The translations under genes and the position numbers were made by a program. From the IMG/VR virus record IMGVR_UViG_3300013132_002633, positions 12,497 through 76,496 of that record: a stretch of 64,000 nucleotides of DNA; one strand, given 5' to 3'. The notes beneath the pieces were generated by a model. The model did no database searches and had not been told where the DNA came from. It was given only the letters and a program-made list of their open reading frames with translations. Below, one piece after another: positions 1 through 64,000 of the stretch. Positions within the stretch are counted from its first letter, which is position 1. Every line of letters starts with the position of its first letter. Origin of the DNA: a virus.

Positions 1-2
1 TA

Positions 3-134
3 TATGGTACTATAGAAAAAGATGGAACTGTCACTTTGAATTCAAACAATGATTTCTCTACAAATGTACGATATGATGTAGATATAGCGGCATATGTAGA
101 TGAGTTAGCTAAAAAAATTAAACCAAACGAATAA
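3..134 (+). CDS. 3' end of a gene entering from the left, probably tail/baseplate-associated
   Basis: Open frame YGTIEKDG...KIKPNE ending TAA 132-134; function from context only. Confidence 0.45.
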   Translation, partial: YGTIEKDGTVTLNSNNDFSTNVRYDVDIAAYVDELAKKIKPNE

Positions 135-140
135 AACTCA

Positions 141-431
141 ATGAGGTATCAATTTACACCAACCGAAAAAAGATTTGATGGTAAGAATGTATATAAAACT
201 ACATATTATCCAAATATAGAAGAATCAAATGATGATTTTTATATTACGGCTAGCGAAGTCGATTATTTAGATTCTCTTGCAAAAAAATATTATGGCGACG
301 AGTCACTGTGGTGGATAATAGCACGTGCTAATAATTTGCCCGGATATAAATTAAGTATTGATACGAATAAACAAATACGTATACCTGGCAATATACAACT
401 TATACTACAAAACCTTAAAAATTTAAATTAA
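141..431 (+). CDS. LysM-like baseplate wedge/tail protein
   Basis: D-x-L-D-S-LA-x-KYYGD-x-x-LWWIIARAN...QIRIP pattern of LysM-type baseplate proteins. Confidence 0.75.
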   Translation: MRYQFTPTEKRFDGKNVYKTTYYPNIEESNDDFYITASEVDYLDSLAKKYYGDESLWWIIARANNLPGYKLSIDTNKQIRIPGNIQLILQNLKNLN

Positions 432-434
432 AAT

Positions 435-3400
435 ATGGCTGATCGGGAAATAGCAACAACTCCATTATGGTGGGAAATTCAAAATGTACCCACGCAAATG
501 ATAAGAGAGTTACGCCGCAGAAAAAACGGAACATCTTTTGGTTTTTCATATCCGAAAGATGTGACGACTATCAATTTTGATAATTCATATTCTTCATACA
601 AAGGTCCACTTACACCATGGGTTAGAGTTTTTTCAAACAGCACAGGAAAACCCTCTAACGTATTAACTCCGCCATCTGGATATTTAATTAGAAAAAATGA
701 TCCGCTTTTTCAAGGATATGATGGATTTATTTTAAAAGGCGGTGACGGTTTTTACGATGCTTTTGGTTATGATAACAATACCGGACTCAAAGACAACAAA
801 GACAAAAATGCTACAATTGGATATCAAGCCGATGGGAAGCCACATTATTTGAATGCGAATGTTACACAACTACAATATAGCACTACATCAGATCCAAAAT
901 TTCCACAGAATAATTCCGTACCCAGAATTTTACCACCTCCGGGAGTAACGTCTGTAAATGTAAAACAGAGTAAGGAATTTTTGACATTTGCAACTATTAA
1001 ATTCAAATGTTACAGTCTTGCACAACTTGAATATTTAACGCCATTTTTCTTAAACCCAGGAATAAACTTGTTTGTTGAATTTGGGTGGAATTTGTTTAAC
1101 CAAAAATCATTGGTAAATTTGAAAGAGCCAAACGATTGTTGGAAATTAATTTCAAAACCACAAACTGCACTTGATTTATCAAATTTATCAAATGGAAATT
1201 ATGGGTGCGTAACCGGAATTATAACCAAATATAAATTCAGCACCAATGACGGTTTTGTTTATGATTGTGATGTTGAAATGACATCGCGACAGGGACTTTA
1301 TGCTGGAATGAAAACTGATAACGTTGTTACGACTTCAATAAAATCGGAGCGAGAACAACAAGATGAAAAAGTATATTTAAATCTCAAAAATTTTTGCAAA
1401 ATATATCTACCGGCTATCAACGATGTAATAAAAAATAAACAAAATTTTTATATATACATCAAGAATAATTTTGAATTGATAGCTGATAAATATAGTAAAA
1501 GTAATAAAGGAAAAGAAGATGCAAATGCAAACGCCGAGCAAATTAAGGCACCTGTGGCTAGTATTATAAACAACGACACAAACGGCAAAGACGACAACAG
1601 ATTTTACGGCGGTAAATCAGAAGACAGAATATTTACAGGACGGCGAATTGATGTTTATGGAAAAGCTAAATCACCAGAGGACGCAGTAAAAGTAAATCAA
1701 GTATATGTCCCACCATCGCGTTCGCCCGTCGCCCTCGGTTACCTCGCGGGTGGAGAAATTAAGTATAAGGTAATTGAATATAAATTAAATGACAACAAAA
1801 AACAAATTTCATTTTTTGATCAACATGATTTTGATGCAAAAGATAATAATGATGAAGTTTGGCTACAATTGGATTTCGTATTTGAAATGTTTAATTTATT
1901 TATGTCAAATGGATTAGAGAGATTCAAAGTTGATATTAGTGATATTGTTATTAATGCACATCCCAATTTAATGCCATTAAATAAAGATTTATTGATTCCA
2001 AATCCGGTAAGTCCTAAAATAAATAAGGGTAGAAATAAAGGAATAAATCTTCAAGGTAAGCCAACTGGTTATTTAAAAAATGAGGCGAGTATAGTAGGAA
2101 AAAATAAATATTTAAACTTAAAAGCTGATATAGATATAAACAGTAACAAAATACAACGTGTATTAGAAAAACAAAAAAATAATGAGACTTTGACTGACGA
2201 AGACGGTTATATACTATCTTCTTTTGTAACCAAAAATAAATTCAAAACTCAGCTCTATGAAAGAGATAATATAGATACGATCATTAATTATTTATACTAT
2301 GACAGTAAACAAACTGGTGAACAAACCGGTCGTAACGAATTTGGATCTGCTGCATTTCCATTTTATAAAGAAAAAACTGTTGGTAATACTAAGTATAAAC
2401 CTTATTACTATGGTTATTTTAAAAATCTGTTAATAAGTAAAACTAAGTTGATAGAAATTGTTACACAATCAAAAACTAATAATTATAAAGACGTAATAAA
2501 AAGTTTATTGAATTTTATAAACAACTCGGTAGATGATTTTTGGAAATTAGATATAGTGGAAAGAACTGATGGCCAAGGTTTATCAATTGTAGATAAAAAT
2601 GGAGTGGGTAAGTTGAATGAAATATATATGTTTGATATTGCTAGCACCAACAATGTTATACGATCTATAAATTTTGATGTTAATACCAGCAATGAACAAG
2701 CTATAAATGTTTTGTTTGGAGGACCTGTTGATAAAAATACAACACAACAACTTAAAGATGATATTAAAAATACAAATACGACATCTCAATATGAGTCAGT
2801 TTATTCCAGGTTAACGAACGAGCCTTTATTGAAATTCGTAGATCGTATGGATAAATTTGAACTGCAAAACTTTTTGGCAAATCAAAGTGCATCAATAAAT
2901 ACGACAGTTGCGCCTGGTACTCCTGACGGATTAGTAGATGAAAACAATGATATAGCACATTTGCAAACATATGGACCTAACCAAGACGTGTTAACAATGC
3001 AGGTTAAATTTATTGATGAAAAACCATCAACACCCAATACAAATACGCCATTCCTCCAATCCATAGTGGATCAAGTATATCTGTATATTAAAAATATACA
3101 AGATGCCGAAGACAATTTAAATATAAAATTTTTGAACTGGCCAGAATCGATGAAAGGAATGTTGCGTGCAATATTGACAGATGGTGATATAGATAATAAC
3201 GTTAAATACAGTGGTGTGGCTGACAATTTTCAACTTACAATAGTATTTGACGGGTTGTTTGGATTTAGAAATTTACAATGTTTTGCAATTTCCAATTTAC
3301 CAAAGCCATATGTTCCTGGAAATGTAATATTTCAAATATTGGAAGCTGAACATAACATTGAATCTGGTAAATGGACAACAACGGTTACAGCGTTGGTGAG

Positions 3401-3440
3401 ATCTGTTGGTGGCAATAATTATGATTATATAACTGTATGA
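435..3440 (+). CDS. Large virion protein, probable baseplate hub/tail component
   Basis: 1001 aa, follows the LysM gene; PPPGVTSVNV, EFGW and C-terminal FQILEAEHNIESGKWTTTV resemble phage hub proteins. Confidence 0.5.
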   Translation: MADREIATTPLWWEIQNVPTQMIRELRRRKNGTSFGFSYPKDVTTINFDNSYSSYKGPLTPWVRVFSNSTGKPSNVLTPPSGYLIRKNDPLFQGYDGFILKGGDGFYDAFGYDNNTGLKDNKDKNATIGYQADGKPHYLNANVTQLQYSTTSDPKFPQNNSVPRILPPPGVTSVNVKQSKEFLTFATIKFKCYSLAQLEYLTPFFLNPGINLFVEFGWNLFNQKSLVNLKEPNDCWKLISKPQTALDLSNLSNGNYGCVTGIITKYKFSTNDGFVYDCDVEMTSRQGLYAGMKTDNVVTTSIKSEREQQDEKVYLNLKNFCKIYLPAINDVIKNKQNFYIYIKNNFELIADKYSKSNKGKEDANANAEQIKAPVASIINNDTNGKDDNRFYGGKSEDRIFTGRRIDVYGKAKSPEDAVKVNQVYVPPSRSPVALGYLAGGEIKYKVIEYKLNDNKKQISFFDQHDFDAKDNNDEVWLQLDFVFEMFNLFMSNGLERFKVDISDIVINAHPNLMPLNKDLLIPNPVSPKINKGRNKGINLQGKPTGYLKNEASIVGKNKYLNLKADIDINSNKIQRVLEKQKNNETLTDEDGYILSSFVTKNKFKTQLYERDNIDTIINYLYYDSKQTGEQTGRNEFGSAAFPFYKEKTVGNTKYKPYYYGYFKNLLISKTKLIEIVTQSKTNNYKDVIKSLLNFINNSVDDFWKLDIVERTDGQGLSIVDKNGVGKLNEIYMFDIASTNNVIRSINFDVNTSNEQAINVLFGGPVDKNTTQQLKDDIKNTNTTSQYESVYSRLTNEPLLKFVDRMDKFELQNFLANQSASINTTVAPGTPDGLVDENNDIAHLQTYGPNQDVLTMQVKFIDEKPSTPNTNTPFLQSIVDQVYLYIKNIQDAEDNLNIKFLNWPESMKGMLRAILTDGDIDNNVKYSGVADNFQLTIVFDGLFGFRNLQCFAISNLPKPYVPGNVIFQILEAEHNIESGKWTTTVTALVRSVGGNNYDYITV

Positions 3441-3820
3441 TAAACGACACTCCATCTTCATTAAGAAATATTATATCTGGATTTAACTATTATACTCCAT
3501 CTGTATATAAACCACATCCAGTCAAAAAAGATTATGACTTTGGGTATATAGACAGATACTTTGTTGCTAAAATAAATCAATCTGAATTAATGATGGAAAC
3601 TAGTATTAGAGATTACAATTCAACGGATGCAAGCTTGTATAAAAAAGCTACAATAAAGTGGAAAATATCTGGACCGGAATTCAATTTATATAAAGATAGA
3701 ATATTACAAACAGTTGGTGTTGTGGAATATAATAATAGAAGAATATCAGATGTTATTAAAATTTTTCCCGGTGCAAGTGTTATATTAAATAATCCAAAAC
3801 AATATTGGCGTGGCTTTTAA
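3437..3820 (+). CDS. Hypothetical phage protein in the structural module
   Basis: 127 aa, ATGA overlap with the upstream gene. Confidence 0.6.
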   Translation: MINDTPSSLRNIISGFNYYTPSVYKPHPVKKDYDFGYIDRYFVAKINQSELMMETSIRDYNSTDASLYKKATIKWKISGPEFNLYKDRILQTVGVVEYNNRRISDVIKIFPGASVILNNPKQYWRGF

Positions 3821-3849
3821 TTGACAATTAACGTACACGGTGATAGTTT
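3821..3849 (+). promoter_or_regulatory. sigma70-type promoter, probably leaderless
   Basis: TTGACA-17-TAGTTT with TG extension; GTG start 6 nt after the -10. Confidence 0.6.
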
Positions 3850-3855
3850 AATAGA

Positions 3856-5145
3856 GTGATATTAAGTGATAAAATATATTTAAAGTTTATAACAAAAAAT
3901 AAAAATAAACACGCAAAGTGTGATGATATTATCGCTGCATTTATTTATAATTTTGAAGATAAATCCAAGTATTACATAAATTTTAGCCACACTGATGTTG
4001 TGACTGATATGTCTTTTAATGAATTTAAAGACATGTTGAATAATTTGAACAATGTTTGTGTTTATGTAAATAACAAAAAGCGATATAGATATTGGTTAAG
4101 CTGTAATTTAATAGATATTAATTTATTTGAGTTTATCAAAAATAATTCACTGATTGAGTGGTGTGATGATGTAACTGAAAATTATATGTCTATATCATTT
4201 GGTAATGTTAATGATTATAATTTGATAATTCCATATGTAATACATCAACGAATTTTTGATACAGAAGTAAAACAAATTGAAAGTTTACACAAAGAAAAAA
4301 CGGATACATATTGTTTTAAGTTCTTTAATAACATTGTAACCGATGCGCTATTTGAGGTAGAAAAAAATGGTATAGCGATTGATAAAAATATATTTTGCAA
4401 ATATTTTACTGCTAAAACATCCGACAACTATGTTTATACTGATTATCATATTTATAATCCAACTGGCAGACCGAGTAATTGTTTTGATGGAATAAATTAT
4501 GCAGCTCTAAAAAAAGATGATGGTTCACGATCAAGTTTTATTTCTAGATATGATGGTGGATATTTGTTGATGGTTGACTTTACTGGGTTTCATCCATATA
4601 TTGTTTCAAATTTAATAGGTTATAAGGTACCTGAAAATGAAACAATATACGAACATCTGGCAAAGATGTATTATGAAATTGAAAATGTGACTGTTGATAT
4701 TATTACCAAAAGTAAAAAGTTAACTATGGTAAATTTATATGGTCAAATCAAAGAACAATATCTGAACATTGAGTTTTTTCGAAAAACTGAAGAACTCAAA
4801 GAAAAGTACTGGGTTTCTTTTTTGGAAAAGGGATATGTTACAACTCCAATTTATAAACGTAAAATAACCAATAAGCATGTATCGGATGCTAATAAAAACA
4901 AATTATTTGCATATGTTATACAAGCTGCGGAAACTGAATATGGAATGGATAGATTAAATGCTTGTATTAAATATTCATATAATAAACAAATTGTACCGAT
5001 ATTATATAACTATGATGCTATATTATTTGACGTTGGTAATGTAAAAGATGAAGAAATTGCCGACTTGGTAAACATAATTAAAAATAAAAAATTTAAGGTA
5101 AAAGTTTATAAAGGTAATAATTACAACGATTTAATTCAGATGTAA
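3856..5145 (+). CDS. Divergent family A DNA polymerase-like protein
   Basis: TGRPSN, motif A MVDFTGFHP, motif B KKLTMVNLYG, IQAAETE, motif C YNYDAILFD. Confidence 0.75.
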   Translation: MILSDKIYLKFITKNKNKHAKCDDIIAAFIYNFEDKSKYYINFSHTDVVTDMSFNEFKDMLNNLNNVCVYVNNKKRYRYWLSCNLIDINLFEFIKNNSLIEWCDDVTENYMSISFGNVNDYNLIIPYVIHQRIFDTEVKQIESLHKEKTDTYCFKFFNNIVTDALFEVEKNGIAIDKNIFCKYFTAKTSDNYVYTDYHIYNPTGRPSNCFDGINYAALKKDDGSRSSFISRYDGGYLLMVDFTGFHPYIVSNLIGYKVPENETIYEHLAKMYYEIENVTVDIITKSKKLTMVNLYGQIKEQYLNIEFFRKTEELKEKYWVSFLEKGYVTTPIYKRKITNKHVSDANKNKLFAYVIQAAETEYGMDRLNACIKYSYNKQIVPILYNYDAILFDVGNVKDEEIADLVNIIKNKKFKVKVYKGNNYNDLIQM

Positions 5146-5172
5146 ATATATTTATATATAAATTACATTTGA

Positions 5173-7539
5173 ATGAACTTTAAATCTGTATTAAATGATG
5201 TATGTTGTGACTCTAGAATCAAGAGCGGAATTTTAGATCTCAAAAACCCAGATCACGTATTTGTTTTGCAAGAATATCTGGAAAAGGTAGGCATTTCAAT
5301 TGATGAAATTGTCAATAAAACTGCTTCATTATTTGAAGCGGGTAGATTTCCAGAACGACAGGCATATAACAAAGATGGTATTTTAGTAACTTTTCCTAAT
5401 AAAGAGTATCGTACCCGTGCTATAAATAAAGGTACTCATTTTGCAGAAAATCCTAAAAAATCACAGAGTAACATTTTTACAACTCAACCTGTAGGTGACG
5501 CATCGAATTCACAGAATAAATCTAATGACATTCAATCTGTCGATAGTGAATTAGAAAAAAGTGCTGATACGAGTGTAGATATAGAAAGAGAGAGAACTCC
5601 GAAAGAACGTGTAATCGATGCGAATGATGTTGATTATATTTTAACAGGAGAAAGTCCATTGGTTAATTACAGTGTAGACGAAGCAAAAAGATTTGGATTT
5701 TACAATAAAGGATTAATTTGGTATGATGGCGACGGCAATTTAATCGGTGAACAGATATACGACGAGGTAAATAAAAAACCATTGATTAGGTTAAAAAAAG
5801 AAGCATCTTTGGCACAAATAACCACGAAGGCTTTAAAGAAAATTGACATTTTGGATACGGAATTTGCAGAAATTCTACAAATATTAAAAACTGGATCCGT
5901 TTCTGGTAAAGACGATACGTTCAAGACTGATATATACGAAACTTTACCATTGTTGGTATTATACAACATAGAACTGTCAAACGCTACAAGTTTAGGTGGA
6001 GATTCAATAAAAAGAGCTGTTGATTTTATATCAAGAGTGGGAAATTTAAAGTCTAAATTAGAGGCTATTACTGATCAAGTTAAACGAAAGGAAAATCTTA
6101 ATATTTATGAATTGGTTGTAAACAGTTTATACGAGATCGGCGGAAAAAATGGTGTTTCTTTAAAAGATATTCTAACCAATAATCCATCTGATTTTATACA
6201 TAAATCAATTGACGAGTTTTATAAAATCGCAAAAAATTACGATGAAAAGTTCAATGGTAGTGAAAAAGGAAAGAAAAACACCGCCGATATTATAATAATA
6301 TATGGTGGTACTAAAAACGATGTGTATGATGCGTTGAATTCTGGAAACATAGAAGATGTTACAAATGAATCGGTTGTTAAAATTAAAAATAAAAATATTT
6401 ATTTTGCATTGGTGAGTTTGAAAGCAATGTCTGGAAGAGTCGGACGTGTATTCACTCAGCTTAGAAATTATTTAGATGTTGATTTAGAAATACAACCGTC
6501 ATCTGAATATCAAAAAACATTAAAAGAAACTCGCCTGATACATGAGAGTTATTTTAACACGGTTAAAAATACATTTAATAATTTTATTGATAAATACAAA
6601 GAAATATCTGATGTTGTAAAAGTAAAATATCGTGATTTGATAGATAATTTTTCTAAACTGACTGGTGGATTTATCGATAAAATACGAAACGATTTATTTA
6701 CAAAATTAAATCAAGAAACCTCTGTAATAGAAAAAAATTCATTTAAAGAATTTAAAAAGTTGGAAGATTCTATAAAAAATGAGATTGGTAATTTAAATGA
6801 AAAAAGCAACACTTCGTGCGGATCGGATTCGGTTGAATTAACAACATCTCTTAGAAAAAATCTGTCGGATTATCAAAAACTATTATCTGCTACAAATACA
6901 GATTCAGTATTAATTGAAAAATTAATAACAAATTCAAAAAATCCAACGGTAACAAAATATTTTAAATTTGAGATTGACACTGCCAATCTTGATAAGATTA
7001 AAAATATAAAAAATGATATTAAATCATTATCAAAACGACTAGCAGATTCAGATATTAATTGTATTTCCAGAGAAGAATTATCTCCTGTATTGATGTATAG
7101 AAGTAATATACTAGCATTACAGTATATTGATTTAATAATGAATCGTATATTGCAGTACGTAAACTTATCGGATCCGGACAAAATTCAAAGTGAATTTTTA
7201 AAGCTAGCATCTGTTTTATCTACAGAGGCTATATTTGGAGGAAATGTAAGTTTGCCACTAATAAAATATACAGGCAATAAACTTGAAAGATTGGGTTATA
7301 AAAATCAATACAAAATTAAAGTTCCCGATAAAATACCAGATTTAAAACTTGGAAAACTATCAGTCAAACTAGAACCTGATTTAAATGCTTATATGATTAT
7401 AAATCTTTATTTATTTTATGGCATTGAAACAAACGACGATGAAGTTACTCCTACATATGTTTTATACGAAATGAGAACTGAGAGTGGTAGTAGTTTTACA
7501 TTTAAAGTTGAGGGAAATAAATTCGTAAATAAAATTTAA
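5173..7539 (+). CDS. Hypothetical protein, 788 aa
   Basis: Long ORF preceded by TATTTATA; NTADIIII...VSLK is faintly PD-(D/E)XK-like but not reliable. Confidence 0.6.
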   Translation: MNFKSVLNDVCCDSRIKSGILDLKNPDHVFVLQEYLEKVGISIDEIVNKTASLFEAGRFPERQAYNKDGILVTFPNKEYRTRAINKGTHFAENPKKSQSNIFTTQPVGDASNSQNKSNDIQSVDSELEKSADTSVDIERERTPKERVIDANDVDYILTGESPLVNYSVDEAKRFGFYNKGLIWYDGDGNLIGEQIYDEVNKKPLIRLKKEASLAQITTKALKKIDILDTEFAEILQILKTGSVSGKDDTFKTDIYETLPLLVLYNIELSNATSLGGDSIKRAVDFISRVGNLKSKLEAITDQVKRKENLNIYELVVNSLYEIGGKNGVSLKDILTNNPSDFIHKSIDEFYKIAKNYDEKFNGSEKGKKNTADIIIIYGGTKNDVYDALNSGNIEDVTNESVVKIKNKNIYFALVSLKAMSGRVGRVFTQLRNYLDVDLEIQPSSEYQKTLKETRLIHESYFNTVKNTFNNFIDKYKEISDVVKVKYRDLIDNFSKLTGGFIDKIRNDLFTKLNQETSVIEKNSFKEFKKLEDSIKNEIGNLNEKSNTSCGSDSVELTTSLRKNLSDYQKLLSATNTDSVLIEKLITNSKNPTVTKYFKFEIDTANLDKIKNIKNDIKSLSKRLADSDINCISREELSPVLMYRSNILALQYIDLIMNRILQYVNLSDPDKIQSEFLKLASVLSTEAIFGGNVSLPLIKYTGNKLERLGYKNQYKIKVPDKIPDLKLGKLSVKLEPDLNAYMIINLYLFYGIETNDDEVTPTYVLYEMRTESGSSFTFKVEGNKFVNKI

Positions 7540-7540
7540 T

Positions 7541-7936
7541 ATGATAGCTCAAAAACAATTACTATGTACATTTGCTAATAATTTAAATTATCAAACGTTG
7601 ATAACTGAAATAACAAATCAATACAATTTAACCGACCATAAGATTTTTATATTTGTAAATGAAAAAAATTTAAGAGAATTGTTTTTGACATTTAACGTAA
7701 TTAAAAACGATCATATCAAAAAGTATAAAGGTACTATAAGTATTCATCGTAAAAAACAAACAAATACGCTTTATACGTTGAATGCTATGAACAAACTGAT
7801 AGCCGATGAAAATGCGGGTGTTTTTGATAAAAATTTCCAATTAAACTGGAACTTGTATGCAGATTCGTTGATACTAACGAATGATGTGGGGGTTAAAATC
7901 GTGCCATTAAAATTATTTTCAATCGTTCCAACTTAA
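7541..7936 (+). CDS. Hypothetical phage protein upstream of ssb
   Basis: 131 aa ORF, QLLCTF...TISIHRKKQTNTLYTLNAMN. Confidence 0.6.
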   Translation: MIAQKQLLCTFANNLNYQTLITEITNQYNLTDHKIFIFVNEKNLRELFLTFNVIKNDHIKKYKGTISIHRKKQTNTLYTLNAMNKLIADENAGVFDKNFQLNWNLYADSLILTNDVGVKIVPLKLFSIVPT

Positions 7937-7952
7937 TATATATTCAGTACAC

Positions 7953-7981
7953 TTGACTTCGTTTTATATATGGTATAAAGT
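7953..7981 (+). promoter_or_regulatory. sigma70-type promoter for ssb
   Basis: TTGACT-17-TAAAGT, overlapping TGGTATAAA. Confidence 0.5.
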
Positions 7982-8065
7982 GATATCAAGTTAGTTATAT
8001 TTCTTAACTTGGGTAAGTTAAGTACTTAACTAATTAACAAATAAACAATTAACTATTAAATAATT

Positions 8066-8899
8066 ATGGCATTAGATATTAGCAAGCTAAAGAGCCGTTT
8101 GAACTCTCTTTCAAACACAAATCAAAAATCCAACCTTATCTGGAAGCCCAAGCCTGGCAAACAGGTAGTTCGTATTGTTCCTTATAAGTTTGTACCTGAA
8201 AACCCTTTTATTGAACTCAAGTTTCATTATAACTTGAACGGTAAGAGTTATCTATCTCCTGATAGTTTTGGTCGCCCCGATCCTATCGTTGAGTTTAGTA
8301 ACCGTCTAAAAAAGACTGGTGATAAAGAAGACTGGAAGACTGGTCGTAAAATGGAGCCAAAGATGCGAACGTTCGCTCCCGTAATTGTACGTGGAGAAGA
8401 ACATGAAGGAGTAAAGTTTTGGGGTTTTGGTAAACAAGTTTATCAGGAACTATTGTCTATAATCAGTGATCCTGATTTTGGTGATATTACTGACTTAACT
8501 AGTGGGCGTGATATAGTTGTAGAGTTTAAAACGGGTGATGAATCTGGTAAGACATACCCAGAAACAAACATTCGTGTAAAACCAAATGTTAGTGTTGCAG
8601 TTGATCCTAAAAATTCTCAATTGATTGATTCTCTTAAAAACCAAATTAATATTTTGGATTTGTTCCCAGAGTTGACATATGACGAATTGGAGGACGTTAT
8701 GGATAAGTGGTTGAATCCTGAAGTTTCAACAGAAACTACAGACGACACTTCTGTATCAACTTCAACTGATGACGATGATGTGCCGATTACATCAAATGTA
8801 AAACCGGTTGACGTATCTCCATCGGCTAATAAAGCAAAAACCAATGTTCCCGCAAAAGACAATGTTGAACAAGCATTCGATGACTTGTTTAATTCTTAA
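8066..8899 (+). CDS. Single-stranded DNA-binding protein (T4 gp32-like)
   Basis: WKPKPG-VRIVP, FHY, GVKFWGFGK-VY, DITD-SGRD, acidic tail ending AFDDLFNS; adjacent to the recombinase. Confidence 0.85.
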   Translation: MALDISKLKSRLNSLSNTNQKSNLIWKPKPGKQVVRIVPYKFVPENPFIELKFHYNLNGKSYLSPDSFGRPDPIVEFSNRLKKTGDKEDWKTGRKMEPKMRTFAPVIVRGEEHEGVKFWGFGKQVYQELLSIISDPDFGDITDLTSGRDIVVEFKTGDESGKTYPETNIRVKPNVSVAVDPKNSQLIDSLKNQINILDLFPELTYDELEDVMDKWLNPEVSTETTDDTSVSTSTDDDDVPITSNVKPVDVSPSANKAKTNVPAKDNVEQAFDDLFNS

Positions 8900-8909
8900 A
8901 CAATAAAAT

Positions 8910-8943
8910 AAAGCCGGTGGAGTTTTTATACCCCACCGGCTTT
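8910..8943 (+). terminator. Intrinsic terminator-like hairpin after ssb
   Basis: AAAGCCGGTGG / CCACCGGCTTT 11-bp stem. Confidence 0.7.
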
Positions 8944-8958
8944 CTAGTTATATACACT

Positions 8959-9252
8959 ATGGCAAAAAAATCTACAGTTTCAAAAGAATCTACACAACGA
9001 GATGAATTAATTGAGTTGTTGGCAAGTGAGCTTAATAAAGCAAATAAAGAAGGTGGCAAGATTGCATACTTTTTAGATGAACAAGAAAATCCAGCAGAAA
9101 TTAGTGATTGGATTAGCACAGGATCATCTATATTGGATTTAGCAATCAGTAACCGTCCGCACGGTGGTCTTCCAGTTGGCAAGATGGTTGAATTCAACGG
9201 ATTGGAAGGATGCGTAACCGAAGACACTATAATAAAAGTTATTATTGAATAA
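8959..9252 (+). CDS. recA: RecA/UvsX piece 1: 84-aa N-extein plus 13-aa N-intein
   Basis: WISTGSSILDLAIS...GGLPVGKMVEFNGLEG, then CVTEDTIIKVIIE*; likely start ATG 8959 because the track start lies inside the terminator. Confidence 0.9.
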   Translation: MAKKSTVSKESTQRDELIELLASELNKANKEGGKIAYFLDEQENPAEISDWISTGSSILDLAISNRPHGGLPVGKMVEFNGLEGCVTEDTIIKVIIE

Positions 9253-9707
9253 AAATCTCCAATCCAACTATTAAAAGAAAAAAATCTGATGATAGATTTA
9301 GAAAATTTGGAAAAATTAAAAAGAAATTTATGAATAGAATAGTAAAAGAAATAAAAGTTGGTGATGTTTTATCTCTCTTAGCAGAAGGTAAAAATATTAA
9401 AGTATTGACTCGTAACAACGAGTATGTAAACATTACAAATTATGTAGATAAAGGATTATTAGATACATTTAAAGTTACATTAGATAATGGATTTACAATA
9501 AAGGTCTCTAGAGAACATAAATTTTTTACAAATGTTGGTTGGGTAGAACAGAGAAATTTAATTAAAGAAAATCACAAAATCTTTTGTGAAGATGGTGAAT
9601 ATCGTACAATACAAGATATAGAATATATTGGAAAACACAAAATTGTAGATATCACCGTTGATTCAGATGATCATTCGTATTTTGGAAATGGTATGCTTAA
9701 TCATAAT
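9211..9707 (+). mobile_element. Atypically split intein RecA-1 (IntN 9211-9249, 13 aa; IntC 9330-9707, 126 aa) in Walker A
   Basis: Cys1 block A; IntC holds block B VSREHKFF, block F IVDITV..HSYFGNG and terminal HN followed by +1 Thr; splicing restores GLEG|TGKS. Confidence 0.88.
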
Positions 9708-10193
9708 ACAGGAAAATCATTGGTATCTGCACATGTTGTTGCTGATACTCAAAGAAAAGGTGGAGTTGCAGTTGTCATTGATACTGAAAACGCAGCTGCT
9801 CCTGAGTTCTGGAAAAGTTTGGGTGTAGATCTATCTAAGTTACTGTATGTTCAATGTGAAACCGTTGAAGATATTTTTGCTCAGATGGAAAAGATGATCG
9901 CAATTGTTCGTAAGAGCAACAAAGATCGCATTCTTACAATCATTGTTGATTCTGTAGCAGCAGCATCAACTAAGGCAGAACTAGAAAGTGATCATGGTAA
10001 AGATGGTTATGCAACTGGTAAGAGTATTATTATCAGCAAGGCGATGCGTAAGATTACTACCATGATTGGTCGTCAAAAGGTTCTTACTGTGTTTACCAAT
10101 CAACTTCGTCAAAATATAAATGCTATGGCATTTGGTGATAAATATTGTGTTGATCCGTATACAACAAAAATAAAAATTAGATATAAAATTTAA
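9330..10193 (+). CDS. recA: RecA/UvsX piece 2: IntC-1, 146-aa middle extein, 15-aa IntN-2
   Basis: TGKS, IDTENA, Walker B IIVDSVAA, FTNQLR, then CVDPYTTKIKIRYKI*. Confidence 0.92.
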   Translation: MNRIVKEIKVGDVLSLLAEGKNIKVLTRNNEYVNITNYVDKGLLDTFKVTLDNGFTIKVSREHKFFTNVGWVEQRNLIKENHKIFCEDGEYRTIQDIEYIGKHKIVDITVDSDDHSYFGNGMLNHNTGKSLVSAHVVADTQRKGGVAVVIDTENAAAPEFWKSLGVDLSKLLYVQCETVEDIFAQMEKMIAIVRKSNKDRILTIIVDSVAAASTKAELESDHGKDGYATGKSIIISKAMRKITTMIGRQKVLTVFTNQLRQNINAMAFGDKYCVDPYTTKIKIRYKI

Positions 10194-10201
10194 TTTTTCC
10201 T

Positions 10202-10245
10202 CCTCCTACTATACACTTATACTTAAATAAGTCCTTAGTAGGAGG
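10202..10245 (+). promoter_or_regulatory. Hairpin sequestering the Shine-Dalgarno of the endonuclease gene
   Basis: CCTCCTACTA (10202-11) pairs with TAGTAGGAGG (10236-45); inner stem ACTTAT/ATAAGT; ATG at 10250. Confidence 0.8.
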
Positions 10246-10249
10246 TAAT

Positions 10250-11287
10250 ATGATTTTACTAGAATATTTAGATATAAATTTAACGTGGAAGAAAAATAAA
10301 CCAATTTTTAAATTTATAATTAAAACGGAAAAAAGAAAAACTAAAGAATTTCCTCTTAAATGTATTGTAAATAACAAAAGAATATCTAAAACAGGCAAAG
10401 AATATTATATACATTATTTGGGAGAAATTGGAGAAGAAGTATATAACGAGAGAAAAAAGTTATATAGCATGTACAGTCTTATACCATTTTATATTAAAAC
10501 GTATAATAAAGATGTTGAGAAATTGAACGAATATCTTAAAATATTGAAAAGTAATAATGTGAACGGCATTAAAAAATTTTATTTGTCCGAAAAGGGAGCT
10601 GAAGCTAGAAAAATACAATCGGAATGGGGAATTAAACATTCAATGGAAATCTCATCTAGAAATAGAAAATTATGGAAAGAAGATGAGTATGTTAACAAAG
10701 TCAAATCAAATCAAGATTATTCTTATGAAAATCATGGGAAGAAAATTTCCGATTTCTATAAAAATCAAAAAAATAAAGATTTCATAAAAAGTGTCATGAA
10801 CTCCCCGAAGAGAATCGAAAAAATATCGTTATCATCTAAAAAAATGTGGGAACATGCAAAATCATTTAATAAAGAGATGTATTATAGAATGATAAATTCG
10901 CAAAAACATAAAAATTTTGAATTAAATGGATATAAACTTAATAATATCGAATATTTGGTAGGTAGTATATTAAACAATTTTTCTATAAATTGGGAATACG
11001 AAAAAATTTTTCAGTTTAAAACAACTTGTTATTTGCCCGATTTTTATGTAAGATCTAAAAATCTAATCATAGAATGTTATGGTGATTATTGGCACGCCAA
11101 TCCTAAATATTTAAACGAAAACGATTTTACACATAAAAATAGATCTGTGAAAGATGTATGGGCATACGACTCTAGAAAAAAAGAAATTTTTGAAAACAAT
11201 GAATTTTCTTACTTATTTTTCTGGGAAAATGATATTCTAAATAACATAGATGGTATAAAAAAAACAATATATGAATACACAAGATAA
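10250..11287 (+). CDS. Free-standing Vsr/DUF559-like homing endonuclease
   Basis: C-terminal YLPDFY..LIIECYGDYWHANP...FWENDI; basic N-terminal region; lies between intein halves. Confidence 0.8.
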   Translation: MILLEYLDINLTWKKNKPIFKFIIKTEKRKTKEFPLKCIVNNKRISKTGKEYYIHYLGEIGEEVYNERKKLYSMYSLIPFYIKTYNKDVEKLNEYLKILKSNNVNGIKKFYLSEKGAEARKIQSEWGIKHSMEISSRNRKLWKEDEYVNKVKSNQDYSYENHGKKISDFYKNQKNKDFIKSVMNSPKRIEKISLSSKKMWEHAKSFNKEMYYRMINSQKHKNFELNGYKLNNIEYLVGSILNNFSINWEYEKIFQFKTTCYLPDFYVRSKNLIIECYGDYWHANPKYLNENDFTHKNRSVKDVWAYDSRKKEIFENNEFSYLFFWENDILNNIDGIKKTIYEYTR

Positions 11288-12113
11288 ATACATAGAAGAA
11301 GAATTAACAATTGCCGAGTTTGCGGAAAGATTTTTAGGAATGAATAATTATTCATCTGAAAACGTTGAAGAAATAGATATATCGGATATGGATATAGAAA
11401 TATATGGTCGAGATTTAAAGTCCTCACAGGATTGCTATAATAAAATTAATAAATTTATAATCAAAACTCCATCGGAATATCATTACAGTGATGGTATACT
11501 GAAAGGCACAGATTTACATCGAATTATTGAAGATGGAGTTGAAATTCACTTGAAAGATCACAACGATTTCAAAAGGGTTAATGAACCAATAAAAGTTGTA
11601 GATTTCGATATTGAAAATACACACAATTATTATGCCAATGGTCGATTAAATCATAATACCGTAAGCGGTGGCAAGGCTTTGGCTTATCACTGTAGTGTTC
11701 GTGTTCGTTTGAACAACACTGGTAAGTTGAAAAAGGCAGAAGAAGTTATTGGCAACGAGTGTAAAGCAGTTGTTATCAAAAACAGAATGGGTCCGCCACA
11801 ACGTCAAGCTAACTTTGAAATCTACTTTGACAGCGGTATTGCTGACTATAGTAGTTGGATCAAAGTATTGAAGGAGAATAACATTATCAAACAAGGTGGT
11901 GCGTATTACTCTTACAGAAAAGAAGACGGTAGTGAATGGAAGTTCCAATCCAAAGACTTTGTATCTACCATGCAATCTGACAAGGTTTTAAAAGAAGAAT
12001 TATATCTTAAGATCTGTGATGCGGTTGTTATGAAATACAAAGATCCTAACAGTCAAATCGTTGAGGATGCTACTGTTGATACTGATGAAGAAACTGCTGG
12101 AAACGACGAATAA
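11271..12113 (+). CDS. recA: RecA/UvsX piece 3: IntC-2 plus 151-aa C-extein
   Basis: GGKALAYHCSVRVRL, VIKNRMGPP, IYFDSGI, GAYYSY. Confidence 0.92.
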   Translation: MNTQDKYIEEELTIAEFAERFLGMNNYSSENVEEIDISDMDIEIYGRDLKSSQDCYNKINKFIIKTPSEYHYSDGILKGTDLHRIIEDGVEIHLKDHNDFKRVNEPIKVVDFDIENTHNYYANGRLNHNTVSGGKALAYHCSVRVRLNNTGKLKKAEEVIGNECKAVVIKNRMGPPQRQANFEIYFDSGIADYSSWIKVLKENNIIKQGGAYYSYRKEDGSEWKFQSKDFVSTMQSDKVLKEELYLKICDAVVMKYKDPNSQIVEDATVDTDEETAGNDE

Positions 12114-13186
12114 TGAATGAGTTAACACCAATCGAACGAAAGAAATTGTTCTCAATGTTCGAGAATATAGAAAGAGATTCCGTCATAACAGGACTTAAAA
12201 AATCGCTAAATAGTGATGTTCTGTTGGTTGACGGATTGTAGTTAAATACCTATATTCGTAGTTTCATGGCGATACCATCTTTAAATGACGATGGACTTCA
12301 CACGGGTGGTATCGCCGGTTTTCTTAAAAGTGTAGGATACGCAATAAAATTATTGAGTCCTACCAGAGTTATAATTGTATTTGACGGAAAAGGTGGGTCT
12401 CAAAAAAGAAGAAAGATTTATCCAGACTACAAAAATGGACGTAGAACTGATATTAAATTAAACAGATCATATGATGATCTATCAAATTCGGTTATTGAAA
12501 AAGCCAATTTCAAAAAAGAATTGATACGTACTGTAAATTACCTCGACGTGTTGCCTGTTACTGTAATGGCTATTGATAATATCGAAGCAGATGATACGAT
12601 TGCATATCTAGCTAAACAAACATTCAAAGACAGTAAGGTTACAATTATGTCTACGGACAAAGATTTTTTACAGTTAGCGAGTGATCAAATAAATATTTGG
12701 AGTCCTGTAAAGAAAAAAATATTTGGTTGTAAAGAAATTATTGATGAATATGGAATAACATGTAAAAACTTCATATTTTACAGAATAATGGAAGGAGACG
12801 TAAGCGATAATATTACAGGTTTGGATGGCGTGGGATTAAAACGTGTTACACAAGCATTTCCTTTTTTGGGTGAAGATCCACAGGCGTGTTTACAACAAAT
12901 ATATAATTATAGTGAAAATAATCGTAGCAGATATAAGATTTACGAGCGAGTATTAGACAATAAATTATTATTGGAACGTAATTATGAACTCATGCAATTA
13001 CATAATACACAAATTCAATCCTTTACTCAATTGAGAATTGAAGAGATTATAAATAAACCAGTTCCAAAAATTGATAAAATGAGTTTTAGTAAACTGATTA
13101 CAGAAGATAAAATGTGGTCAAATATACCTAATTACATGTACTGGTTAAATGAGTGTTTTGGAAAATTAAATTCATTTGTTGAATAA
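12113..13186 (+). CDS. 5'-3' exonuclease/RNase H (FEN/PolI-N family) with an in-frame TAG at 12239-12241 (recoded or pseudogene)
   Basis: ATG 12113 overlaps the recA stop and is in frame with the 12266 ORF: VLLVDGL*LNTYIRSF; downstream VFDGKGGS, EADD, STDKDFLQ and GDVSDNITG are intact. Confidence 0.85.
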
Positions 13187-13229
13187 TCAACAACTTCACA
13201 TAAAACTATAAGTTACAAATTGTAAAATG

Positions 13230-13258
13230 TTTACAACACACGTTGTATAGATTAGAAT
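13230..13258 (+). promoter_or_regulatory. sigma70-type promoter for the helicase, overlapped by an inverted repeat
   Basis: TTTACA-17-TAGAAT; TACAAC-acac-GTTGTA at 13232-13247. Confidence 0.5.
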
Positions 13259-13297
13259 GCATAGACTATAGACTGAGTAGATAAAATAATATAAAAT

Positions 13298-14116
13298 ATG
13301 ACTGAAAAAATTATAATAGATTCACTTCGTAAGTATGGATTGGACTTTCAAATAAAGTGCATAACGTGTCTGTTATCAGATCGTAGCTTTATGGAGAGAA
13401 TTCAAGATATTGTTGAGGCTGAATTTTTTGAAAGTGATGCACAAAAATGGATTCTTAAAGAAAGTGTAAAATATTTTAATGAATATAAAGATCTTCCAAC
13501 ACTAACTGTATTCAAGGTTAAAGTAGATACTGTTGAAAACGAGGTTCTTAAAAAATCTATTATAGATAGCCTAAAATTGGTTTATCAAAAGTTAAATGAT
13601 AACGATTTGAAATTTGTTAAAGAACAATTTTTGGAATTTTGTAAGAACCAAAAATTAAAGAATGCTATATTTGAAAGTGCTGATTTATTGGAAACAGGTC
13701 AATATGACAAAATAAAGATGGTGGTTGATACCGCCATGAAAGCTGGTATGGAAAGAAATATTGGTCATGAATACGATGTAGAAATCGAAAAGCGTATGAG
13801 TATCATGGCTCGTAACACAATAAAAACCAACTGGACTGAAATCGATACTATCATGGACGGTGGTCTTGGGCCAGGTGAACTTGGAATTGTTGTTGCGCCA
13901 GCAGGAATTGGCAAATGTATTGGTCCAAATACCGAAATTGAGATCGAATATCACGAATTTGGTATTGAAACATTATCAAGTTGCGGAAAATCATTTATAA
14001 TGTGGATTAATCCGTTTGAAAAATATAAAATAGACGATGTTGAATTACTAGGTTGGCAAGTTGAAAATGTTTTTTATGAAATTGAAAAAATAAAACAAGA
14101 AAAAACTAAAAATTAA
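13298..14116 (+). CDS. dnaB: DnaB/gp41 helicase piece 1: 206-aa N-extein plus 66-aa N-intein segment
   Basis: DGGLGPGELGIVVAPAGIGK, then CIGPNTEIEIEY... Confidence 0.9.
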   Translation: MTEKIIIDSLRKYGLDFQIKCITCLLSDRSFMERIQDIVEAEFFESDAQKWILKESVKYFNEYKDLPTLTVFKVKVDTVENEVLKKSIIDSLKLVYQKLNDNDLKFVKEQFLEFCKNQKLKNAIFESADLLETGQYDKIKMVVDTAMKAGMERNIGHEYDVEIEKRMSIMARNTIKTNWTEIDTIMDGGLGPGELGIVVAPAGIGKCIGPNTEIEIEYHEFGIETLSSCGKSFIMWINPFEKYKIDDVELLGWQVENVFYEIEKIKQEKTKN

Positions 14117-14118
14117 CG

Positions 14119-14146
14119 TTGACCGGCATCGGTAAGTATTTATAAT
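14119..14146 (+). promoter_or_regulatory. Internal sigma70-type promoter ahead of the endonuclease and helicase piece 2
   Basis: TTGACC-16-TATAAT, overlapping TATTTATA 14137-44. Confidence 0.55.
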
Positions 14147-14185
14147 AAATTTCATTTTTATGACATATGAGATCTATTTATTGAC

Positions 14186-14911
14186 ATGAGTATTAAAAAA
14201 GAATTTTCAATATATCGATACCAATACTGGATGCAGAAATATGGTTTGACCGAAACCGACGCTAAAAATAAAGTCACATCAATTCAAAGAGAAAATGCGT
14301 TAAAATCATCAAAGAAGTTCACGCCAGATCGATCTTATTTAAAAAAAGAATATTGGATTAAAAAGAAAGGATATACTGAGTCAGATGCTGTCAAAAAAAT
14401 ATCTGAGATTCAATCGGAGTATTCAAAAAAATCCAGTAGATTCACAGGCAAAATTAGAACAATTGAGAGCAAAATTAAAATTTCAAACTCATTAAAATCT
14501 AAAATTGCCAAGATAGGCGGTGGCAATTGGGCAAAGCATTTTGGTCAATTTAATGGCAACTCTAAAATTGAAAAAGAATTTTATTTTTATATAAAAAATA
14601 ATATAAACACAAACGTTCAGGCAAATGTTCCTATATCAAATTATATAGTTGATGTTTTACATGAAACAAAAATAGTAGAATTTTATGGCGATTTTTGGCA
14701 CGCAAATCCTAAATTTTATGAATGTGATGACCTTATAAAATCGTTTAGTATCAATAAAACTGCAAATGAAATATGGATCAGTGATAATCGTAGAATTGAC
14801 ATATTACAAAAAATGGGGTATGATGTATTGATAATCTGGGAAAATGATTGGAAAAAAAACAAACAAGAGTGTATAGAAAAAATAAAAAAACATTATGAAA
14901 TTATTAATTAA
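14186..14911 (+). CDS. Free-standing Vsr/DUF559-like homing endonuclease
   Basis: IVEFYGDFWHANP...GYDVLIIWENDW; two N-terminal repeats YW..K.G.TE.DA..K...IQ. Confidence 0.82.
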   Translation: MSIKKEFSIYRYQYWMQKYGLTETDAKNKVTSIQRENALKSSKKFTPDRSYLKKEYWIKKKGYTESDAVKKISEIQSEYSKKSSRFTGKIRTIESKIKISNSLKSKIAKIGGGNWAKHFGQFNGNSKIEKEFYFYIKNNINTNVQANVPISNYIVDVLHETKIVEFYGDFWHANPKFYECDDLIKSFSINKTANEIWISDNRRIDILQKMGYDVLIIWENDWKKNKQECIEKIKKHYEIIN

Positions 14912-16007
14912 AAATGTCCGTGAAAATATTAAAATAAAAGATTTATTTGATAGATTAAAAATTAAAGATGAAGAAAATGCGATGGAACAGTTAAAATTTC
15001 CATTAAAAGTAAATACACCATTTGGTTATAAAAAAATTGTGACAGCGTTTCGTACTGAAAAACAAAAAACAATAACTTCTTATTTTGGTAACAATAAAAC
15101 ATTAAAGACTTCTGGAAAACATAGATTAAAAGTAAACGGGAGTTGGAAATTCGTAGATGAAATAAACTCTGGAGAGCTAGTAGAAACTGAAGTTGGTACC
15201 ACAAAATTAGTATCAAAAAAAGAAGGTCGAGACGAGATATTATATGATATATCGGTTGATGAAGTGCATTGTTATTATAGCAATGGCATTCTTTCCCATA
15301 ATTCATGGGTACTTGCCAAGTTGGGAGCTGAAGCAATGAAACAAGGTAAAAATGTTCTTCACTTCACACTAGAATTAAATGAAAACTATGTTGGATTACG
15401 ATATGATAGTTGTTTTACTGGAATTGATTTCCAAAATATCAGAAACAACATTGACATTGTAAAACAAAAGATTTCAGAAGTGCCTGGTAAACTTGTTATC
15501 AAGTATTTTCCATTGAAGACGGTATCAGCTCATAGCTTAAAATCTCATACTGAAAGATTGGCTGTATTGGGTACAAAAATTGACATGATCGTTGTAGATT
15601 ATGCAGATATTCTTCGTCCAGTACACAGTGATCGTAATAGCAACAGTTATAGTGAGGCTGGTGGTATTTACGAAGAGCTAAGAAGTATCGCGGGTGAACT
15701 TCAAATTCCAATTTGGAGTGCAAGTCAAGCGAATAGGTGTCATTTGGTTGATGATCAAGTACTTACAAATCGAGGAACGATTAGACTAGGAGATTTGACT
15801 ATTAACGATTTGGTTTTGACTCACAAAGGACTTAAAAAAGTAACAAAAATTTTTCCAACCGAAACGCAGCCTGTTTATAAAATTAAATTAAGATCTGGTA
15901 AAGAGATTAATATATCTGCAAATCATAGAGTTCCAACCGCCGACGGCAGATTAAAATCATTAGAAACTGGGTTGTCTGTAGGCGACAAGTTATTTACAAA
16001 AAAATAA
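14895..16007 (+). CDS. dnaB: DnaB helicase piece 2: IntC-1, 145-aa middle extein, 89-aa IntN-2
   Basis: HFTLEL, Walker B IVVDYADIL, IPIWSASQANR, then CHLVDDQV...ISANHRVPT. Confidence 0.92.
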   Translation: MKLLIKNVRENIKIKDLFDRLKIKDEENAMEQLKFPLKVNTPFGYKKIVTAFRTEKQKTITSYFGNNKTLKTSGKHRLKVNGSWKFVDEINSGELVETEVGTTKLVSKKEGRDEILYDISVDEVHCYYSNGILSHNSWVLAKLGAEAMKQGKNVLHFTLELNENYVGLRYDSCFTGIDFQNIRNNIDIVKQKISEVPGKLVIKYFPLKTVSAHSLKSHTERLAVLGTKIDMIVVDYADILRPVHSDRNSNSYSEAGGIYEELRSIAGELQIPIWSASQANRCHLVDDQVLTNRGTIRLGDLTINDLVLTHKGLKKVTKIFPTETQPVYKIKLRSGKEINISANHRVPTADGRLKSLETGLSVGDKLFTKK

Positions 16008-17389
16008 TATTTTGTGATGCAGACCATATATTTAATATTATATGATTAACACTAAATTTAGAGATATTGTTCATTTAATGAACCAGAAGCCGTTCCGTGA
16101 TTTTAAAAATGATTTAAGCGAATGCGTAATCAGTAACTTAAAAAAGGTCATATTAGAGTTTGATAAAAAATATATCTTGAATAACAAGAAAGAAGTCATA
16201 CAGAACATGATTAGATATAATGTTGATGGTGATTGGGTAGAGAGATTAAAAAATGGTGATAAATATAAAAAAGACGGATTTTCCATGGAAGCATTGATTG
16301 TGAAATATGGCGAATCTGTTGCAAAGTTAATATCAGATGAAAGAAACGATAAAGTTGCGATTACCAAGGATAAATATATACGAAACCATAGTGAACATGA
16401 ATGGGAAGAATTATGTAAAAAAAAGAGAAGTAATTTAGGACTTGATGGTTATATTAAAAAATATGGACATGAAGAAGGTTTAAAAAAATGGAACAATTAC
16501 TTAAAAAAATGGAAAATTGGCATTGAAAAGAAAAAAGCTGATGGTTGGAAAAATGGTTTAACGATTGAGGAATATCAAACTAGATATGGAATAAAAGAAG
16601 GATATGAACGTTGGAGAAAAAGAATAAATAGTAGAAAATATACTCTTTCTTTAGAAGGATATATTAATAAACACGGTGGTGAGTTGGGAAAAAAGTTGTG
16701 GGGTGAATATTGTAAATCAAATAATAAAACGTCGTTGGAGTCTTTTATCAAAAGATACGGTGAGAAGTTTGGAAAAGAAAAGTACGTTTTGATGCTAGAA
16801 AAGATCTTTTGTTATTTAAAAAACCGAAGGTGTTATAGCATAATTTCCCAAGAATTATTTAAAAATGTAGCAGATAAATTGGAAAATAAAAATGATATAA
16901 AATATGCAATACAAAATGGAGAGCAATATTTTTTTATTAATGAAAATTTTTGTAAAGGTATGTTTGTCGATTTTAAATATGGAAACATAATTATAGAATT
17001 TTATGGAGATTTTTGGCATGCTAATCCATCTAAATACAAAGAAAACGATATAGTAAAACTTCCTAATAACAATAAATTGGCTAATAAAGTTTGGAGTGAA
17101 GATAAAGAAAAAATTGATTGGTTGGTAAAACGAGGATACAATGTAATGATTGTATGGGAAAGTGATTATTTGAAAAATAAAAATGAAGTGGTACAGAGTT
17201 GTTTAAATTTCATAAAACAGAACTATAAATAATATGACAGAAAAAATTACAAAAGAACACGATTTAAATCCTAATGAGTTTGAGTTAGATGAAATAGTCA
17301 ACATAGAGTGTATAGGTGATCATGAAACGGTTGACATTACTGTGGATGACACGCATATGTTTTTTGCAAATGGTGTATATACACACAAT
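15738..17389 (+). mobile_element. Conventionally split intein DnaB-2 (IntN 15738-16004, 89 aa; IntC 17234-17389, 52 aa), gp41-8-like, with an intervening endonuclease gene
   Basis: Block B SANH lies in IntN; IntC ETVDITVDDTHMFFANGVYTHN followed by Ser; junction SQANR|SAADE resembles the gp41-8 site as I recall it. Confidence 0.9.
16042..17232 (+). CDS. Free-standing Vsr/DUF559-like homing endonuclease with tandem helical repeats
   Basis: IIEFYGDFWHANP...GYNVMIVWESDY; 4-6 repeats of L-E-x-Y-I-x-K-Y-G-x-x-x-G-x-x-x-W. Confidence 0.82.
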   Translation: MINTKFRDIVHLMNQKPFRDFKNDLSECVISNLKKVILEFDKKYILNNKKEVIQNMIRYNVDGDWVERLKNGDKYKKDGFSMEALIVKYGESVAKLISDERNDKVAITKDKYIRNHSEHEWEELCKKKRSNLGLDGYIKKYGHEEGLKKWNNYLKKWKIGIEKKKADGWKNGLTIEEYQTRYGIKEGYERWRKRINSRKYTLSLEGYINKHGGELGKKLWGEYCKSNNKTSLESFIKRYGEKFGKEKYVLMLEKIFCYLKNRRCYSIISQELFKNVADKLENKNDIKYAIQNGEQYFFINENFCKGMFVDFKYGNIIIEFYGDFWHANPSKYKENDIVKLPNNNKLANKVWSEDKEKIDWLVKRGYNVMIVWESDYLKNKNEVVQSCLNFIKQNYK

Positions 17390-17719
17390 TCAGCAGCAGA
17401 CGAAGACATTGTTATGGCACATCACGCTGCCGACAGTTATCGTAAAATCATGACTGCCGATTTCGTAATGAGTGTGTCTCGCAAGACAAACGATAAAGTA
17501 AGTAATACAGCACGATTCCACATTATTAAAAATCGTTTCGGACCAGATGGTTTGACATTCCCAAGCAAAATGAATGCTGGCTGTGGTCAGATTGAGATTT
17601 ATGGTGAAAACAGTCGTGAAGGTCTGGCTGTGTTGAATGAAATGATGGACGGTGAGAACAATGTGAAAAAAGTCTTAAAAAATAAATGGAACGCACATAA
17701 TGCTAATGACGATGAATAA
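17234..17719 (+). CDS. dnaB: DnaB helicase piece 3: IntC-2 plus 109-aa C-extein
   Basis: ADSYRKIMTADFVM and the arginine-finger motif IIKNRFGPDG. Confidence 0.92.
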   Translation: MTEKITKEHDLNPNEFELDEIVNIECIGDHETVDITVDDTHMFFANGVYTHNSAADEDIVMAHHAADSYRKIMTADFVMSVSRKTNDKVSNTARFHIIKNRFGPDGLTFPSKMNAGCGQIEIYGENSREGLAVLNEMMDGENNVKKVLKNKWNAHNANDDE

Positions 17720-17834
17720 TTCATAGTTAAATTTATTTAATTAAATAAAAATTTATGCATAAATTAATAAAAAATTATTGAACATAAGAGAACTAAATTT
17801 GATAGTTATTTTCTACCTAAAGAAAGATTATAAT

Positions 17835-19808
17835 ATGAGTGAAATTTTATCTAAAGAGTTTATTAAAAAATACGCAAAAAAACAACCGAATTGGGGATTC
17901 AACGGTTTAGGATATATTGTTTATAAAAGAACATATGCTAGACTAAAGGAAGATGGTAACACCGAAGAATGGCATGAAACAGTTGAAAGATGTATAAATG
18001 GCGCTCAGAAAATTGGAGCTAGATACACTAAAGATGAAGCAGAACGACTTTTTGATTATGTTTTTAATTTGAAATGTAATTTTGCAGGAAGAATGCTTTG
18101 GCAACTAGGCACCAGTACGGTTGATAGATTTGGTGCTAATTCTTTGCTAAACTGTTGGTTTACAAGTATTAGAGAACCCAAAGCATTTTTGTTTCTTTTT
18201 GAAAATCTAATGTTGGGTGGAGGTGTTGGATATAGCATCCGACGAGAAGATGTACATGAACTTCCTAGAATCAAAAAGGACGTTGTAGTAACGCATCTGC
18301 CAACTAAAGATGCGGACTTTATTGTGCCTGACACTAGAGAAGGATGGGTAAATTTATTGTCAAATGTGTTAGATGCGTTTTATAAAACCGGTAAGTCTTT
18401 CACATACAGTACAATTCTTATACGTGGTGCTGGAGAAAAAATAAATGGATTTGGTGGTAAAGCAAGTGGTCCCACCATCTTAGTAGACGGAATTGAAAAG
18501 ATTACAAAAATTTTCCAAAGTCGTGAATCAAAAAAACTAAGAAGTATCGATGTACTCGACATTTGTAATATTATTGGTAGTATCGTAGTTGCTGGAAATG
18601 TAAGAAGATCCGCTGAAATAGCGTTGGGTGATCCTGATGACGTTTTATATCTCAGAGCAAAAAATTGGAGCAGTGGTAACATACCAAATTGGCGTGCAAT
18701 GAGTAACAACACTCTATACGTCGATGATTACAGTCATCTTATGGACGAGTTTTGGTCAAATGGATATGAGATAAATAACGAAACGGGATTTGCTAATGGA
18801 GAACCTTATGGATTTTTCAATCTACCTCTCAGCCAAAAATATGGTAGATTAAAAGATGGTCCTCTTAAAGATTGTAATTTATATCCAACCGATGTTGACA
18901 ATGTTATTGGTACAAATCCGTGCGGTGAGATAAGTTTAAGTGATTATGAATGTTGTAATTTAAGTGAATTATATTTAAATAATATAACATCGCAGGAAGA
19001 ATTAAATGATTGTGCAAAATTGTTGTATAAAACACAAAAAGCAATTGCAGCACTTCCGTTTATTCACGATGAAACAAATAAAATTGTTCATAAAAACATG
19101 AGACTTGGGTTGGGTGTCACTGGTATTTGTCAATCACTCGATAAGCTACCATGGTTGGATACATGTTATGTTGAACTTCGTAAGTTTGATAAATATTGGA
19201 GTAAAGAACGAGGGTGGTCTGAAAGTATTAAATTGACCACTATCAAACCATCAGGAACTTTAAGTTTATTAGGAGGTGCAACTCCCGGCGTACATCCGGC
19301 ATATAGTAAATACTATATGAGAACTGTCAGAATGAGTAGCGGCGATAAGTTAGTTCAAATCTGCAAAGATTTAGGATATCATACTGAATTTTTATTGAAT
19401 TTTGATGGCACCGAAAACCGTGATACAGTTGTTGTTTATTTTCCATGTGAAACTCCCGAAGGAGCAATACTAGCTGATGATATGAGTGTTAAAAAACAAC
19501 TAGACGTGGTAATGGAACTTCAGAAAATTTGGAGTGACAATGCCGTTAGTGTCACTGCTTATTATGACCCTCAAGAATTAAATATTCTGAAAGAATGGTT
19601 GACTGAAAATTATAAAAATAACATAAAGAGTGTTAGCTTTTTATTGAGACAAAAACACGGATTTAAACAGGCTCCGTATCAAGAAATTGATAAAGAATCA
19701 TATTTAAAGGCAAAAGATAAAGTTAAACCTTTAACTAACCTAAATATTAACGGAGGTGATTTGTTACAAGGCATTGAATGTGAAGGTGGTGCTTGTCCGA
19801 TTCGTTAA
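17835..19808 (+). CDS. nrdJ: Class II (B12-dependent) ribonucleotide reductase
   Basis: YKRTYAR, LLNCWF, GNVRRSAEI, TNPCGEI, TIKPSGT, C-terminal CEGGACPIR; probable start ATG 17835. Confidence 0.92.
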   Translation: MSEILSKEFIKKYAKKQPNWGFNGLGYIVYKRTYARLKEDGNTEEWHETVERCINGAQKIGARYTKDEAERLFDYVFNLKCNFAGRMLWQLGTSTVDRFGANSLLNCWFTSIREPKAFLFLFENLMLGGGVGYSIRREDVHELPRIKKDVVVTHLPTKDADFIVPDTREGWVNLLSNVLDAFYKTGKSFTYSTILIRGAGEKINGFGGKASGPTILVDGIEKITKIFQSRESKKLRSIDVLDICNIIGSIVVAGNVRRSAEIALGDPDDVLYLRAKNWSSGNIPNWRAMSNNTLYVDDYSHLMDEFWSNGYEINNETGFANGEPYGFFNLPLSQKYGRLKDGPLKDCNLYPTDVDNVIGTNPCGEISLSDYECCNLSELYLNNITSQEELNDCAKLLYKTQKAIAALPFIHDETNKIVHKNMRLGLGVTGICQSLDKLPWLDTCYVELRKFDKYWSKERGWSESIKLTTIKPSGTLSLLGGATPGVHPAYSKYYMRTVRMSSGDKLVQICKDLGYHTEFLLNFDGTENRDTVVVYFPCETPEGAILADDMSVKKQLDVVMELQKIWSDNAVSVTAYYDPQELNILKEWLTENYKNNIKSVSFLLRQKHGFKQAPYQEIDKESYLKAKDKVKPLTNLNINGGDLLQGIECEGGACPIR

Positions 19809-19831
19809 AAAAATTAATAAAGTTTAAAAAT

Positions 19832-19860
19832 AAAAACCATCGACAACGATGGTTTTTTTT
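19832..19860 (+). terminator. Intrinsic terminator after nrdJ
   Basis: AAAAACCATCG-acaa-CGATGGTTTTTTTT. Confidence 0.85.
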
Positions 19861-19879
19861 ATATTTATAAGGACATAAT

Positions 19880-20434
19880 ATGGAAGATTTATTAAAATAC
19901 GCTGAAATAATTGTAAAAGCTGGAACAGCTTTGGGTTTATTAGGAGGGCTTGGATTGTGGTTGTATAAATTGAATAAAAATGTTGATGAAATTTTATCCG
20001 AAGTAAAACCGAATGGAGGTAAATCATTGAAAGATACTGTAACTGCGATCAGAAATCAGGTAGATAAAGATTCAAATAGTATCAATACTATATGTTCCAG
20101 GCAAAGATGGATTTTGGATAATAGACCCGAACCAATATTTGAGTGTAATTCAAGCGGAAGTTGTACGTGGGTAAATGAAAAGTACTGTCAATTACTACAA
20201 CATGATATAGAATATTTTAAAAATAACGGGTGGAAAAATGGTATTCATTTGGACGATAGAGAAAGAGTAGAAAATGAATGGGAAAAAGCGATAAAAGATC
20301 GTAGAAGTAGCATATCAGAATTCAGATTGATAAATCGTACTGGAAACGTGATTTTTGTTAAATCCACTGCAATTAGAAATGATGACCTCGGTTATATAGG
20401 ACATATAGAAGTTTTAGATACGGAAAATAAGTAA
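19880..20434 (+). CDS. Membrane-anchored PAS-domain protein
   Basis: N-terminal hydrophobic helix, then PIFEC..G.CTWVNEKY...GWKNGIHLDDRERV...EFRLI...YIGHI (PAS/PAC). Confidence 0.8.
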   Translation: MEDLLKYAEIIVKAGTALGLLGGLGLWLYKLNKNVDEILSEVKPNGGKSLKDTVTAIRNQVDKDSNSINTICSRQRWILDNRPEPIFECNSSGSCTWVNEKYCQLLQHDIEYFKNNGWKNGIHLDDRERVENEWEKAIKDRRSSISEFRLINRTGNVIFVKSTAIRNDDLGYIGHIEVLDTENK

Positions 20435-20473
20435 TATTTATTAATTCTTCGTACTATTTATAAGATATAATAT

Positions 20474-21103
20474 ATGAATCCTTCTAAAGAATTAGTAAAG
20501 CAAATTGTTAGAGAAACACTTGAACAAACTTATACGAAAGTCAAAGAGTCATGGGCAAACATGATGGAAGATCTTTCAAAAGAAATTAAAAAACCAGTGG
20601 TGCAGGATGATAAAGGAAATTATAATGTTTGTGATTGTGAACCATATCATATCAGCTTACGACCAATTGTACACGATATATTTGACATACAAGCATTTAA
20701 AGATGGCACTGACCGAACAAAAAAGTTGTATGTACGATATGAAGATGCCAAAAAATTTGTTAAACAGTATTTAACTTCAAAAGAAGAAAATTACGTAGAC
20801 ACCGCATACAGTCGCAATGTAGAAAACAGTAAGGATAAAGAAGGTGGAAAAAAAGGTGATAAGCTAACTGATGAAAGTATGGTTGATCCAGAAAAAAATA
20901 ATAAACCATCCAAGCAAATCAAAGCTGAACCAATGAATAAAGAAATTGATGATCCAACGCAACCAATGCGAAAAGTAGAAAAGTTTGAAAGACAAGTGGA
21001 TCATAAGAGCAAGAAACCTGATTATAAACCCCCCCAATTGCCAAAGAATTTGCAGAAATTGGTTGTTAAATATACTAAAAGTGGTAAAACCAAGAAAAAA
21101 TAA
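20474..21103 (+). CDS. Hypothetical protein
   Basis: 209 aa, charged; TATTTATA upstream. Confidence 0.6.
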   Translation: MNPSKELVKQIVRETLEQTYTKVKESWANMMEDLSKEIKKPVVQDDKGNYNVCDCEPYHISLRPIVHDIFDIQAFKDGTDRTKKLYVRYEDAKKFVKQYLTSKEENYVDTAYSRNVENSKDKEGGKKGDKLTDESMVDPEKNNKPSKQIKAEPMNKEIDDPTQPMRKVEKFERQVDHKSKKPDYKPPQLPKNLQKLVVKYTKSGKTKKK

Positions 21104-21132
21104 TTGACACGTTAAAAATAATGTGTTATTAT
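21104..21132 (+). promoter_or_regulatory. sigma70-type promoter
   Basis: TTGACA-17-TATTAT with TGTG extension. Confidence 0.7.
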
Positions 21133-21156
21133 CACTCTGTTAAAAAAAGATAAATT

Positions 21157-21516
21157 ATGAAAACTTTATTGAGTTTGACACTCGTTGGACTAGTTTTTAC
21201 CTCAACTTCATTGAAAACATTCGCAGGTGATCGTGAATGGGCTACCGTTGGAAAAGTATTAACTGGAGTAGCAGCTGTACATGTGATTGATAGAATTGTA
21301 AATCCGCCACAACCTGTAGTTGTTTATCATCAACCTGTAATAGTACAACATCCTACGACTGTAATTGTGCCGCAACCTGTTGTTATTCAACCTACACCAG
21401 TTGTTTACGTTTCATCTCCGATTTATTATCAAACAGCGCCGGTTGTAATGTATGGTCCGATATGTCCACCACATTATTATTATAGAACATATCGACCGAT
21501 TCATCATTTTCATTAA
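21157..21516 (+). CDS. Secreted Pro/Val-rich small protein
   Basis: Signal peptide ending TFA; repeated (Q)PVV(I/Y)xQP; has its own promoter and terminator. Confidence 0.7.
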   Translation: MKTLLSLTLVGLVFTSTSLKTFAGDREWATVGKVLTGVAAVHVIDRIVNPPQPVVVYHQPVIVQHPTTVIVPQPVVIQPTPVVYVSSPIYYQTAPVVMYGPICPPHYYYRTYRPIHHFH

Positions 21517-21536
21517 TTTTTAATTAAAAAATCCAC

Positions 21537-21564
21537 ACCGTCAGAGAAATCTGACGGTTTTTTT
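21537..21564 (+). terminator. Intrinsic terminator
   Basis: ACCGTCAGA-gaaa-TCTGACGGT followed by a T run. Confidence 0.85.
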
Positions 21565-21574
21565 ATTTTGAGGA

Positions 21575-21602
21575 TTGACATTGTAAAAAATCGTAGTAAG
21601 AT
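21575..21602 (+). promoter_or_regulatory. sigma70-type promoter
   Basis: TTGACA-16-TAAGAT. Confidence 0.55.
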
Positions 21603-21620
21603 GATATCACAATATAAATT

Positions 21621-22592
21621 ATGAAAAACAACAAGTCTACGGTTAATCTCACTGTTTCGTCATCCGACATCAAGAAGATTCTAGAAACATCTAGTACTCT
21701 TCGTCCGTCAACTTTGATTATGGATGATCTAAAGTGGAAATATATGGTTCGATCCACACTACGTGGTAAGAATATTCTGCTTCTTGGTCCTACTGGATGT
21801 GGTAAAACTCTTGCAGCGCAAACTGTTGCAAAAGTTCTTGGTAAAGAAGCTTCATTTTTCTATTTTAACTTGGGAGCAACTCAAGATGCACGATCTTCGC
21901 TAATTGGCAATACACATTTTGATAAGAATACTGGTACTCTATTTAAGGAATCTAGTTTTGTTAAGGCTATTCGTACTCCAAATGCAATCGTACTTCTTGA
22001 TGAAATTAGTCGCGCACATCATGACGGTGTAAATATTCTCATGACTGTTCTGGACGATTTGCAACGTTATCTTCGATTGGATGAAAAAGATGATAATGAA
22101 GTTGTAAAGGTTGCTGACGGTGTTACTTTTATTGCTACAGCGAACGTTGGCAATGAATATACGGCTACCCGTGTCATGGATCGTGCTCTACTTAGTCGAT
22201 TTCCAGTAAAAATTGAAATGAGTCCTCTTGATGTAGATAACGAATACAATCTCCTAAAATCCCGATTTAACATCAATGATGATAATCAACTACATACGTT
22301 GAAATCGATTTGTGAAATCTCTGATCATACTCGTAAACAGATAAAGCAGGAAGATAGTAAATTGACTAATTTTATTCCTACTCGTACCACGGTTGAAATT
22401 GCTGAACTTATTGTTGACGGTTTTAATCTTGTGGAAATTGCAGAAACTACCATTTATCCCAACTTTAGTGAAGATGGCGGCGTAGACAGTGAACGCACTT
22501 ACATCAAACAGTTGGTACAAAAGTATGTAAAGGTTGAGGCTAAGGAAAGCCTATTCAACGATCCGTTGAAGAGTGATCAACCTCCTTTTTAA
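21621..22592 (+). CDS. MoxR/CbbQ/NorQ-type AAA+ ATPase
   Basis: GPTGCGKT, VLLDEISRA, FIATAN, MDRALLSRF. Confidence 0.88.
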   Translation: MKNNKSTVNLTVSSSDIKKILETSSTLRPSTLIMDDLKWKYMVRSTLRGKNILLLGPTGCGKTLAAQTVAKVLGKEASFFYFNLGATQDARSSLIGNTHFDKNTGTLFKESSFVKAIRTPNAIVLLDEISRAHHDGVNILMTVLDDLQRYLRLDEKDDNEVVKVADGVTFIATANVGNEYTATRVMDRALLSRFPVKIEMSPLDVDNEYNLLKSRFNINDDNQLHTLKSICEISDHTRKQIKQEDSKLTNFIPTRTTVEIAELIVDGFNLVEIAETTIYPNFSEDGGVDSERTYIKQLVQKYVKVEAKESLFNDPLKSDQPPF

Positions 22593-22611
22593 TAATTAAC
22601 CAAAATATAAA

Positions 22612-24771
22612 ATGAGCAATCATAGTGATTTCTGGATGACAGAATACGATGATTGGGATTTTATTGAAGATCCCACATTGTCGGAAAATGTTGTCGGCGT
22701 AGATGATTCTGTTGATGACGGTGAAGACGAAAATGTTCTTCAGTCTGAACGTACTCGTAAACTAATTCGTCTATCGTCTGCACGCCGAGCTGTAGCAAAT
22801 TATGTTGCTATTCTCACCAATAAAAATGTGCCTGTAATGTTTAATGACAGTAATGTAAATTGTACTGATGGTACTGTTGTGTATTTGAGTAGCGATATTA
22901 CCAAAAAGAATAATTTTGATGTTGCTGTTGGACTAGCCTTACATGAGGGTAGTCACATTAAGTATAGTGATTTTGAACTGTTTAAGACGGTTTGGATGAA
23001 GGTACCTCGTAGTATCTACAACTATACGGAAAAACTAAATATCAGTAAGGACACGGTTGGTACTGTGTGTAAAGATATCTACAACTATGTTGAGGATCGG
23101 TACATTGATTATACTGTACATGAAAATGCTCCTGGATATCGTGGATATTATGATGCGTTGTACGACGCTTATTTTAACTCCAAGGTAATTACAGACGCAT
23201 TGCAGAGTGATCTCTACAAGACACCTAGTGTAGAGTCATACATGTTTCGTATTATTAATCTAACCAATTCAAATACAAATCTACGGGTTTTGCCAGGTCT
23301 ATATGATATCGCAAAGATTCTAGATTTGAGTAATATTAAGCGTCTAGAAAAACCTTCTGATAGGCTTGAGGTAGCATTTATGATTGCTGAAATTGTATTC
23401 AAAAATGTAACCGAGGCTGATGATCTACTTAAGACCAAGACTTCATCTGGTGAATCGGGTGAGGAAGGTTCTGATAGCGGTGACCCAAAAAATCAAGCTG
23501 GTCAAGATGGTGAGTCTGAATCTGTTGGTATTACTGTTGAACAAAATTCAAATAACACCGGTCAGTCAAATAGTGTAAATTCATCTTCAAATTCATCTAA
23601 CTTGGATGATATTCTTGGAGGTACTGAATCTACGGTGAAGACTACCCAAAGCGATCAAATTATTGATAACATTGGTGAAGATAAAAAAGTCAGCAAAACC
23701 AAGCTATCAAAGATCAAGAAGGCTTTTGAAAAGCAAAAAGATTTCTTGAAGGGAACCATTAAAAAGAAGAAGGTTACCAAGAAAGAAAAAGATCTTCTGG
23801 ATATTCTTGAAAAGAGCAAGGTTGAGATCGTAGATGTTGCTCAAGATTATGCTAAAAATTACGGATTAATTGGCGGCGTTGAATGTGTAGTTGTAAAGAA
23901 CATGACTAAGGAACTTTTAATGTCGAATGAATGTCCAATGTATATTGGGGAGAACAATCCAGGTACATACAATCGTCATCTTGCGAATGTAAACGCTGGT
24001 ATTATTATGGGTACCAAGCTGGGTCGTCGTCTACAAATTCGTAACGAAGTTAATACACATAAGTTCTCACGTCGTTATACAGGAAAGCTAGACAAACGAT
24101 TGATTCACGAACTTGGATTTAGCGATGAAAATATTTTCTATACAACTCTTACTGAGAAGTATAAAAAGATTAATTTTCACATTAGTGTGGATGCTAGTTC
24201 AAGTATGCATGGAAATAAGTGGGACAAGGCAATTCGTCTATGTGTTGCTCTCGCTAAGGCCGCATCTATGTTAGATAATGTAAATCTTACTATTAGTTTT
24301 AGAACAACTACTGGTAAAAATCCATATATCTTGGTTGGATATGATTCTAAGGTAGATAAGTTCAGCAAAATTCGTAATCTATTTCCATATCTAACTGCAG
24401 CTGCGGTAACTCCAGAAGGATTGTGTTTCGAGGCTATCATGAATCATCTACCAAATTGTTCGGATGATACAAATAGTTATTTTATAAATCTAAGCGATGG
24501 TGAACCATTCTTTTCATATAACATTGGAACAAACATTGTGAATTATTCGGGGCCATCTGCTGCGGCTCATACACAAAAACAAGTAAATAAAATTCGTAAT
24601 GCTGGATACAATGTAATTAGTTATTTTATTGCAGATGGTTACACTAATCCTGCCAGCAGAGATTTATTTAGTAAGATGTATGGCAATGATTCTAATTTCA
24701 TCAATGTGGACAACATTGTACAAATTGCCGGTACTCTTAATAAAAAGATGATGGAATCACTTGACACTTAA
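22612..24771 (+). CDS. vWA-domain partner protein with an N-terminal HExxH region
   Basis: LHEGSH, NYVEDRYID, acidic Ser/Gly-rich linker, MIDAS VDASSSM...TPEG...LSDGEP. Confidence 0.82.
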   Translation: MSNHSDFWMTEYDDWDFIEDPTLSENVVGVDDSVDDGEDENVLQSERTRKLIRLSSARRAVANYVAILTNKNVPVMFNDSNVNCTDGTVVYLSSDITKKNNFDVAVGLALHEGSHIKYSDFELFKTVWMKVPRSIYNYTEKLNISKDTVGTVCKDIYNYVEDRYIDYTVHENAPGYRGYYDALYDAYFNSKVITDALQSDLYKTPSVESYMFRIINLTNSNTNLRVLPGLYDIAKILDLSNIKRLEKPSDRLEVAFMIAEIVFKNVTEADDLLKTKTSSGESGEEGSDSGDPKNQAGQDGESESVGITVEQNSNNTGQSNSVNSSSNSSNLDDILGGTESTVKTTQSDQIIDNIGEDKKVSKTKLSKIKKAFEKQKDFLKGTIKKKKVTKKEKDLLDILEKSKVEIVDVAQDYAKNYGLIGGVECVVVKNMTKELLMSNECPMYIGENNPGTYNRHLANVNAGIIMGTKLGRRLQIRNEVNTHKFSRRYTGKLDKRLIHELGFSDENIFYTTLTEKYKKINFHISVDASSSMHGNKWDKAIRLCVALAKAASMLDNVNLTISFRTTTGKNPYILVGYDSKVDKFSKIRNLFPYLTAAAVTPEGLCFEAIMNHLPNCSDDTNSYFINLSDGEPFFSYNIGTNIVNYSGPSAAAHTQKQVNKIRNAGYNVISYFIADGYTNPASRDLFSKMYGNDSNFINVDNIVQIAGTLNKKMMESLDT

Positions 24772-24789
24772 TTATAAATGTGTTATAAT
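24761..24789 (+). promoter_or_regulatory. Consensus sigma70 promoter
   Basis: TTGACA-17-TATAAT with TGTG extension. Confidence 0.85.
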
Positions 24790-24841
24790 AACTTAGAAGA
24801 ATAGTTTTTAAAAAAATAAACAATAATAAGGAGAAATAAAT

Positions 24842-25222
24842 ATGAAAAAGACGGATCGTAAAAACAAAACAAATCTAACTGTAAAGTGGCCTAAAAACAT
24901 CTTTACAATCAAAGAACTGAATGCTGCAAATCCTGAGTTTGTAGAAATTACACTTCGTGTTCGACTTAAGAAGGCAATCGAATCGGGTGAAGTAAACGAA
25001 ATGGGTGTTCTACACAATGGTAAGGGGCGTCCAACTATTATGTTTGTGTGTGGTAATCCAACAGCAAACCATATTGAAGAAGCTAAATCCAGAGAAGTAC
25101 TTCTAAAGGAAGGATTGACTGTTAGCGTGGCTAAAATTGATTCAACCAATTCAACTACGAATAACAATGAAAATACAGTTATTGTGGTTAACGTTGATAC
25201 TGAAAAAACTGCAACCGTTTAA
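24842..25222 (+). CDS. Small basic protein, possibly winged-helix DNA-binding
   Basis: FTIKEL...ITLRVRLKKAIESGEV...GKGRPT; SD AAGGAG upstream. Confidence 0.5.
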   Translation: MKKTDRKNKTNLTVKWPKNIFTIKELNAANPEFVEITLRVRLKKAIESGEVNEMGVLHNGKGRPTIMFVCGNPTANHIEEAKSREVLLKEGLTVSVAKIDSTNSTTNNNENTVIVVNVDTEKTATV

Positions 25223-25250
25223 TTTATAACAAAATATATAAATTATATGT

Positions 25251-25283
25251 AATGCCGTACATTTAAAAGGTGTACGGCGTTTC
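25251..25283 (+). terminator. Intrinsic terminator-like hairpin
   Basis: AATGCCGTACA / TGTACGGCGTT stem. Confidence 0.7.
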
Positions 25284-25300
25284 TATTTATATAATATTAT

Positions 25301-25528
25301 ATGGCAACTAAAAACAAAATACTGTTATATTTGGATAAAAAAGGAAAACATTTTATTGTATACGATGAAAAAGATTTACTGGAATTAAAAATTCCTGTAG
25401 AATATGTAGACAACGGTACTAACAAGTACATAGATACCATGAAAGAAAAGTGGGAAATACAAAAAGTTAATTCTTCAAAAAATAAATTGACTTTGGAATT
25501 TAAATTGATCAATAGAAAGACGGAATAA
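25301..25528 (+). CDS. Hypothetical protein
   Basis: 75 aa; TATTTATA upstream. Confidence 0.55.
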   Translation: MATKNKILLYLDKKGKHFIVYDEKDLLELKIPVEYVDNGTNKYIDTMKEKWEIQKVNSSKNKLTLEFKLINRKTE

Positions 25529-25529
25529 A

Positions 25530-26714
25530 ATGGATATTTTACAAGAGTTTTTTGGCATAGAATCATTTGATTTTGAAACTAATAAAAAAAGGTTGGTGGA
25601 TAATTTAAATAAATTAAAGGCTATGTCGGTTGAAGAACAAACTTTTTACAAAAAATGGCAAGAAATACAATTATACTCAGATTGTTCATCTAAGGCTAAT
25701 ATTGTAAAAGCTAAGATATGGACACCAACTGATTTTGAAGACGAATCTTTAACAGTATCGGAAATTGTACAATGCAATCCAACATTGGTACACGTTGATA
25801 ATAAAATGCTAAATGATGATTGGACTATGTTACGTGTATTTGGTCATACAATGAGTTTTGATCAAACTCCAGGCAGATTTTTAAAATTTTTGGTCACCGA
25901 TGGTAATGTGGATAATCCACGATATATTGGAGTAATAAGTGTTTCTAGCGATGTTATTGCTATAAATGATCGTGACACATATATTGGATGGTCAACTGAT
26001 AATAAGATAAAAGATAAAAAGTTGGCTCATAGTGCAATTGGTAGTTGTATAATGAGTACACAACCAATTGGATATAACTTTCTAGGAGGTAAATTGGTTG
26101 CTGCGATGATTACTACATCTACGGTAAGAAATATATGGAAGTCTCTATATAATCAAACTCTTGTGGGAATGACTACGACATCATTGTATGGTAGTTATAG
26201 TATGTATAATAGCTTAAAATGGTGGCACAAGTGTGGATCTAGTGCTGGTAAGATTGCAATTAAACCAGATGAAGATATTTATAAAATTTGGCACGAATGG
26301 GTAAAAGAAAATTGTAGTGAAAAATATGACAATGCTATGACGCAAAAAGAGGGTGTTTCTGGGCCTGTAACAGGAGCCAAATCCAGAGTCATATCAATGA
26401 TTTTCAATAAGTGTGGAATTAAACAAAGTGCATATCAACATGGATACGAACGAGGTGTATATTACAGTTGTTTTTATGAAAACACCAAAGAGTATCTTCA
26501 AAATAAGATCAATGATGAGCAGTTGAAGATGAAAGAACTATTTAAAAATGATACCAAGGGTGTAACTGATTGGTGGAAGCCAAAGGCTATAGAAAGATAT
26601 AAAAAATTAAAGTCAGAGGGCAATTTAAAAACAACCGTTCATTTTTATAATAAAATGATTGGTATGTCTTATGAAGAAGCTAAGGAAAATTTCTTTAAAG
26701 AAGTTGGACGATAG
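25530..26714 (+). CDS. DUF4338 (Druantia DruA-domain)-like protein
   Basis: PGRFLKFLV, RDTYIGW, QPIGYNFLGGKLVA, TTTSLYG..SMYNSL. Confidence 0.65.
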   Translation: MDILQEFFGIESFDFETNKKRLVDNLNKLKAMSVEEQTFYKKWQEIQLYSDCSSKANIVKAKIWTPTDFEDESLTVSEIVQCNPTLVHVDNKMLNDDWTMLRVFGHTMSFDQTPGRFLKFLVTDGNVDNPRYIGVISVSSDVIAINDRDTYIGWSTDNKIKDKKLAHSAIGSCIMSTQPIGYNFLGGKLVAAMITTSTVRNIWKSLYNQTLVGMTTTSLYGSYSMYNSLKWWHKCGSSAGKIAIKPDEDIYKIWHEWVKENCSEKYDNAMTQKEGVSGPVTGAKSRVISMIFNKCGIKQSAYQHGYERGVYYSCFYENTKEYLQNKINDEQLKMKELFKNDTKGVTDWWKPKAIERYKKLKSEGNLKTTVHFYNKMIGMSYEEAKENFFKEVGR

Positions 26715-26716
26715 TC

Positions 26717-26745
26717 TTGATTTATTGTAAAGTTTGTGTTATCAT
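26717..26745 (+). promoter_or_regulatory. sigma70-type promoter, probably leaderless
   Basis: TTGATT-17-TATCAT with TGTG extension; ATG 6 nt after the -10. Confidence 0.65.
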
Positions 26746-26751
26746 AGATTT

Positions 26752-27663
26752 ATGAAAAAATCACTTTGTTGTATTTCTCTAAAACTGCAAGAATCTGGTG
26801 TTAAGGCTAATACCATGACTAAAACTCGTTTTCTTCTGTTGGAAAGAAACGACGCGGTAAATATTGTTTCAAAACGAACACTTAATAATGTTACTGTAAC
26901 AAAAAAAATATTGTCGTATTGTGCTGGAAAAAACTGGAATTATCGTATTTCCAGCGATTTGTTTCCACTAGCAACGCTTCCTGAAGCAAAATTGTCATTT
27001 GACATTCTGCCAGATAAAAATTCTATATACAACGAATTTAAAACTGCATCGGATATTATCAAACAGAACAATATTCGGTGTAGTACACATCCAGATCAAT
27101 TTGTTGTGCCAGCTAGCGGAAATAGTTCGGTTGTAGAAAAATCTATAATTGAATTGAAGTCACATGCGACTGTAATGGATTTGTTTGGTTTGCCACAATC
27201 TTATGAGGCTCCTATCAACATTCATATGAACTGTTATAAAGGTAATCTAAAAGACATCGCATTGCGTTTTATTGATGTGTATAAAGCATTACCACATAAT
27301 GTGAGGTCTAGACTGGTACTTGAGAACGAAGATAAAGGTAATAGCTGGAATGTTGAACAGTTACATGAGTATATTTACATGAACACCGGAATTCCGATTA
27401 CACATGATAATTTACACTATCGTTGTAATCCGGGCAAATTATCTGCTAAAGAAGCAACTAAACTAGCATGTTCTACTTGGGGCAAGTATCGACCACTATT
27501 TCATTTTAGTGATAACGATGTTACAAACAGTAATCCACGTGCTCATGCGGATTATGTTTCTAGCATTCCAACTGAATATGCAAATTTAGATGTAGACTTT
27601 GAATTTGAGTTCAAGGCTAAAGATTATGCTTTAGAAAAAGCTGAAAAAGACTTTGGAATATAA
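26752..27663 (+). CDS. uvsE: UV-damage endonuclease
   Basis: YRISSDLFP, STHPDQF, INIH, LVLENEDK, DNLHY, FHFS, RAHAD, EFKAKD. Confidence 0.92.
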   Translation: MKKSLCCISLKLQESGVKANTMTKTRFLLLERNDAVNIVSKRTLNNVTVTKKILSYCAGKNWNYRISSDLFPLATLPEAKLSFDILPDKNSIYNEFKTASDIIKQNNIRCSTHPDQFVVPASGNSSVVEKSIIELKSHATVMDLFGLPQSYEAPINIHMNCYKGNLKDIALRFIDVYKALPHNVRSRLVLENEDKGNSWNVEQLHEYIYMNTGIPITHDNLHYRCNPGKLSAKEATKLACSTWGKYRPLFHFSDNDVTNSNPRAHADYVSSIPTEYANLDVDFEFEFKAKDYALEKAEKDFGI

Positions 27664-27676
27664 TTAATCAAACTTG

Positions 27677-27705
27677 TTGACTGACTCAAGTGTATGTGTT
27701 AATAT
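27677..27705 (+). promoter_or_regulatory. sigma70-type promoter
   Basis: TTGACT-17-TAATAT with TGTG extension. Confidence 0.65.
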
Positions 27706-27758
27706 TAATTTAAGTTAGCGAACAACTAACGAAACAAAAAAATAAAAGGAAAATAAAT

Positions 27759-27962
27759 ATGTATACTCGTACAAATACTCGTAACAAGACTAACTTCGTA
27801 GGCCATAATTCAACTGGCGTTGAGCTTTATCTCTCTACTCCTCTTGCTGGAGCTAAGAAGGCCGCACGTTTGACTCTACGAACTGGCGAAGCTCGTATTG
27901 ATTTGAATGGTCGTCAAATCAAAGCGCTTCGTGACGTGCTAGCCACTGGATACAAGGCTTAA
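27759..27962 (+). CDS. Small basic hypothetical protein
   Basis: 67 aa, own promoter, biased codons (CGT, ACT, AAG). Confidence 0.65.
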   Translation: MYTRTNTRNKTNFVGHNSTGVELYLSTPLAGAKKAARLTLRTGEARIDLNGRQIKALRDVLATGYKA

Positions 27963-27972
27963 TTGTTATCGA

Positions 27973-28230
27973 ATGAACGAAACTCATAATATGGGTTTGA
28001 TGTGGTTGATACTAATAATATCAACCACATTTTCTTTTGTATCAATATTTTTATTCATACGTTTATTAAAAAAGACGGATGATAATTTTATATCGATATC
28101 GGATAATATTGTTTTACTGAACGAAAAACTAACATCTGTTTTAAAAGAAGTTGAATTGTTAAAACGTAACTATAGAATCATTAATAATGAAGTCAAAGAA
28201 AAAAGACATTCCGATAAAAACAAAAATTAG
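27973..28230 (+). CDS. Single-TM coiled-coil protein
   Basis: Hydrophobic residues 7-31 followed by heptads. Confidence 0.55.
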   Translation: MNETHNMGLMWLILIISTTFSFVSIFLFIRLLKKTDDNFISISDNIVLLNEKLTSVLKEVELLKRNYRIINNEVKEKRHSDKNKN

Positions 28231-28663
28231 AGGACTTTTTGATCATATAAATCATATACGTGAAATTAAAGATCAAAATTATTATATAAGCTTGTCCGAT
28301 GAAGAACGTAAATCGTTTAACAAGTATATGATAATACGAATATTAAGTATGGATGTTAATTTGATTGAAGAAATGTCGATACTATCAAAATACTTTCAAG
28401 TTATTCCAGATGAACAGTTTTATAAAGTATTAATTGATATTGTACCGAAAGGTAGAAAATTCTGTAAATACATAAAAAAGAGTACTGAGAATGTAAATAA
28501 AACAATATTGGATTGTATATGTAATAAATTTAAAGTGGGTGAAAAAGATGGTATTGATTATTACAATATACTTATTACGACTGAATCTGGTATTAAAGAA
28601 TTAGTAACCTTGATTCAAGATTTTGGTTATAGCGAAAAAGAAGTGGAAAAATTATTCGAATAA
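28187..28663 (+). CDS. Clamp-loader small subunit (T4 gp62-like)
   Basis: LFDHINHI, FNKYMIIRILSM, QFYKVL..IVPKGRKFCKYIKK. Confidence 0.65.
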   Translation: MKSKKKDIPIKTKIRGLFDHINHIREIKDQNYYISLSDEERKSFNKYMIIRILSMDVNLIEEMSILSKYFQVIPDEQFYKVLIDIVPKGRKFCKYIKKSTENVNKTILDCICNKFKVGEKDGIDYYNILITTESGIKELVTLIQDFGYSEKEVEKLFE

Positions 28664-28665
28664 AT

Positions 28666-29313
28666 ATGAAACAACTTATAGGAATATCCGGATTAGCTAG
28701 AAGTGGAAAAGATTTGTTTACAAGTGTAGCTCAATCAATACTTAAAGAAAATAAAATAACAAGTGAAAAATATGCTTTGGCATATGAATTAAAGAGTGAT
28801 CTTAAAGATTTGATCAAATCTAAAACTGGAATAGACGTATTTACAGAAAATGCGGAAGAAAAAAACATCATACGTCCGATGTTAGTTGCATATGGAGACG
28901 TAATGAGAAAAATAAGTGGTGGAACATATTGGACAAATAAGATTGAACAACGAATTGGCAAAAGTGAATCGGATGTGATTTTTATCACAGATATACGTTA
29001 CGATGTATATCCAAATGACGAATGTACGTGGTTAAAGTATAAACAATGTGGTAAATTAATTCATATTACCAAATTTAAAATGTCACCTGCTCCGTCTAAA
29101 CGTAGAATTTCAACCTCAAAACCTGTTAAAATTTACAATGCTGCTCCAAATGAACATGAGTTGTTTAATAATCCAAAAGTAAAAAGTAAAGCGGATTACG
29201 CATTTGAATGGGAAGATTATTCCGATATGATTGGTGATCTAAAGTTAGAAGACCACCCATACATCAGAGATAAAGTTAAAATTGCATTAAAGAATATCAA
29301 TGTATTATCTTAA
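28666..29313 (+). CDS. Deoxynucleoside monophosphate kinase
   Basis: LIGISGLARSGKD, RPMLVAYG..MR, ITDIRY. Confidence 0.8.
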   Translation: MKQLIGISGLARSGKDLFTSVAQSILKENKITSEKYALAYELKSDLKDLIKSKTGIDVFTENAEEKNIIRPMLVAYGDVMRKISGGTYWTNKIEQRIGKSESDVIFITDIRYDVYPNDECTWLKYKQCGKLIHITKFKMSPAPSKRRISTSKPVKIYNAAPNEHELFNNPKVKSKADYAFEWEDYSDMIGDLKLEDHPYIRDKVKIALKNINVLS

Positions 29314-29586
29314 CTTTATACGTTTTATTTCGTGACTGCCGTTGTGTGAAAAAATGATTTCACTGTCGGTGGTTTTTGTTTTTAAATAATCTATTAAGTT
29401 ACCAACTGTAGAATTTACTAAATCTATGTAAATTTTATTACATTCTTCTGATTTTTGTGATTTTCTAGATCGTTGACAGTTACAAATGATGTTTAATTGT
29501 TTTACACAATTTTGTAATCTGTCAACCATAGGAACTGTATCTTTTCCTATAAACCCTAAAAATGCTTGATAACTTCCTATATTCAT
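29305..29586 (-). CDS. Hypothetical protein
   Basis: 93 aa, Cys-containing. Confidence 0.55.
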   Translation of the reverse strand: MNIGSYQAFLGFIGKDTVPMVDRLQNCVKQLNIICNCQRSRKSQKSEECNKIYIDLVNSTVGNLIDYLKTKTTDSEIIFSHNGSHEIKRIKLR

Positions 29587-29960
29587 AGTAGCTTTTTAAT
29601 AGATAAATATATTAAAAGACTTGATATGTAATTAACCGGTATTAATAATAAAGATAAAATGATCGGATTATTTAATGAAATAGTTAATATAACCAATCCT
29701 GTTAAAGTTGTCCAAAAACACAAACATATTGGACAACTTAATAATTTAGTTAAATATCCAGGATATTGTTCATATAAAAAATTGGGATAGTTTGACATAA
29801 CATCAACTTCCAGTTTGTATTTATGATACTCGTTTATTTTCAACAAACTTCTGGTTTTGGTTAGGTTTGCTATGGTTTGTATTATATCACTTTCAAACCA
29901 AACTACTAGTATGAATGATACAAAACATATCAAGGGAATATTAAAATCAGTTAAGTTCAT
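29583..29960 (-). CDS. Membrane protein, DUF1360-like
   Basis: LLSCPICLCFW flanked by TM helices. Confidence 0.55.
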   Translation of the reverse strand: MNLTDFNIPLICFVSFILVVWFESDIIQTIANLTKTRSLLKINEYHKYKLEVDVMSNYPNFLYEQYPGYLTKLLSCPICLCFWTTLTGLVILTISLNNPIILSLLLIPVNYISSLLIYLSIKKLL

Positions 29961-29963
29961 AGT

Positions 29964-31172
29964 TTAAATTAGTTTTTGTATATACCACTCATTTTTAATA
30001 TCAATCAAAGATTTACTATAATCTGTTAAGTCTCTTATTTTAAATTTGAACATATCAAATTCAGATTGACCAACTTGACCACTATCTTCTAAAATTAATT
30101 GTAGATTGTTGAAAAATTCAAATGCTTGATTAGTCAAACGAGTTCCATCAAATTCAATTATAATGTCATTCGATTTAATATCGTCATATCGTTTCAATTT
30201 TCTTTTTAAATCGAATTTTGTATTTTTCTGTTCCACATTTATATATTGGTCATATGGAACATCTGTATATATGGTATCACACCATGGCTCCAACAAAGCT
30301 AGTTTATAAGAATCACAATTTTTAACTACAAATCCCACATCATATCGTTTAGGAACAATCGGTTTCATTGTATCGTTATGTTTAACAAAATGACCCCACT
30401 TACGAATGAAGTTTCTGGCACTCTTGACATTTTGATTTTGCCACTCTTCACTATCTTTTCCGATACTGGTAATGGTTGGATTAAATCTACTACCTCTACA
30501 GGTCAAATGATATACACAAGCTTCCCATAACTGAATAAACTTGTATCCTTTCAACAAAAATCTATTGAATATGTCACTATCTTCCTTGGACGTTGGAGCA
30601 AACAAAAGATCATGACCACCAATACTCAAGAAGTCTTCTTTATAAATTGCCCATGGTGCAAACACCCCTTCTGTAGTTTTATCTCTACGTGACATTTTTG
30701 AATCAATGAACCATTTATCAAATGCTTCCTTTTTGAAAGTTTCTGGTTCTAATCCAAAGTCTTGTACTATTTTCTCTGGTCCGCCTGGGTGCAAGGGTGG
30801 TTCTATTCTGGTTAAACAAACAACCGATTGTGGTTTTAAATGTTTTTCAATTAGAAGATCTGCATTTTTTGAAATATACATGTCTGCGTGGTAAATCATC
30901 ACAACGTCATATGTAGCTACATCTTGTACCAGAGTATTATACAACTCTGTCATACCTTTTCTAGCTGGTCCTTCGTTTCTGATTGCTTTAAAGTGTGGAT
31001 CAACTTTAATCATTTCTTGACACCAACTCCACGTACCATCGTCGCTTGCATCATCTGCAACGCATATTTCATGTTCTTTATGGCTTAGATTATTTCTAAG
31101 TGCGTCATAACACCACTTTAAATATTTTAGATTGTTTCGACTCGGTAAAATAAAACTTATATTAAGACTCAT
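29964..31172 (-). CDS. Glycosyltransferase family 2
   Basis: ISFILPSRN, DDASDDGT, HADM, GGHD..F..EDSD, YHLT. Confidence 0.85.
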   Translation of the reverse strand: MSLNISFILPSRNNLKYLKWCYDALRNNLSHKEHEICVADDASDDGTWSWCQEMIKVDPHFKAIRNEGPARKGMTELYNTLVQDVATYDVVMIYHADMYISKNADLLIEKHLKPQSVVCLTRIEPPLHPGGPEKIVQDFGLEPETFKKEAFDKWFIDSKMSRRDKTTEGVFAPWAIYKEDFLSIGGHDLLFAPTSKEDSDIFNRFLLKGYKFIQLWEACVYHLTCRGSRFNPTITSIGKDSEEWQNQNVKSARNFIRKWGHFVKHNDTMKPIVPKRYDVGFVVKNCDSYKLALLEPWCDTIYTDVPYDQYINVEQKNTKFDLKRKLKRYDDIKSNDIIIEFDGTRLTNQAFEFFNNLQLILEDSGQVGQSEFDMFKFKIRDLTDYSKSLIDIKNEWYIQKLI

Positions 31173-31206
31173 ACTTTATATGTATTTTTTTTAATTGTAA
31201 AACGTA

Positions 31207-31944
31207 TTATTTTCTGTATCTTACGAGTGTACAATGGGAATCTTCATACTTTTGATCATAACTTGGTGTATAATACATAAATGGAAATGAAACTTTGTCA
31301 CGAAGATTAATTTGTTTTAAATGGTGTGGTATTATAAAGTGACTGGAGATATCTCTATACATTTGTACATTTTTTACGTATTCATCCAAACGATCATATA
31401 TTGTAGCTATTTTATTAATGTTCTCCGAATTGCTAGCTATAAATCTGTCACCTAGTTCTTGTGAGTTAATCGATCCATATAATGATCCACGAAATATACA
31501 TTGGTCTAAATTAACAACGTTGGGATTTAATTGACTTAAATTTAATGATTTAAGCCAATACATGTCGAGTCTGGTTAATATAGTTAAATCGTAAGGACCG
31601 TTTTCAGATTCATATTGATTTTTAAGTTCTACAACTTTTTTAACGGCGTACCATCTACTATAATGTGATTGAAATCTTCCATTCTCACTCTTAGATGAAA
31701 TGTTAAATTTAATCTGTTCTTGTGTTAATATTTTTTTGGGATTGTATTGATGCTTATATTCGATGTCTAAATGCGTATCCCATGAAAATATAAACGTATC
31801 AATGGTATCATTTTCGTTATATTTAATATTTTTATTAAATTGCGTAGACGCTAGTTTTAATACTTGATCGCTACCATCTGTTTTATCTCCAGCTTTTCCA
31901 GTTAAACCACCAATACATCCCGACATGCAGTATGCAATTTTCAT
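31207..31944 (-). CDS. Putative GT-A-fold sugar transferase, paralog of 35723-36469
   Basis: MKIAYC.G, FIFSW, QSHYSRWY, YDL.IL.RLD, GDRF. Confidence 0.55.
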   Translation of the reverse strand: MKIAYCMSGCIGGLTGKAGDKTDGSDQVLKLASTQFNKNIKYNENDTIDTFIFSWDTHLDIEYKHQYNPKKILTQEQIKFNISSKSENGRFQSHYSRWYAVKKVVELKNQYESENGPYDLTILTRLDMYWLKSLNLSQLNPNVVNLDQCIFRGSLYGSINSQELGDRFIASNSENINKIATIYDRLDEYVKNVQMYRDISSHFIIPHHLKQINLRDKVSFPFMYYTPSYDQKYEDSHCTLVRYRK

Positions 31945-31946
31945 AA

Positions 31947-32309
31947 TTAAATATTTGTTTTACCCACACCTTCATTTCTAATTAAATTTACAGAAAAGGC
32001 AGTCAATGTTCCTTCTGGTTTAATATCGTTTATTACTACTCTTGGCCCTCTGCCAACTCCCATAATTAACTGATCGTAAAAAATACCAGCTTCACGTAAT
32101 TGATTTTCGGTTACTTTTCTATTACTCTCTCTTCTTCCCGTGGTTAATATAATTGTATATCCTTTTTTATTCCATTCTAATAGTTTATCTATTGTACCAT
32201 CCAAAACATTCATTTTATGTGATGGTAATGATGTTAAATGAGGATTTTTATGTTCTACAAGTGTTCCGTCAATGTCTAAAAATAATGTTTTTGGTAAATC
32301 TTCGTTCAT
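31947..32309 (-). CDS. HAD-family phosphatase
   Basis: FLDIDGTL, LTTGR, YDQLIMG, INDIKP. Confidence 0.8.
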   Translation of the reverse strand: MNEDLPKTLFLDIDGTLVEHKNPHLTSLPSHKMNVLDGTIDKLLEWNKKGYTIILTTGRRESNRKVTENQLREAGIFYDQLIMGVGRGPRVVINDIKPEGTLTAFSVNLIRNEGVGKTNI

Positions 32310-33265
32310 TTTAATACTCCTTTAATTTTGGATTTCATTATAGATTTAATTTCAACTGACAAATCTGGTAATTTGTTTTTAATTTCTGATATAAAAATTG
32401 GGTTTTCTAATACATAATGACCACAGATGAGAATTAATTTCTCTTTATCAGTTATATCAAAATTATTATTTATCCATTTTTTCCATTGATTACTATCATA
32501 ACATAAATCGTAGAATCTAGTCAATAAACTTTTATCATACTTTTTGATAGATTCGATATAATGATTGGATTCATAGTACCCAAATTCCGGTGCTATATTT
32601 ATTGCATCTAATCCGTTTTCAAACTTACTTCGTATTAGATCGTTATCCATATAATCGCCATTATGTTCTTTGGATAGGCATTTATATTTTGACACTATTC
32701 CACAAAAATGTTTTAATTTTGTTTTGTCATATATTCCTGTATTCTTATTCTCTTTTAGAGAAGTACCACTTTGTATTACAATATATTTAATTGGATAATG
32801 TTTAAGTTTTTGTATAAGATATTCGACCTCCTTCACATCAAACTCTCTGATACTTTGTTCTGTGGCAATTTCAAATTGTCCTTTGTAATTATTTGCAATG
32901 CATAGTTCAATCAAATCTTTAGTTTTTTGTAAACCCGCTTCCAGATCAGAGTATTGTTTCCACGGATCTATATGTAACAGATCGTAATATTTACAATCGT
33001 CAATAAAAGATATAATTCCATCATCTATTTTCTTTCCCTGTGATGGACCTCCATGATCTCTTTGTAAGATTACATTATTTGTTTTTGAGTGTACATATTG
33101 ATTCAATTGTTGGGATGTAAATTCAACATAGCCACCATCATAATCAATTTGTCTACGACTAGGTATTAATCCGAGCGGTACATTATATTCATTCGTATAC
33201 TCAATTGTTGCGTCGATTGTATTACGACTGACACATCCTATATAAAGTTTACATTGATTAATCAT
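32306..33265 (-). CDS. GatZ/KbaZ-like TIM-barrel (tagatose-phosphate epimerase/aldolase-related)
   Basis: IPSRRQID..GGY, LQRDHGGP, LHIDPW, KEHNGDY, INIAPEFG. Confidence 0.65.
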   Translation of the reverse strand: MINQCKLYIGCVSRNTIDATIEYTNEYNVPLGLIPSRRQIDYDGGYVEFTSQQLNQYVHSKTNNVILQRDHGGPSQGKKIDDGIISFIDDCKYYDLLHIDPWKQYSDLEAGLQKTKDLIELCIANNYKGQFEIATEQSIREFDVKEVEYLIQKLKHYPIKYIVIQSGTSLKENKNTGIYDKTKLKHFCGIVSKYKCLSKEHNGDYMDNDLIRSKFENGLDAINIAPEFGYYESNHYIESIKKYDKSLLTRFYDLCYDSNQWKKWINNNFDITDKEKLILICGHYVLENPIFISEIKNKLPDLSVEIKSIMKSKIKGVLK

Positions 33266-34859
33266 TCAGTATTTTGTTTAGGTTTAAAAGACCGAAGTAA
33301 TACAAGAAATAATTAAACGGATTGTGATGTAATGGAGACATATTAATCCATATTAATGATTTAATTATATTAATTTTTTTTATGTCATATTCATTATCGA
33401 CCACAAATTGTGTAAACATTTTTTCAAATTCAACATGTGTAGATTTTCTTAAAATGTCCAGTTCGATATGTTTGACACCATTTAATTCAAATTCTTTATA
33501 ACTATATAGATTTTTTGATATTAAATTGTGGTTCAATGTTAATGAATGTGAAAGTTTACCTAAATCATAGTAAACGTCCCCACCATCAATATCTCCACAA
33601 AAATCTTGCCTCCAATCTATAAATTTAATATCTTTTTCCGGTGTGATAATTAAATTATCTAATACACAATCTCCATGAAAGTAGTATTTTTTATTTGTTG
33701 TAATTAAATCAACAGGAATTTTATTTAGGAGATCAGAAAGTTTTGGTATATGTAAACCATTTATTATTACTTCCTGATCTTTAATTTTGTTTGTTGTTAA
33801 AAACTGATTAGCACGTTCTTTTGTTTTATCAAAGTAAAATTTTCTGGTTTTTTCAACAAATGATGTATCGTTATCAATAACAGTCCAATAATTATGTAAA
33901 TTGTTTAATAAAGTTTTGAATTCGTTTGTGTCAATAATATAAGAAGTTTCCTTACCTTCAATATATTTATACTTATAAAAATTTTCACTATAATCTAATA
34001 ATTTTGGACCGAATGATTTTAGGTGTTTCAATCTATTCACTCTATTGGTTACCATTTTTTTATTATGAAAAAACTTCACAACGGATCCGTTTAGTATAAA
34101 AATTGATTCATCGTCTTTATCAAGTATATGAAATTTATCAAAAATATGTTCTCTTGCATGGTTTAATGAAGAAATATTGCCAATATCTAACCAAGACTTA
34201 TCTGTAATAAATAATGGTTCAAATCTATGACCGAGTTCTATCATTTTATTTATCACATGACAATCCGACAACGATTGGTCTTCTACAAAATTATTCAATA
34301 AATCTTCTGTAATACTCCAGAATAAATCATAATCTTTTATTTTTGATATACCAACGTGTGCGTGTGTATTTTCATTACTTCCTTTTTCATCAATACACAT
34401 GATACGAGGTAATCCATTTACTATTTTATGCGTTCTATAGTGTTCACTATGAGTAGTGTGTGAAGATATACACCAATTTACATCTTCATTTGGGACAAAT
34501 ATAGGTGGACTAGATAAAATAGTATCACACGCATGAAATATGAATGGTTTTTGTAAATTATTTTTCGCACAATACATTGAATAAAGAAGACTAGAACCTT
34601 TACCTTCAAATTTATCTACGTCGCAAAATGTAAAAGATTTTTCTGGATATGTTAATTTAAGATATTGTTTAACATGATCTCCATAATATCCAGTTGTGAT
34701 CACAAACTCGGTATCGTCTGGATATGATTCTATTATATATGAAATAGCTGGTTTTCTACCAACACGCACCAAGCTTTTATTTGTATACTTGGTTAAATTT
34801 CCGAGCCTATTTCCTGTACCACTAGTTGTTATTAATACGGTCTTTTTATTTACGTCCAT
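33258..34859 (-). CDS. Nucleotidyltransferase fused to a choline/aminoglycoside-kinase-like domain
   Basis: TTSGTGNRLG.LT...NKSL; C-terminal FHGDCVLDN, FIDWR, YYDLGKL. Confidence 0.8.
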   Translation of the reverse strand: MDVNKKTVLITTSGTGNRLGNLTKYTNKSLVRVGRKPAISYIIESYPDDTEFVITTGYYGDHVKQYLKLTYPEKSFTFCDVDKFEGKGSSLLYSMYCAKNNLQKPFIFHACDTILSSPPIFVPNEDVNWCISSHTTHSEHYRTHKIVNGLPRIMCIDEKGSNENTHAHVGISKIKDYDLFWSITEDLLNNFVEDQSLSDCHVINKMIELGHRFEPLFITDKSWLDIGNISSLNHAREHIFDKFHILDKDDESIFILNGSVVKFFHNKKMVTNRVNRLKHLKSFGPKLLDYSENFYKYKYIEGKETSYIIDTNEFKTLLNNLHNYWTVIDNDTSFVEKTRKFYFDKTKERANQFLTTNKIKDQEVIINGLHIPKLSDLLNKIPVDLITTNKKYYFHGDCVLDNLIITPEKDIKFIDWRQDFCGDIDGGDVYYDLGKLSHSLTLNHNLISKNLYSYKEFELNGVKHIELDILRKSTHVEFEKMFTQFVVDNEYDIKKINIIKSLIWINMSPLHHNPFNYFLYYFGLLNLNKILND

Positions 34860-35190
34860 ATTTATCCTCCAATCTTACAATATCATCTTCTCCAAAATAT
34901 TCTCCGGTTTGAACTTCAATAAATTCTAAGTCTGTATCTCCTGTATTTTTAAATTGGTGTTTACTTAACTTTGGTATAAAGATTACATCACCTTCTTTTA
35001 GTACACGATCTACATCATCTAACTTAAGTGTGCCTGTACCTTTTGTGACAATCCAATATTCATTTCTTTTAAAATGATATTGATAACTCGGCGCTTGTCC
35101 AACGTTTATGGTTATTTTCTTGACCTTACATTTTTCATCGTCAAGTAAAACTATATAATTTCCCCAAGGTCTATTTTCTTTTATATTCAT
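34846..35190 (-). CDS. Mannose-6-phosphate isomerase type II cupin domain
   Basis: RPWGNY, SYQYH..RNEYW, IEVQTGEYFGEDDIVRLEDKYGR. Confidence 0.88.
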   Translation of the reverse strand: MNIKENRPWGNYIVLLDDEKCKVKKITINVGQAPSYQYHFKRNEYWIVTKGTGTLKLDDVDRVLKEGDVIFIPKLSKHQFKNTGDTDLEFIEVQTGEYFGEDDIVRLEDKYGRK

Positions 35191-35726
35191 ACAATTTTAA
35201 TAATTCTTCGTTCATCTTCAATTTGTACCAAGATTTCATATTTAATATTTAAATCTTTAGACCATTCAAAGAATGCTTTTTGTTCGTGTTGTCTGTTTTC
35301 TATAATATCGTGGTGATTATAATACCATTCATCAAATACTAATATTGTAGATGGTAAGATAAAGTCTTTTAGTCCATACAATACATCTATTGTTGAACTA
35401 TATAAATCGCAATCGATATGTAATAATGATATTGGTTTAGCTATCTTTAGATATTCCGGTATTGTATCTTTAAACCACCCTTTGTAAAATGTAACGTTTT
35501 CTACCTTTGGTATTGAACCATTTGTAGTCATTGCTCCAACTTTATGATGTGTTCCTGTCCAATCTTCCGGTAAACCAATAAAAGAATCGAATCCAAAAAC
35601 TTGATAATCAACAGGTACAGATCTTCTAATTTGAGCGATAGTTCCGCCGAAATGGACGCCAAATTCTAAGATGTGTTTGTGATCTTTATTAATTAAATTT
35701 ATTGCTGTGTTTAATGTTTTATTCAT
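35187..35726 (-). CDS. TylF/MycF-like SAM methyltransferase
   Basis: LEFGV..G, GFDSF.GLPEDW, GWFKDT, LHIDCDLYSST, FDE. Confidence 0.85.
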   Translation of the reverse strand: MNKTLNTAINLINKDHKHILEFGVHFGGTIAQIRRSVPVDYQVFGFDSFIGLPEDWTGTHHKVGAMTTNGSIPKVENVTFYKGWFKDTIPEYLKIAKPISLLHIDCDLYSSTIDVLYGLKDFILPSTILVFDEWYYNHHDIIENRQHEQKAFFEWSKDLNIKYEILVQIEDERRIIKIV

Positions 35727-36469
35727 TTTAATAATCTATAATAATCTCTTACAAGAGTAAATGATGCTTTTTCTTTTTCTGAAAATCCATCGCCCCACCA
35801 AGTATATGGAAATTTAATCAAACTGGTTAAATCTTTCTTTTTTAAATGCCATGGTATACAAAAATGACTGGAAATTTCACGATATTGTGGACATTGACCC
35901 GGACGAGTATATTCTTCTAATTTATCATACAACTCGGATATATAATTAATATTATCATCGTTTGAACATATGAGTCTATCTCCTACGTGAATATTAGTAG
36001 AAAACTTTCCACCATTAGCATAACATTGATCAAAATTAATATAATTATTATCAATCAAACTCATATCAATATTTTTTAACCAATATAAATCATGTCTTGC
36101 TAATACTACCAAGTCATATTTGACATTGTTTTCTTTACAATAATTGTTCTTTACATCTATAACTCTTTTAGTGCTATACCATCTACTATAATGAGATTGA
36201 GATCTAAGATTATTTGTTAAATGTTTTGGTATATTAAAAATCATCTGGGAATCCGAGACTAATACTTTTGGCGAGTAATATTTTTCAAAACTATCGGTTA
36301 ATTCTGGATTCCAACTATGAATAAAAAAATCAAATTTATCATTATTCAATACGTGTTTACGAAATGAATTGTTGGAGTATTCTAATACTACATCAGATCC
36401 GTTTGTTTTTTCACCGGCTTTTTTAGTTAATCCCGCAACATTTCCATAAAAACAATAAGCAATTTTCAT
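35723..36469 (-). CDS. Putative GT-A-fold sugar transferase, paralog of 31207-31944
   Basis: MKIAYC.G, FIHSW, QSHYSRWY, YDLVVLARHD, GDRL. Confidence 0.55.
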   Translation of the reverse strand: MKIAYCFYGNVAGLTKKAGEKTNGSDVVLEYSNNSFRKHVLNNDKFDFFIHSWNPELTDSFEKYYSPKVLVSDSQMIFNIPKHLTNNLRSQSHYSRWYSTKRVIDVKNNYCKENNVKYDLVVLARHDLYWLKNIDMSLIDNNYINFDQCYANGGKFSTNIHVGDRLICSNDDNINYISELYDKLEEYTRPGQCPQYREISSHFCIPWHLKKKDLTSLIKFPYTWWGDGFSEKEKASFTLVRDYYRLLK

Positions 36470-36525
36470 AAATTAACGAACTTAGTATCAGTATTTTATA
36501 ACTATCTTTAACTAAAAAGTTAAGT

Positions 36526-37347
36526 TTATTTTAAAACATCATTATAATTCTTTTCCCATAAGTCTGGAAAAGGAGCCTTTTTACAATTCATATTGTCTGA
36601 CGAATTAAATTTAACAATGTCATTTGAACATAAAATTAAATTTTTATTAAAGAATGCCGCACTTATACTAAAAGTGCTACCGGCTACGATTAACATATCG
36701 GCGTGAACCAATGCATTATAGTCATTTATAAAATTAAAACCATCCGAATTATGTATTGTCAAATTTTCATTTTTTATATGAGATAAACCAGAATCGCCCC
36801 AACAAAAAATATGAATTTTTGAAGCTGGATATTTGACAAACAACGTCTCTAACATTTTTTCATAAAAACCAGAATCTATCCATCGATGTTTATCATTCAC
36901 ATTAGTATCTTGGCCACGACGCATATGTATGCATATATTGTGATAATCCTGAAAAAAATCAGGTTTAGGCATCGGCCAAGAATCTTGCAACTTTCTGTGA
37001 TGATCGTTCAAAAAACTTTCTTGTGTGACACAGGCATAAGGCAATTGTATTTGTATGCAAGATTCTAATTTATTTCTTAAAGATATGTGTTTTACATTTA
37101 AATTAGTCATTATTTTGTTCAACAAAACATTCGAGTCAATCGTTCTCTCTCTCAAAGTTCCTACATTTTTTAAAGTAATTGGCGACAGATTGGAATAATA
37201 ATATTTTTTATTAACATGCATTGTAGCCAGATATCCAATAATAGTGGCATACATTTGTGATCCAAAACCATCTTTACCCCGATTTATGGTGATTGATGCG
37301 TAATTATTTACTATTTTTTTAAACGATTCAAAGTCATTGATAAACAT
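36526..37347 (-). CDS. Fucosyltransferase-like protein (GT11-like)
   Basis: DGFGSQ, ICIHMRRG, DYNALVHAD....STFS. Confidence 0.65.
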   Translation of the reverse strand: MFINDFESFKKIVNNYASITINRGKDGFGSQMYATIIGYLATMHVNKKYYYSNLSPITLKNVGTLRERTIDSNVLLNKIMTNLNVKHISLRNKLESCIQIQLPYACVTQESFLNDHHRKLQDSWPMPKPDFFQDYHNICIHMRRGQDTNVNDKHRWIDSGFYEKMLETLFVKYPASKIHIFCWGDSGLSHIKNENLTIHNSDGFNFINDYNALVHADMLIVAGSTFSISAAFFNKNLILCSNDIVKFNSSDNMNCKKAPFPDLWEKNYNDVLK

Positions 37348-37394
37348 ATAACAAGTTTTTAAAAATTTGTGTCTATATATATATTTTTATAGTT

Positions 37395-38234
37395 ATGGAA
37401 AATATTATTTTACCTGTTTTATTTGCGGGTTTTGGTAACAAATTAGGATCATTATTTAGCGGTCTGGTTTTATCAAGAAGATTAAATAAGAAACTTTTAA
37501 TATTAAATGTAAATAGTAATGTCGGAAATTTAGATTTAAATTCAATTTTTGAGTTTAATTATCCGATTAAAAACTTTACATCTTTTAAAGAAATTGATGA
37601 TATAATTGACCTATCATTTCCGATTTTTACAACAAAGTCATTTGATTTTAGAAGAAAATGTATACCATACGAATCGTTTGATATTCGCAAATCACCAGAT
37701 AGTTTTTTATATTTGTGTCACAAAGCAATGGATATGTCTCCAAATAATTTGAACATATTTTTAAATACGTTTAAAATAAAGTCCGACGTTAAATCTAAAA
37801 TTAATGAATTTGCAAATGCACATGGTTTAAATAAAAATGTATATGGTTTACACATACGAGCTTCTGATTTTCCAGAACGAAACAATAATATTGAACGTGC
37901 TAGGAAGTTTATAGAGTTAAATCAAAATAAAAAAATTTTGATATGTACAGATGAAAAACAAGTAGAAGAAGATCTATCTATCTACAAAAATGTAATATTT
38001 AGACAAAAAAACTCGTATACCGAAAAATTAAACCCGAATATTAATTGGAATGTTAAATACTTTGATCAAAAATACAATAGTACAAATTATAATTCTTTAA
38101 GAGATAATCAGTGTAGTGTAGACGCATTTATAGATATGATATTACTTTCTAAAACAAATCTATCTGGTAATGTCAATAACGGAAGTACATTTTATAAATG
38201 GTGCGAACATTTTTCAAACGTCAATATTAATTGA
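37395..38234 (+). CDS. NodZ/O-fucosyltransferase-like protein
   Basis: AGFGNKL, GLHIRASD, ICTDE, DMILLSKT, STF. Confidence 0.7.
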   Translation: MENIILPVLFAGFGNKLGSLFSGLVLSRRLNKKLLILNVNSNVGNLDLNSIFEFNYPIKNFTSFKEIDDIIDLSFPIFTTKSFDFRRKCIPYESFDIRKSPDSFLYLCHKAMDMSPNNLNIFLNTFKIKSDVKSKINEFANAHGLNKNVYGLHIRASDFPERNNNIERARKFIELNQNKKILICTDEKQVEEDLSIYKNVIFRQKNSYTEKLNPNINWNVKYFDQKYNSTNYNSLRDNQCSVDAFIDMILLSKTNLSGNVNNGSTFYKWCEHFSNVNIN

Positions 38235-39000
38235 ATAATTTATTATAAGTTTTTTCCATCCAATGGTGAACATTGCCTCCATATCCGGAACTATCTGGAA
38301 TTCCATTAAAATGATATACCCATCCGAATTTTGTAAATGGTAAATCATCATATAATCCTTCGGTCAGATGTAATCCCATCATGTTAAATTCGTATGGTAA
38401 TATATTTACATCAATATTTCTCATTTGTAATAAGAAATTCATTGGGGTTTGATCTGTACCAAGTTTAATTGTAGATTCCAAACCATATATCTTCTCTCGG
38501 TTTTCCAAATAAAATTGTTTTAAATAATCTAAATGTTCTCTATGTGATTCATTAAATATTTGAAAACCACCATTTATATATTTCCAGATGTCTAACTTAT
38601 AATCATTAAACAGATATTTACTATAACATTCGGTACTACGAATTACCCATTCATATACAACACCATCGTGTACCCCCGTATATTTGTTGTTGGTCATTTC
38701 AAAGAAATTTGGACAATTTGGATGTACAATCGTATCTGCATCAACGATTAACACTTGATTGTATTTGATATCACTTTGTTCTAATAAATCCAATGCATAA
38801 TAACGTTGCCATGCTAAACTGGTAATGTTGGTATCCATCAAAGGCTGGTCCAATACAACCACTTGACAATCGTGTTGTTTAGCAAAATGTTTCCAACTAT
38901 TTATGCTATATTCATAGATTTTATTGATTAGAGGCGTACTACGAAGTTTCTTTTCTTTATTTGAAGAAACAACGGCTGGTATTAATATAATATTTTTCAT
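38227..39000 (-). CDS. GT-A glycosyltransferase (GT8/GT34-like)
   Basis: VDADT (DxD), YINGG, DQT..N, LPYEFN, YHFNG. Confidence 0.75.
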   Translation of the reverse strand: MKNIILIPAVVSSNKEKKLRSTPLINKIYEYSINSWKHFAKQHDCQVVVLDQPLMDTNITSLAWQRYYALDLLEQSDIKYNQVLIVDADTIVHPNCPNFFEMTNNKYTGVHDGVVYEWVIRSTECYSKYLFNDYKLDIWKYINGGFQIFNESHREHLDYLKQFYLENREKIYGLESTIKLGTDQTPMNFLLQMRNIDVNILPYEFNMMGLHLTEGLYDDLPFTKFGWVYHFNGIPDSSGYGGNVHHWMEKTYNKLFN

Positions 39001-39758
39001 TTGTATTGTTGTTTTATGTTACTCCAGACTTCGTTGATTAGATTATTTCTATCTACAATTGGTATACCCGTAAAGTGACAAATGTAACCATATTTAAATA
39101 AGAACGTTGTTTTATCATCCAATTTATCATTATGCCACAACATTCCCTTTTTCACCATACCCACCGTATTCCAACAATAAGGTAGTGTTTTTCTTTTTAC
39201 ACCTTCTTTAACCAAGAACAAATTTAAAATTGTTTGTTCTTTGCCAACGCCGGGAATACTCCAGTTATCCATAGTTTCCTTGTTATCCAAATAAAACTTC
39301 TTCAATTTGTCAAACAAAGGTTTATGAGATTTATGAAAGAACAATACACCACCATTGATATATTGAGATAATGTCATCGGTACAGCAGACAATTCCGTAA
39401 ATGATGATCTAAAAGCCTTAAGACTCTTGTCTATCCACTGAATTGACACGTTATCTAATACTCCGCAGAATTCATCATCATATAAATCAAAAATATTAGG
39501 AGCATCCCATTTGACCATAGTGTCAAAGTCAACCACACCAATCTTTTCGTAGTTGTCTCCAACATAATCAAAAACAAACTCTTTGTGCCAAACACTATAT
39601 TTTACGTCCGGTCGTTTGCTTCTAACTACATAAAAGTCAATATTATGCTTATCACAATAATATTGCCAACTATTGATAGTATGTTCAAAATAAGTCTTAT
39701 GAGAATGTTTTGATAATTCATCCTCAATAGCTACCATCATTATACAATTCTTAGCCAT
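38997..39758 (-). CDS. GT-A glycosyltransferase (GT8/GT34-like), tandem paralog
   Basis: VDFDT, YINGG, EQT..N, LPYCWN, CHFTG. Confidence 0.75.
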   Translation of the reverse strand: MAKNCIMMVAIEDELSKHSHKTYFEHTINSWQYYCDKHNIDFYVVRSKRPDVKYSVWHKEFVFDYVGDNYEKIGVVDFDTMVKWDAPNIFDLYDDEFCGVLDNVSIQWIDKSLKAFRSSFTELSAVPMTLSQYINGGVLFFHKSHKPLFDKLKKFYLDNKETMDNWSIPGVGKEQTILNLFLVKEGVKRKTLPYCWNTVGMVKKGMLWHNDKLDDKTTFLFKYGYICHFTGIPIVDRNNLINEVWSNIKQQYK

Positions 39759-40557
39759 TGCGTTTTACCATTTGTTCGTTACTTGATAATACTGTCTTTA
39801 GAATAGAAAGATCTACGCCGATCTTGTCACCATATCCAACCACAGCCTTTGTATCTTTTGGTAAACACTTGCCACCAAATCCACGTTCGTTGGCAAATAC
39901 GGCTGTATGAGACTTATTGGTTCTTGGATCCAACAACCATAGATCACGTACTTCACTCCAATGTGTACCACTCTTTTCACACAAATCGTATAGTTCATTT
40001 ACAAATGCAACCTTCATTGCAAAGTACGTGTTTTCTACATATTTGGTAATTTCCGCACTGATACTATCTGTAACTCTATAGGTTTTGCTTGGACCTGTAA
40101 TAGGCATATAAATATCTACCAATCGATGGCCAACCGATTTATTGTCAGCACCAAAGATGAAGAATGGAGTTTGTTTAACATCGGTAGTAAAACCTTGTGG
40201 AGTCCAATACTTTGATTCTCCAGCAAATTCTGGACTGAATACGATGTTTTTATTATACTTCTCAATCAATTTACGAGTGGTACCAATTTCAATGGTTGAC
40301 TTGATAAGAATAATAGGATTGGTCATCCATGATACAGATTCTTCCACAATGCTTGTGTCGCAACTACCATCAGTATTTGATGGTGTTGGTACGCAAACCA
40401 CACCCAATTCACATTGGTTAATTTCCTCTTTCGATACTGAGTTAGGATATAGTGGATCACGAATTACCACTTCATAATGATCTTTGAAGAATGCATGAAA
40501 TGCTTTACCTACATAACCATAACCAACGATACCGATTTTAATTTTTGATTTGATCAT
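39751..40557 (-). CDS. UDP-glucose/GDP-mannose 6-dehydrogenase, short form
   Basis: GIVGYGYVG, VCVPTP, IKST, SPEF, KYVEN, GFGGKCLPKD. Confidence 0.85.
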   Translation of the reverse strand: MIKSKIKIGIVGYGYVGKAFHAFFKDHYEVVIRDPLYPNSVSKEEINQCELGVVCVPTPSNTDGSCDTSIVEESVSWMTNPIILIKSTIEIGTTRKLIEKYNKNIVFSPEFAGESKYWTPQGFTTDVKQTPFFIFGADNKSVGHRLVDIYMPITGPSKTYRVTDSISAEITKYVENTYFAMKVAFVNELYDLCEKSGTHWSEVRDLWLLDPRTNKSHTAVFANERGFGGKCLPKDTKAVVGYGDKIGVDLSILKTVLSSNEQMVKRNG

Positions 40558-41485
40558 AGATTTTATTAAAGTTTTCCAACCATTTTTGCTCTGTATAATA
40601 TATTTGATATAATTCTCTAGATTGTTCTGAACACAAATTATAAAAAGAAATGTCTGTTTTAAGTTTATTTGCTAGTTTTTTCGATTGTTCAATATCACCA
40701 ATATCCACTGATAACTCTGGATGTAATATTTGTTGTGTATCTAATCCTTTATATCCTATACATGGTATACCCAAATAAGCGCAGTTTAGTGCGAATGTAC
40801 CAGCTGCATGTGTACGCATCAAATGTATACCCACATTAAAATTGGCAAGGGCTTTAATCCATTCGTTCCACATCATATATGGTAAATGATGTAGATTTGG
40901 AAATTGGTCTTCATTTTCTATCTTTCTACCCATACTTGGAATAAAGATAGGTTTATAAAATGTTTGTGCTACAAAGTAACTATCGACTCCACCATACCAA
41001 CTACAGAAATTACCTCCTATAATAGGCATACCATTGTTATCTCTATCTACATCTTTGATAGTATCTTCGATCATTAATGATTGTAGATTATATGTTGGTT
41101 TATTGAATATGCCTTTAAAGTATGGAATATCACTCTTGTTGTGAGTCAACAAGAAGTCCATCTCGCTTAGAAAATTTATATAATTAACTTGATCAACGTA
41201 TTTGTAATCTTGATAATACCAAGCTGGTCCTTCCTGCATGGTTGTTATCTTCTTACCCCGAGATTTTATACTTTCTAACAATATGTTTGTATCGACCAAT
41301 TCTAATTTCTTGGGTAATATAACAATTATCAAATCATAGTTCTCTTTGGTTGATTGTAACCAATCTTGAAAGCTGTAATGGTCTGCATTTAATGCGATCT
41401 GCCATGCAAATTCAGTACGGCAGTTGGGGAAACTTCTATGTACTTTATCACGATGGCCATTTTGACTGATAAAACAAATGTTCAT
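40538..41485 (-). CDS. Putative GT-B glycosyltransferase
   Basis: AGTFALNCAYLGIPCIG; likely start MNICF at 41485. Confidence 0.65.
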   Translation of the reverse strand: MNICFISQNGHRDKVHRSFPNCRTEFAWQIALNADHYSFQDWLQSTKENYDLIIVILPKKLELVDTNILLESIKSRGKKITTMQEGPAWYYQDYKYVDQVNYINFLSEMDFLLTHNKSDIPYFKGIFNKPTYNLQSLMIEDTIKDVDRDNNGMPIIGGNFCSWYGGVDSYFVAQTFYKPIFIPSMGRKIENEDQFPNLHHLPYMMWNEWIKALANFNVGIHLMRTHAAGTFALNCAYLGIPCIGYKGLDTQQILHPELSVDIGDIEQSKKLANKLKTDISFYNLCSEQSRELYQIYYTEQKWLENFNKIYDQIKN

Positions 41486-42048
41486 ACTTCTACGCAAATC
41501 ACTCCTTCCCAATCATATAGTTTTCTGGTGAAAGACTCTTCATCACTATAACCAATCTTTTTTATTGGTTTTATAACATTACGATCAAATAGATCATTAA
41601 TTGAGTTAATAATTTCTGGATATGCACCCACATCGTCAAAGATGAAGTACTTCTTACCGTCTGATTTCAACTTTAGGGCGTTATATACATCCATTTGGAT
41701 GGCATCGTAGGTGTGGAGAGCATCCACCATAATTACATCGGCAGTATCAACAGGAAGACCATCTTTGTATACGTCTTGGCCAAAGAACTTTACGTTGGTT
41801 CTGCCATTACGTTTACAGAATTCATCCGCTTTATCAAATTCCTTTTCGTTGATACCATAGACTTGTTTAAATAAGAAACTTAGAATAAATGTGGTATAAC
41901 CCAAGTTTGATCCAATTTCCAATCCAACTTTGTTCTTAAACTCTGGTTTATCAAAAAATTCAAAAACATCACGCTTGAACTTCTTTGAAGTGGTTGTTTT
42001 GTGTTCAAATTTATCTGGTACAAGATTTAGTATTTCATCTATTGTCAT
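41482..42048 (-). CDS. Class I SAM methyltransferase
   Basis: LEIGSNLGYTT, MVDALHTY, IFDD. Confidence 0.8.
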   Translation of the reverse strand: MTIDEILNLVPDKFEHKTTTSKKFKRDVFEFFDKPEFKNKVGLEIGSNLGYTTFILSFLFKQVYGINEKEFDKADEFCKRNGRTNVKFFGQDVYKDGLPVDTADVIMVDALHTYDAIQMDVYNALKLKSDGKKYFIFDDVGAYPEIINSINDLFDRNVIKPIKKIGYSDEESFTRKLYDWEGVICVEV

Positions 42049-43052
42049 AATTTGCCGAGTACGTCTTTAAATGTATAAAATTTGTTTTGAGAGTTTAATA
42101 TATTGTGTAGATTAAACTTTGAGTGTTGATCCAATATTTGTGACCACTTACCCTTCTTATCACCACAGAATCCTCTGGGGTTATCTTCATTTAGTATATA
42201 TAAACGTTTATTTGGATGTCTTCTAGCATGAACTTTGAGTATATTCTTCACAACAAATTGAATAAATTTATCTCCCATGATTTGTTTGGATATAACTCCA
42301 ATACTAGAATCATCTCCATATAGTAATAAACTATGTGGTAGATTTACACCAGACTTAACCAGATCCGATGATAATACTAAACAACTACCATCAATCTTTG
42401 GTTGAGACAAAGCTCTTATATCAAATTCCGTAGTTTTTGCATTTATACTATTCATTTCTTCTATGGAAAGACTAGATTTTGCATAGTTCTTGTTGTCTAC
42501 TTGATCTGGTGTATCAACGAACTTAATGTTTTCATAATCAACGTGTTCTGTAACCTTCCATGTATCATCCCACATCTTACGATCCGCAAAACTTAATATG
42601 TATTTGTGTATGTTGGCATTTTGACCATATTGAGCAACACTTTCGATTACATTAAAAGCTTCTTTTGGAAAGAAACTATCGGTTTCACCCCACATGACAT
42701 AATCTACTTTGGTACAATAGTTGTAATTCAAATCTCTTCTGTAGTCTGCTACATTATAAATGTCTTCGTTATCTGTCTTTAATTTGATTACGATGTTATC
42801 TTTAGGTACATTGATATCATATAACATTTGTATACCCTCGTAAAATTTATCATACAATCTGTGAATTTCAATTTTACTAGTGTCAATTTTTTCAAAGTAT
42901 TGAGATGTATTAAAACAAAAATGAAGATATATGTTTTCTTTGTTAGAAACGGGTTCGATTAGATTAATCAATCCACCAATAAATTCTTTGTAAATTTCTA
43001 TCTCATAGAACATTACATGTGTGCCTATAACATATGTTTTTGATAGTTTCAT
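42045..43052 (-). CDS. Putative GT2-like glycosyltransferase
   Basis: YVMWGETD, DGSCLV, GDD; island context. Confidence 0.5.
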   Translation of the reverse strand: MKLSKTYVIGTHVMFYEIEIYKEFIGGLINLIEPVSNKENIYLHFCFNTSQYFEKIDTSKIEIHRLYDKFYEGIQMLYDINVPKDNIVIKLKTDNEDIYNVADYRRDLNYNYCTKVDYVMWGETDSFFPKEAFNVIESVAQYGQNANIHKYILSFADRKMWDDTWKVTEHVDYENIKFVDTPDQVDNKNYAKSSLSIEEMNSINAKTTEFDIRALSQPKIDGSCLVLSSDLVKSGVNLPHSLLLYGDDSSIGVISKQIMGDKFIQFVVKNILKVHARRHPNKRLYILNEDNPRGFCGDKKGKWSQILDQHSKFNLHNILNSQNKFYTFKDVLGKL

Positions 43053-44047
43053 TCTAGAATATTTTTGATTACATGGTTTACAATATAGTTGTCAGACGAT
43101 TTATGGAAAAATACTTCTCGTTGATGATTTAATAAATCCAACATATAATTGTAGTTCGATAATGCAAAATCTACAACTTCTTTTATATTTGAATAATCGG
43201 ATTCACAATCCATGCTCATACCACCACCATAAACAAATGGGGTACTTTTAACGCAATCAATATTTGGTTTTATAATAGGTGTACCTGTAACTAAACACTC
43301 TACTTCTCTGATATTGACTTCACCATAACCAAATGGAGATATACACAATTTGCTATTGTATAACACTTGCATATATTTTTCTTTATCAATCTTACCAGTT
43401 TTTTCTGTGGTGATTAAGTTAACTTTTAATTTATTAACTTCTTCAAATAGTTTTCTACGAGGACCATTATAGTGTTCGTCTACTCTAATACCATGTTCAT
43501 AGTTTTCACCACATAATCCTACCATGACTGCAACGTCATATTGTTTATTATTACTGGGAGTTGGTAATGGTAATTTGTTTCCAAATGTATTCAACCAGTT
43601 GGTACCACTATGAACCAATTTATCATTCAAAAGACTAACATCAGATATATCAATATTATAACCATCTACACTTTCACCCCAGAACCAACGACCATTAGGA
43701 TAACGTTTGGTATATAATGAATAATCTTTTAATACTACGTTTTTTGCTAGTCTATAACCAGGTACATTTTTGAATACGTCCCATACACCCATTAATGATG
43801 ATGAATCCTGTCCATCAAACAAAATATATGGTGCGTCTAAATTTTCAAGAAATTTGGTACCTTTATCAATTGATTCGTTTAAACTTACTTTTTTATCAAC
43901 AACGGATGCTTGACCAACCCAATAGATATCTGGGTTAGTATTGACAAATTCAATACCATACTCATTAAATGTTTTTAATGCGCCTAGATATGGTCTAAAT
44001 GTGGTTTCATTGCGATGCTTATTTAATTCTAATATTTGAATTTTCAT
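43049..44047 (-). CDS. Putative GT-B glycosyltransferase
   Basis: SKLCISPFGYGEVNIREVE....G.PIIKP. Confidence 0.65.
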   Translation of the reverse strand: MKIQILELNKHRNETTFRPYLGALKTFNEYGIEFVNTNPDIYWVGQASVVDKKVSLNESIDKGTKFLENLDAPYILFDGQDSSSLMGVWDVFKNVPGYRLAKNVVLKDYSLYTKRYPNGRWFWGESVDGYNIDISDVSLLNDKLVHSGTNWLNTFGNKLPLPTPSNNKQYDVAVMVGLCGENYEHGIRVDEHYNGPRRKLFEEVNKLKVNLITTEKTGKIDKEKYMQVLYNSKLCISPFGYGEVNIREVECLVTGTPIIKPNIDCVKSTPFVYGGGMSMDCESDYSNIKEVVDFALSNYNYMLDLLNHQREVFFHKSSDNYIVNHVIKNILE

Positions 44048-44715
44048 CGTTTTTCAATTAACACTTGCCATTCTTTAATAAACATATTGTATTTACCCTC
44101 ATAACATTTCAGAAATGCGTCAATACCATATCTACAATTACCCCAACCATAGTCATCGAATAACAACAAACCACCACTTTTTAACAATTCAAAACTAATA
44201 CATGATTCGTACATTACATAATCTGGATCATGACAACCATCTAAATAAATGAAATCAAATTTATTTTTTGGTTGATCCCCGACAAACTTTGATCCTAAAG
44301 TTCCACCATATAATTTGCGAAAAAACTCTTTTGAATCGGTCACATAAAACTCACATTTGTTCTTATCTATATAGGGCTGTAGGTTTTGTGTTAAAGTTAA
44401 CGATAACGATTCTCCAAAATCAAATGATAGACTACCTTTTTTATAACTGCGTACATCTTCAATATCGACCGTAATGATCTTGGAATTTGGTTGGGTTAGA
44501 ACATTTTCTAACATCCACACCGAGGATCTACCATGTCCAGTACCAATTTCTAAAAACAATAAATTTTCTTGATCTAAAAATCTTGTGAAGTATGAACTCC
44601 ATACGGGAATATTTAATGTGAAATCATCTTTTGGACTAAAGAAATGATCTGGATAAGTATAATAGTTGTGTTTTACGTAATCTCCGTATTTAGCCCGTAG
44701 TTCTTTATTAGTCAT
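44044..44715 (-). CDS. Class I SAM methyltransferase
   Basis: LEIGTGHGRS, FDFIYLDGCH, LKSGGLLLFDDY. Confidence 0.85.
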   Translation of the reverse strand: MTNKELRAKYGDYVKHNYYTYPDHFFSPKDDFTLNIPVWSSYFTRFLDQENLLFLEIGTGHGRSSVWMLENVLTQPNSKIITVDIEDVRSYKKGSLSFDFGESLSLTLTQNLQPYIDKNKCEFYVTDSKEFFRKLYGGTLGSKFVGDQPKNKFDFIYLDGCHDPDYVMYESCISFELLKSGGLLLFDDYGWGNCRYGIDAFLKCYEGKYNMFIKEWQVLIEKR

Positions 44716-44716
44716 A

Positions 44717-45373
44717 TTATTTAACGTTGTAACCTCTATTTTCGTCTTCTGTAAATAGTTTATTGTAATTTACATTTGTCTGCCTCTGTTTTTCGATAGT
44801 TTTTTCATGAATGATTGCATAATCTTTTTGTGGAGGTACAAATGTATAACTCTTAAATCCTTCCACTTTTTCATGTAATCTTCGTTGATATCTAATATGA
44901 GAAGCGTTCAAAAAAATTCTGGACTGGAAATCTGGGTAGTTTATCATTCCATCATATAAATTCCACCCCCATGTCAAAATATCACTGTCAGTTACACCGT
45001 GAAAATAATTCAAACGAGGTAACCATATAACTTCATTATTACTATTTTGTTCTAAAATGAGATCTATATTTTCGATTAAAAGATCGCTTGGATATTCATC
45101 GGCATCAAGTTGAAATATCCAACTGCCTTTGCATAATTCTATGCCATAATTTTTATGTGCGCCATAGTTTTTCTCTAATTTATGTTGATGAAACACTACG
45201 TACTCTTTATATTTTTGTATAATCTCTAGAGTAGTTTGATTATCTGAATAATCATCAAGAAGAATAATTTCATGGTTATCCTTTTTATTTTGTATCAGCT
45301 TAGACAATAGCTTATCTAAGCTGGTTGTTTCATTGTGACACGTAACTAGATATGACAAAAACATGTTAAACAA
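44717..45373 (-). CDS. Glycosyltransferase family 2
   Basis: VTCHNE, DDYSD, WIFQLDADE, PDFQSRIF, LHE. Confidence 0.85.
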   Translation of the reverse strand: MFNMFLSYLVTCHNETTSLDKLLSKLIQNKKDNHEIILLDDYSDNQTTLEIIQKYKEYVVFHQHKLEKNYGAHKNYGIELCKGSWIFQLDADEYPSDLLIENIDLILEQNSNNEVIWLPRLNYFHGVTDSDILTWGWNLYDGMINYPDFQSRIFLNASHIRYQRRLHEKVEGFKSYTFVPPQKDYAIIHEKTIEKQRQTNVNYNKLFTEDENRGYNVK

Positions 45374-46706
45374 TCTTTAGTTTTGGTAATACAATCTTGT
45401 TTTCGTTGGAAGACTGTGGATCAATAGCTTTTAGCTTTGGCAAAACAAATTGATTTTCTACTGCAAATTGAGGTACATACTTATCAAGTATACTCCAAAA
45501 TAATTTATCCATTTCTTTTAAGTTGAATTTAGATTCATTTTCTTGTCTTAATAACTCAGCATTTTTTGTAAATTTATCACTATTTCTAGCAAAATAAATT
45601 TGCTTGAACTTATCTTCAGCAAGTGCATAAGAAACTTTGAACCATTTACTTTCTGGTAGAATCCATTGATTTGCAGATTTTTTGTCAACCTGAGTTAAAT
45701 TGCCGGGTAATAAATTAGCGTATCGTGGATTTAAATAGTCCAAATGACCACTCCAATTTGATGCCAATAATGGTTTGCCGCTTAAAGTTGATAATAACAT
45801 CGGATGTCCAAATCCCTCTCCATGTGTAAATGAAACATGTGATATTATTTTTTCATGGTTTAATAATGAGTTCATTTCAACATCATTTAATTCGCCATGT
45901 AAAACATATACATTCGGACAGTTTTCACCAACACCTTTTCGTATTTTAGAGACTTTATCCAAAATATCATATCTGTCTACAACTGAATAGTTTGCACCAC
46001 TTGTTTTTAATATTAAACAAGGTCGATCATTTATGGGATTGTTTTTGAATGTATTGCAAAAAGTTTTTACTAAATTTCCAATGTCTTTTCTATCGTTATA
46101 CAATCCTCCGTGCGTCCATTGACCAACGAATAAGAAAGCGCTTTTTTCTGATATTTTAGATAAAACATTGTTAACACTTTCAACGATTTCGGATGTCTTT
46201 TTGTATGTATTTGTATCTGCTCCCCAAAAACATACTTCAATTGGTTTTTCAACTTGCACAGGAACTTGTTGACCATTTTCCAACTGTCTAGCCATCTTCG
46301 TTTCTAGGAATATTTTTTTAACATGGTTCGACAATCCAATTGTCAAATTCATCTTATTGATTCCTTCAATCCAACTACCAGGACAAATAGTAGTTTCAAT
46401 TCCTGCGGTCATACCTATATTGTATTTACCCACCGGTTGAAATTCTTCTGGTATTGTTAACTGAATAAATAAATCGGGTTGCTTATTCAGAGGACCCTGG
46501 AGGAATTTGGTTGATAATATTTTATCTTCTGGATCGGTTAAATCTTCAATAAATCGTTTGCTAGGACAATTTCCCCAACGAGTTGGTGCAATCTTAACAT
46601 CAAATTTATTATATCGAATTATAGATTTAGCTATTGTTGTAGCCCAGTCTCCATATCCACTTCGGTTAAACACTGGTCCTGAAATTAAACATGTTGGTTT
46701 ATTCAT
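45366..46706 (-). CDS. Glycosyltransferase family 4-like
   Basis: RSGYG, FLFVGQW, RKD, THGEGFGHP, WSGHLD. Confidence 0.85.
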   Translation of the reverse strand: MNKPTCLISGPVFNRSGYGDWATTIAKSIIRYNKFDVKIAPTRWGNCPSKRFIEDLTDPEDKILSTKFLQGPLNKQPDLFIQLTIPEEFQPVGKYNIGMTAGIETTICPGSWIEGINKMNLTIGLSNHVKKIFLETKMARQLENGQQVPVQVEKPIEVCFWGADTNTYKKTSEIVESVNNVLSKISEKSAFLFVGQWTHGGLYNDRKDIGNLVKTFCNTFKNNPINDRPCLILKTSGANYSVVDRYDILDKVSKIRKGVGENCPNVYVLHGELNDVEMNSLLNHEKIISHVSFTHGEGFGHPMLLSTLSGKPLLASNWSGHLDYLNPRYANLLPGNLTQVDKKSANQWILPESKWFKVSYALAEDKFKQIYFARNSDKFTKNAELLRQENESKFNLKEMDKLFWSILDKYVPQFAVENQFVLPKLKAIDPQSSNENKIVLPKLKIV

Positions 46707-46707
46707 A

Positions 46708-47403
46708 TTATTGATTAAATTGTTGTGAGTCTCTTTCTTTAACTAATTGAGTGTATTTTTTATTTGGCGTTGGTACACCTCCCACTTTATTGTATAACAA
46801 TTCCATGGTAGACATTTGTTTTGCAGCGATTTCAGCTGTATCGGACTTTTTAACATCTGTACTACCAAATCCACCCTCGCCTCTGCTTGTAGAATCCAAT
46901 TCATTTACCAAAATAAATTCGATATTTTCTACCTTTGTTGCCTTGAGTTGACAAATTTTATCTCCATTTTTATAAATTTTGCCAACATTTGGATTTCCAA
47001 CAATGACAGTTTCTCCAGCAAAATCTAAATCTTCTGGTTGCCACTGGTATTTAAAACGAAGTAGCACTTCACCCCGATAATCTGCATCAACCAATCCAAC
47101 ACAATTAGCTAATATTAGATTGTATTTACTAACGCTACTACGAGGAAATGCTAGTATATCATAATCAATCATTTCAACACTTATACCATTCCAAGATTTT
47201 TTTTCTTTTTGAACTGCTAATTTTAGATTGGTTTTATACTGGATATAATCAATACGACGATAACCTCCATTTTCTACTTTTTCACCGATAATTTCTGGTT
47301 CACTCGTAGCAACAACATCATATCCGGTAGCACGTTCAGTACCTTTTTGGGGTAAATTACTTACATCATCGTAAGTCTCATTTTTCAAAACTTGAATTTT
47401 CAT
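46708..47403 (-). CDS. dut: Trimeric dUTPase
   Basis: ATGYDV, PRSS, GLVDADYRGE, GDKICQ, RGEGGFGST. Confidence 0.92.
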   Translation of the reverse strand: MKIQVLKNETYDDVSNLPQKGTERATGYDVVATSEPEIIGEKVENGGYRRIDYIQYKTNLKLAVQKEKKSWNGISVEMIDYDILAFPRSSVSKYNLILANCVGLVDADYRGEVLLRFKYQWQPEDLDFAGETVIVGNPNVGKIYKNGDKICQLKATKVENIEFILVNELDSTSRGEGGFGSTDVKKSDTAEIAAKQMSTMELLYNKVGGVPTPNKKYTQLVKERDSQQFNQ

Positions 47404-48368
47404 GTTAATTCACTTTTAATTTTTTCAATATCAACTTTATATAATTCAAACCCAAGTTTTCCTTGTGGTAGATTTTTAATATCATACCCAGTTTCAGTAT
47501 ATATGTCAAATGACTTTGATGGTATAAAATTGTCCAGTGTGTAATCCATAGCTTTTATAAATTGATTACACATGTTTATGGAGTTTATACCACCCTCATT
47601 CATTGCCCATCGTCTACCTTCCAATCCACATGATTCACGTTTCTCATTGCCTATCAAATACCAATACATAATAGCATCGGCTATGTCTGTATAATTTGAT
47701 AGGTCATCCATGATATATGGAGTTGGAGGACTACCTTGTAGATTTTGAACTTTGGTCCAAACAGGTTTTGCCCAAATGCCATGTTTTTTATATCTGCCAG
47801 TAACATTTGTTCCAAACTCCAAATCAAATTCTATAGACGATCCATCATCTTTTGTTAAACCAATTTGGTCTTGTAAACCGCCTGTTACAGTTGATATAAC
47901 AGGAGTTCCACACATGATGCTTTCCGCAATACTCAATCCAAATCCTTCATTTGAACTTATGTTAGCTGTAACATCTGCTAAATTGTAAAATGCAACCATT
48001 TCTTCTGGCGTTCTACGAGATTCATCAATTACAATTTTGTATTCAGGACACACTGCTTGCACAGTTGCGGGTAAGTCTGTTCCAGCTTCACATACTTTAT
48101 CGGTATGCATTATCAATGCACATTTTTTAGCTTCTTCTGGAGTTAATGAACTACAAAATGACTTAAATGCCATTATCAAATTTGCTGGATGTTTACGGTG
48201 TGCATTTCTACTATTAAATGCTACTACGAACTCATATTCATCGTTTCCTAAATACTCTTTACGTAATTTATTAACTAATGAATCATTTTTAGAAATTGGT
48301 TTAAACTCGTTACTATTAATGCCATGTGGCACATAATGTAAAAGCACTTTGTTAGATTTTATAGGCAT
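47400..48368 (-). CDS. GT4 glycosyltransferase, C-terminal part of a split gene
   Basis: Begins at YVPHGIN; RNAHRK, SSNEGFGLS.AE...GTP. Confidence 0.8.
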   Translation of the reverse strand: MPIKSNKVLLHYVPHGINSNEFKPISKNDSLVNKLRKEYLGNDEYEFVVAFNSRNAHRKHPANLIMAFKSFCSSLTPEEAKKCALIMHTDKVCEAGTDLPATVQAVCPEYKIVIDESRRTPEEMVAFYNLADVTANISSNEGFGLSIAESIMCGTPVISTVTGGLQDQIGLTKDDGSSIEFDLEFGTNVTGRYKKHGIWAKPVWTKVQNLQGSPPTPYIMDDLSNYTDIADAIMYWYLIGNEKRESCGLEGRRWAMNEGGINSINMCNQFIKAMDYTLDNFIPSKSFDIYTETGYDIKNLPQGKLGFELYKVDIEKIKSELT

Positions 48369-48373
48369 AAAAT

Positions 48374-48928
48374 TTAAATTTTAATAATATTTCCATTTTG
48401 ATCCAAGTCACCTTCAACTGTAGTACAATTTTCAGGACCCATTACCCATTTATTAATATTGTAAGTTTGTTTACTTATTGAAAACAAAGCATCACAACTT
48501 TGATAAAATGGTTTATTCCACATTGGATACGGTAAATCGTCCCATATTGTTAAATATGTTAAAGGAATTTTACTTCGTATTTGATTTTCAATAGCATATA
48601 ACCACCCCCAAAAACGTGGATCAGTAAAATGTAGAATTGCATCTGGTTTTTCCAAAGCTATAATTTGAAATAACATTTCTTCATCTCCGTATCCATTAGC
48701 AGGATATAGTTTCAAATAGTTATCTTTTCGTCCATTTAATTGATCACATGCTTCCTTCATATCAATGATCTTACCTTTTTCAGGATGATCAATTGCACCC
48801 GCTATCTGTACCCAATCATAGTGATGAAGAGTACCTAATACAAGTTCACGACTCATTGTAGCAATACCCGAATGCATCCTCAGGTCATCAGCTAATAATA
48901 AAATTTTTTTCTTTTTATTAATATTCAT
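48374..48928 (-). CDS. GT4 glycosyltransferase, N-terminal part of a split gene
   Basis: ILLLADD...SG, EKPDAILHFTDP, WDD, SISKQT. Confidence 0.75.
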   Translation of the reverse strand: MNINKKKKILLLADDLRMHSGIATMSRELVLGTLHHYDWVQIAGAIDHPEKGKIIDMKEACDQLNGRKDNYLKLYPANGYGDEEMLFQIIALEKPDAILHFTDPRFWGWLYAIENQIRSKIPLTYLTIWDDLPYPMWNKPFYQSCDALFSISKQTYNINKWVMGPENCTTVEGDLDQNGNIIKI

Positions 48929-48950
48929 ATTTTTAATAAATTACTTTTCT

Positions 48951-49172
48951 TTATTGGTTTAATCCTTTATTTGATAAAGAAAATGGAGTGTTGTGACTCA
49001 GTTTTTGACTGATACTTTCGCTGATTTCGGTTTGAAAATTTATGTCGTTTAAATATTTTTCAAGACATTTGTTTACAAAATCTTGAAGAGATATCTTTCC
49101 ACGAACATTTTCTTCTTTAAATTGATTGTACAATTCCAGATTTAATTTTACTGTGGTTACAACTTGATCCAT
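48951..49172 (-). CDS. Ribbon-helix-helix DNA-binding protein
   Basis: TTVKLNLELYNQFK....ISLQDFVNKCLEKYL. Confidence 0.65.
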   Translation of the reverse strand: MDQVVTTVKLNLELYNQFKEENVRGKISLQDFVNKCLEKYLNDINFQTEISESISQKLSHNTPFSLSNKGLNQ

Positions 49173-49191
49173 AACGTATATGAATATATAT

Positions 49192-49211
49192 ATATGTACA
49201 TATGTACATAT
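49192..49211. repeat. Perfect 20-bp palindrome, candidate operator
   Basis: ATATGTACATATGTACATAT, 19 nt upstream of the RHH gene start. Confidence 0.7.
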
Positions 49212-49229
49212 GTTTATTATAATTTTATA

Positions 49230-50111
49230 TCAAACTTTATCTGCTTTGGCATCGCACGTTTTTTTATAATGTGTACAATATTTACAATTTTTCTTTCTAT
49301 CTCCTGGAATTTTTGGATATGAGTTGTCAGTATTGTATGAACCATCTGATTTAAATCCGTGATCTAAGAACTGAATAAAATTGTTTATAGACTCTTTTAT
49401 TACTGAAGAAGAACTAGCGGGTTTAAATATCTGTATACGACTTTGTGGAAATGACACACCTTCCAGAAGTTTTCTTTTAACTATAAAGAATTCTACGTCA
49501 ATCGCATTTAATGGTACATTAAACTTTTTGCTATAAACGCTTTTGTACAAATGAAGTTGAGAATATTTGCTTTCATCTTCTTTTTGATATTTGTTCCAAC
49601 CTTGCGTTGATGTTTTAAAGTCGATAATGCGATATCGTTCTACATTTTTTTCTTTAAGTACTAAATCTATAAATCCAACGAAATCAATATTATTTTTGAT
49701 TGGAATTTCCAATGGAATTTCTATACCTATCAGTTCATAATCTCCGTGAGGAAAGTATTTAATTCTATTAGACGATTTGAGAAAAACATCTATAATATCA
49801 TGCCCATCAAAAATAAAATCGGTATATTCTTCTTCGGAGTACTCCTTTACCTTCAATACTTCTTCCGCAAATTTATCTTGAAATAGTTTTTTAACATCCA
49901 GTGATTCAGCAGAATTTACACTGTCATTGTACAAAACTGTCAAATACGTTTGAAATGCATGATGAATTGCTGTTCCAAATGTTGTATTCAAACTGTCGTC
50001 ACGCTCACGAAGGCCATCAATATAGTCTAGTTTCCATTTATGTGGACATTTTAAAAATGTAGCATATTGACTAAAACTGACACGTTTCTTTTTATTTTCT
50101 TGTAATTCCAT
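49230..50111 (-). CDS. PD-(D/E)XK exonuclease (RecB/AddB/Cas4-like)
   Basis: SFSQ...CP, FGTAIH, GFIDLV, IIDFKTS, QLHLY, CKYC.....C. Confidence 0.85.
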   Translation of the reverse strand: MELQENKKKRVSFSQYATFLKCPHKWKLDYIDGLRERDDSLNTTFGTAIHHAFQTYLTVLYNDSVNSAESLDVKKLFQDKFAEEVLKVKEYSEEEYTDFIFDGHDIIDVFLKSSNRIKYFPHGDYELIGIEIPLEIPIKNNIDFVGFIDLVLKEKNVERYRIIDFKTSTQGWNKYQKEDESKYSQLHLYKSVYSKKFNVPLNAIDVEFFIVKRKLLEGVSFPQSRIQIFKPASSSSVIKESINNFIQFLDHGFKSDGSYNTDNSYPKIPGDRKKNCKYCTHYKKTCDAKADKV

Positions 50112-50117
50112 TCTTTA

Positions 50118-50145
50118 ATGTTAAACTGTATTTGACAAAAGTCAA
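50118..50145 (-). promoter_or_regulatory. sigma70-type promoter, probably leaderless
   Basis: Minus strand TTGACT-16-TAACAT; ATG 6 nt after the -10; the -35 lies in the inverted repeat TTTGAC-aaaa-GTCAAA. Confidence 0.55.
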
Positions 50146-50169
50146 ATCATAACAACTATATATTAACAT

Positions 50170-50913
50170 ATGATAAAAATACTAAATTTACTGACTATCT
50201 TGAGTTCGTTAACATTACAAGCCGACAATTTGTTTTTATACGATAAAACGAATAAAGTTGAAATATCTGATATACGAGATAATAAATTAAATGCATTTAC
50301 AACTACAATTGGTAAAACATATTCACTTAAAAACAGTTTAAGTGTTATAACCGATACAAATTCTGAATGTTTGTATGTGGTACCACATCAAATAGTCATG
50401 CTTCAGAGAGAAATTACATCGGTATATTTCAGTGGAGACAATATACAATATCATAACGATTTTACATTACCATCTGTTGTAAAAATAAAAGAATCATTAT
50501 TTAATATTTCATCAAATGGAGAACTTTACGTATCAAGTAAAAACACCAATCAAAACGTAATTGGTACAAGTATGGTAAACATTTCTTTTGGTAAAGCGGA
50601 TTTATTTATTAAATCTGGCGAAAAATATACTCAAGTATTTGTAAACGAGGGTGTTGTAACAGTGTTGGATAATAAATCCAGTAAAAAGAAAAAAGAACTT
50701 AAAGCTGGAGATTATTTGGTGGTTACTCCTCAAATCGTATTAAATCCAAAAGACAGTAGTTTAAAAAGCTTGGGTAACAGTTTTAGTATAAAAGAAACTG
50801 AAGATGATGAGATTCAAGCACATAAGAAAACGTTTGATAATTTGCAAAATGTTTTGTACAATACATTGTTTGTTAATTATGAAACAAATATATTTGGAAT
50901 TAAATTAAAATGA
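50170..50913 (+). CDS. Exported FecR-like beta protein
   Basis: Signal peptide; TQVFVNEGVVTV....KELKAGD resembles the FecR C-terminal motif. Confidence 0.5.
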   Translation: MIKILNLLTILSSLTLQADNLFLYDKTNKVEISDIRDNKLNAFTTTIGKTYSLKNSLSVITDTNSECLYVVPHQIVMLQREITSVYFSGDNIQYHNDFTLPSVVKIKESLFNISSNGELYVSSKNTNQNVIGTSMVNISFGKADLFIKSGEKYTQVFVNEGVVTVLDNKSSKKKKELKAGDYLVVTPQIVLNPKDSSLKSLGNSFSIKETEDDEIQAHKKTFDNLQNVLYNTLFVNYETNIFGIKLK

Positions 50914-51139
50914 GACTAGATCAACTTACTTCACTTACTGATGACGAACTATCTATGCTTTGGGGATGTGTCAACTTGGTTAACCAAAGATAATAAACGC
51001 TTATACACTTGATCCAGAATTATTTGTAACTATTAAGCATTCACGATTGATGGATCGACTCATGTATTGTAAGCCAAAAATAAAACAAGAACATCAATTA
51101 ATTTTTGATGGACTTTTAAATAAATTGAAGATAACATAA
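50910..51139 (+). pseudogene. Small gene broken by a one-base frameshift near 50984
   Basis: ATGA-coupled 27-codon ORF stops at 50991; the -1 frame is open 50984-51139; the joined product would be about 76 aa. Confidence 0.5.
51109..51137 (+). promoter_or_regulatory. sigma70-type promoter for polB, probably leaderless
   Basis: TGGACT-17-TAACAT; ATG 6 nt after the -10. Confidence 0.5.
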
Positions 51140-51143
51140 CAGA

Positions 51144-53795
51144 ATGTATCAGAATATATTTGTTTCTCGAAAAGAAAATACGGTTTACTTGTGGGACGAT
51201 ATTAAAGGAATGATTAAATTCCCATATCGTCCGTATGCCTATCGAAAATCTCAACGTGGCATGTATAAAAGTATTTACGGCGATACCTTGGAAAAAATTT
51301 ATAAATTCTCACCAAGAGATCCTAGTTTATTTGAAAGTGATGTACATCCTGAAACAAGAATTCTGATTGATGGTTACGAAGACAGTGATGAACCATCTAT
51401 TGGACATCGTGTTCTTTATTTGGATATTGAAGTTAGTACTGAAGGCGGTTTTCCAAACATGGAAACTGCCGATAAAGAAATTACAGCTATCGCAATCTAT
51501 GATAGTGTTACGCAAAAATATACCGCGTTCATTTTGGATCGTGATCGTAAGATGGATCATTTTGATGATCAAACCAGAGAAGTAATTAGTCTTCAAGATG
51601 AAGAAAGTCTATTGATGCACTTTTTGACTAAGTGGGAAGAAATTCAACCTACAATTGTCACTGGATGGAACAGCGATCAGTTTGACATGCCTTATTTATA
51701 CAAACGAATGAAGGATATTGTTGGACAAAATAACGCGAAGAGAATGAGTCCGATTGGCACAGTATACATCAACGATTATAGTAAAAAATTGATAATCGCT
51801 GGTGTTACTCATTTGGATTATATGAATTTGTATAAGAAGCTTAACATCAAACAAGAAGCTAGTTATGCTTTGGGTGCAATTGGTAAGAAAATTGTTGGTA
51901 TGGAAAAAATTGCCTACCGAGGTAGTTTAGACAATCTATATAAAGAAGATATCAACAAGTATGTTGAGTACAACTTGAACGACGTTCAAATCATTGTGGC
52001 TCTTGAAAAGAAACTACAATTTATTGAGTTAGCCCGAGCTATTTGTCATAAGGGACATGTTCCGTATGAATGTTACGAAAAAAGTTCTAGATTTATTGAG
52101 GGTGCTATTTTGATGTATCTTCGTCGTAAAGGCGAAGTTGCTAAAAATAAACCGCTTGATATGCGTGATGAAGATTCTGGTGAAAATGAAGACGAAGTTG
52201 GATTTGAAGGAGCTTATGTTAAGACTCCTGTGCCTGGTCGTTATGAGTGGGTGTTTGATCTGGATCTTACATCAATGTATCCGAATATCATCATCAGTCT
52301 TAACTTATCTCCTGAGACTAAGGTAGCAGTTATCAATAAAATTGACTATGACCAACAATATCTTTCTGAACGAACTGATGAACTAAAAGAAGATTATGAT
52401 AATCTAAGTGATTCTGGTAAAAATGATATTACATTTGAAGAATATTGTGAGCAAAGAGTTAACAATTACAATGCTCGTATGTTTGTACAAAATAAAGTAA
52501 CTGGTTATCATGTTGGAGGTAGTGTATATACCAACAATGAATTTAGATCGTTAATAACAAATTCTAAATTAAGTGTTGCGGGAAACGGTGTTTTGTGTAA
52601 CACAGAAAAACAAGGAGTTATTCCTGAAATTCTAATTCAGTGGTTCAATGAACGTAAGGAATTAAGAAAGTTAGCTAAAAAACATGCTGATTTAAAAGAA
52701 TGGGAAAAATATGAATTTTATGATAGTCGTCAAAAAGTGCAAAAAGTTTTGCTCAATTCCATTTATGGTGTATTGGGCTTACCGAGTTTCAGATTTTATG
52801 ACAAGGATAATGCGAGTGCTGTTACCATAACTGGTCAGGATATCATTAAATCAACCGGTAAAGCTATCAATGAATGTTTTAAAAAAGCTCTAGGTGAAAA
52901 AGATGGCGATTGGGTAATTTACACTGATACCGATTCGTGTTTCGCAAGTGCTTTGCCCATTATTAAGAAAAATATGCCTGACATTGATTTAAATGATGAG
53001 GCTGCAATGACAGATGCAATTTTGAAGGTTACTGGAGAAGTACAAACATTTGTAAATAAGTTTTATGATGTGATGGCAAAACGATTCTTTAATATTGAGA
53101 AACATCGTTTTGATGCAAAACAAGAAGTTATTGCCAAGACGGGTTTTTGGTTGGCCAAAAAACGATACGCACAGTTTATTATAAACAAGGGTGGTATAGT
53201 ATGTGATGAAATGGAAATTAAAGGTATTGATGTGGTTAGAACATCGTTTCCAATTTGTTTTCGTAAGTTCATGCAAAAGTTCTTGGAAGATATGTTAAAG
53301 AAAATTGACAAAAGTGACATTGATGCTAGTATCTTAGACTTTACAAAAAATCTAAGCAATGTTACAGTTATTGAGATTGCAAAAAACACTAGTGTTAAGT
53401 TTAAGAGTGAGGGTCAAACTAAAATTGATTATAATCCAAAAAGTCGTAGTAAATTTAAATTTGTTAAAGGAACTACTGCTCAAGCTAAAGCTGCTTTGTT
53501 TTACAATGATTTGCTTGAACATTGGGGGCTTGATAAAATTGTACCTCCGATCTTTCACGGTCAAAAAATCAAATGGGTATATTTGAAACAAAATGAATTT
53601 GGTGCAGATTGCATAGCATTAAAAGCAGACGGTACCGATCCAGATCAAATAATGGAGTTTGTCAATAAATACGTTGATAGAAACGCAATGTATGAACAAG
53701 AACTTAAAGGAAAACTGCTTGATTTTTACAATGTATTGAATTGGTCATATCCCAGTGAAAGTGATGCTACTGTGAACGAATTCTTCAGTTTTTAA
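51144..53795 (+). CDS. Family B DNA polymerase (T4 gp43-like)
   Basis: ExoI YLDIE, GWNSDQFD, YNLND; DLTSMYP, KVLLNSIYG, YTDTDS, KKRY. Confidence 0.95.
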   Translation: MYQNIFVSRKENTVYLWDDIKGMIKFPYRPYAYRKSQRGMYKSIYGDTLEKIYKFSPRDPSLFESDVHPETRILIDGYEDSDEPSIGHRVLYLDIEVSTEGGFPNMETADKEITAIAIYDSVTQKYTAFILDRDRKMDHFDDQTREVISLQDEESLLMHFLTKWEEIQPTIVTGWNSDQFDMPYLYKRMKDIVGQNNAKRMSPIGTVYINDYSKKLIIAGVTHLDYMNLYKKLNIKQEASYALGAIGKKIVGMEKIAYRGSLDNLYKEDINKYVEYNLNDVQIIVALEKKLQFIELARAICHKGHVPYECYEKSSRFIEGAILMYLRRKGEVAKNKPLDMRDEDSGENEDEVGFEGAYVKTPVPGRYEWVFDLDLTSMYPNIIISLNLSPETKVAVINKIDYDQQYLSERTDELKEDYDNLSDSGKNDITFEEYCEQRVNNYNARMFVQNKVTGYHVGGSVYTNNEFRSLITNSKLSVAGNGVLCNTEKQGVIPEILIQWFNERKELRKLAKKHADLKEWEKYEFYDSRQKVQKVLLNSIYGVLGLPSFRFYDKDNASAVTITGQDIIKSTGKAINECFKKALGEKDGDWVIYTDTDSCFASALPIIKKNMPDIDLNDEAAMTDAILKVTGEVQTFVNKFYDVMAKRFFNIEKHRFDAKQEVIAKTGFWLAKKRYAQFIINKGGIVCDEMEIKGIDVVRTSFPICFRKFMQKFLEDMLKKIDKSDIDASILDFTKNLSNVTVIEIAKNTSVKFKSEGQTKIDYNPKSRSKFKFVKGTTAQAKAALFYNDLLEHWGLDKIVPPIFHGQKIKWVYLKQNEFGADCIALKADGTDPDQIMEFVNKYVDRNAMYEQELKGKLLDFYNVLNWSYPSESDATVNEFFSF

Positions 53796-53798
53796 AAT

Positions 53799-54215
53799 AT
53801 GAAAAAGATTAATGAGTTATTAACTATCCCAATTGATGGTTGTAAAATTGAATTGTTTTCAAAACATCCATCTTACATACCTATCGCCGAAAGATATCAA
53901 CGAGTTGTAATTGGTCAAAGAGGACCATATATAGAATTCACAAAAAATCAAATTATTGATTCAACAATGTATATACCAAAAGGTCAATTATATAGATTAA
54001 GCGATCCAAAGGTTTATTATATTGAATTTAGAACGATTGAGGGTGATGTGAAGGTTTATTACCAAATGCGTAGTGTAGCGTATGCAGATTATCTAATTAA
54101 TCATTTTTATATCAGTCCATATGATCTCTTTAAAGATGACGGAGTGTGCTGTATACTATCGCCGGTAGAAGCAACAAAACATTCAGAACAATTTTTTGAC
54201 TTTGAAGTAAAATAA
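53799..54215 (+). CDS. Hypothetical protein
   Basis: 138 aa; YQRVVIGQRGPYIEF, YYQMRSVAYADY. Confidence 0.6.
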   Translation: MKKINELLTIPIDGCKIELFSKHPSYIPIAERYQRVVIGQRGPYIEFTKNQIIDSTMYIPKGQLYRLSDPKVYYIEFRTIEGDVKVYYQMRSVAYADYLINHFYISPYDLFKDDGVCCILSPVEATKHSEQFFDFEVK

Positions 54216-54216
54216 C

Positions 54217-54245
54217 TTGATTGTAAACACATTGTAGATTAACAT
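54217..54245 (+). promoter_or_regulatory. sigma70-type promoter
   Basis: TTGATT-17-TAACAT; ATG 9 nt later. Confidence 0.5.
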
Positions 54246-54254
54246 CATACTAGT

Positions 54255-54992
54255 ATGAAAAAACAAACATTAAATTCATTTATTGATAAATATTCACTTA
54301 ACGGTACCATTGAAAGTGTAAAATGGGTTGTTGATAACAACGATAAACAAATCAAAACATCATCAATTAGTGATGATAAAAATGTTTTGAATTTCGTGTT
54401 GGTAAAAGACACTGCAGGTCTTGAAAATGCAGAACTGGGTGTGAACGACACAACCAAGTTGAAGAAGTTGTTGGGTGTTCTCGGAGAAGAAGTAAACATT
54501 GCGTTTAATAAACGAGATGACAAGATTGTATCATTGTCTCTTTCTACGGAAAGTACTGATGTACAGTATGTTACTGCCGATTTGAGCGTAATTCCAAATG
54601 TGCCAGCTCTTAAGAAACTTCCTCCGTTTAATCTAGAAATTCCACTAACTAAGGAATTTGTGAGTACCTTTGTTAAAGCTAAGAGTGCTTTGAGTGATGT
54701 TGATACACTTACTTTCATCAAAGATAAGAAGGATAAGATTAAATTGGTGATTGGATATAGTAGTGTTAACAGTAATCGTATTAATATTGATGTAAAGCCT
54801 ACTGAAGGTAAAGATACTCTTGGTAAGACACTACATTTTAGTGCTAAGTATCTTAAAGAGATTCTAACTAGCAACAGTGATTGTGAAAATGCTGTACTTA
54901 AAGTCAGTGATGCTGGATTAGCGCATGTAGAATTTAACAACGATACATTTAACAGCAATTATTATTTGGTTGAGATCAAAAACATTGACTAA
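54255..54992 (+). CDS. DNA sliding clamp (gp45/PCNA-like)
   Basis: 245 aa alpha/beta pattern, FSAKYLKEIL, ends YYLVEI; between polB and the clamp loader. Confidence 0.7.
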   Translation: MKKQTLNSFIDKYSLNGTIESVKWVVDNNDKQIKTSSISDDKNVLNFVLVKDTAGLENAELGVNDTTKLKKLLGVLGEEVNIAFNKRDDKIVSLSLSTESTDVQYVTADLSVIPNVPALKKLPPFNLEIPLTKEFVSTFVKAKSALSDVDTLTFIKDKKDKIKLVIGYSSVNSNRINIDVKPTEGKDTLGKTLHFSAKYLKEILTSNSDCENAVLKVSDAGLAHVEFNNDTFNSNYYLVEIKNID

Positions 54993-54998
54993 TATATT

Positions 54999-55955
54999 AT
55001 GAGTTTCTTTAGCGAAGAAAATTCTGTAACGGTAAAAAATCACAGTCTCTGGGCGGAAAAATATCGTCCTGACGTATTGGATAGTTATATTTGCGATAGT
55101 CATTTAAAAAATATCTTGAAGGATTTTATTTCCAAGAAGGATATTCCTCACTTGTTGCTTCATGGTAATGCTGGTACTGGCAAGACAACTCTTGCTAAGA
55201 TTCTAACAAAAAACATTCAATGCGATGTAATGTATGTAAACGCATCCGATAATACTGGAGTAGATTTCGTTCGTGACAAGATTAGACCATTTGCTTCTTC
55301 AATGGGGTTTTATGATCTTAAGATTGTTATCTTGGACGAATCGGATTATATGTCGGCTGCTTCACAAGCGTCTCTTCGTAATCTAATGGAAACGTACAGT
55401 AAGACTACCAGATTTATTCTTACTTGTAACTATGTAGAGAAGATTATTTCTCCATTAATCAGTCGTTGTCAAGTGTTTCAGATTGAACCACCTGCTAAAA
55501 AAGACGTAGCTTTATATTCTAAGACCATCTTGGATACCGAAACGATCAAGTATGAATTGTCTGATTTAAAGACTGTCGTGGATAGTTTTTATCCTGATAT
55601 TCGTAAGATTGTTAATTTCATTCAACAAAGTTCTACAAATGGAACTTTGAAGTTGATTAAAACACAGAGTGCTAGCTTTGATCTTAAGAATAAGTTAATT
55701 GAATTACTTAAGAATGCAAAAACTAATAGCAAGGTTTTTAATGAGATTCGTCAGTTGGTTGCTGATGCTGGAACCAAGATGTTTGATGAATTGTATAGTG
55801 AGTTGTATGCTAAAGCTAGTGAATATGCTCCTGGTAAAGAATTGTCTGTAATTATTGATTTAGCTGAACATACTTATCAAAGTGCTATGGTAGTTGATAA
55901 AGAAATTACATTTATGGCTTGTATTGCCAAGGTAATCAAGACTATAGGCAAATGA
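54999..55955 (+). CDS. Clamp-loader ATPase (T4 gp44/RFC small subunit-like)
   Basis: LWAEKYRP, GNAGTGKTT, NASD, ILDESD, ISRC. Confidence 0.93.
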   Translation: MSFFSEENSVTVKNHSLWAEKYRPDVLDSYICDSHLKNILKDFISKKDIPHLLLHGNAGTGKTTLAKILTKNIQCDVMYVNASDNTGVDFVRDKIRPFASSMGFYDLKIVILDESDYMSAASQASLRNLMETYSKTTRFILTCNYVEKIISPLISRCQVFQIEPPAKKDVALYSKTILDTETIKYELSDLKTVVDSFYPDIRKIVNFIQQSSTNGTLKLIKTQSASFDLKNKLIELLKNAKTNSKVFNEIRQLVADAGTKMFDELYSELYAKASEYAPGKELSVIIDLAEHTYQSAMVVDKEITFMACIAKVIKTIGK

Positions 55956-57040
55956 TAAAGTACGTAAAAAAGACTATAAATCGTGATGGTATAGTACGGC
56001 CAGTTGAAATAAATTGGGAGTATGCTATAAGATACGTTGGTCAGAGCGGCACTAGTGGGTATGCTAGTGCTGCAAAGGGTTATATTGCAAACTATATTTT
56101 AAATGGCATACCTATTTCATGGAAACCACTTTCATTTGATGACAGTAGAAATGACAGAAGTTATTATGTAGATATTTTATCTGAAAGTGTCGCTAATAAA
56201 AAAATAAATAAATATAAGAAACAAATAATACACTGTACACCCGATGTGTGGACAAATCATGTTGATAAAACCATAGATGACACTATTGGTTATTGTACGT
56301 GGGAAACCAATAGACTACCAAATTCATGGGTTAAATTTATTAATGGTATATCTGAAGTGTGGGTACCATCTGAATTTAACCGTGAATGTTTCATAGAATC
56401 AGGAGTAAAATCAAATATACACGTGGTACCTCATGTATGGCATGCTCAATCATTGATGAACAAATCTACTGTAACCATATATGATTATATCAGAAATAAA
56501 ATTCCAAACGACAAATTTACATTTTATAGTATTGGCGAACTTAATTACAGAAAGGGTATTGAGGATGTAATTCATTTATTTAATCAATTCAATGATAAGT
56601 ATAAAGATACGCAATTGATATTAAAATTACATCATAGAACATATGACGATGCAGATAGAGAACGATGTATAAAAAAAATATATGATTTGACCAACAAATT
56701 GGGTAAGTCTATATATTTGATTTTGGACAACTTGATACGTGATGAAATAATAGCCATTCATAGTTTTGGAGATTGTTATATAAGTTTGAATAAAGGTGAG
56801 GGGTTTGGATTAACTATATTTGATGCTTTTAATTTCAATAAAAAGATAATCACAACTGGGTATGGTGGTCAAATGGATTATTTGGGTAAAAATTATGGTG
56901 GATTGGTAAATTTTAAATTAAATAATGTTAGTGGAATGAGTGGATTTAATACTAATTATACTGAAGAACAAAAGTGGGCATATCCAGATTTGGATCATGC
57001 TTATGATTTGATGAAATTATGTTATGAAAATAAACTTTAA
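55952..57040 (+). CDS. Glycosyltransferase family 4-like
   Basis: TSGY, TWET, VWVPS, RKG, GEGFGL; likely start 55952. Confidence 0.85.
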   Translation: MIKYVKKTINRDGIVRPVEINWEYAIRYVGQSGTSGYASAAKGYIANYILNGIPISWKPLSFDDSRNDRSYYVDILSESVANKKINKYKKQIIHCTPDVWTNHVDKTIDDTIGYCTWETNRLPNSWVKFINGISEVWVPSEFNRECFIESGVKSNIHVVPHVWHAQSLMNKSTVTIYDYIRNKIPNDKFTFYSIGELNYRKGIEDVIHLFNQFNDKYKDTQLILKLHHRTYDDADRERCIKKIYDLTNKLGKSIYLILDNLIRDEIIAIHSFGDCYISLNKGEGFGLTIFDAFNFNKKIITTGYGGQMDYLGKNYGGLVNFKLNNVSGMSGFNTNYTEEQKWAYPDLDHAYDLMKLCYENKL

Positions 57041-57386
57041 TCAGTTGGATGATACAAAAAAACAATTACAGTTTACAAGAGGAACTTATTCTGTAGAACA
57101 TAATAAGTTAAATAGATGGGTTTGGACTTCACAGGAATTTGGGGGAGTGATTAAAAACGTTGAATATGTTACATTGAGTGTTGATACTGAAATTGAAAAC
57201 GTTTTATATTATGATGATAATAAAATGGAGTTAAAGCCTGATTGTTATAATATTGTTAAGATAAAAACCTCTGGAAAGTCGGAATTTGATATAAAATTGG
57301 AAAAACCATTTATTGTATCAGGCGATAACAGAATTTTGGGAATTAAAATATTGTCAATAACAATAGACAATGATATCATTTTTTAA
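57024..57386 (+). CDS. Hypothetical beta-rich protein
   Basis: Y.VE....RWVWTS ... DNRILGI, a pattern seen in GT-associated beta domains. Confidence 0.55.
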   Translation: MKINFNQLDDTKKQLQFTRGTYSVEHNKLNRWVWTSQEFGGVIKNVEYVTLSVDTEIENVLYYDDNKMELKPDCYNIVKIKTSGKSEFDIKLEKPFIVSGDNRILGIKILSITIDNDIIF

Positions 57387-57387
57387 T

Positions 57388-58566
57388 ATGAAAAAATTAA
57401 ATTGGAAGTTAAATGATTCGAATTTCACGTTTTTAGACAAATTAAAAATAAGTAAATTTATTTTAACCGATGATTTTTGGACGATGGGTAAATACGTCCA
57501 AAAATTTGAAAAAACCATGTCAGATTACGTAGGAGTTAAATATGCAGTATTTGTATCTAGTGGTTCAACTGCTAATACAATACTATCTTATTTCTTAAAA
57601 GATAAGTTTGCAAATTCGGATAAATCGATTATGGTATTTCCATCTACAACATGGACAACTTCAATATCGCCATTCATACGAGACGGTTTTAATCCGAAAT
57701 TCATAGATGTTAATTTGTCCGATTTGTGTATGGACTTAGATAAGTTGGAAGATTATCTGAAAAAAAATAGTAAAAATGTAGCGTGTGTATTTTTTACAAG
57801 TTTATTGGGATATGTTCCAAATATTGACAGATTGAAAAATATAAGTAAGAAGTACGACGTTAAAATAATGATGGATAATTGTGAAAATACATTGGGAGAA
57901 TATTTAGATAAAAACATTTCTTCATATTTTACATCTACTACTAGCACTTATTTTGGACATCAACTACAAAGTGTTGAAGGTGGATTTATATTTACCAATG
58001 ATGAGGAAGAATATGAATATTTTCTAATGTATAGAAATCATGGAATGACTCGCAGTGTTATTAATAATAAAAAATATTTAAATATTCAAGTTGATAGTAA
58101 ATTTGATTTCTTTTTGTTAGGAAATAATTTTAGAAATTCTAACATACATGCTTACATTGGTTTATTAGATTTTAAACGTATAGATAAATACAAGAAAAAA
58201 CGAATTGAATTATATGAACTGTTTAAAAATAGTTTGAGTTTTAAAAGTGAAATGCTAACATTCCCATCGGACTCTACCAAACTTAGAAAAAATGTTCCAT
58301 TTTCAATACCGTTAATTTTTAAAAATGTGAATCAAAAAAATAAGATCCAGAATATATGTGACAATTTAAATATTGAAAATCGACCAATTATTTCTGGAAA
58401 CATTTTGAGGCAAACGTGTTATAGTAAATATGATGATTATAAACAATTTTTAAATAGTGAATATTTACATACGAATGGATTTTATATAGGTCTACATCAT
58501 AAAATTAAAGAAAAAGACATTATATATCTTACAAATGAAATAAATTCTCAATTTCAGTATGAATAA
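57388..58566 (+). CDS. colD: DegT-family PLP enzyme, ColD-like (GDP-4-keto-6-deoxymannose 3-dehydratase)
   Basis: SSGSTAN, DNCE; YFGHQLQSVEGG has His where DegT aminotransferases have the Schiff-base Lys; RNHG, RPIISGN. Confidence 0.65.
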   Translation: MKKLNWKLNDSNFTFLDKLKISKFILTDDFWTMGKYVQKFEKTMSDYVGVKYAVFVSSGSTANTILSYFLKDKFANSDKSIMVFPSTTWTTSISPFIRDGFNPKFIDVNLSDLCMDLDKLEDYLKKNSKNVACVFFTSLLGYVPNIDRLKNISKKYDVKIMMDNCENTLGEYLDKNISSYFTSTTSTYFGHQLQSVEGGFIFTNDEEEYEYFLMYRNHGMTRSVINNKKYLNIQVDSKFDFFLLGNNFRNSNIHAYIGLLDFKRIDKYKKKRIELYELFKNSLSFKSEMLTFPSDSTKLRKNVPFSIPLIFKNVNQKNKIQNICDNLNIENRPIISGNILRQTCYSKYDDYKQFLNSEYLHTNGFYIGLHHKIKEKDIIYLTNEINSQFQYE

Positions 58567-59485
58567 AAACGATAAAATATACATATCTGGTCATGGTGGG
58601 TTGGTTGGTCAGTCGTTATATAAACTCTTAGTTTCAAGAGGATATACAAATATATTAGTTGAAAAATCAAGCGATTTAGATCTTAGAGATCAACTATCCG
58701 TTAATAATTGGTTTGAAAAAAACAAACCGGATTTTGTATTTTTATGCGCTGCTAAAGTCGGTGGTATATTATATAATAAAACATACCCAGCAGACTTCAT
58801 TTATGAAAACTTAATGATTCAAAGTAATGTAATACATGCTAGTTATATAAACTGTGTTAAAAAACTATTATTTTTGGGTAGTTCATGCATTTATCCAAAA
58901 GAAAATCCATTGCCTATTAACGAAGATAGGTTATTGACAGGTATATTAGAACCTACAAATGAAGCATATGCTTTAGCTAAAATAGCTGGACTAAAGATGG
59001 CTCAATATTATAGAGATCAATATGGATGCAATTTCATATCAGCGATGCCTTGTAATTTATATGGACCCAACGATTGTTTTGATATAAATAAATGTCATGT
59101 AATTCCAGCATTGATTACTAAATTCCATAATGCTAAGATCAATAACTTAACTGATATCACTATGTGGGGAACTGGTGCGGCAAAACGAGAGTTTCTTTAT
59201 GTAGATGACTTAGCGGATGCTTTATACTTTTTGATGCAAAATTATAATGAAAGAGATCATATCAATGTTGGATCTGGATATGAAGTTGGCATGAAAGAGT
59301 TATTTAATATGATATCTGAGTTAGTTGGTTATACTGGCCAGTTGGTATTTGATACATCTAAACCAGATGGCACTATATCTAAAATAATTGATAATAGTAA
59401 AATTAGAAGTTTAGGTTGGTCGCCAAAAGTTAAACTGCGTGATGGATTGTTAAACACATATAATTGGTATTTGAACAACGTATGA
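58559..59485 (+). CDS. fcl: GDP-L-fucose synthase family reductase (Fcl/ColC)
   Basis: GHGGLVG, AAKVGGI, LGSSCIYP, YALAK, PCNLYGP, WGTG..KREFL. Confidence 0.92.
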   Translation: MNKNDKIYISGHGGLVGQSLYKLLVSRGYTNILVEKSSDLDLRDQLSVNNWFEKNKPDFVFLCAAKVGGILYNKTYPADFIYENLMIQSNVIHASYINCVKKLLFLGSSCIYPKENPLPINEDRLLTGILEPTNEAYALAKIAGLKMAQYYRDQYGCNFISAMPCNLYGPNDCFDINKCHVIPALITKFHNAKINNLTDITMWGTGAAKREFLYVDDLADALYFLMQNYNERDHINVGSGYEVGMKELFNMISELVGYTGQLVFDTSKPDGTISKIIDNSKIRSLGWSPKVKLRDGLLNTYNWYLNNV

Positions 59486-60810
59486 ATGAATCTATAATGA
59501 TCGGTGATAATCTGGGGGAACTTTTTTTTCAAAAAAACGACAATAATTATTACTCTATTATAAGAAAAAATAATAGAAATAAAATAGTTAACATTATAGA
59601 TCACGTTCAGTATTTTGATGAAAATAATGATTGTAAATTGATACAAATAGACGATTTAATTTTAAACAGAATAAAAGAGAGAATAAAAAATAAAGAAAAT
59701 TATTCATCCATTTTTGTATTTTTTAATACACCGTTTGACGACGTTAATTATACAAAACAAGAAAAATCAAATCAAGAACATCAATTTACATCGACCGGAA
59801 TAAAGTTTTGGAGACATCAAGAACAGATGTTAAATTATAAAAATAATAGTCCAAATACAATTATATCTACTCATATATCTCCGGAAGGAGCTTGTAATTT
59901 AAAATGTCCATATTGTTCTGTTACGTATAGAAAAAATACAAATCGTATAGAATTGAATGTAATTAAAGATTATGTTATTAAATTAAAATCTAGAGGATTA
60001 AAAGCTGTAATACTTACCGGCGGAGGTGAACCAACTCTTTACAAACATTTTAACGAGTTAATTAGATGGTTAAAAAATGAAAATTTATCAGTCTCGTTGA
60101 TAACAAATGGTACCAATTCAAATCTCGTTGATAAAGATGTTTGGCAACTGTTTTCTTGGGTTCGTGTCAGTGTTAATTTGTTTGAAGGATGGGAGAATAA
60201 AATTTATGTACCTTACGAATTATTATCAAAAGATTGTATTCTGGGAATGTCACACGTTTTTACAGTGGAACACGAAAAAATAGAACATTGTTCGGTTTTG
60301 GAATATTTTAATAAAATATCTAAATTGGCAGATAAATTATCGGCAAAATATATAAGAGTAATTCCGAATTGCCTTTTAGAACAAGAAACTTTAGTAAAAG
60401 TTCATAAAGGGTTGGATGATACATTTTTAAAATTAAAAGACAACCGTTATTTTCATCAATATAAGTTTCATGAAGCTCCAAAAACAAATATATGTCATCA
60501 ATCGTATTTTAGACCGTATTTAAGTGAAGAACCTTTTCATAAAACTGGTAAATCTGGTACTGTATATCCATGTGATAGTGTTGTATTAAATAGCTCAGTT
60601 ACACATTTTGCTCAAAAATATCAATTGTGTGCAGCTGAGGACGTACTAGACTATGTAGATAAAAAGATACAACATAACTTTATTGCATGTGAGGATTGCA
60701 AGGGATGTGTATTTACAAATAATGTTAATATGATTGATGACTTCATTAATAATAAGATTGATTTATTTAAAAAATATTCTAAACCACTTAACCACGAAGA
60801 GTTTGTATAA
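59482..60810 (+). CDS. Radical SAM protein with C-terminal Cys cluster (SPASM/twitch-like)
   Basis: CNLKCPYC, LTGGGEPT, ITNG, VYPCD, CKGC. Confidence 0.85.
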   Translation: MNESIMIGDNLGELFFQKNDNNYYSIIRKNNRNKIVNIIDHVQYFDENNDCKLIQIDDLILNRIKERIKNKENYSSIFVFFNTPFDDVNYTKQEKSNQEHQFTSTGIKFWRHQEQMLNYKNNSPNTIISTHISPEGACNLKCPYCSVTYRKNTNRIELNVIKDYVIKLKSRGLKAVILTGGGEPTLYKHFNELIRWLKNENLSVSLITNGTNSNLVDKDVWQLFSWVRVSVNLFEGWENKIYVPYELLSKDCILGMSHVFTVEHEKIEHCSVLEYFNKISKLADKLSAKYIRVIPNCLLEQETLVKVHKGLDDTFLKLKDNRYFHQYKFHEAPKTNICHQSYFRPYLSEEPFHKTGKSGTVYPCDSVVLNSSVTHFAQKYQLCAAEDVLDYVDKKIQHNFIACEDCKGCVFTNNVNMIDDFINNKIDLFKKYSKPLNHEEFV

Positions 60811-61433
60811 TGATATTTAATAAAGATTATTACGAGAATGGAATTAATACAGGTGTTAGTTTATATACTAACTATCAATGGTTACCCGATTTAACATTAC
60901 CAATGGCTTTTAGAATTATAGAGACGTTACAAATCGACGAATCACATCATGTTTTAGATTTTGGATGTGCTAAAGGATACATGGTAAAAGCGTTTCGATT
61001 GTTATATAGGAACGCATATGGCGTAGACATAAGTGATTATGCGATTAATAACTCTGATAAAGATGTAGGAAAATTTTTATTGAAAATAAACGATTCTAGT
61101 GATATATCAAATTTTAATAAAACGTTTGATTTTACTATTGCAAAAGATGTGTTTGAACATATACCGTATGATAAAATTAACAAAGTATTAATTGATATTA
61201 GAAAATATACTAAGTGTTTGTTTGTTATAGTACCACTGGGTGACGGAAAGAAATATTATATAGATTCTTATGAATTAGATAGGACGCATGTTATACGAGA
61301 AGACAGAGATTGGTGGACTAATAAATTTAAAGAATCTGGTTATAATGACATTATGTTTTATAGTAAAATTAAAGGTATAAAAGAAAATTATAATCACGTA
61401 GAAAATGGCAATGGATTTTTTATATTAAAATGA
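60810..61433 (+). CDS. Class I SAM methyltransferase
   Basis: VLDFGCAKG, GVDISDYAI, DVFEHI. Confidence 0.85.
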   Translation: MIFNKDYYENGINTGVSLYTNYQWLPDLTLPMAFRIIETLQIDESHHVLDFGCAKGYMVKAFRLLYRNAYGVDISDYAINNSDKDVGKFLLKINDSSDISNFNKTFDFTIAKDVFEHIPYDKINKVLIDIRKYTKCLFVIVPLGDGKKYYIDSYELDRTHVIREDRDWWTNKFKESGYNDIMFYSKIKGIKENYNHVENGNGFFILK

Positions 61434-61900
61434 ATGTTATATTTGATAAATTGTTTAAACAATTAACTGATGGTTATTTTGTTGATATCGATCCAGATGG
61501 AAATTGGCATAATACCAATTATCTAAACATAGAAAGAAGATGGCATGGTATCTGCATATGTGACGTTTCTAACATTAATAAAAATAATAATGCTTTTATA
61601 TATAGCTCATATGATTTGAAAAATTGTTTAATTCAATCTAATCATAGTGGTATAATACATTATTTATCAATTAATAAATTAGAAAATTTAGATTATATCA
61701 AATTGTTTATTAATACTGAATATGTCAACAATCACATGTCGTGGAGAAGACATATATTATACTCATCGGTCAATTTAAAGAATATATATTTGAAAGACGA
61801 ACTTATAGAATTATATAAAAATAATATGAATTTAGAGTTAGTAGATTTTACTGATTGTAATTTAATATTTGTTAATAAATTATTCACTTGTTTAGTATGA
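61430..61900 (+). CDS. Degenerate FkbM-like methyltransferase fragment or hypothetical protein
   Basis: GYFVDI...NT.YL...RRWHGI, IHYLSI. Confidence 0.4.
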   Translation: MNVIFDKLFKQLTDGYFVDIDPDGNWHNTNYLNIERRWHGICICDVSNINKNNNAFIYSSYDLKNCLIQSNHSGIIHYLSINKLENLDYIKLFINTEYVNNHMSWRRHILYSSVNLKNIYLKDELIELYKNNMNLELVDFTDCNLIFVNKLFTCLV

Positions 61901-62919
61901 AAAAACATTTACGTATATTATATGGAGCGGACGATAGGTTAGATTTAGTAAGAGAAACTATAAATGTTTGTATTGGTTACTTTGACACAATACGGATAAG
62001 TAATTCGGGACCAAAAATTTTATCTGAAAAATTAAGACAATTAATACCATCTTCAGTTATAGTAGAAGATTTGAATCATTTTCTAGGAGATTTAGATTCT
62101 GCTAGACGATCTTTATATCACGATGTACCGAATAATGAATGGTTCATGTGGTTAGATTCCGACGAAAGGCCATCACAAATATTATTGGATAATTTAGATA
62201 ATTTAATATTTCAAGCTGAACTTGAGAATTCTACATTTATAAGTTTTTATAATTTTCATCATCAATATACCGATGATTGTAAAAATGAAAATTTAAATGA
62301 ATTTGGAGGGTTTCCGTGGAAGTGGATGCATACATACTTTACCTACAAAGATTGGTTTCCCAAAAATAAAAATGAAGCCTTAGAAAGAAGCATTCCACAT
62401 TGGCCTAGAATGTGTAAAAAAACACAATACACTGAAGTACATAACAATTTTGGAGGCCATGGCGGAATTTTTTCTAATTTAGATTATCAAAATTATATAT
62501 TATCTCCATATCCAATGAATCATTATAAGCATGAAATAATGATATATCAATCTCATGTAACCAGCACGTATTTTAATGTAGGCATAAATTTATCATCTAA
62601 TAAATTTAATGTTGTGGATTTTATATTAAAATCTCCACAATATGATTTGATAAGAAATTTTCAAAAAGAAACTGGAATATATTTAAATAATGATTTATGT
62701 ATAATGCTTCACTTAGAAAAAAATAAAAATTTTATTAACAAAATGATTGAAGTATCAAATCACCCGTTATTATCGGATGATAGTTATCATAAAGATTTGT
62801 ATAGTTGGACATATTATTCGTCCTGGAAAATTTGGGCTAATAAATTCAATTTAAATTGGGAAACTCCAAAGTTTTATTGTGGATATAATTGTTGTAAATA
62901 TAAAAATATACAGTTATGA
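61897..62919 (+). CDS. Putative GT2-like glycosyltransferase
   Basis: AR.....WFMWLDSDE. Confidence 0.55.
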   Translation: MKKHLRILYGADDRLDLVRETINVCIGYFDTIRISNSGPKILSEKLRQLIPSSVIVEDLNHFLGDLDSARRSLYHDVPNNEWFMWLDSDERPSQILLDNLDNLIFQAELENSTFISFYNFHHQYTDDCKNENLNEFGGFPWKWMHTYFTYKDWFPKNKNEALERSIPHWPRMCKKTQYTEVHNNFGGHGGIFSNLDYQNYILSPYPMNHYKHEIMIYQSHVTSTYFNVGINLSSNKFNVVDFILKSPQYDLIRNFQKETGIYLNNDLCIMLHLEKNKNFINKMIEVSNHPLLSDDSYHKDLYSWTYYSSWKIWANKFNLNWETPKFYCGYNCCKYKNIQL

Positions 62920-64000
62920 AAATATTATTTAGTTTTGAATCAGGAAGAATGCCACTTAGGTCGAGTACACTGATTAATTGGTTAATTTTTAGAGGACACG
63001 AAGTACATGTTTTATACGAATTAGCAGTTTCACATGAAGAAATGGAAGCTAAAAATTCTTTAAGTAAAGCTACTATAATAGTTGATATAAATGACATAAA
63101 TGAAATAAACACATATGATATATGGTTTGCCGACATATTAAATTATAAAAATTATCACTTGAAAAGCGAATATAATTCTATTTTTAGACGATTTAAAAAT
63201 ACACTGTGTATTATTTCTTTTGACGATGGATCCGATTTTTTCAATCATAGACTTGATGATGATTTATACGGTCGAGTTAATTGTTGGGTAAATAATTTGA
63301 TTGAAAAAGACAAAGAAAAATATCACCCAATTATACGAGATAAATGTATGTTGATGCCGACATATATTGAAGCTAGTAACGAAAATTACTGTGAATTTGT
63401 TGATATTTTAAAACAAAAAATAAAACCATTTGATGAAAAAATTAATTTTTTCTATTTTTCTGGAGCTATAACAGGATGTATGCCTGCAATAGATTGTAGA
63501 TTTAATTCGATATTACATTTAATAAGAAGTGGGGTTGATTATAATGTAAGAGTTACTGGTACCGATCCCGCACCTTTTTTAAAATATTTTTATGATTGTT
63601 TTTTAGACAACGACTTAAAAAAACCACATGTCGATAGAGTTTCATTTTTACATGAAATTAATAATCACAAATTTATACTTTCTCCTAAAGGAAACTGTCA
63701 ACCACTTCGCCGGCAGTACGAAGCTTTTGCATTTAATAATCTAGTATTTATCAACGAAAATAACACGGTTGATTATTTATTTGAAGGAATACCAAATACT
63801 CATTTTGTACAGTATAAATTAGATTGTTCAGATTTGAAGGAAAAACTCAGATATTATAATAACAATTTATCTGAAGCTAAAAAAATTGCGGATGCTGGAA
63901 CTAAGTTTTGGGAAGAAAATTGTAGAATATATCAAACTGGAGATTTATCTAAACCGACGACTCAGTATCTAGTTGAAAATTTTTATAAACATACAAATAT
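62916..64000 (+). CDS. GT90/CAP10-like glycosyltransferase, runs off the window (not in the ORF track)
   Basis: ATG 62916 open to the end: FYFSG, HKFILSPKGN, THFVQYKLDCSDLKEKLRYY...AKKIADAG. Confidence 0.7.
   Translation, partial: MKILFSFESGRMPLRSSTLINWLIFRGHEVHVLYELAVSHEEMEAKNSLSKATIIVDINDINEINTYDIWFADILNYKNYHLKSEYNSIFRRFKNTLCIISFDDGSDFFNHRLDDDLYGRVNCWVNNLIEKDKEKYHPIIRDKCMLMPTYIEASNENYCEFVDILKQKIKPFDEKINFFYFSGAITGCMPAIDCRFNSILHLIRSGVDYNVRVTGTDPAPFLKYFYDCFLDNDLKKPHVDRVSFLHEINNHKFILSPKGNCQPLRRQYEAFAFNNLVFINENNTVDYLFEGIPNTHFVQYKLDCSDLKEKLRYYNNNLSEAKKIADAGTKFWEENCRIYQTGDLSKPTTQYLVENFYKHTN

Follow-up and report, generated by a model that had tools for sequence, protein, structure and literature searches.

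Two neighbouring genes of a lake phage, for RecA and a DnaB-type helicase, each lie in three pieces that four split inteins probably join

The split dnaE gene of Trichodesmium erythraeum carries one split intein together with contiguous inteins in the same gene. It resembles the locus described here in that several inteins sit in one replication gene, and it comes in two pieces that a single trans-splicing reaction joins. Also comparable are the fractured phage genes of Dassa, London, Stoddard, Schueler-Furman and Pietrokovski (2009; PMC2677866), which include gp41-1 to -8, NrdJ-1, NrdA, IMPDH-1 and others. In the part of that paper on which we draw, the split-intein halves lie on neighbouring ORFs, on one strand, that encode a phage enzyme of DNA metabolism, with a free-standing Vsr-like endonuclease gene between them and a hairpin upstream of the endonuclease ORF; all of this recurs here, and the gp41-7 locus has no endonuclease gene, as is the case for our first RecA gap. 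Whereas the enzymes in that part of the paper are fractured in two, two genes are fractured twice here, giving middle proteins of the form IntC-extein-IntN. The nearest hint of this in the same text is a DnaE-1 locus with part of an additional intein, and RecA, fractured here, is not among the hosts it notes.

A second group of relatives are the atypical split inteins, whose published natural IntN pieces measure 15-37 aa (VidaL 16 aa, PDB 6VGV; PolB16 15; AceL-TerL 25; also GOS-TerL; PMC13014065). These are split close to the N-terminus, behind the first strands, with a peptide-sized IntN and a large IntC (126-136 aa in our case) that holds block B, as seen here; unlike them, the inteins described below are predicted from sequence, and their hosts are RecA and the Walker A site of a helicase. 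Finally, tandem trans-splicing with orthogonal split inteins has been engineered (Pinto et al., 2020, PMC7090010; Humberg et al., 2025, PMC12707363) in an arrangement like ours, namely three segments, two split inteins and an IntC-segment-IntN middle piece, with SICLOPPS cyclisation compared. Those are laboratory constructs, whereas the present inteins occur in nature, are conserved and evolve under selection, with a predicted orthogonality. In a 2025 paper by the groups of Mootz and Pietrokovski, tandem trans-splicing features as an engineered scheme only, and our literature search found no published natural protein that is assembled by a pair of split inteins, in line with the original prediction, which knew of no characterised natural three-piece example.

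In the window, by which we mean the whole 64-kb stretch of DNA that was analysed, from an uncultured lake phage, two neighbouring genes for RecA and a DnaB/gp41-type helicase are made of three separate ORFs apiece. We consider it most likely, with a probability of roughly 0.8, that the six pieces are stitched by four split inteins into one RecA and one helicase, for which we infer expression, splicing and orthogonality. All nine ORFs were recovered at the positions first proposed, and the assignment of three of them to RecA and three to DnaB agrees with both the ORF list and collinear profile matches. The features are listed below.

8959-9252, plus strand: A1, RecA piece 1; N-extein at 8959-9210 (84 aa, ending GLEG)
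9211-9249, plus strand: IntN of RecA intein 1, in A1; 13 aa, CVTEDTIIKVIIE, then stop
9253-9329, plus strand: spacer of 77 nt from the A1 stop to the A2 start
9330-10193, plus strand: A2, middle RecA piece 2
9330-9707, plus strand: IntC of RecA intein 1, in A2; 126 aa, ending NHN
9708-10145, plus strand: A2 extein; 146 aa, starting TGKS and ending GDKY
10146-10190, plus strand: IntN of RecA intein 2, in A2; 15 aa, starting CVDP
10202-10245, plus strand: RNA hairpin before HE1
10250-11287, plus strand: HE1, Vsr-like (DUF559) homing endonuclease, a free-standing gene overlapping the A3 start by 17 nt
11271-12113, plus strand: A3, RecA piece 3; IntC of intein 2 at 11271-11657 (129 aa, ending NHN)
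11658-12110, plus strand: A3 C-extein; 151 aa, starting TVSGG
12266-13186, plus strand: 5'-3' exonuclease gene between both fractured genes (context only)
13298-14116, plus strand: B1, DnaB/gp41 helicase piece 1; N-extein at 13298-13915 (206 aa, ending GIGK)
13916-14113, plus strand: IntN of DnaB intein 1, in B1; 66 aa, starting CIGPNTEIEIEY
14186-14911, plus strand: HE2, Vsr-like homing endonuclease, overlapping the B2 start by 17 nt
14895-16007, plus strand: B2, middle helicase piece 2
14895-15302, plus strand: IntC of DnaB intein 1, in B2; 136 aa, ending SHN
15303-15737, plus strand: B2 extein; 145 aa, starting SW and ending QANR
15738-16004, plus strand: IntN of DnaB intein 2, in B2; 89 aa, starting CHLV
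16042-17232, plus strand: HE3, Vsr-like homing endonuclease with repeated N-terminal modules; stop 1 nt before the B3 start
17234-17719, plus strand: B3, helicase piece 3; IntC of intein 2 at 17234-17389 (52 aa, ending THN)
17390-17716, plus strand: B3 C-extein; 109 aa, starting SAAD

The layout of a fractured gene, with an IntN-bearing N-part and an IntC-bearing C-part on consecutive same-strand ORFs of one enzyme, is found four times in the window. The gene order RecA, 5'-3' exonuclease, helicase is common to the window and the Microcystis phage Mel-JY01.

Joined, the exteins give a RecA of 381 aa (84+146+151) and a helicase of 460 aa (206+145+109), the lengths originally given. The Pfam RecA profile runs collinearly over A1, A2 and A3 (profile positions 3-64, 62-196 and 198-261), as does PHROG UvsX (phrog_97; 1-83, 83-233 and 355-483), and PHROG DnaB (phrog_19) does the same over B1, B2 and B3 (161-366, 367-507 and 511-612); the Hint and intein profiles of Pfam match the predicted intein parts. 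The uninterrupted orthologues of Mel-JY01 align without gaps at the junctions (RecA, 381 aa, 50% identity; helicase, 452 aa, 43%). With tblastn against about 70 closely related IMG/VR contigs, the joined RecA was found as one segment 1-381 (87-93% identity) and the joined helicase as one segment 1-460 (72-95%). Given both results, the predicted junctions are exact empty sites. A full-length collinear match to RecA/UvsX with an intact Walker A motif (GLEGTGKS, formed at junction 1) is seen for the joined exteins only, and so is one to DnaB/gp41 (AGIGKS, likewise formed at junction 1). This agreement of layout and joined products lies far beyond chance. In both genes the first cut falls inside the Walker A loop (GLEG/TGKS and GIGK/SW); with the loop split, the unjoined pieces could not bind ATP normally, and splicing would therefore be obligatory for function.

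At every break a Cys-initiated N-intein is followed by a C-intein that ends in HN before Thr or Ser, as had been predicted. The catalytic residues of class 1 inteins are present in all four: Cys at position 1 of each IntN piece; block B of the form (T/S)xxH, which reads SREH in RecA intein 1, GTDLH in RecA intein 2, SGKH in DnaB intein 1 and SANH in DnaB intein 2; and intein ends with +1 residues that read NHN/T and NHN/T in RecA and SHN/S and THN/S in DnaB. Judged over 22-26 homologues, catalytic residues do not vary, with H63, H125, N126 and C273 invariant in the alignment of A2 homologues (n=22) and H83, D111 and N129 in that of RecA intein 2. The halves (IntN/IntC) measure 13/126 and 15/129 aa in RecA inteins 1 and 2 and 66/136 and 89/52 aa in DnaB inteins 1 and 2. 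The four split inteins first reported thus hold, and to them we add that three are split atypically (IntN of 13, 15 and 66 aa), their IntC pieces carrying block B; DnaB intein 2, a relative of gp41-1, is the only canonical one. The 13-aa IntN of RecA intein 1 is shorter than the natural IntN pieces in the literature (15-37 aa; PMC13014065), and the same 13-aa piece, followed by a stop, is found in the related contigs L083, L084, L085 and L088. DnaB intein 1, with its 66-aa IntN, has some 85 extra residues around the split when aligned to gp41-1, and this first helicase break is identical in L046, L088, L089 and L132.

Similarity to known inteins is clear for three of the four (also by Pfam Intein_splicing and PT-HINT) and weak for RecA intein 2. 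The IntC of RecA intein 1 resembles the gp41-1 intein (E 1e-8), the IntN of DnaB intein 2 the gp41-1 IntN (E 4e-10), and the IntC of DnaB intein 1 aligns to gp41-1 positions 31-128 (E 4e-3) and weakly to VidaL positions 38-141 (E 0.013). Contiguous, unsplit homologues run through the split points of both RecA inteins; in those of the first, the 13-aa IntN is fused to the IntC part, and a search with RecA intein 2 in A3 gave 68 relatives, split and contiguous forms alike. Contiguous forms exist for both DnaB inteins too. For RecA intein 2, the predicted complex of the IntN-bearing A2 tail with the IntC of A3 scored 0.75 against 0.01 for the best control; 58 of 80 solved complexes attain this mark, as do 2 of 110 mismatched pairs, and the runs share at least 68% of contacts, with a partner pLDDT of at least 52. 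In this model A2 residues 270-287 face A3 strands, His83 and residues 127-130, and the IntN peptide packs on the IntC strands, His83 and the terminal HN. Likeness to solved split-intein complexes may account for part of this result.

Free-standing Vsr-like homing endonuclease genes lie at three of the four breaks. HE1 matches Pfam DUF559 (24 bits, cut-off 20.6) and phrog_22677, HE2 both DUF559 (23.1 bits) and phrog_22677 (1.6e-20), and HE3 phrog_22677 (3.9e-32), its DUF559 match being below the cut-off. Vsr-like motifs, E..GD(F/Y)WH ... (E/N)(N/S)D, are visible in the translations (E..GDYWH...END in HE1), and HE1 has no sequence match in the PDB. No endonuclease gene is present in the first RecA gap (9253-9329), which in relatives holds an ORF of 361 aa (L084) or 71 aa (L088). 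The hairpin at 10202-10245 buries the AGGAGG ribosome-binding site of HE1 and has a folding energy of -20.8 kcal/mol (z -5.65; none of 200 shuffled sequences folds equally well). Ribosome-binding sites are weak or absent before most pieces. Since A3, B2 and B3 start at or within the last codons of an endonuclease gene, translational coupling to that gene is probable.

How might such a locus arise and work? In a large lake phage, two essential genes of replication and recombination would have been interrupted by four independent selfish elements, one per break, each of which consisted originally of an intein and a free-standing homing endonuclease gene. The six gene pieces would be translated separately, and each IntN would pair with its own IntC into a complete Hint fold. 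Class-1 splicing would then proceed from a thioester at Cys1 through transfer to the +1 Thr or Ser to cyclisation of the terminal Asn, which would join the exteins; two such reactions per protein would yield the 381-aa RecA and the 460-aa helicase. Mobility is suggested by the distribution of the inteins: relatives have or lack each of them independently of the others, and relatives with 0, 1, 2 or 3 inteins are common. In contig L005, the cassette of RecA intein 2 plus HE1 is 95% and 88% identical in amino acids to that of the window (dS 0.36-0.49), while the flanking exteins are 80-87% identical (dS 0.9-2.0). Patchiness and a cassette closer than its flanks are as would be expected of mobile elements, and they lend indirect support to HE1-3 as putative cutters of intein-free alleles.

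An improbable alternative is that the locus is an assembly mosaic of co-occurring strains, or a decaying copy with intact genes elsewhere. Many loose ends and short Logan contigs indicate that variant strains coexist in the metagenome, and for this reason the linkage of the four inteins on one molecule rests on the assembly; the relatives with fewer inteins just mentioned also speak for this alternative. Moreover, the 76-kb record is an estimated 25% of the genome, and an intact second copy of recA or dnaB may lie in the remainder; the record itself holds no second RecA or DnaB_C match. Against this, the arrangement recurs: at least one other contig, L088 from another metagenome, holds all four inteins, and RecA is in three pieces in L091, the helicase in L132. 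The three-piece genes with four inteins are a real layout, as originally claimed, and not one unique to this genome; among the best 120 matches of each search, IntC-extein-IntN middle pieces form 24 RecA and 33 DnaB protein clusters. In addition, Logan contigs from three lake-water runs (one possibly the source sample) reproduce several of the stops and starts without an indel, which supports the predicted breaks within the pieces covered, namely from the A1 stop across the spacer to the A2 start, from the B1 stop to the B2 start, and from the B2 stop through B3. The stretch was found in none of the RNA runs. All parts are also under purifying selection, as dN/dS in unsaturated comparisons shows: exteins lie at 0.04-0.12, intein halves at 0.05-0.20 and endonucleases at 0.14-0.21 (HE1 0.16-0.21; HE2 0.14).

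Very unlikely, too, is that the pieces assemble non-covalently, with intein halves that serve as docking domains or are catalytically dead. The case would be comparable to NrdA of Aeromonas phage Aeh1, which is split by a mobile endonuclease gene; for a fragmented ribonucleotide reductase, assembly via interaction domains that stem from a mobile element is on record (PMC3045599). However, the class-1 residues are kept in all four inteins and are invariant among homologues, and at both first cuts an unremoved Hint domain (139 or 202 aa) would part the Walker A loop. That the gaps are removed as RNA, by group I introns with endonuclease ORFs, or bypassed by the ribosome is scarcely credible: recA group I introns with Vsr-like endonuclease ORFs do exist (Dassa et al., 2009, PMC2677866), and L088 and L090 have a group I intron five codons past the second RecA intein site, but the gaps are flanked by recognisable Hint halves with contiguous homologues, A1 and A2 differ in reading frame and so cannot be fused by read-through, and between 8500 and 18200 no Rfam match was found at E up to 1, whereas the group I intron in recA of L088, serving as positive control, was found by that search. 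At the sequence level, the trans-splicing originally proposed is thus upheld by collinear profiles, empty sites, catalytic residues, contiguous homologues of the RecA inteins, purifying selection and the lack of an RNA intron.

Food for further thought is how trans-splicing by four pairs would stay in order. With an IntC in front and an IntN behind, a middle piece would cyclise if its halves matched, so both inteins of one gene must not cross-react. From sequence divergence and charge we infer four mutually orthogonal pairs: the inteins are 28-36% identical to each other, and in three pairs the cognate halves carry opposite net charges (+3/-13, -6/+6, +7/-11). In L088, however, acidic IntN pieces and basic IntC starts are seen for both RecA inteins alike. 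Among homologues the net charge of the first DnaB IntC ranges from -5 to +12, and charge is, on this comparison of sequences, not a general orthogonality code. Both RecA IntN peptides share a C-V...T...I-K pattern, and some cross-reaction between the RecA inteins is conceivable. Still, we lean towards the view that tandem trans-splicing occurs naturally, with four split inteins joining six polypeptides into two essential enzymes in one infected cell, where no pair would cross-react, no exon would be skipped and no middle piece would cyclise. If true, these phages would hold a naturally selected toolkit of orthogonal inteins with peptide-sized tags, among them an N-piece that, at 13 aa, is shorter than all natural ones published.

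All nine open reading frames (ORFs) of the original prediction are present as it stated, and its central observation is confirmed: the neighbouring genes for RecA and a DnaB/gp41-type helicase each lie in three collinear pieces. The reading that both proteins are joined by double trans-splicing is supported at the level that sequence analysis can reach.

Pieces and endonuclease genes (window coordinates)
8959-9252, plus strand: A1, first RecA piece
9330-10193, plus strand: A2, middle RecA piece
10250-11287: HE1, Vsr-like endonuclease gene
11271-12113, plus strand: A3, last RecA piece
13298-14116, plus strand: B1, first helicase piece
14186-14911: HE2, Vsr-like endonuclease gene
14895-16007, plus strand: B2, middle helicase piece
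16042-17232: HE3, Vsr-like endonuclease gene
17234-17719, plus strand: B3, last helicase piece

The RecA pieces match positions 3-64, 62-196 and 198-261 of the Pfam RecA profile and the helicase pieces positions 161-366, 367-507 and 511-612 of the PHROG DnaB profile, while intein/Hint profiles match the parts predicted to be intein. Without the inteins, the host-protein parts (exteins) add up to the lengths predicted, 84+146+151 = 381 aa for RecA and 206+145+109 = 460 aa for the helicase. Joined, they align gap-free at every junction to the proteins of Microcystis phage Mel-JY01, a RecA of 381 aa and a helicase of 452 aa. They are also found as single tblastn segments (1-381 and 1-460) in ~70 related viral contigs (identity 87-93% with RecA, 72-95% with the helicase), and in these contigs all four insertion sites are empty. 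In each gene the first cut falls inside the Walker A loop (between GLEG and TGKS in RecA, between GIGK and SW in the helicase), so that the ATP site would exist only in the joined protein.

Could the interruptions instead be RNA introns? Such introns do occur in this gene family, and the Rfam search detects a group I intron in recA of a related IMG/VR locus, L088, five codons past the second intein site (54 bits, E 1e-12). Within 8500-18200, however, no Rfam family matches at E up to 1. Assembly errors are a second explanation for the stops. Yet Logan contigs from three runs match the window, with no indels reported, from the A1 stop across the spacer to the A2 start, from the B1 stop to the B2 start, and from the B2 stop to B3; additionally, the ORF ends are conserved among divergent homologues. 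Logan joints 10183>14578, 12757>16495 and 14113>14957 were considered as intein-free or contiguous alleles and rejected, given a short side of 21 letters and, for 14113>14957, a frame that does not match B2; we ascribe them to repeats or other strains. Finally, decaying genes would hardly show dN/dS values of 0.04-0.12 in the exteins, 0.05-0.20 in the intein halves and 0.14-0.21 in the endonucleases, nor does the viral record hold a second RecA or DnaB_C match elsewhere.

Returning to trans-splicing, all four inteins have Cys1, block B (T/S)xxH, a terminal HN and Thr or Ser at +1, and these splice residues are invariant in homologue alignments (n=22 and n=26).

The four split inteins (IntN and IntC, N- and C-side halves)
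RecA-i1: IntN/IntC 13/126 aa; IntC similar to the gp41-1 intein, E 1e-8
RecA-i2: IntN/IntC 15/129 aa; similarity to known inteins weak, in blocks F and G only
DnaB-i1: IntN/IntC 66/136 aa; IntC aligns to gp41-1 positions 31-128 and VidaL 38-141
DnaB-i2: IntN/IntC 89/52 aa; IntN similar to gp41-1 IntN, E 4e-10

Of the four, DnaB-i2 is split in the canonical, gp41-1-like manner. RecA-i1 and RecA-i2 are atypically split, and contiguous homologues of both run uninterrupted over the split point. Natural atypical inteins have an IntN of 15-37 aa, the shortest being PolB16 (15) and VidaL (16) (PMC13014065); at 13 aa, the RecA-i1 IntN is shorter than that of PolB16, and the same 13 residues followed by a stop occur in at least four other contigs. 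An exhaustive search returned 68 relatives of RecA-i2, split and contiguous: split forms have IntC at the front of ~280-aa proteins, and in contiguous ones the intein spans residues ~242-364 of 509-557-aa RecA proteins. In DnaB-i1 (13916-14113 and 14895-14990) block B sits on the IntC piece, and alignment to gp41-1 reveals ~85 extra residues around the split, made up of the tail of the 66-aa IntN and the first ~30 residues of IntC. These are kept in contiguous homologues (e.g. P0135, 646 aa) and may represent an association module.

For RecA-i2, the predicted complex between the tail of A2 and the front of A3 scored 0.75 (best control 0.01), a level that 58/80 solved complexes and 2/110 mismatched pairs also attain. 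Contact agreement between runs was at least 68% and partner pLDDT at least 52, and the IntN peptide is predicted to pack on IntC strands, His83 and the terminal HN-T. Since split-intein complexes have already been solved, the model reflects resemblance to those structures no less than binding.

Another question regards orthogonality. Pairwise identity of the four inteins is 28-36%. Three cognate pairs bring together halves of opposite charge (+3/-13, -6/+6, +7/-11); for RecA-i1, the IntN is acidic (-2) and the first 25 residues of its IntC are basic (+2). Both middle pieces carry intein halves of like charge, which would disfavour cyclisation and skipping. As a general code for orthogonality, charge fits the window but fails in L088, whose two RecA inteins each have an acidic IntN and a basic IntC start, and in part of the DnaB homologues. 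The pattern is therefore a local observation only.

Three gaps hold Vsr-like endonuclease genes (DUF559, phrog_22677), the family that also accompanies fractured genes in Dassa et al. (2009; PMC2677866). HE1 and HE2 each overlap the next IntC-bearing ORF by 17 nt, and the HE3 stop lies 1 nt before the B3 start. The ribosome-binding site of HE1 is buried in a strong hairpin (z -5.65); the hairpins preceding HE2 and HE3, and that of the A1-A2 spacer, do not outperform shuffles. A sequence search of HE1 against the PDB gave no match. Repeated ~20-25-aa modules, (Y/F)I.KYG...G...W, make up the N-terminal two thirds of HE3, with fewer copies in HE1 and HE2; in this endonuclease family they likely serve as DNA-binding repeats. 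At the first RecA gap there is only a 77-nt spacer, across which the A1 and A2 frames differ; relatives have a 361-aa ORF (locus L084) or a 71-aa ORF there. The former (L084:1802-2887) lacks similarity to HE1-3 and overlaps the beginning of the IntC-bearing ORF; it probably represents the endonuclease gene that made the atypical split, lost in the window.

The viral contig, from lake-water metagenomes, is 76.5 kb long, an estimated quarter or so of the genome; no RNA run is listed as containing the stretch. Its replication module runs from a gp32-like SSB through RecA, a 5'-3' exonuclease, the DnaB/gp41-type helicase and a class II ribonucleotide reductase to, farther on, DNA polymerase. Mel-JY01 has the same RecA-exonuclease-helicase order, but its genes are uninterrupted; among named phages, megablast found no match to the region. 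A perfect 14-bp GC-rich palindromic hairpin (8910-8943), terminator-like on either strand, separates the SSB stop from RecA and argues that RecA starts at ATG 8959 rather than GTG 8917. Just upstream of HE2, at 14119-14146, there is a near-consensus promoter-like site (TTGACC, 16 nt, TATAAT; 11/12 matches); promoter and terminator scans of the region gave counts not above shuffled expectation, and promoter-like sites are not enriched overall. Elsewhere, a 20-kb block of ~20 minus-strand genes (29583-50111) has inverted GC and AT skew and includes a gene (45366-46706) matching a glycosyltransferase family, and no PHROG matches the large plus-strand ORFs at 435-7539.

Intein-aware queries fetched 82 loci: 62 lack all four inteins, 11 have one, six two, two three, and one, L088, all four; each intein is present or absent independently of the others. 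L091 has RecA and L132 the helicase in three pieces, and L087 and L090 combine a contiguous RecA-i1 with a split RecA-i2. The suggested search for other IntC-extein-IntN ORFs, over the best 120 protein clusters per middle piece, found 24 RecA clusters (extein identity down to 53%) and 33 helicase clusters, together with first-break-only, second-break-only and contiguous-intein forms. Given this distribution, the window is not an isolated case but lies at the heavily invaded extreme of a mosaic. The RecA-i2 and HE1 cassette of L005 (7816-9327; window 10146-11657) shares 88-100% protein identity with ours, against 80-87% for the flanking RecA exteins, which points to horizontal spread; the dS contrast (cassette 0.36-0.49, flanks 0.9-2.0) is a signature of recent transfer. 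In L088, the group I intron (5684-6100, RF00028) lies after TTSGG beside two split inteins, so this recA is cut twice at the protein level and once at the RNA level. Weaker intron matches flank a Vsr-like ORF at the same recA place in L090.

Protein chemists build tandem trans-splicing by hand and seek non-cross-reacting split inteins with very short tags. The window offers natural sets that would have to function together in one cell, including 13- and 15-residue IntN on one protein, with many homologues for comparison; very short natural tags and naturally co-resident sets are thus of practical interest. A 2025 paper co-authored by Pietrokovski treats tandem trans-splicing as an engineered scheme, and Dassa et al. 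(2009) describe enzymes fractured in two, whereas RecA and helicase are here in three pieces each. Literature searches, which covered papers available without subscription, found no natural protein needing two trans-splicing reactions, in line with the original prediction, which knew of no characterised example of three-piece ligation. For annotation, gene callers tag such pieces 'hypothetical' or partial RecA/DnaB. Empty sites, contiguous inteins, and split inteins with and without endonuclease are all found among related phages, making the route from intein to fractured gene traceable. For phage biology, the locus would indicate how far selfish elements may fragment essential genes with function kept.

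Follow-up and report, generated by a model that had tools for sequence, protein, structure and literature searches.

The UvsX/RecA-like recombinase of an uncultured lake phage, encoded in three ORFs on the plus strand at positions 8959-12113 of the window (the whole stretch of 64,000 nucleotides analyzed here), is very probably interrupted in its Walker A loop by a genuine natural split class-1 intein, hereafter intein 1. This intein is broken at the atypical S1 site, the endonuclease gene between its halves appears to have been lost down to 77 nt, and trans-splicing of the two halves is predicted from the sequence. Moreover, we consider it rather likely that the family of UvsX Walker A inteins to which it belongs, with more than 60 natural variants and with near-identical alleles that are contiguous, split with an endonuclease or split without one, has the shortest natural IntN (13 residues) known for efficient trans-splicing. 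If true, the family would not only serve as a new tool for semisynthesis but also record, as it happens, the birth and perhaps the re-fusion of a split intein at a non-canonical site.

Gene layout and intein motifs

The recombinase locus comprises the following features, with positions referring to the window.

8959-9210, plus strand: N-extein of the UvsX/RecA-like recombinase, 84 codons, ending in VEFNGLEG, the first half of Walker A; Pfam RecA; collinear with the intein-less homologues P0072 and P0101
9211-9249, plus strand: IntN of intein 1, CVTEDTIIKVIIE in 13 codons, with block A; predicted to form beta1-beta2, and mapping in the AF2 model of the relative L095 to residues 1-13
9250-9252, plus strand: TAA stop ending the IntN of intein 1; unchanged in runs X2 and X3, with TAA, TGA or TAG at the same codon in relatives
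9253-9329, plus strand: 77-nt spacer, read as the decayed 3' remnant of a free-standing PD-(D/E)XK homing-endonuclease gene
9289-9333, plus strand: mini-ORF in the spacer, MIDLENLEKLKRNL followed by a stop, 14 codons; its TGA overlaps the IntC ATG (ATGA)
9330-9707, plus strand: IntC of intein 1, 126 codons; contains blocks B, F and G and closes with GMLNHN
9708-10145, plus strand: middle extein, 146 codons, with Thr+1 first (TGKS), completing Walker A; Pfam RecA, E 2e-26
10146-10193, plus strand: IntN of the second split intein, 15 codons plus stop
10250-11287, plus strand: free-standing gene for a Vsr-like (DUF559) endonuclease between the halves of the second intein; Pfam DUF559 24 bits, cut-off 20.6
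11271-11657, plus strand: IntC of the second intein, 129 codons
11658-12113, plus strand: C-extein, 151 codons plus stop, beginning TVSGG; Pfam RecA, E 8e-13; collinear with intein-less homologues

Pfam RecA was recognized in all three pieces of the gene, the first of which spans 8959-9252 and the second 9330-10193, and none of the pieces carries a frame disruption. When the exteins were joined without both inteins, a protein of 381 aa was obtained that is 89-92% identical to uninterrupted homologues with no gaps, and the sequence across junction 1, VEFNGLEG followed by TGKSLVSA, is the same in the intein-less homologue P0072. Because the joined exteins are collinear with uninterrupted homologues and the junction is identical in P0072, the boundaries of intein 1, the count of 13 residues and the assignment of Thr+1 are exact. 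This is in accordance with the preliminary description of this DNA, which had placed a 13-residue IntN before the TAA at 9250 and had named Thr as the +1 nucleophile: 13 codons run from the TGC at 9211 to the stop, the same tail is found in 63 clusters of homologues, and the HN that closes the IntC is followed directly by TGKS. The spliced product would be recognizable by the predicted tryptic peptide across junction 1, MVEFNGLEGTGK.

Pieces 1 and 2 form two distinct ORFs of the same strand, and a scan of the 77-nt gap that divides them detected neither a promoter nor a terminator. The pieces of the recombinase would have to be joined by a split intein, and splicing is predicted. Upstream of the locus, a 14-bp GC-rich hairpin is located at 8910-8943, between a gp32-like gene (8066-8899) and the recombinase start; it scored as a terminator on the minus strand only.

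The residues expected of a splicing intein are present in both halves. The Cys1 codon TGC at 9211-9213 directly follows GLEG, and Cys1 is invariant in the 63 clusters. As had been claimed, blocks B, F and G are all contained in the 126-aa IntC of the next ORF, namely block B with S60-R-E-H63, block F with VDITVD..DHSYFGNG and block G with MLNHN; in alignments A1-A3 the residues H63, D107, H115, H125, N126 and Thr+1 are invariant or nearly so. Pfam searches with the first 128 residues of piece 2 recognized PT-HINT (29.0 bits, cut-off 27.7) and Intein_splicing (E 4e-7), and the best match of the IntC among solved structures in a phmmer search against the PDB was the gp41-1 intein (E 1e-8). Of the features that define a class-1 intein, a nucleophile at residue 1, blocks B, F and G, the +1 residue, a collinear host protein and the HINT fold were found, the last of these in a model of the relative L095.

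Conservation and reality of the split

Contigs of runs X2 and X3, which derive from other lake-water samples and other studies, cover positions 9126-9800 and 9152-9512, respectively. Since both contigs cross the stop and the gap with 0 substitutions or indels, stop and gap are real. Furthermore, a search with piece 1 retrieved 63 metagenomic protein clusters (formed at 90% identity, 48-92% identical to piece 1 of the window) that end in a short IntN, of 13 aa in 52 clusters and of 14 aa in 11, so that the stop is codon 14 or 15 in all of them. That the same tail of 13-14 aa closes 63 independent clusters places it beyond chance. Within this tail, the CVTEDT of positions 1-6 is practically invariant, I or V occupies positions 8, 10 and 12, and position 13 is mostly E or D; in the loci compared at the DNA level, synonymous changes are abundant in the IntN codons, and the stop varies between TAA, TGA and TAG while its codon position stays the same. 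Equally frequent are homologues of piece 2 whose first part is the IntC; the second intein is present in some (about 286 aa) and missing from others (about 422 aa). In the set used for the intein tree, 61 of 71 IntC sequences are split forms, of which 12 were confirmed on DNA and 49 were inferred from a called protein beginning at the IntC. No cultured phage with intein 1 was detected by blastn and tblastn against the phage collection, in which only unrelated terminase and polymerase inteins were matched.

The distances between the halves bear on the reading that intein 1 is a cis-splicing intein whose frame is restored by a -1 shift at GAA-TAA, or whose continuity was lost through a missing base in the assembly, so that IntN, an insert of 27 aa and the IntC would form one chain. 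The preliminary description had named such a -1 frameshift as the outcome that would speak against a split intein, and its observation that the frame of piece 2 is open from 9249, just before the stop, was confirmed; the existence of contiguous alleles of intein 1 also fits this reading. However, the region is without a slippery site of the X XXY YYZ type, a -1 slip before GAA meets a TGA at 9246-9248, the RNA of the gap does not form a stable fold (z -0.41), and the independent runs show the identical sequence with no indel. Above all, the gap measures 40, 73, 77, 97, 138, 219, 306, 1119, 1127, 1129, 1137 and 1154 nt in the 12 distinct split loci, the frame relation of the halves differs among these loci, and stops lie between the halves, while relatives with gaps over this range, in the same or in other frames, keep the 13-aa IntN. 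As the gaps vary from 40 to 1154 nt in differing frames, a frameshift is ruled out, and together with the identical independent contigs and the lack of a stable fold this led us to reject the frameshift or assembly-error reading, to which we assign next to no probability.

Selection on the separate halves was estimated by the Nei-Gojobori method. The dN/dS values were 0.03-0.32 for the IntN, 0.05-0.32 for the IntC and 0.02-0.15 for the exteins, which are rough values with dS near saturation, and they indicate clear purifying selection on all three as judged from these codon comparisons. Additionally, a variant of the N-extein was found in run X4 (freshwater, other study) at 8946-9186 with 12 differences in 241 nt, 10 of them at third codon positions; this bias agrees with purifying selection acting on piece 1 in a related population.

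These data also bear on the idea that the locus is a decaying relic, in which invasion by an endonuclease broke the recombinase gene, splicing of the halves has ceased and loss of the gene is under way. In favor of this idea, decay has already reduced the endonuclease gene to a remnant, and a backup recombinase could exist: no second RecA gene was found in the 76.5-kb IMG/VR virus record, but because this record is about 25% complete an intact recombinase may be encoded elsewhere in the genome. Against this, no catalytic residue has been lost: Cys1, His of block B, Asp and His of block F, the HN at the end of the IntC and Thr+1 are all in place. IntN, IntC and exteins each show a dN/dS far below 1, the stop position is kept over the 63 clusters, and the pieces are free of frame disruptions. 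Moreover, a nucleophile, Thr, occupies junction 2 of the intein-bearing allele, in place of the Val of intein-less homologues. Decay of the locus is thus improbable, and a functional split intein remains the preferred reading.

Gap, endonuclease gene and contiguous alleles

In five relatives (L082, L089, L091, L093 and L098) the gap of about 1.1 kb contains one ORF each, of 360-374 aa, which is located in the S1 loop on the same strand as the intein:

L082, 1802-2887, same strand as the intein: gap nuclease ORF
L089, 1413-2495, same strand as the intein: gap nuclease ORF
L091, 1419-2504, same strand as the intein: gap nuclease ORF
L093, 1401-2507, same strand as the intein: gap nuclease ORF
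L098, 1396-2520, same strand as the intein: gap nuclease ORF

The deduced proteins carry a C-P-D...E-I-K motif, show weak Pfam matches to Phage_endo_I, PDDEXK_3 and the TnsA N-terminal domain, and match one PHROG annotated as endonuclease (E 5e-7); on these grounds the ORF is read as a putative free-standing PD-(D/E)XK homing endonuclease. It ends in NLEKLKRNII, and its TGA overlaps the ATG of the IntC (ATGA). Translated in the frame of piece 1, the 77-nt gap of the window can be aligned with the final ~26 codons of the ORFs in the gaps of L082, L089, L091 and L093; the last ~46 nt of the window's gap are ~80% identical to the DNA of L082, and the mini-ORF at 9289-9333 retains the ATGA overlap. 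[quoted passage not shown] The window can therefore be placed as the last stage of this series, because its endonuclease gene is deleted to the IntN stop and the stretch before the IntC start; in the window, intein 1 has no free-standing endonuclease gene between its halves, where the 77-nt 3' remnant is all that is left. The comparison shows that in the relatives the putative PD-(D/E)XK gene in the S1 loop supplies the stop of the IntN and overlaps the start of the IntC with its 3' end, and that in the window it was deleted to 77 nt. The stretch before the IntC start may have been kept for translation of the IntC, with the mini-ORF coupling translation into it; no clear Shine-Dalgarno sequence was found at the IntC start. 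Independently of this, window positions 9302-9336 (35 nt, comprising the 3' remnant of the endonuclease gene and the IntC start) also occur, with 4-5 mismatches, on further contigs of runs X1 and X2, the longest one noted being 20 kb; copies of the endonuclease/IntC junction hence exist in other genomes of the same lakes.

Contiguous inteins of 136-146 aa are present at the same site in L085, L088, L095, L097, L105, P0014, P0025, P0027, P0030 and P0047. In the intein tree these 10 contiguous forms are scattered among the 61 split ones and the well-supported branches require at least 5 changes; the tree was built from 118 columns, leaves 40 of 68 inner branches open and carries only a qualitative statement of intermixing. 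The contiguous L088, the split P0009 and the endonuclease-carrying split L089 share a nearly identical IntC. Two of the contiguous alleles look like re-fused split halves from their sequences, and the change may have run in either direction: L095 (2453-2863; compared with L094) consists of a 13-aa IntN followed directly by the Met-IntC, and L088 (1495-1911) keeps the Met at the start of its IntC and resembles the IntN end of L089 minus one base, so that translation continues across what used to be the stop region and reaches the Met of the IntC in frame.

Thus, one locus displays the contiguous, the endonuclease-fractured and the endonuclease-free split intein, the window representing the last of these with a recognizable remnant. 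The series supports the model of split-intein origin of Dassa et al. (2009; PMC2677866), here at a non-canonical site. Fractured genes described in that work involve the GIY-YIG and Vsr-like endonuclease families and include one endonuclease-less locus, gp41-7 (Dassa, London, Stoddard, Schueler-Furman and Pietrokovski, 2009; PMC2677866). This layout is found exactly in L082, L089, L091, L093 and L098 and also in the second intein of the window with its Vsr-like gene, whereas the gap nuclease in the relatives of intein 1 differs from the published cases in being of the PD-(D/E)XK rather than the GIY-YIG or Vsr-like type.

Predicted fold, splicing route and relation to known split inteins

The fold was analyzed on the natural fusion L095, modeled as one natural chain that is 53% identical to the intein of the window (alignment A3). 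The AF2 model, obtained with a 17-row alignment, reached a pLDDT of 94.1 and a pTM of 0.85. In it, beta2 comprises residues 7-12, the turn residues 13-14 and beta3 residues 15-20, and the IntN of the window ends at residue 13; given these strand positions, the natural break lies in the beta2-beta3 turn. This corresponds to the S1 site, i.e., a break right after beta-strand 2, as reported for VidaL and PolB16 (PMC13014065). The best Foldseek match to the L095 model was VidaL (6vgv; TM 0.88, rmsd 1.7 A, 22% identity), followed by the DnaB, RecA and gp41-1 inteins, and nearly all of the listed matches are solved intein (HINT) structures. VidaL was also found with the family profile (E 5e-8), and single-sequence phmmer against the PDB gave no match to it.

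Class-1 inteins splice through a thioester, a branched intermediate, Asn cyclization and an O-to-N shift. Following this, we propose that the 13-residue IntN docks on the IntC as a beta1-beta2 hairpin and thereby completes the HINT fold, that Cys1 would then form the thioester, and that attack of Thr+1 on this thioester (trans-esterification) would yield the branched intermediate. Cyclization of Asn126 would free the intein, and the O-to-N shift would create the Gly84-Thr peptide bond, by which the Walker A sequence GLEG-TGKS is rebuilt; the second split intein would subsequently add piece 3. Since the break falls within the ATP-binding loop, activity is not likely in a complex that has failed to splice.

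Alternatively, the intein halves might act as a clamp that holds the recombinase pieces together non-covalently, with no peptide bond being formed. Split-intein halves are known to bind each other tightly, and the splicing chemistry is a prediction here, both of which are compatible with such a role. Contrarily, the break is located within Walker A, so that the 139-aa complex of the intein halves would occupy the ATP site, and mere binding does not need strictly conserved nucleophiles and Asn126. We regard a purely non-covalent association as very improbable and retain covalent trans-splicing as the predicted outcome.

With respect to length, the preliminary description had given a range of about 15-37 aa for the IntN of atypically split inteins, had ranked the 13-residue IntN among the shortest natural ones and had proposed comparison with the literature. 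That comparison supports both statements: natural atypically split inteins have an IntN of 15-37 aa, with 16 aa in VidaL, 25 aa in AceL-TerL and 15 aa in PolB16 (PMC13014065, 2026), and PolB16 OarG, whose splicing is slow, was designated "the shortest characterised" with 15 aa (Pasch et al., 2023; PMC10189870). The 13-aa IntN is two residues below this shortest characterized natural IntN, as compared with the lengths given in PMC13014065 and PMC10189870. The gain over 15 residues is a matter of degree and leaves the understanding of inteins unchanged.

VidaL (6vgv/6vgw), as it is presented in PMC13014065 (Neugebauer, 2017; Burton, 2020), shares with intein 1 the natural split after beta-strand 2, cysteine dependence, a very short IntN and an origin in an environmental T4-like phage. 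Unlike intein 1, it has, according to the same account, an IntN of 16 instead of 13 aa and resides at another site of another host protein, and splicing was shown for VidaL, whereas it is predicted here; the sequences are 22% identical. Intein 1 is hence not the same allele as VidaL by host site or sequence family, its site being the UvsX Walker A loop and the match being one of profile and structure only. PolB16 OarG is similar in its natural S1-type split and very short IntN, but it has Ser1, is cysteine-less, is inserted in a PolB polymerase, originates from a sheep-gut metagenome and has an IntN two residues longer (PMC10189870). An IntN shorter than 13 residues, with 11 aa, is cited for the artificial Ssp DnaB S1/M86 intein (Lin et al., 2013, as quoted in PMC11766414 and PMC13014065). 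As far as these secondary accounts go, artificial S1 inteins are split at the position seen here and resemble intein 1 in the length of the IntN, but were engineered and evolved in the laboratory, in contrast to the natural, selected split described here; they show that trans-splicing can be supported by an IntN of 11-13 aa.

A short IntN can be synthesized as a peptide, which allows labeled or modified N-terminal segments to be placed on recombinant proteins. A natural IntN of 13 aa with dozens of variants and a Cys1/Thr+1 pair constitutes a cheap and promising candidate set for this purpose.

The second intein of the window, at 10146-11657, is also atypically split: its IntN has 15 aa (CVDPYTTKIKIRYKI), and the Vsr-like/DUF559 gene overlaps the start of its IntC. 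In relatives, the corresponding tails are 15-16 aa or longer.

Follow-up and report, generated by a model that had tools for sequence, protein, structure and literature searches.

Three-piece RecA and DnaB genes in an uncultured lake phage, with split inteins whose charge polarity is probably inherited by lineage

The RecA recombinase and the DnaB helicase of an uncultured lake phage are each encoded as three proteins. In the reading that we favour, to which we assign a probability of roughly 0.6, each enzyme would be assembled by two trans-splicing events, and the alternating charge polarity of the four split inteins involved was inherited with the intein lineages and is not required for their orthogonality. 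A 2009 study reported genes fractured by split inteins, the Vsr-like endonucleases that accompany them and opposite local charges, in both polarities, on the intein halves (Dassa, London, Stoddard, Schueler-Furman and Pietrokovski; PMC2677866); the three-piece layout is a variant of such genes. Protein engineering calls for sets of split inteins free of cross-reaction, preferably with very short tags, and this phage and its relatives provide natural sets that must work side by side in one cell and in one gene, with N-terminal pieces of 13 and 15 residues.

Results

Two core genes are each divided into three pieces

The sequence analysed, called the window below, is a 64,000-nucleotide part (positions 12,497 to 76,496) of a 76.5-kb IMG/VR virus record (IMGVR_UViG_3300013132_002633) which is ~25% complete. 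Its RecA/UvsX-like gene consists of three ORFs (8959-9252, 9330-10193 and 11271-12113), as does its DnaB/gp41-like gene (13298-14116, 14895-16007 and 17234-17719), and the fractured region is flanked by a gp32-like gene and a ribonucleotide reductase (Table 1). In Pfam searches the pieces match RecA or DnaB_C together with intein/HINT domains, and the intervening ORFs match DUF559/Vsr-like nucleases. The halves of each intein lie on the same strand, each in frame with its extein, and the split is conserved in relatives.

Table 1. Features of the fractured RecA and DnaB genes, in window coordinates
Feature	Position	Strand	Basis
RecA N-extein, 84 aa, ends GLEG in P-loop	8959..9210	+	alignment to intact RecA of relative L017
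RecA-1 IntN, 13 aa (CVTEDTIIKVIIE), net charge -2; stop codon 9250-9252	9211..9249	+	IntN of relatives, with the same stop
RecA-1 homing-endonuclease remnant, mini-ORF ending ..NLEKLKRNL; TGA overlaps the ATG of IntC-1	9289..9333	+	tail common to L087, L088 and L089
RecA-1 IntC, 126 aa, blocks B, F and G, ends HN; net charge -2, first 10 residues +2	9330..9707	+	
RecA middle extein, 146 aa, Thr+1 to GDKY	9708..10145	+	
RecA-2 IntN, 15 aa (CVDPYTTKIKIRYKI), starts with Cys, net charge +3	10146..10190	+	
Free-standing Vsr/DUF559-like homing endonuclease between RecA-2 halves; 17-nt overlap with start of IntC-2	10250..11287	+	
RecA-2 IntC, 129 aa, net charge -13; E9', E10' and E11' on IntN-pairing strand	11271..11657	+	
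RecA C-extein, 151 aa	11658..12110	+	alignment to intact RecA
DnaB N-extein, 206 aa, ends GIGK	13298..13915	+	
DnaB-1 IntN, 66 aa (beta1-beta2 plus conserved extra segment), net charge -6	13916..14113	+	
Vsr-like homing endonuclease between DnaB-1 halves	14186..14911	+	
DnaB-1 IntC, 136 aa, block B present, net charge +6	14895..15302	+	
DnaB middle extein, 145 aa	15303..15737	+	
DnaB-2 IntN, 89 aa, canonical split, gp41-1-like, blocks A and B, net charge +7	15738..16004	+	
Vsr-like homing endonuclease between DnaB-2 halves	16042..17232	+	
DnaB-2 IntC, 52 aa, net charge -11	17234..17389	+	
DnaB C-extein, 109 aa	17390..17716	+	

An earlier note on this DNA had read both middle ORFs as having the order IntC-extein-IntN. 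This order is confirmed, each chain being made up of IntC-1, an extein core and IntN-2 (126, 146 and 15 aa in RecA; 136, 145 and 89 aa in DnaB). We propose that the middle polypeptide would thereby serve two independent protein trans-splicing reactions, supplying the C-half of intein 1 and the N-half of intein 2. The chain order is that of SICLOPPS, but the parent inteins of the two halves are 28% identical for RecA and 31% for DnaB. The halves are non-cognate and would therefore be expected to ligate on both sides and not to circularise the middle piece. Such chains are common in nature: clustered at 90% identity, the best 120 matches of each search include 26 clusters for RecA and at least 23 for DnaB.

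All four junctions are set by one relative (L017), in which RecA (GLEG|TGKS and GDKY|VVSGG) and the 460-aa DnaB are both uninterrupted, so that all four intein sites are empty. Another relative (L001) has RecA-2 as its sole RecA intein, and both RecA sites are empty in 76 of the 96 related viral loci of our first sample. Contiguous inteins occupy RecA site 1 in L107, L109 and L111, and site 2 in L124, L126, L130 and L132 among others. Empty, single-intein and contiguous alleles are thus all present among relatives, and the empty and single-intein alleles indicate that the four inteins are separate mobile insertions.

Several related loci display further insertions or intermediate forms. The contiguous RecA-1 intein of L109 (4453-4863), like those of L107 and L111, has a Met exactly where IntC begins in its split relatives (..VIIE-M-KKEK..), which suggests that a split intein fused again or that the split is very recent; within this family the contiguous and the split form interconvert. 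Two RecA middle pieces (P0068 and P0092) end in other short IntN sequences (CINPDTTK.. and CVNPDTEI..) a few residues upstream of the RecA-2 site, which is to say at a third intein site in the same loop. Just past IntC-2, after ..TSGG, the RecA genes of L092 (~4264-4700) and L139 (2659-3800) hold an additional insertion. That of L139 contains a 339-aa ORF with a ..GDYWHANP.. endonuclease motif, and beyond it the extein continues in a different frame. This insertion resembles an intron that brings its own endonuclease, in addition to the inteins. Finally, a terminase-like gene (L118:2690-6336) is cut in its Walker A motif (..TGK|C..) by a split intein with a short N-half, and a Vsr-like endonuclease lies between the halves.

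Four divergent inteins, three of them cut after beta2

All four inteins begin with Cys1 and end in HN, with a +1 nucleophile that is Thr in RecA and Ser in DnaB. The splicing residues H63, D107, H125 and N126 are invariant across 50 homologues, block B and the block F Asp are present, and Pfam Intein_splicing and PT-HINT matches support a HINT domain. On these sequence features the four would belong to class 1 (HINT) inteins and are predicted to splice. Once reconstituted they are 24-34% identical to one another. The nearest solved relatives of RecA-1 are gp41-1, NpuDnaB and, distantly, VidaL; a search of the PDB gave no significant sequence match for RecA-2.

RecA-1, RecA-2 and DnaB-1 are cut directly after beta2, and DnaB-2 at the canonical site. 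The two RecA inteins have the S1-type split, with IntN of 13 aa (RecA-1) and 15 aa (RecA-2). DnaB-1 shares the split point, but its IntN bears ~46 to 60 residues beyond beta1-beta2 in all relatives. IntN is 13-14 residues long throughout the RecA-1 family (window 9211-9249 and 15 related loci). One RecA-2 sub-lineage (P0018, P0032, P0034, P0038, L108 and L139) carries a conserved IntN tail of ~20 residues after beta2 (..DENSEFY.E.H.KL..), and this tail is found with both the basic and the acidic types of charged strand described below.

An AlphaFold2 (AF2) model of a natural contiguous RecA-2 intein (L126; pLDDT 96.2) matches solved inteins with TM scores of up to 0.80 and contains a pair of strands (residues 8-13 and 16-21) with a turn of two residues between them, and then a helix (22-30). 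The split point of RecA-2 would accordingly fall, in this model, at the turn of the beta2/beta3 hairpin, and a split at the turn means that the first IntC strand would pair directly with IntN. We took the hairpin register from the DSSP string of this one model and carried it to RecA-1 and DnaB-1 by helix anchoring, which places IntN residue i opposite IntC residue j' with i + j' = 21 in window numbering. For RecA-2 the predicted pairs are K10-E11', R12-E9' and K8-T13'. The short IntN of RecA-1, RecA-2 and DnaB-1 may thus dock by re-forming the hairpin with the first IntC strand, with one face hydrophobic and the other lined by cross-strand ion pairs.

Cognate halves carry complementary charges

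The charges quoted in the earlier note for the RecA inteins (-2 for IntN-1, +3 for IntN-2 and an acidic start to IntC-2) are correct. Its description of IntC-1 as starting basic stands over the first 10 residues (+2) and no further, the net charge being 0 over 20 residues and -2 over the whole. RecA-2 IntC has a charge of -13 overall, of which -11 falls in the first 45 residues. The corresponding values for DnaB are -6 (N) and +6 (C) for intein 1 and +7 (N) and -11 (C) for intein 2. Both genes therefore alternate, intein 1 being acidic-N/basic-C and intein 2 basic-N/acidic-C, and the presence of two basic halves on one middle chain is clearer for DnaB than for RecA. As a measure of rarity, each value was compared with equal-length windows of the phage's own proteins. 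The charges of RecA-1 do not rise above chance by this measure, because 20% and 16% of windows are at least as extreme as its IntN (13 residues) and IntC start (10 residues), respectively. Those of RecA-2 IntC (-11 in 45 aa) and DnaB-2 IntC (-11 in 52 aa) are rare, at ~0.3% of windows.

At the split hairpin, cognate halves do carry complementary charges, strikingly so in RecA-2. RecA-2 IntN residues K8, K10 and R12 would face E9', E10' and E11' of IntC, and KKR occurs with EEE in most RecA-2 sequences from viral and metagenome loci. Both sides are reversed in one sub-lineage, the sole case of such a flip (L108 and L139), where positions 8/10/12 are E/E/E and 9'/10'/11' are K/Q/K; across the RecA-2 family, no like-charged combination of these two sets of positions was seen. 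An acidic residue occupies position 9' in 18 of the 23 distinct split forms, compared with one of the seven contiguous ones (Fisher p = 0.0045, a value that ignores relatedness). The extra acid in the split forms agrees with the published view that charge networks are stronger in natural split inteins than in those that splice in cis (10.1101/546465). In none of 18 pairs from the RecA-1 family do IntN position 9 and IntC position 7' carry charges of the same sign, and the two sequences with K9 (the window and L098) are the two with E7'.

We propose that these ion pairs would help cognate halves to meet, and that they would be stronger in split than in contiguous relatives, with a polarity that flips pairwise. 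It is tentatively possible that inteins cut after beta2 choose their partner largely through such an ion-pair zipper. The basic- and acidic-type RecA-2 inteins might then be mutually orthogonal, and the four window inteins might constitute a ready-made orthogonal ligation set with tags of 13 and 15 residues, although we would not expect all of this to hold.

Polarity is the same with and without a second intein

At each of the 15 loci that yielded a split RecA-1 IntN, this half is acidic regardless of what occupies site 2, and RecA-2 IntN is basic with site 1 empty, contiguous or split. The charges of DnaB-1 IntC and DnaB-2 IntN are likewise the same in single- and double-intein genes, DnaB IntC-1 being slightly less basic with IntN-2 on the chain (+2.5 versus +3.6 over 15 residues). 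The proposal that both halves on the RecA middle chain are basic does not survive comparison with relatives. Over its first 12 residues, IntC-1 ranges from -2 to +3 across the 26 natural middle-piece clusters and is net negative in nine of them, including close relatives of the window, so this property is not conserved for RecA. Nor do RecA and DnaB embody two different solutions, as had been suggested, since DnaB alternates in polarity just as RecA does.

RecA-1 and DnaB-1 do share polarity, as the earlier note pointed out, and they are co-resident in five records (the window, G001, G002, G003 and G004). They are also alike in being cut after beta2, in being inserted at a P-loop and in their acidic-N/basic-C type. 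RecA-1 IntC position 7' is never basic in these five records (E, E, I, Q and Q), and it is basic in four of six records with DnaB site 1 empty. The numbers are small and confounded by relatedness; the pattern could hint at avoidance of the acidic IntN of DnaB-1.

We scored predicted ion pairs for all combinations of the three beta2-split inteins. The resulting matrix is diagonal in the window (2/2/2 versus at most 1 off the diagonal), shows weak discrimination in G001 and shows none in G002, G003 and G004. As a general predictor of cognate pairing the score was therefore rejected. The cognate RecA-1 pair of G002 scores -2, which indicates that the register model is imperfect, and the clean diagonal in the window means that charge may truly contribute to specificity there. 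The window's K9 makes the pair that would skip the middle extein (IntN-1 with IntC-2) mildly attractive, whereas selection for orthogonality would work the other way.

The middle chains and their capacity for self-docking

It had also been argued that the halves on the DnaB middle chain are sterically redundant, both containing block B. Block B is indeed found on both. Redundancy alone would be an unreliable barrier, however, given that fragments of one intein can splice even when cuts at different sites make them overlap (PMC7090010). Moreover, the ~46 to 60 extra residues of DnaB-1 IntN in all relatives imply that DnaB-1 IntC accepts a bulky partner. Divergence between the two DnaB IntN sequences, which share one of their first 13 residues by hand count, is the likelier barrier. 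An AF2 model of the window's RecA middle piece, built on a 50-sequence alignment, shows folded cores of IntC-1 and RecA, whereas both ends of IntC-1 (residues 1-9 and 115-126) and the IntN-2 tail of 15 residues stay disordered (pLDDT <50). This points weakly to a middle piece that would not complement itself, AF2 being no specificity test.

Endonucleases and the RecA-1 gap

DUF559/Vsr-like ORFs lie between the halves of three of the inteins, and RecA-1 retains a 14-codon endonuclease tail. This mini-ORF lies in the 78-nt gap after IntN-1, and its tail is the same as that of the full endonuclease of L088 and of the remnants in L087 and L089. The IntN stop falls at the same place, 13 or 14 residues in, in 15 related loci. 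Because of the conserved endonuclease tail, we read the gap as that of a decayed fractured gene and not as a frameshifted contiguous intein. The hidden frameshifted intein was considered as a candidate and rejected on the strength of this tail and of the ATGA overlap with the start of IntC.

The two acidic-type RecA-2 loci, L108 and L139, have no endonuclease gene between their halves. In the window, two IntC ORFs overlap the end of the upstream endonuclease by 17 nt (11271-11287 and 14895-14911), a third has the ATGA overlap with the remnant (9330-9333), and the fourth starts after a 1-nt gap (17232-17234). This arrangement suggests that the IntC pieces are translationally coupled to the upstream endonuclease.

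Discussion

We read the alternating polarity as a trait that each lineage passes on, which co-residence neither requires nor adjusts. It would have come with four separately mobile intein lineages, and orthogonality would arise mainly from sequence divergence (24-34% identity), from differing beta1 segments, from differing split sites (in DnaB) and from the extra IntN segment of DnaB-1. In the window genome, alternation probably adds some discrimination. The earlier note had gone further and envisaged a charge code that enforces orthogonality. What remains of that idea is the complementarity of cognate halves at the split junction, which for RecA-2 can be followed residue by residue; the enforcing code itself is unsupported.

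Selection of opposite polarities in co-resident inteins, as a mechanism against self-cyclisation and extein skipping, would account for the alternation in both window genes and for the diagonal ion-pair matrix. The short IntN peptides do differ mostly on their charged face, and a split NpuDnaB intein has been made orthogonal by charge engineering (10.1101/546465). We nevertheless consider it unlikely, because single-intein genes show the same polarity, and because the IntC-1 starts of RecA middle pieces extend into negative charge. The RecA of G004 (locus L108) is joined by an acidic-N RecA-1 and an acidic-type RecA-2, two inteins of the same polarity, in a genome that also contains DnaB-1 and DnaB-2 and has a non-diagonal matrix. 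In addition, the window's K9 reduces the repulsion of the skipping pair, the charges of RecA-1 are ordinary for the proteome, and a charge-swapped NpuDnaE IntN still spliced with wild-type IntC (10.1101/546465). A different view is that orthogonality is simply incomplete, such that minor cyclisation, extein skipping and RecA/DnaB cross-splicing are tolerated and yield is set by kinetics or local concentration. In an orthogonality screen, 15 of 16 unrelated split inteins proved orthogonal without design, and the residual cross-signal came mostly from inteins cut at atypical sites that had one short fragment (PMC7090010). That residual signal, the common polarity and split type of RecA-1 and DnaB-1 in five records, and the C1, T6 and hydrophobic face shared by the IntN peptides speak for this view. 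Against this stand the low identity of the inteins, the undocked IntN-2 tail in the AF2 model, and the fact that both genes serve core replication and recombination and that the arrangement recurs in dozens of 90% identity clusters; we find incomplete orthogonality of this kind rather doubtful.

Two further readings would dispense with trans-splicing at one or more sites. The pieces might be decaying relics of genes that are no longer assembled, as the reduction of the RecA-1 endonuclease to a remnant would allow; the incompleteness of the record also means that intact copies could exist elsewhere. All six ORFs are open, however, the catalytic residues and extein motifs are invariant in 50 homologues, and G001 has the same layout at 60-70% identity, all of which makes decay highly improbable. 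Equally hard to credit is a RecA-1 that is truly contiguous, with a stop codon that reflects an assembly error or a programmed frameshift and a RecA middle piece that does not exist. The IntC frame is open upstream to ~9249 by hand reading, next to an A-run at GAA TAA AAA, and contiguous relatives are known, but the stop recurs in the 15 related loci, in several related loci the gap contains an endonuclease gene, complete or decayed, and the window's own gap holds the conserved tail with its ATGA overlap onto the start of IntC. Three polypeptides per gene and a polarity inherited by lineage thus remain our preferred account.

On this account, repeated invasion by inteins and endonucleases can cut essential phage genes in three without visible extra adaptation. 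The survey of relatives separates features bound to a lineage (polarity and split site) from one that distinguishes split inteins from contiguous ones (the added acid at 9'). The natural charge-reversed pair of RecA-2 types, basic and acidic, offers a clean test of electrostatics in partner choice.

Our search of the open literature found no description of natural three-piece genes. The names VidaL UvsX-1 and UvsX-2 possibly denote two split inteins of one gene.

The closest parallel is with the fractured genes described in 2009 (PMC2677866). These share the same-strand order of extein-IntN, free-standing Vsr-like endonuclease and IntC-extein, and phage gp41/DnaB is a known host gene. The present case differs in having two elements per gene, in two genes, which gives rise to the IntC-extein-IntN middle polypeptides, in that three of the four inteins are cut after beta2 and not at the canonical site, and in that the endonuclease of one has been lost. 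Among S1-site inteins, VidaL (PDB 6vgv) has a 16-aa IntN and PolB16 OarG a 15-aa IntN (PMC10189870). The RecA inteins resemble both in their very short IntN (13 and 15 aa), their long IntC with blocks B, F and G and their split position (PMC13014065). They are distant in sequence: VidaL was matched by a member of the RecA-1 family alone (E = 7e-6), and the RecA-2 model is 15% identical to VidaL and 12-13% identical to PolB16 in fold alignment. Assignment of RecA-1 or RecA-2 as a VidaL allele was rejected, the matches being distant. At 13 aa, the RecA-1 IntN is shorter than the 15-37 aa range of natural atypically split inteins (PMC13014065), and its splicing is a prediction. DnaB-2 resembles gp41-1 (PDB 6qaz), with which residues 6-88 of its IntN align (E = 4e-10) and with which it shares the canonical split and a basic-N/acidic-C polarity (PMC2677866). 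Unlike gp41-1, it shares its gene with a second, atypically split intein, and its sequence is divergent.

Engineered systems provide the remaining comparisons. The middle pieces have the chain topology of SICLOPPS (IntC-extein-IntN) and follow the same logic as engineered three-segment ligation, or 'protein transposition' (IntA-C-insert-IntB-N; PMC12707363, PMC11185735). Unlike those constructs they are natural, and they differ from SICLOPPS in that the halves on a chain are non-cognate (24-34% identity), so that ligation is expected rather than cyclisation. The role of charge in capture-and-collapse assembly has been summarised (PMC12707363), and charge swaps produced orthogonality for NpuDnaB but not for NpuDnaE (Beyer et al., bioRxiv 10.1101/546465). 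The phage inteins have in common with that work the complementary charges on paired strands, whose reversal alters partner choice in some inteins. The engineered swaps concerned beta3/beta6 of canonically split inteins, whereas here the charges lie on the beta2/beta3 hairpin at the S1 split, and their reversal has occurred naturally within one family.

Follow-up and report, generated by a model that had tools for sequence, protein, structure and literature searches.

A short stop-initiated coding gap in a phage 5′-3′ exonuclease gene, at the edge of a homing-endonuclease cassette, as a candidate site of ribosomal hopping

The mobA/gene 60 cassette of bacteriophage T4 is the precedent for a coding gap linked to a homing endonuclease (10.1101/2022.08.31.505936). 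As of 2022, this cassette was still described as unique. Hops over a stop codon flanked by matched codons are established in synthetic constructs, with no natural occurrences known (PMC5009743). Those obtained in Escherichia coli include, by the title of one original paper, +5 and +6 events (Weiss, Dunn, Atkins and Gesteland 1987; O'Connor 1989; PMC5009743), and have been described as low-level events in artificial constructs. Mitochondria of Magnusiomyces capitatus contain “byps” of 27–55 nt at 81 sites, associated with relaxed decoding (Lang 2014; Nosek 2015; PMC5009743).

Here we describe a gap of 5–7 nt, beginning with a stop codon, in a seemingly essential 5′-3′ exonuclease gene for DNA repair in phages, as found in a 64,000 nt stretch of DNA from a lake phage (hereafter the window; positions 12,497 to 76,496 of IMG/VR virus record IMGVR_UViG_3300013132_002633) and in its relatives. 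We put at roughly 65% the probability that a programmed +6 ribosomal hop (+5 or +7 in some relatives) rescues a gene in which an endonuclease target was broken by the insert. The site would act as a bypass site, yet it is not a homologue of the gene 60-type cassette. As in T4 (Huang 1988; Bonocora 2011; 10.1101/2022.08.31.505936), the gene concerned serves phage DNA metabolism, a stop comes immediately behind the take-off codon, the matched landing codon adjoins the resume codon, and the gap, some 40 codons into the ORF, forms the 3′ edge of a mobile element with a free-standing homing endonuclease; as with mobA, decay or loss of the endonuclease often leaves the gap behind, and the gap would likewise protect against the endonuclease. 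Unlike in T4, the gap measures 5–7 nt instead of 50 nt, take-off would occur at a Leu codon instead of the Gly codon GGA, neither a take-off stem-loop nor a conserved nascent-peptide signal can be seen, the endonuclease belongs to the Vsr-like type with NUMOD3 whereas MobA is an HNH enzyme, the 5′ part of the host gene has been replaced whereas the T4 gene is split into two, and the predicted product is a FEN-type exonuclease instead of a topoisomerase.

With the synthetic stop-hops, the arrangement shares matched codons on both sides of the stop, nine nucleotides corresponding to one amino acid, and a slow stop codon in the A site as trigger, but it is natural, conserved over deep divergence and apparently needed for an active enzyme. 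Like the byps, the inserts are short, mobile and coding, and would be tolerated through translational bypass; in contrast to byps, they occupy one specific site, span 5–7 nt, are met by bacterial ribosomes and are linked to a homing endonuclease. The endonucleases themselves resemble those associated with “fractured genes” (Dassa et al. 2009, PMC2677866), which also combine NUMOD3 with a Vsr-like catalytic domain and also occur in the setting of environmental phage replication and repair genes; here, however, the endonuclease gene is intergenic, and its neighbour is whole but for the 5–7 nt gap, with no intein or intron. The sequence of a Leu codon followed by a stop further recalls the +1 frameshift site CUU UGA C of prfB (RF2), and one related locus (L118) reads CTT TGA CTA, but there is no upstream Shine-Dalgarno stimulator and the displacement needed is +5, +6 or +7. 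A prfB-like +1 frameshift was rejected, as it would encounter an immediate stop (GAC TAA in L118).

In the window, the reading frame 12113–13186 on the + strand starts at ATG 12113 and proceeds through GAC GGA TTG TAG TTA AAT, with one in-frame stop; GGA at 12233, TTG at 12236–12238, TAG at 12239–12241, TTA at 12242–12244 and AAT at 12245 belong to one continuous frame. The N-terminal part (ORF1, 12113–12238, +) comprises 42 codons, Met1 to Leu42, and ends in the take-off codon TTG; its product would consist of an N-terminal helix followed by strand β1 (VLLVD) with the catalytic Asp40. The 6 nt coding gap (12239–12244, +) is made up of the stop TAG and the landing codon TTA. The C-terminal part (ORF2, 12245–13186, +) begins with the resume codon AAT (Asn43) and extends for 313–314 codons to TAA 13184–13186, the first start codon within it being ATG 12266. 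Upstream, the C-terminal piece of recA/UvsX (11271–12113, +) ends in TAA 12111–12113, overlapping the exonuclease ATG 12113–12115 (TAATG). The DGL-stop-LNTY frame and its coupling to the recA stop, both pointed out in an earlier note on this DNA, are thus confirmed. ORFs in the standard code (table 11) densely fill the rest of the window, and TAG accordingly does not stand for an amino acid in this DNA; the TAG of the gap is the only in-frame stop in the window's genes, and TAG reassignment or an alternative code was ruled out on these grounds. Three further stops flanked by matched codons in the window were considered as hop sites and rejected as ordinary gene boundaries or antisense frames.

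The gene evidently encodes a FEN/Pol I-type 5′-3′ exonuclease, as judged from profile matches and motifs. The 5′-3′ exonuclease N-domain PF02739 spans the stop (residues 36–214, profile positions 2–164 of 164, E 9.5e-29, 100.7 bits against a cut-off of 34.3), the match to the C-terminal H3TH/SAM-fold domain PF01367 is weak (E 9.6e-4, 20 bits, below the cut-off of 40), and phmmer matches were obtained to the Pol I 5′-nuclease structures 6vde and 1bgx and to T5 exonuclease (1exn). The GD.SDNIPG motif is present, and is invariant in a comparison of 25 uninterrupted relatives. In its uninterrupted form the protein aligns to 6vde and 1bgx across VDGLNTYIRSF with no gap. The hhhDG motif with its metal-ligand Asp, together with the N...R of helix 1 at fixed spacing, is obtained only when the 6 nt are skipped, giving VLLVD40-G-L42 and then N43-TYI-R47, of which D40, N43 and R47 are invariant in the 25 uninterrupted relatives. 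An AF2 model of an uninterrupted homologue has a strand at residues 35–40 and a helix at 41–51, and would put the gap where helix 1 begins, after L42 and before the invariant N43, close to the catalytic D40. Readthrough would move this register by two residues. The earlier note had assigned the gene to this family and placed the motif Asp outside the ORF starting at 12266, and both points hold: ORF2 alone is without D40.

Inserts of 5, 6 or 7 nt are present at the same site in more than 100 metagenomic phage contigs, and the exonucleases of the most divergent insert-bearers share 38–48% identity with that of the window. One counted set of insert-bearers comprises 42 distinct site haplotypes, with further ones beyond that set. 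The boundaries of the insert are constant: in all 5, 6 and 7 nt variants the stop comes right after the take-off Leu codon, and the last base of the insert stands right before the Asn codon. The recurrence of a Leu-stop-NNN insert at one codon in many independent contigs takes this site far beyond chance. About 50 relatives (78–88% identity) are uninterrupted and read GAY GGN YTN AAY (DGLNTY); relative to them the window has exactly 6 extra nt, as had been supposed. The nearest cultured homologue checked, from Microcystis phage Mel-JY01 (41% identity), is uninterrupted as well, and Flavobacterium “immuto” phages (36.5%) have, by annotation, a single 5′-3′ exonuclease; a nucleotide search of GenBank phages returned no close cultured relatives. 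The pattern searches demanded NT(F/Y)I after the gap, and conservation of these four residues in divergent matches is therefore partly by construction. Patterns allowing up to 32–34 nt gave only 5, 6 and 7 nt gaps at the site, and matches with gaps of 13–35 nt were situated in unrelated DNA. Chance pattern matches were excluded (L111, L123, L124, L135, L138, L146, L147, L152, L155, L157, L160, L161, L253–L255, L257 and L259–L261).

Errors frequently account for in-frame stops of metagenomic contigs, and this prior is what speaks for an error of sequencing or assembly, or for a nonsense mutation arisen by chance, in the contig of the window. However, separate assemblies of other samples (L002–L004, L140 and L153) contain these same 6 nt, and dozens of further contigs have analogous gaps, which reduces the probability of such an origin to almost nothing. 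The insert is neither a sequencing error nor a recent nonsense mutation. Nor is it at all probable that an amino acid is inserted at the stop, through readthrough, suppression or reassignment, to give DGL-x-L-NTYIR. In favour of this, the 6 nt class keeps the downstream part in frame, and TAG terminates only 1 of the 58 long ORFs of the 76.5 kb contig. Yet TAA, TAG and TGA are all found at the start of the insert, and the stop differs between close kin (TAA in L245 and TGA in L246; TAG in L256 and TAA in L264). There is no suppressor or Leu tRNA gene in the window, nor any tRNA gene in the 76.5 kb contig, and no other in-frame TAG interrupts the window's genes. Readthrough would moreover introduce two residues between the invariant D40 and N43, and it is impossible for the out-of-frame gaps of 5 and 7 nt. 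A search of IMG/VR with a pattern leaving the middle codon free yielded stops in 17 of 17 matches and a sense codon in none; a homologue reading DGL-x-L-N with a sense codon, by which the earlier note would have recognised a simple nonsense mutation, was thus not encountered among these matches.

Further indications come from the codon that precedes Asn43. Take-off and landing positions are occupied by Leu codons from one and the same box in 13 of the 16 six-nucleotide types, and the landing codons of the remaining three (GTA, ATA and CGA) are each one base off CTA; the locus with ATA (L150) has a close relative (L248) with CTA. The triples covary (TTG-TAG-TTA, CTC-TAA-CTT, CTT-TGA-CTA and others), with a double change inside one cassette family (TTG..TTA versus CTC..CTT), and Leu-stop-Leu is conserved among homologues in the manner that the earlier note had anticipated for recoding. 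Gaps of 5 nt read TAGTG, invariant across all four sub-lineages, while those of 7 nt, such as TGA CAAC and TAGCGTC, change the frame and contain no start codon. In both of these classes the landing triplet matches the take-off codon at only one or two of three positions (GTG for TTG or CTG, GTC for CTC, AAC for CTC, AAA for CTA), which suggests that re-pairing is perhaps not the whole story. Resumption would be at Asn43 for all three lengths; a single product could arise from all of them only via bypass.

It is conceivable that the ribosome skips only the stop (plus 0–1 nt, or minus 1) and decodes the next triplet, in which case the product would be DGL-X-NTY, with Leu as the extra residue in the window and Val, Ile, Arg, Asn or Lys elsewhere. 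This would suit the mostly hydrophobic nature of the triplet before Asn43 (Leu, Val, Ile) and the poor 7 nt matches (AAC, AAA), for which re-pairing does not account. Three shift sizes (+2, +3 and +4) with no pairing rationale would nevertheless be required, helix 1 would have to accept Arg, Asn or Lys as its N-cap next to the invariant N43, and the same-box Leu covariation (TTG/TTA versus CTN/CTN) is precisely what re-pairing predicts. We regard this decoding register as distinctly unlikely. In the +6 hop that we favour, Leu42 would be decoded at UUG, whereupon the slow-to-decode UAG would occupy the A site; peptidyl-tRNA-Leu would unpair, the mRNA would slip by 6 nt, and the tRNA would re-pair with UUA, with decoding restarting at AAU (Asn43). 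The product would keep the normal ...VDGLNTYIR..., one Leu being specified by nine nucleotides. Related phages would reach the same junction through +5 (TAG TG) and +7 (e.g. TGA CAAC) hops.

Homing endonucleases are known to make genes in pieces, and a 42-residue N-terminal peptide (β1, Asp40) might assemble non-covalently with a separately initiated C-terminal protein. The 5 nt class lends itself to this, since its invariant TAGTG includes a GTG start overlapping the stop, at which the C-terminal part could restart and from which an ORF finder calls a 314-codon ORF, so that this class could represent a two-polypeptide gene. The 6 nt gap of the window and all 7 nt gaps, on the other hand, offer no start codon in or close to the junction: translation could next begin at an ATG, GTG or TTG situated 8–42 codons downstream, yet the intervening codons vary only synonymously, and the seven codons for NTYIRSF that separate the gap from the first ATG show synonymous differences only among insert-bearers. 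Such a break would also, according to the structural model, separate the central strand β1 from helix 1. Two assembling polypeptides are on balance quite improbable.

Clues to what might promote a hop were sought in the surrounding RNA and peptide. Folding of 90 nt windows for 16 hop-bearing and 5 uninterrupted lineages revealed no shared stimulatory hairpin, with z-scores mostly between −1.4 and +0.9, in line with the earlier impression that no strong one exists; no conserved Shine-Dalgarno-like element was found around the gap site, and the peptide upstream of the gap represents the enzyme motif that uninterrupted genes also encode. With no conserved RNA structure or Shine-Dalgarno-like element, an efficient hop is left without explanation. 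We consider it slightly better than an even chance that bacterial ribosomes hop stop-initiated gaps of 5–7 nt productively without elaborate RNA or nascent-peptide signals, and that a widespread family of Vsr-like homing-endonuclease cassettes of aquatic phages exploits this by disrupting its own target, within the catalytic motif of the phage flap endonuclease, with a gap to which the ribosome pays no heed.

The insert most evidently constitutes the 3′ edge of a mobile cassette consisting of a Vsr-like homing-endonuclease gene, a replacement N-terminal part and the gap, and this linkage of the gap to a cassette is new here. In its full form, the cassette features a free-standing Vsr-like endonuclease gene between recA and the exonuclease gene, a diverged replacement copy of the first ~42 codons of the latter, and the 5–7 nt insert after the Leu42 codon, within the highly conserved sequence coding for VDGLNT(F/Y)IR. 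Vsr-like homologues lie directly upstream of the exonuclease gene in 14 of 42 insert haplotypes and in 0 of 94 uninterrupted ones (Fisher 1e-8; independent contrasts 6:0, p ~0.03), and they turned up at insert-bearing loci only; the same applies to four 7 nt lineages. Two pairs of loci (L043/L035 and L051/L040) are essentially identical over more than 1.4 kb on both sides, with at most 1–2 mismatches per 50 nt and mostly none, and differ solely by a block comprising the endonuclease gene, the N-terminal part and the gap, the right edge of which is 0–3 nt from the gap. Similarly, L002 and its uninterrupted sister L001 are ~95% identical except in a block from −80 to 0 (63%) that ends at the insert. 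The predicted endonucleases share an invariant E..G.YWH..P...D block; NUMOD3 scores above cut-off in L117, L150 and L158, and matches to REase_MTES_1575 fall below the Pfam cut-off. The scar of a mobile element, which the earlier note had offered as an alternative, was therefore partly right, as the insert marks the 3′ edge of such an element. The window itself carries a cassette remnant, i.e. the replacement tract and the gap with no adjoining endonuclease gene. The cassette-derived tract (approximately 12158–12244, +, the left edge being approximate) covers the last ~27 codons of ORF1 and the gap, and bears the signature ...DSV.TGLKKS.NSDVLLVDGL common to endonuclease-linked 5 nt cassettes.

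Both parts of the gene are intact wherever the contig extends far enough (32–44 codons with ATG for ORF1, 313–323 codons for ORF2), and ORF1 is open at all insert-bearing loci examined. Because exchange with resident alleles has made the N-terminal part mosaic, dN/dS over all its 42 codons is confounded, and the ratio was therefore redone on the 27-codon cassette core, giving 0.06–0.45 at dS 0.5–1.1, and on the sister hop-bearers L121 and L131, giving 0.16 for the C-terminal and 0.35 for the N-terminal part. L262 and L266 have the identical gap TGACAAC despite saturated dS in the flanks. It thus appears that the parts on either side of the gap are both under purifying selection, and that the gene is alive. 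Together with conservation among homologues and the absence of sense codons, this selection supports the recoding proposed in the earlier note.

The cassette could alternatively be a selfish element that inactivates a dispensable exonuclease, for which host Pol I or another nuclease would substitute, with ORF2 kept intact through recent invasion or through refreshing recombination with intact alleles. T4 rnh is non-essential. At least 15–20 changes of insert state are needed on the C-part tree, and some cassette invasions are indeed very recent, with near-identical flanks, so that intact ORFs in those loci are uninformative on function. However, deeply diverged hop-bearers (L121/L131, L119/L134 and L262/L266) keep both ORFs open, dN/dS of the cassette-borne N-terminal part is well under 1, the gap stays a stop plus a Leu-like codon while its bases change, with no change from stop to sense, and an identical 7 nt gap has been kept across saturated divergence. 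This is not as expected of dead DNA, and inactivation of the gene is in our opinion unlikely.

The sporadic, cassette-linked distribution suggests that a selfish insertion is rescued, and speaks against regulation such as the limiting of a toxic nuclease envisaged in the earlier note. The insert and the synonymous recoding upstream of it would destroy the target site of the endonuclease, and cassette-bearing genomes would thereby be immune, as is T4 to MobA through the 50 nt insert of gene 60. If ribosomes do hop here, this would be the first natural stop-hop, a phenomenon confined to synthetic constructs since 1987, and the second, independent mobile element combining an endonuclease with bypass after T4 mobA/gene 60. 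The natural series of 5, 6 and 7 nt gaps at one codon, with varied take-off and landing pairs and all three stops, represents a ready-made mutational series on what ribosomes need for stop bypass. Should the hop be real, homing endonucleases can immunise their host genome at little cost by insertion in an essential catalytic motif, and gene callers will systematically shorten such genes, as here to a 306-codon ORF from 12266 without the catalytic Asp. A caution also follows for stops elsewhere: where matched codons flank them, what looks like “readthrough” or a “pseudogene” may in some cases be a hop.

A Vsr-like (DUF559/phrog_22677) homing-endonuclease gene is located elsewhere in the window, at 10250–11287 (+), inside the split recA. 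Its product is distantly homologous (26%) to the endonucleases of related cassettes, in which the endonuclease gene immediately precedes the exonuclease gene and separates it from the recA piece. Its DUF559 match is above the cut-off, and phrog_559, 3339 and 22677 are also matched by endonucleases of the cassettes and the window. The recA and helicase genes of the window are fractured by split inteins.

The exonuclease gene of the window begins at ATG 12113, overlapping the stop of the C-terminal piece of recA (TAATG), and its first 42 codons end in GTT GAC GGA TTG. An in-frame TAG follows (12239-12241), then TTA AAT ACC, and the frame past the TAG is open for 314 codons to a TAA at 13184-13186. 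The earlier note's reading of this site was borne out on re-inspection, and the Pfam 5'-3' exonuclease N-domain (PF02739) gives a full-length match spanning the stop (E 9.5e-29). Standard-code ORFs densely fill the remainder of the 64-kb window, so TAG is not generally reassigned. The whole 76.5-kb contig (31% GC), of which the window is 12497-76496, contains no tRNA genes. Of its ORFs with 200 codons or more, 58 in all, 39 end in TAA, 18 in TGA and 1 in TAG, which makes the internal TAG of the exonuclease one of very few in-frame TAGs met by ribosomes. The gap is flanked by two fractured genes (8959-12113 and 13298-17719), in a hotspot of selfish elements: recA/UvsX of the window is in pieces (8959-12113), with intein matches, and between two of the pieces lies a DUF559/Vsr-like endonuclease ORF (10250-11287), a distant homologue of the cassette endonuclease described below.

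A protein-guided scan of IMG/VR yielded 80 loci of 78-88% identity, about 50 of which read GAY GGN YTN AAY (DGLNTY) without a gap, confirming that six nucleotides are extra in the window. TTG TAG TTA AAT occurs in the window and in loci L002-L004, CTC TAA CTT AAC in L057, and a frame-changing five-nucleotide insert, TTG TAG TG AAT, in 25 of the 80. Every insert-bearer of this set has an intact 42-codon first ORF with ATG and an intact 313-codon second ORF. Degenerate DNA patterns with the flanking motif alone fixed recovered equivalent inserts in distant exonucleases, 38-48% identical to that of the window and with unrelated N-termini. The six-nucleotide forms among these are CTT TAA CTG, CTT TGA CTA, CTG TGA CTG, CTT TAG CTC, CTT TAG CTG, CTG TGA CTC, CTT TAG CTA, CTC TGA CTT, CTC TGA CTC, CTT TAA CTC and CTT TGA CTC. 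Three six-nucleotide forms have a non-Leu second codon (CGA, GTA or ATA), each one base off CTA; ATA is found in L150, whose close relative L248 has CTA. Seven-nucleotide gaps came from the last scan (CTC TAG CGTC, CTC TAA CGTC, CTC TGA CAAC and CTA TAG AAAA), bringing the tally to 16 six-nucleotide, two five-nucleotide and four seven-nucleotide types; pattern matches with gaps of more than 7 nt fell in unrelated DNA and were rejected. The family does not keep Gly-Leu ahead of the gap without exception, since uninterrupted L182 reads VDSLNTFIR (GAC AGC CTT) and uninterrupted L195, L200, L209 and L210 read VDFMNTFLR (GAC TTY ATG).

If the stop were read through, or were a simple nonsense mutation, relatives should exist with a sense codon in its place. 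None did among the 17 loci recovered by a pattern leaving that codon free: all 17 carry a stop. Moreover, all three stops are used at the site, close kin interchange them (TAA/TGA in L245/L246, TAG/TAA in L256/L264), and gaps of five or seven nucleotides are impossible to read through. Separate initiation of the C-terminal part is argued against by the absence of a start codon from the window gap and from all seven-nucleotide gaps, and by several divergent lineages in which the next start lies dozens of codons downstream. The five-nucleotide class, however, is always TAGTG and holds an overlapping GTG at which it may restart; as the only class with such a start, it alone could represent a two-piece gene.

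In the uninterrupted protein VDGLNTYIRSF aligns without gaps to the solved Pol I 5'-nucleases 6vde and 1bgx, and D40, N43 and R47 are invariant among 25 diverse uninterrupted relatives. An AlphaFold model (pLDDT 88) places strand beta1 at residues 35-40 and helix 1 at 41-51, and the gap therefore sits between L42 and N43, at the helix start, beside the catalytic Asp. The family register is restored by skipping the gap and shifted by reading it; a register decoding one extra residue at the junction is a less likely alternative. Alignment of homologues, as the earlier note had proposed, shows Leu-stop-Leu to be kept, with take-off and landing codons from the same Leu box in 13 of 16 six-nucleotide types. 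No mixed TTR/CTN pairs occur among the six-nucleotide types; both boxes are found here in uninterrupted relatives, and TTG..TTA and CTC..CTT both occur inside one cassette family. In the five- and seven-nucleotide classes the triplet before Asn43 always shares the third base of the take-off codon, and the triplets GTG and GTC match it at two bases; the landing match in the seven-nucleotide class is poor.

Comparison of dN/dS on the two sides of the gap indicates purifying selection on both (0.35 for the N-part and 0.16 for the C-part between the sister insert-bearers L121 and L131). A cassette-specific 27-codon core has dN/dS of 0.06-0.45 at dS 0.5-1.1, and all differences among insert-bearers in the seven codons from the gap to the first ATG are synonymous. 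L262 and L266 have an identical seven-nucleotide gap, TGACAAC, with N-parts 53% identical (dS 1.25) and C-parts 62% identical (dS saturated). In a dead gene, divergence on this scale would have erased both the open frames and the shared gap sequence.

In several insert-bearing loci recA and the exonuclease are separated by an extra ORF of ~310 aa, which at its end overlaps the exonuclease start. It combines a NUMOD3 motif with a Vsr/DUF559-like nuclease domain and matches PHROG homing-endonuclease families; Vsr-like homing endonucleases of fractured genes have been described (Dassa et al. 2009, PMC2677866). Its homologues in tblastn searches are confined to insert-bearing loci. Of 42 distinct insert haplotypes, 14 have the endonuclease or a remnant of it immediately upstream of the exonuclease, versus 0 of 94 uninterrupted ones (Fisher 1e-8), and phylogenetically independent contrasts of endonuclease against insert give 6:0 (p ~0.03). 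The endonuclease is equally placed in four seven-nucleotide lineages and lies upstream in the deep six-nucleotide lineages L117 and L150, with a remnant in L118; pairwise identity among the cassette endonucleases is 26-61%. The insert state changes at least 15-20 times on the C-part tree, and identical C-part proteins exist with and without the insert.

Paired contigs give substance to the idea of a mobile element. Loci L043 and L035, like L051 and L040, are essentially identical to either side for over 1.4 kb (mostly without a mismatch per 50 nt, and never with more than 1-2) and differ by one block, comprising the endonuclease gene, replacement exonuclease codons 1-42 (65% identical) and TAGTG, with identity back within 0-3 nt of the gap. 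Pairs without the endonuclease have a shorter differing block (-256 to 0), and between L002 and its uninterrupted sister L001 the only such block is -80 to 0 plus TAGTTA. These comparisons make the gap the fixed 3' edge of a mobile homing-endonuclease cassette whose left edge varies, and the window holds a cassette remnant without an adjoining endonuclease gene. Sequence comparison shows a conserved and selected gap of 5-7 nt, starting with a stop, at a single codon of a gene on which purifying selection acts, and shows its linkage to the cassette; it is highly probable that this cassette-linked gap is under selection and that the gene is live.

Peptidyl-tRNA-Leu would hop from UUG over UAG to UUA, with decoding restarting at AAU. 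The hop product would be the normal protein, so that nine nucleotides would specify one Leu, and the insert with the recoded upstream codons would destroy the endonuclease recognition site. Experiments offer a precedent for the hop and for the target-site loss: stop-hops between matched codons are well established in synthetic constructs (Weiss et al. 1987, as cited in PMC5009743; 10.1101/2024.12.09.627546), and the 50-nt bypass of T4 gives protection from MobA, with which it also moves (Bonocora 2011, as cited in 10.1101/2022.08.31.505936). The exonuclease site would work like both, but it is not homologous to the T4 gene 60 cassette, from which it differs in gap length, signals, endonuclease family and host gene. 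No stimulatory RNA structure was found near the gap. A 2016 review gives natural in-frame stop-hops as not known (PMC5009743), the gene 60 cassette is described as unique in a 2022 preprint (10.1101/2022.08.31.505936), and no description of this exonuclease site was found in the literature. The stop-hop interpretation of the earlier note, to which the cassette context and the five- and seven-nucleotide classes are now added, has the support of every available comparative test, and we put the probability of a productive ribosomal hop in this gene at about 65%.

Four pairs from different lake metagenomes (L043/L035, L051/L040, L080/L079 and L030/L025), essentially identical over ~3 kb outside the cassette block, have gained or lost the endonuclease cassette very recently in natural populations and offer clean natural "before and after" alleles. 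Between recA and the exonuclease of L118 (1885-2220; also in L122), 330 ORF-free nucleotides include a 113-residue stretch with 47% identity to the L046 endonuclease, a decayed endonuclease beside a kept CTT TGA CTA gap. The ORF at this place in insert-bearing L134 (4779-5483; CTT TGA CGA) encodes no endonuclease but a Mom-like protein of DNA modification (PF25680, E 1.7e-40). Further weak Vsr-like endonuclease homologues downstream of the exonuclease and helicase region (~2.5 kb from the exonuclease start in L119/L120/L127/L151; also in L069/L082 and L263) suggest that replication genes nearby are targets of other cassettes of this family. In the five-nucleotide group (e.g. L081-L116) ~35 contigs with C-part dS up to ~1 share an identical 46-nt stretch just ahead of TAGTG. 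Their identity falls from 100% at the N-part to ~75% about 900 nt further downstream, a pattern resembling a co-conversion gradient.
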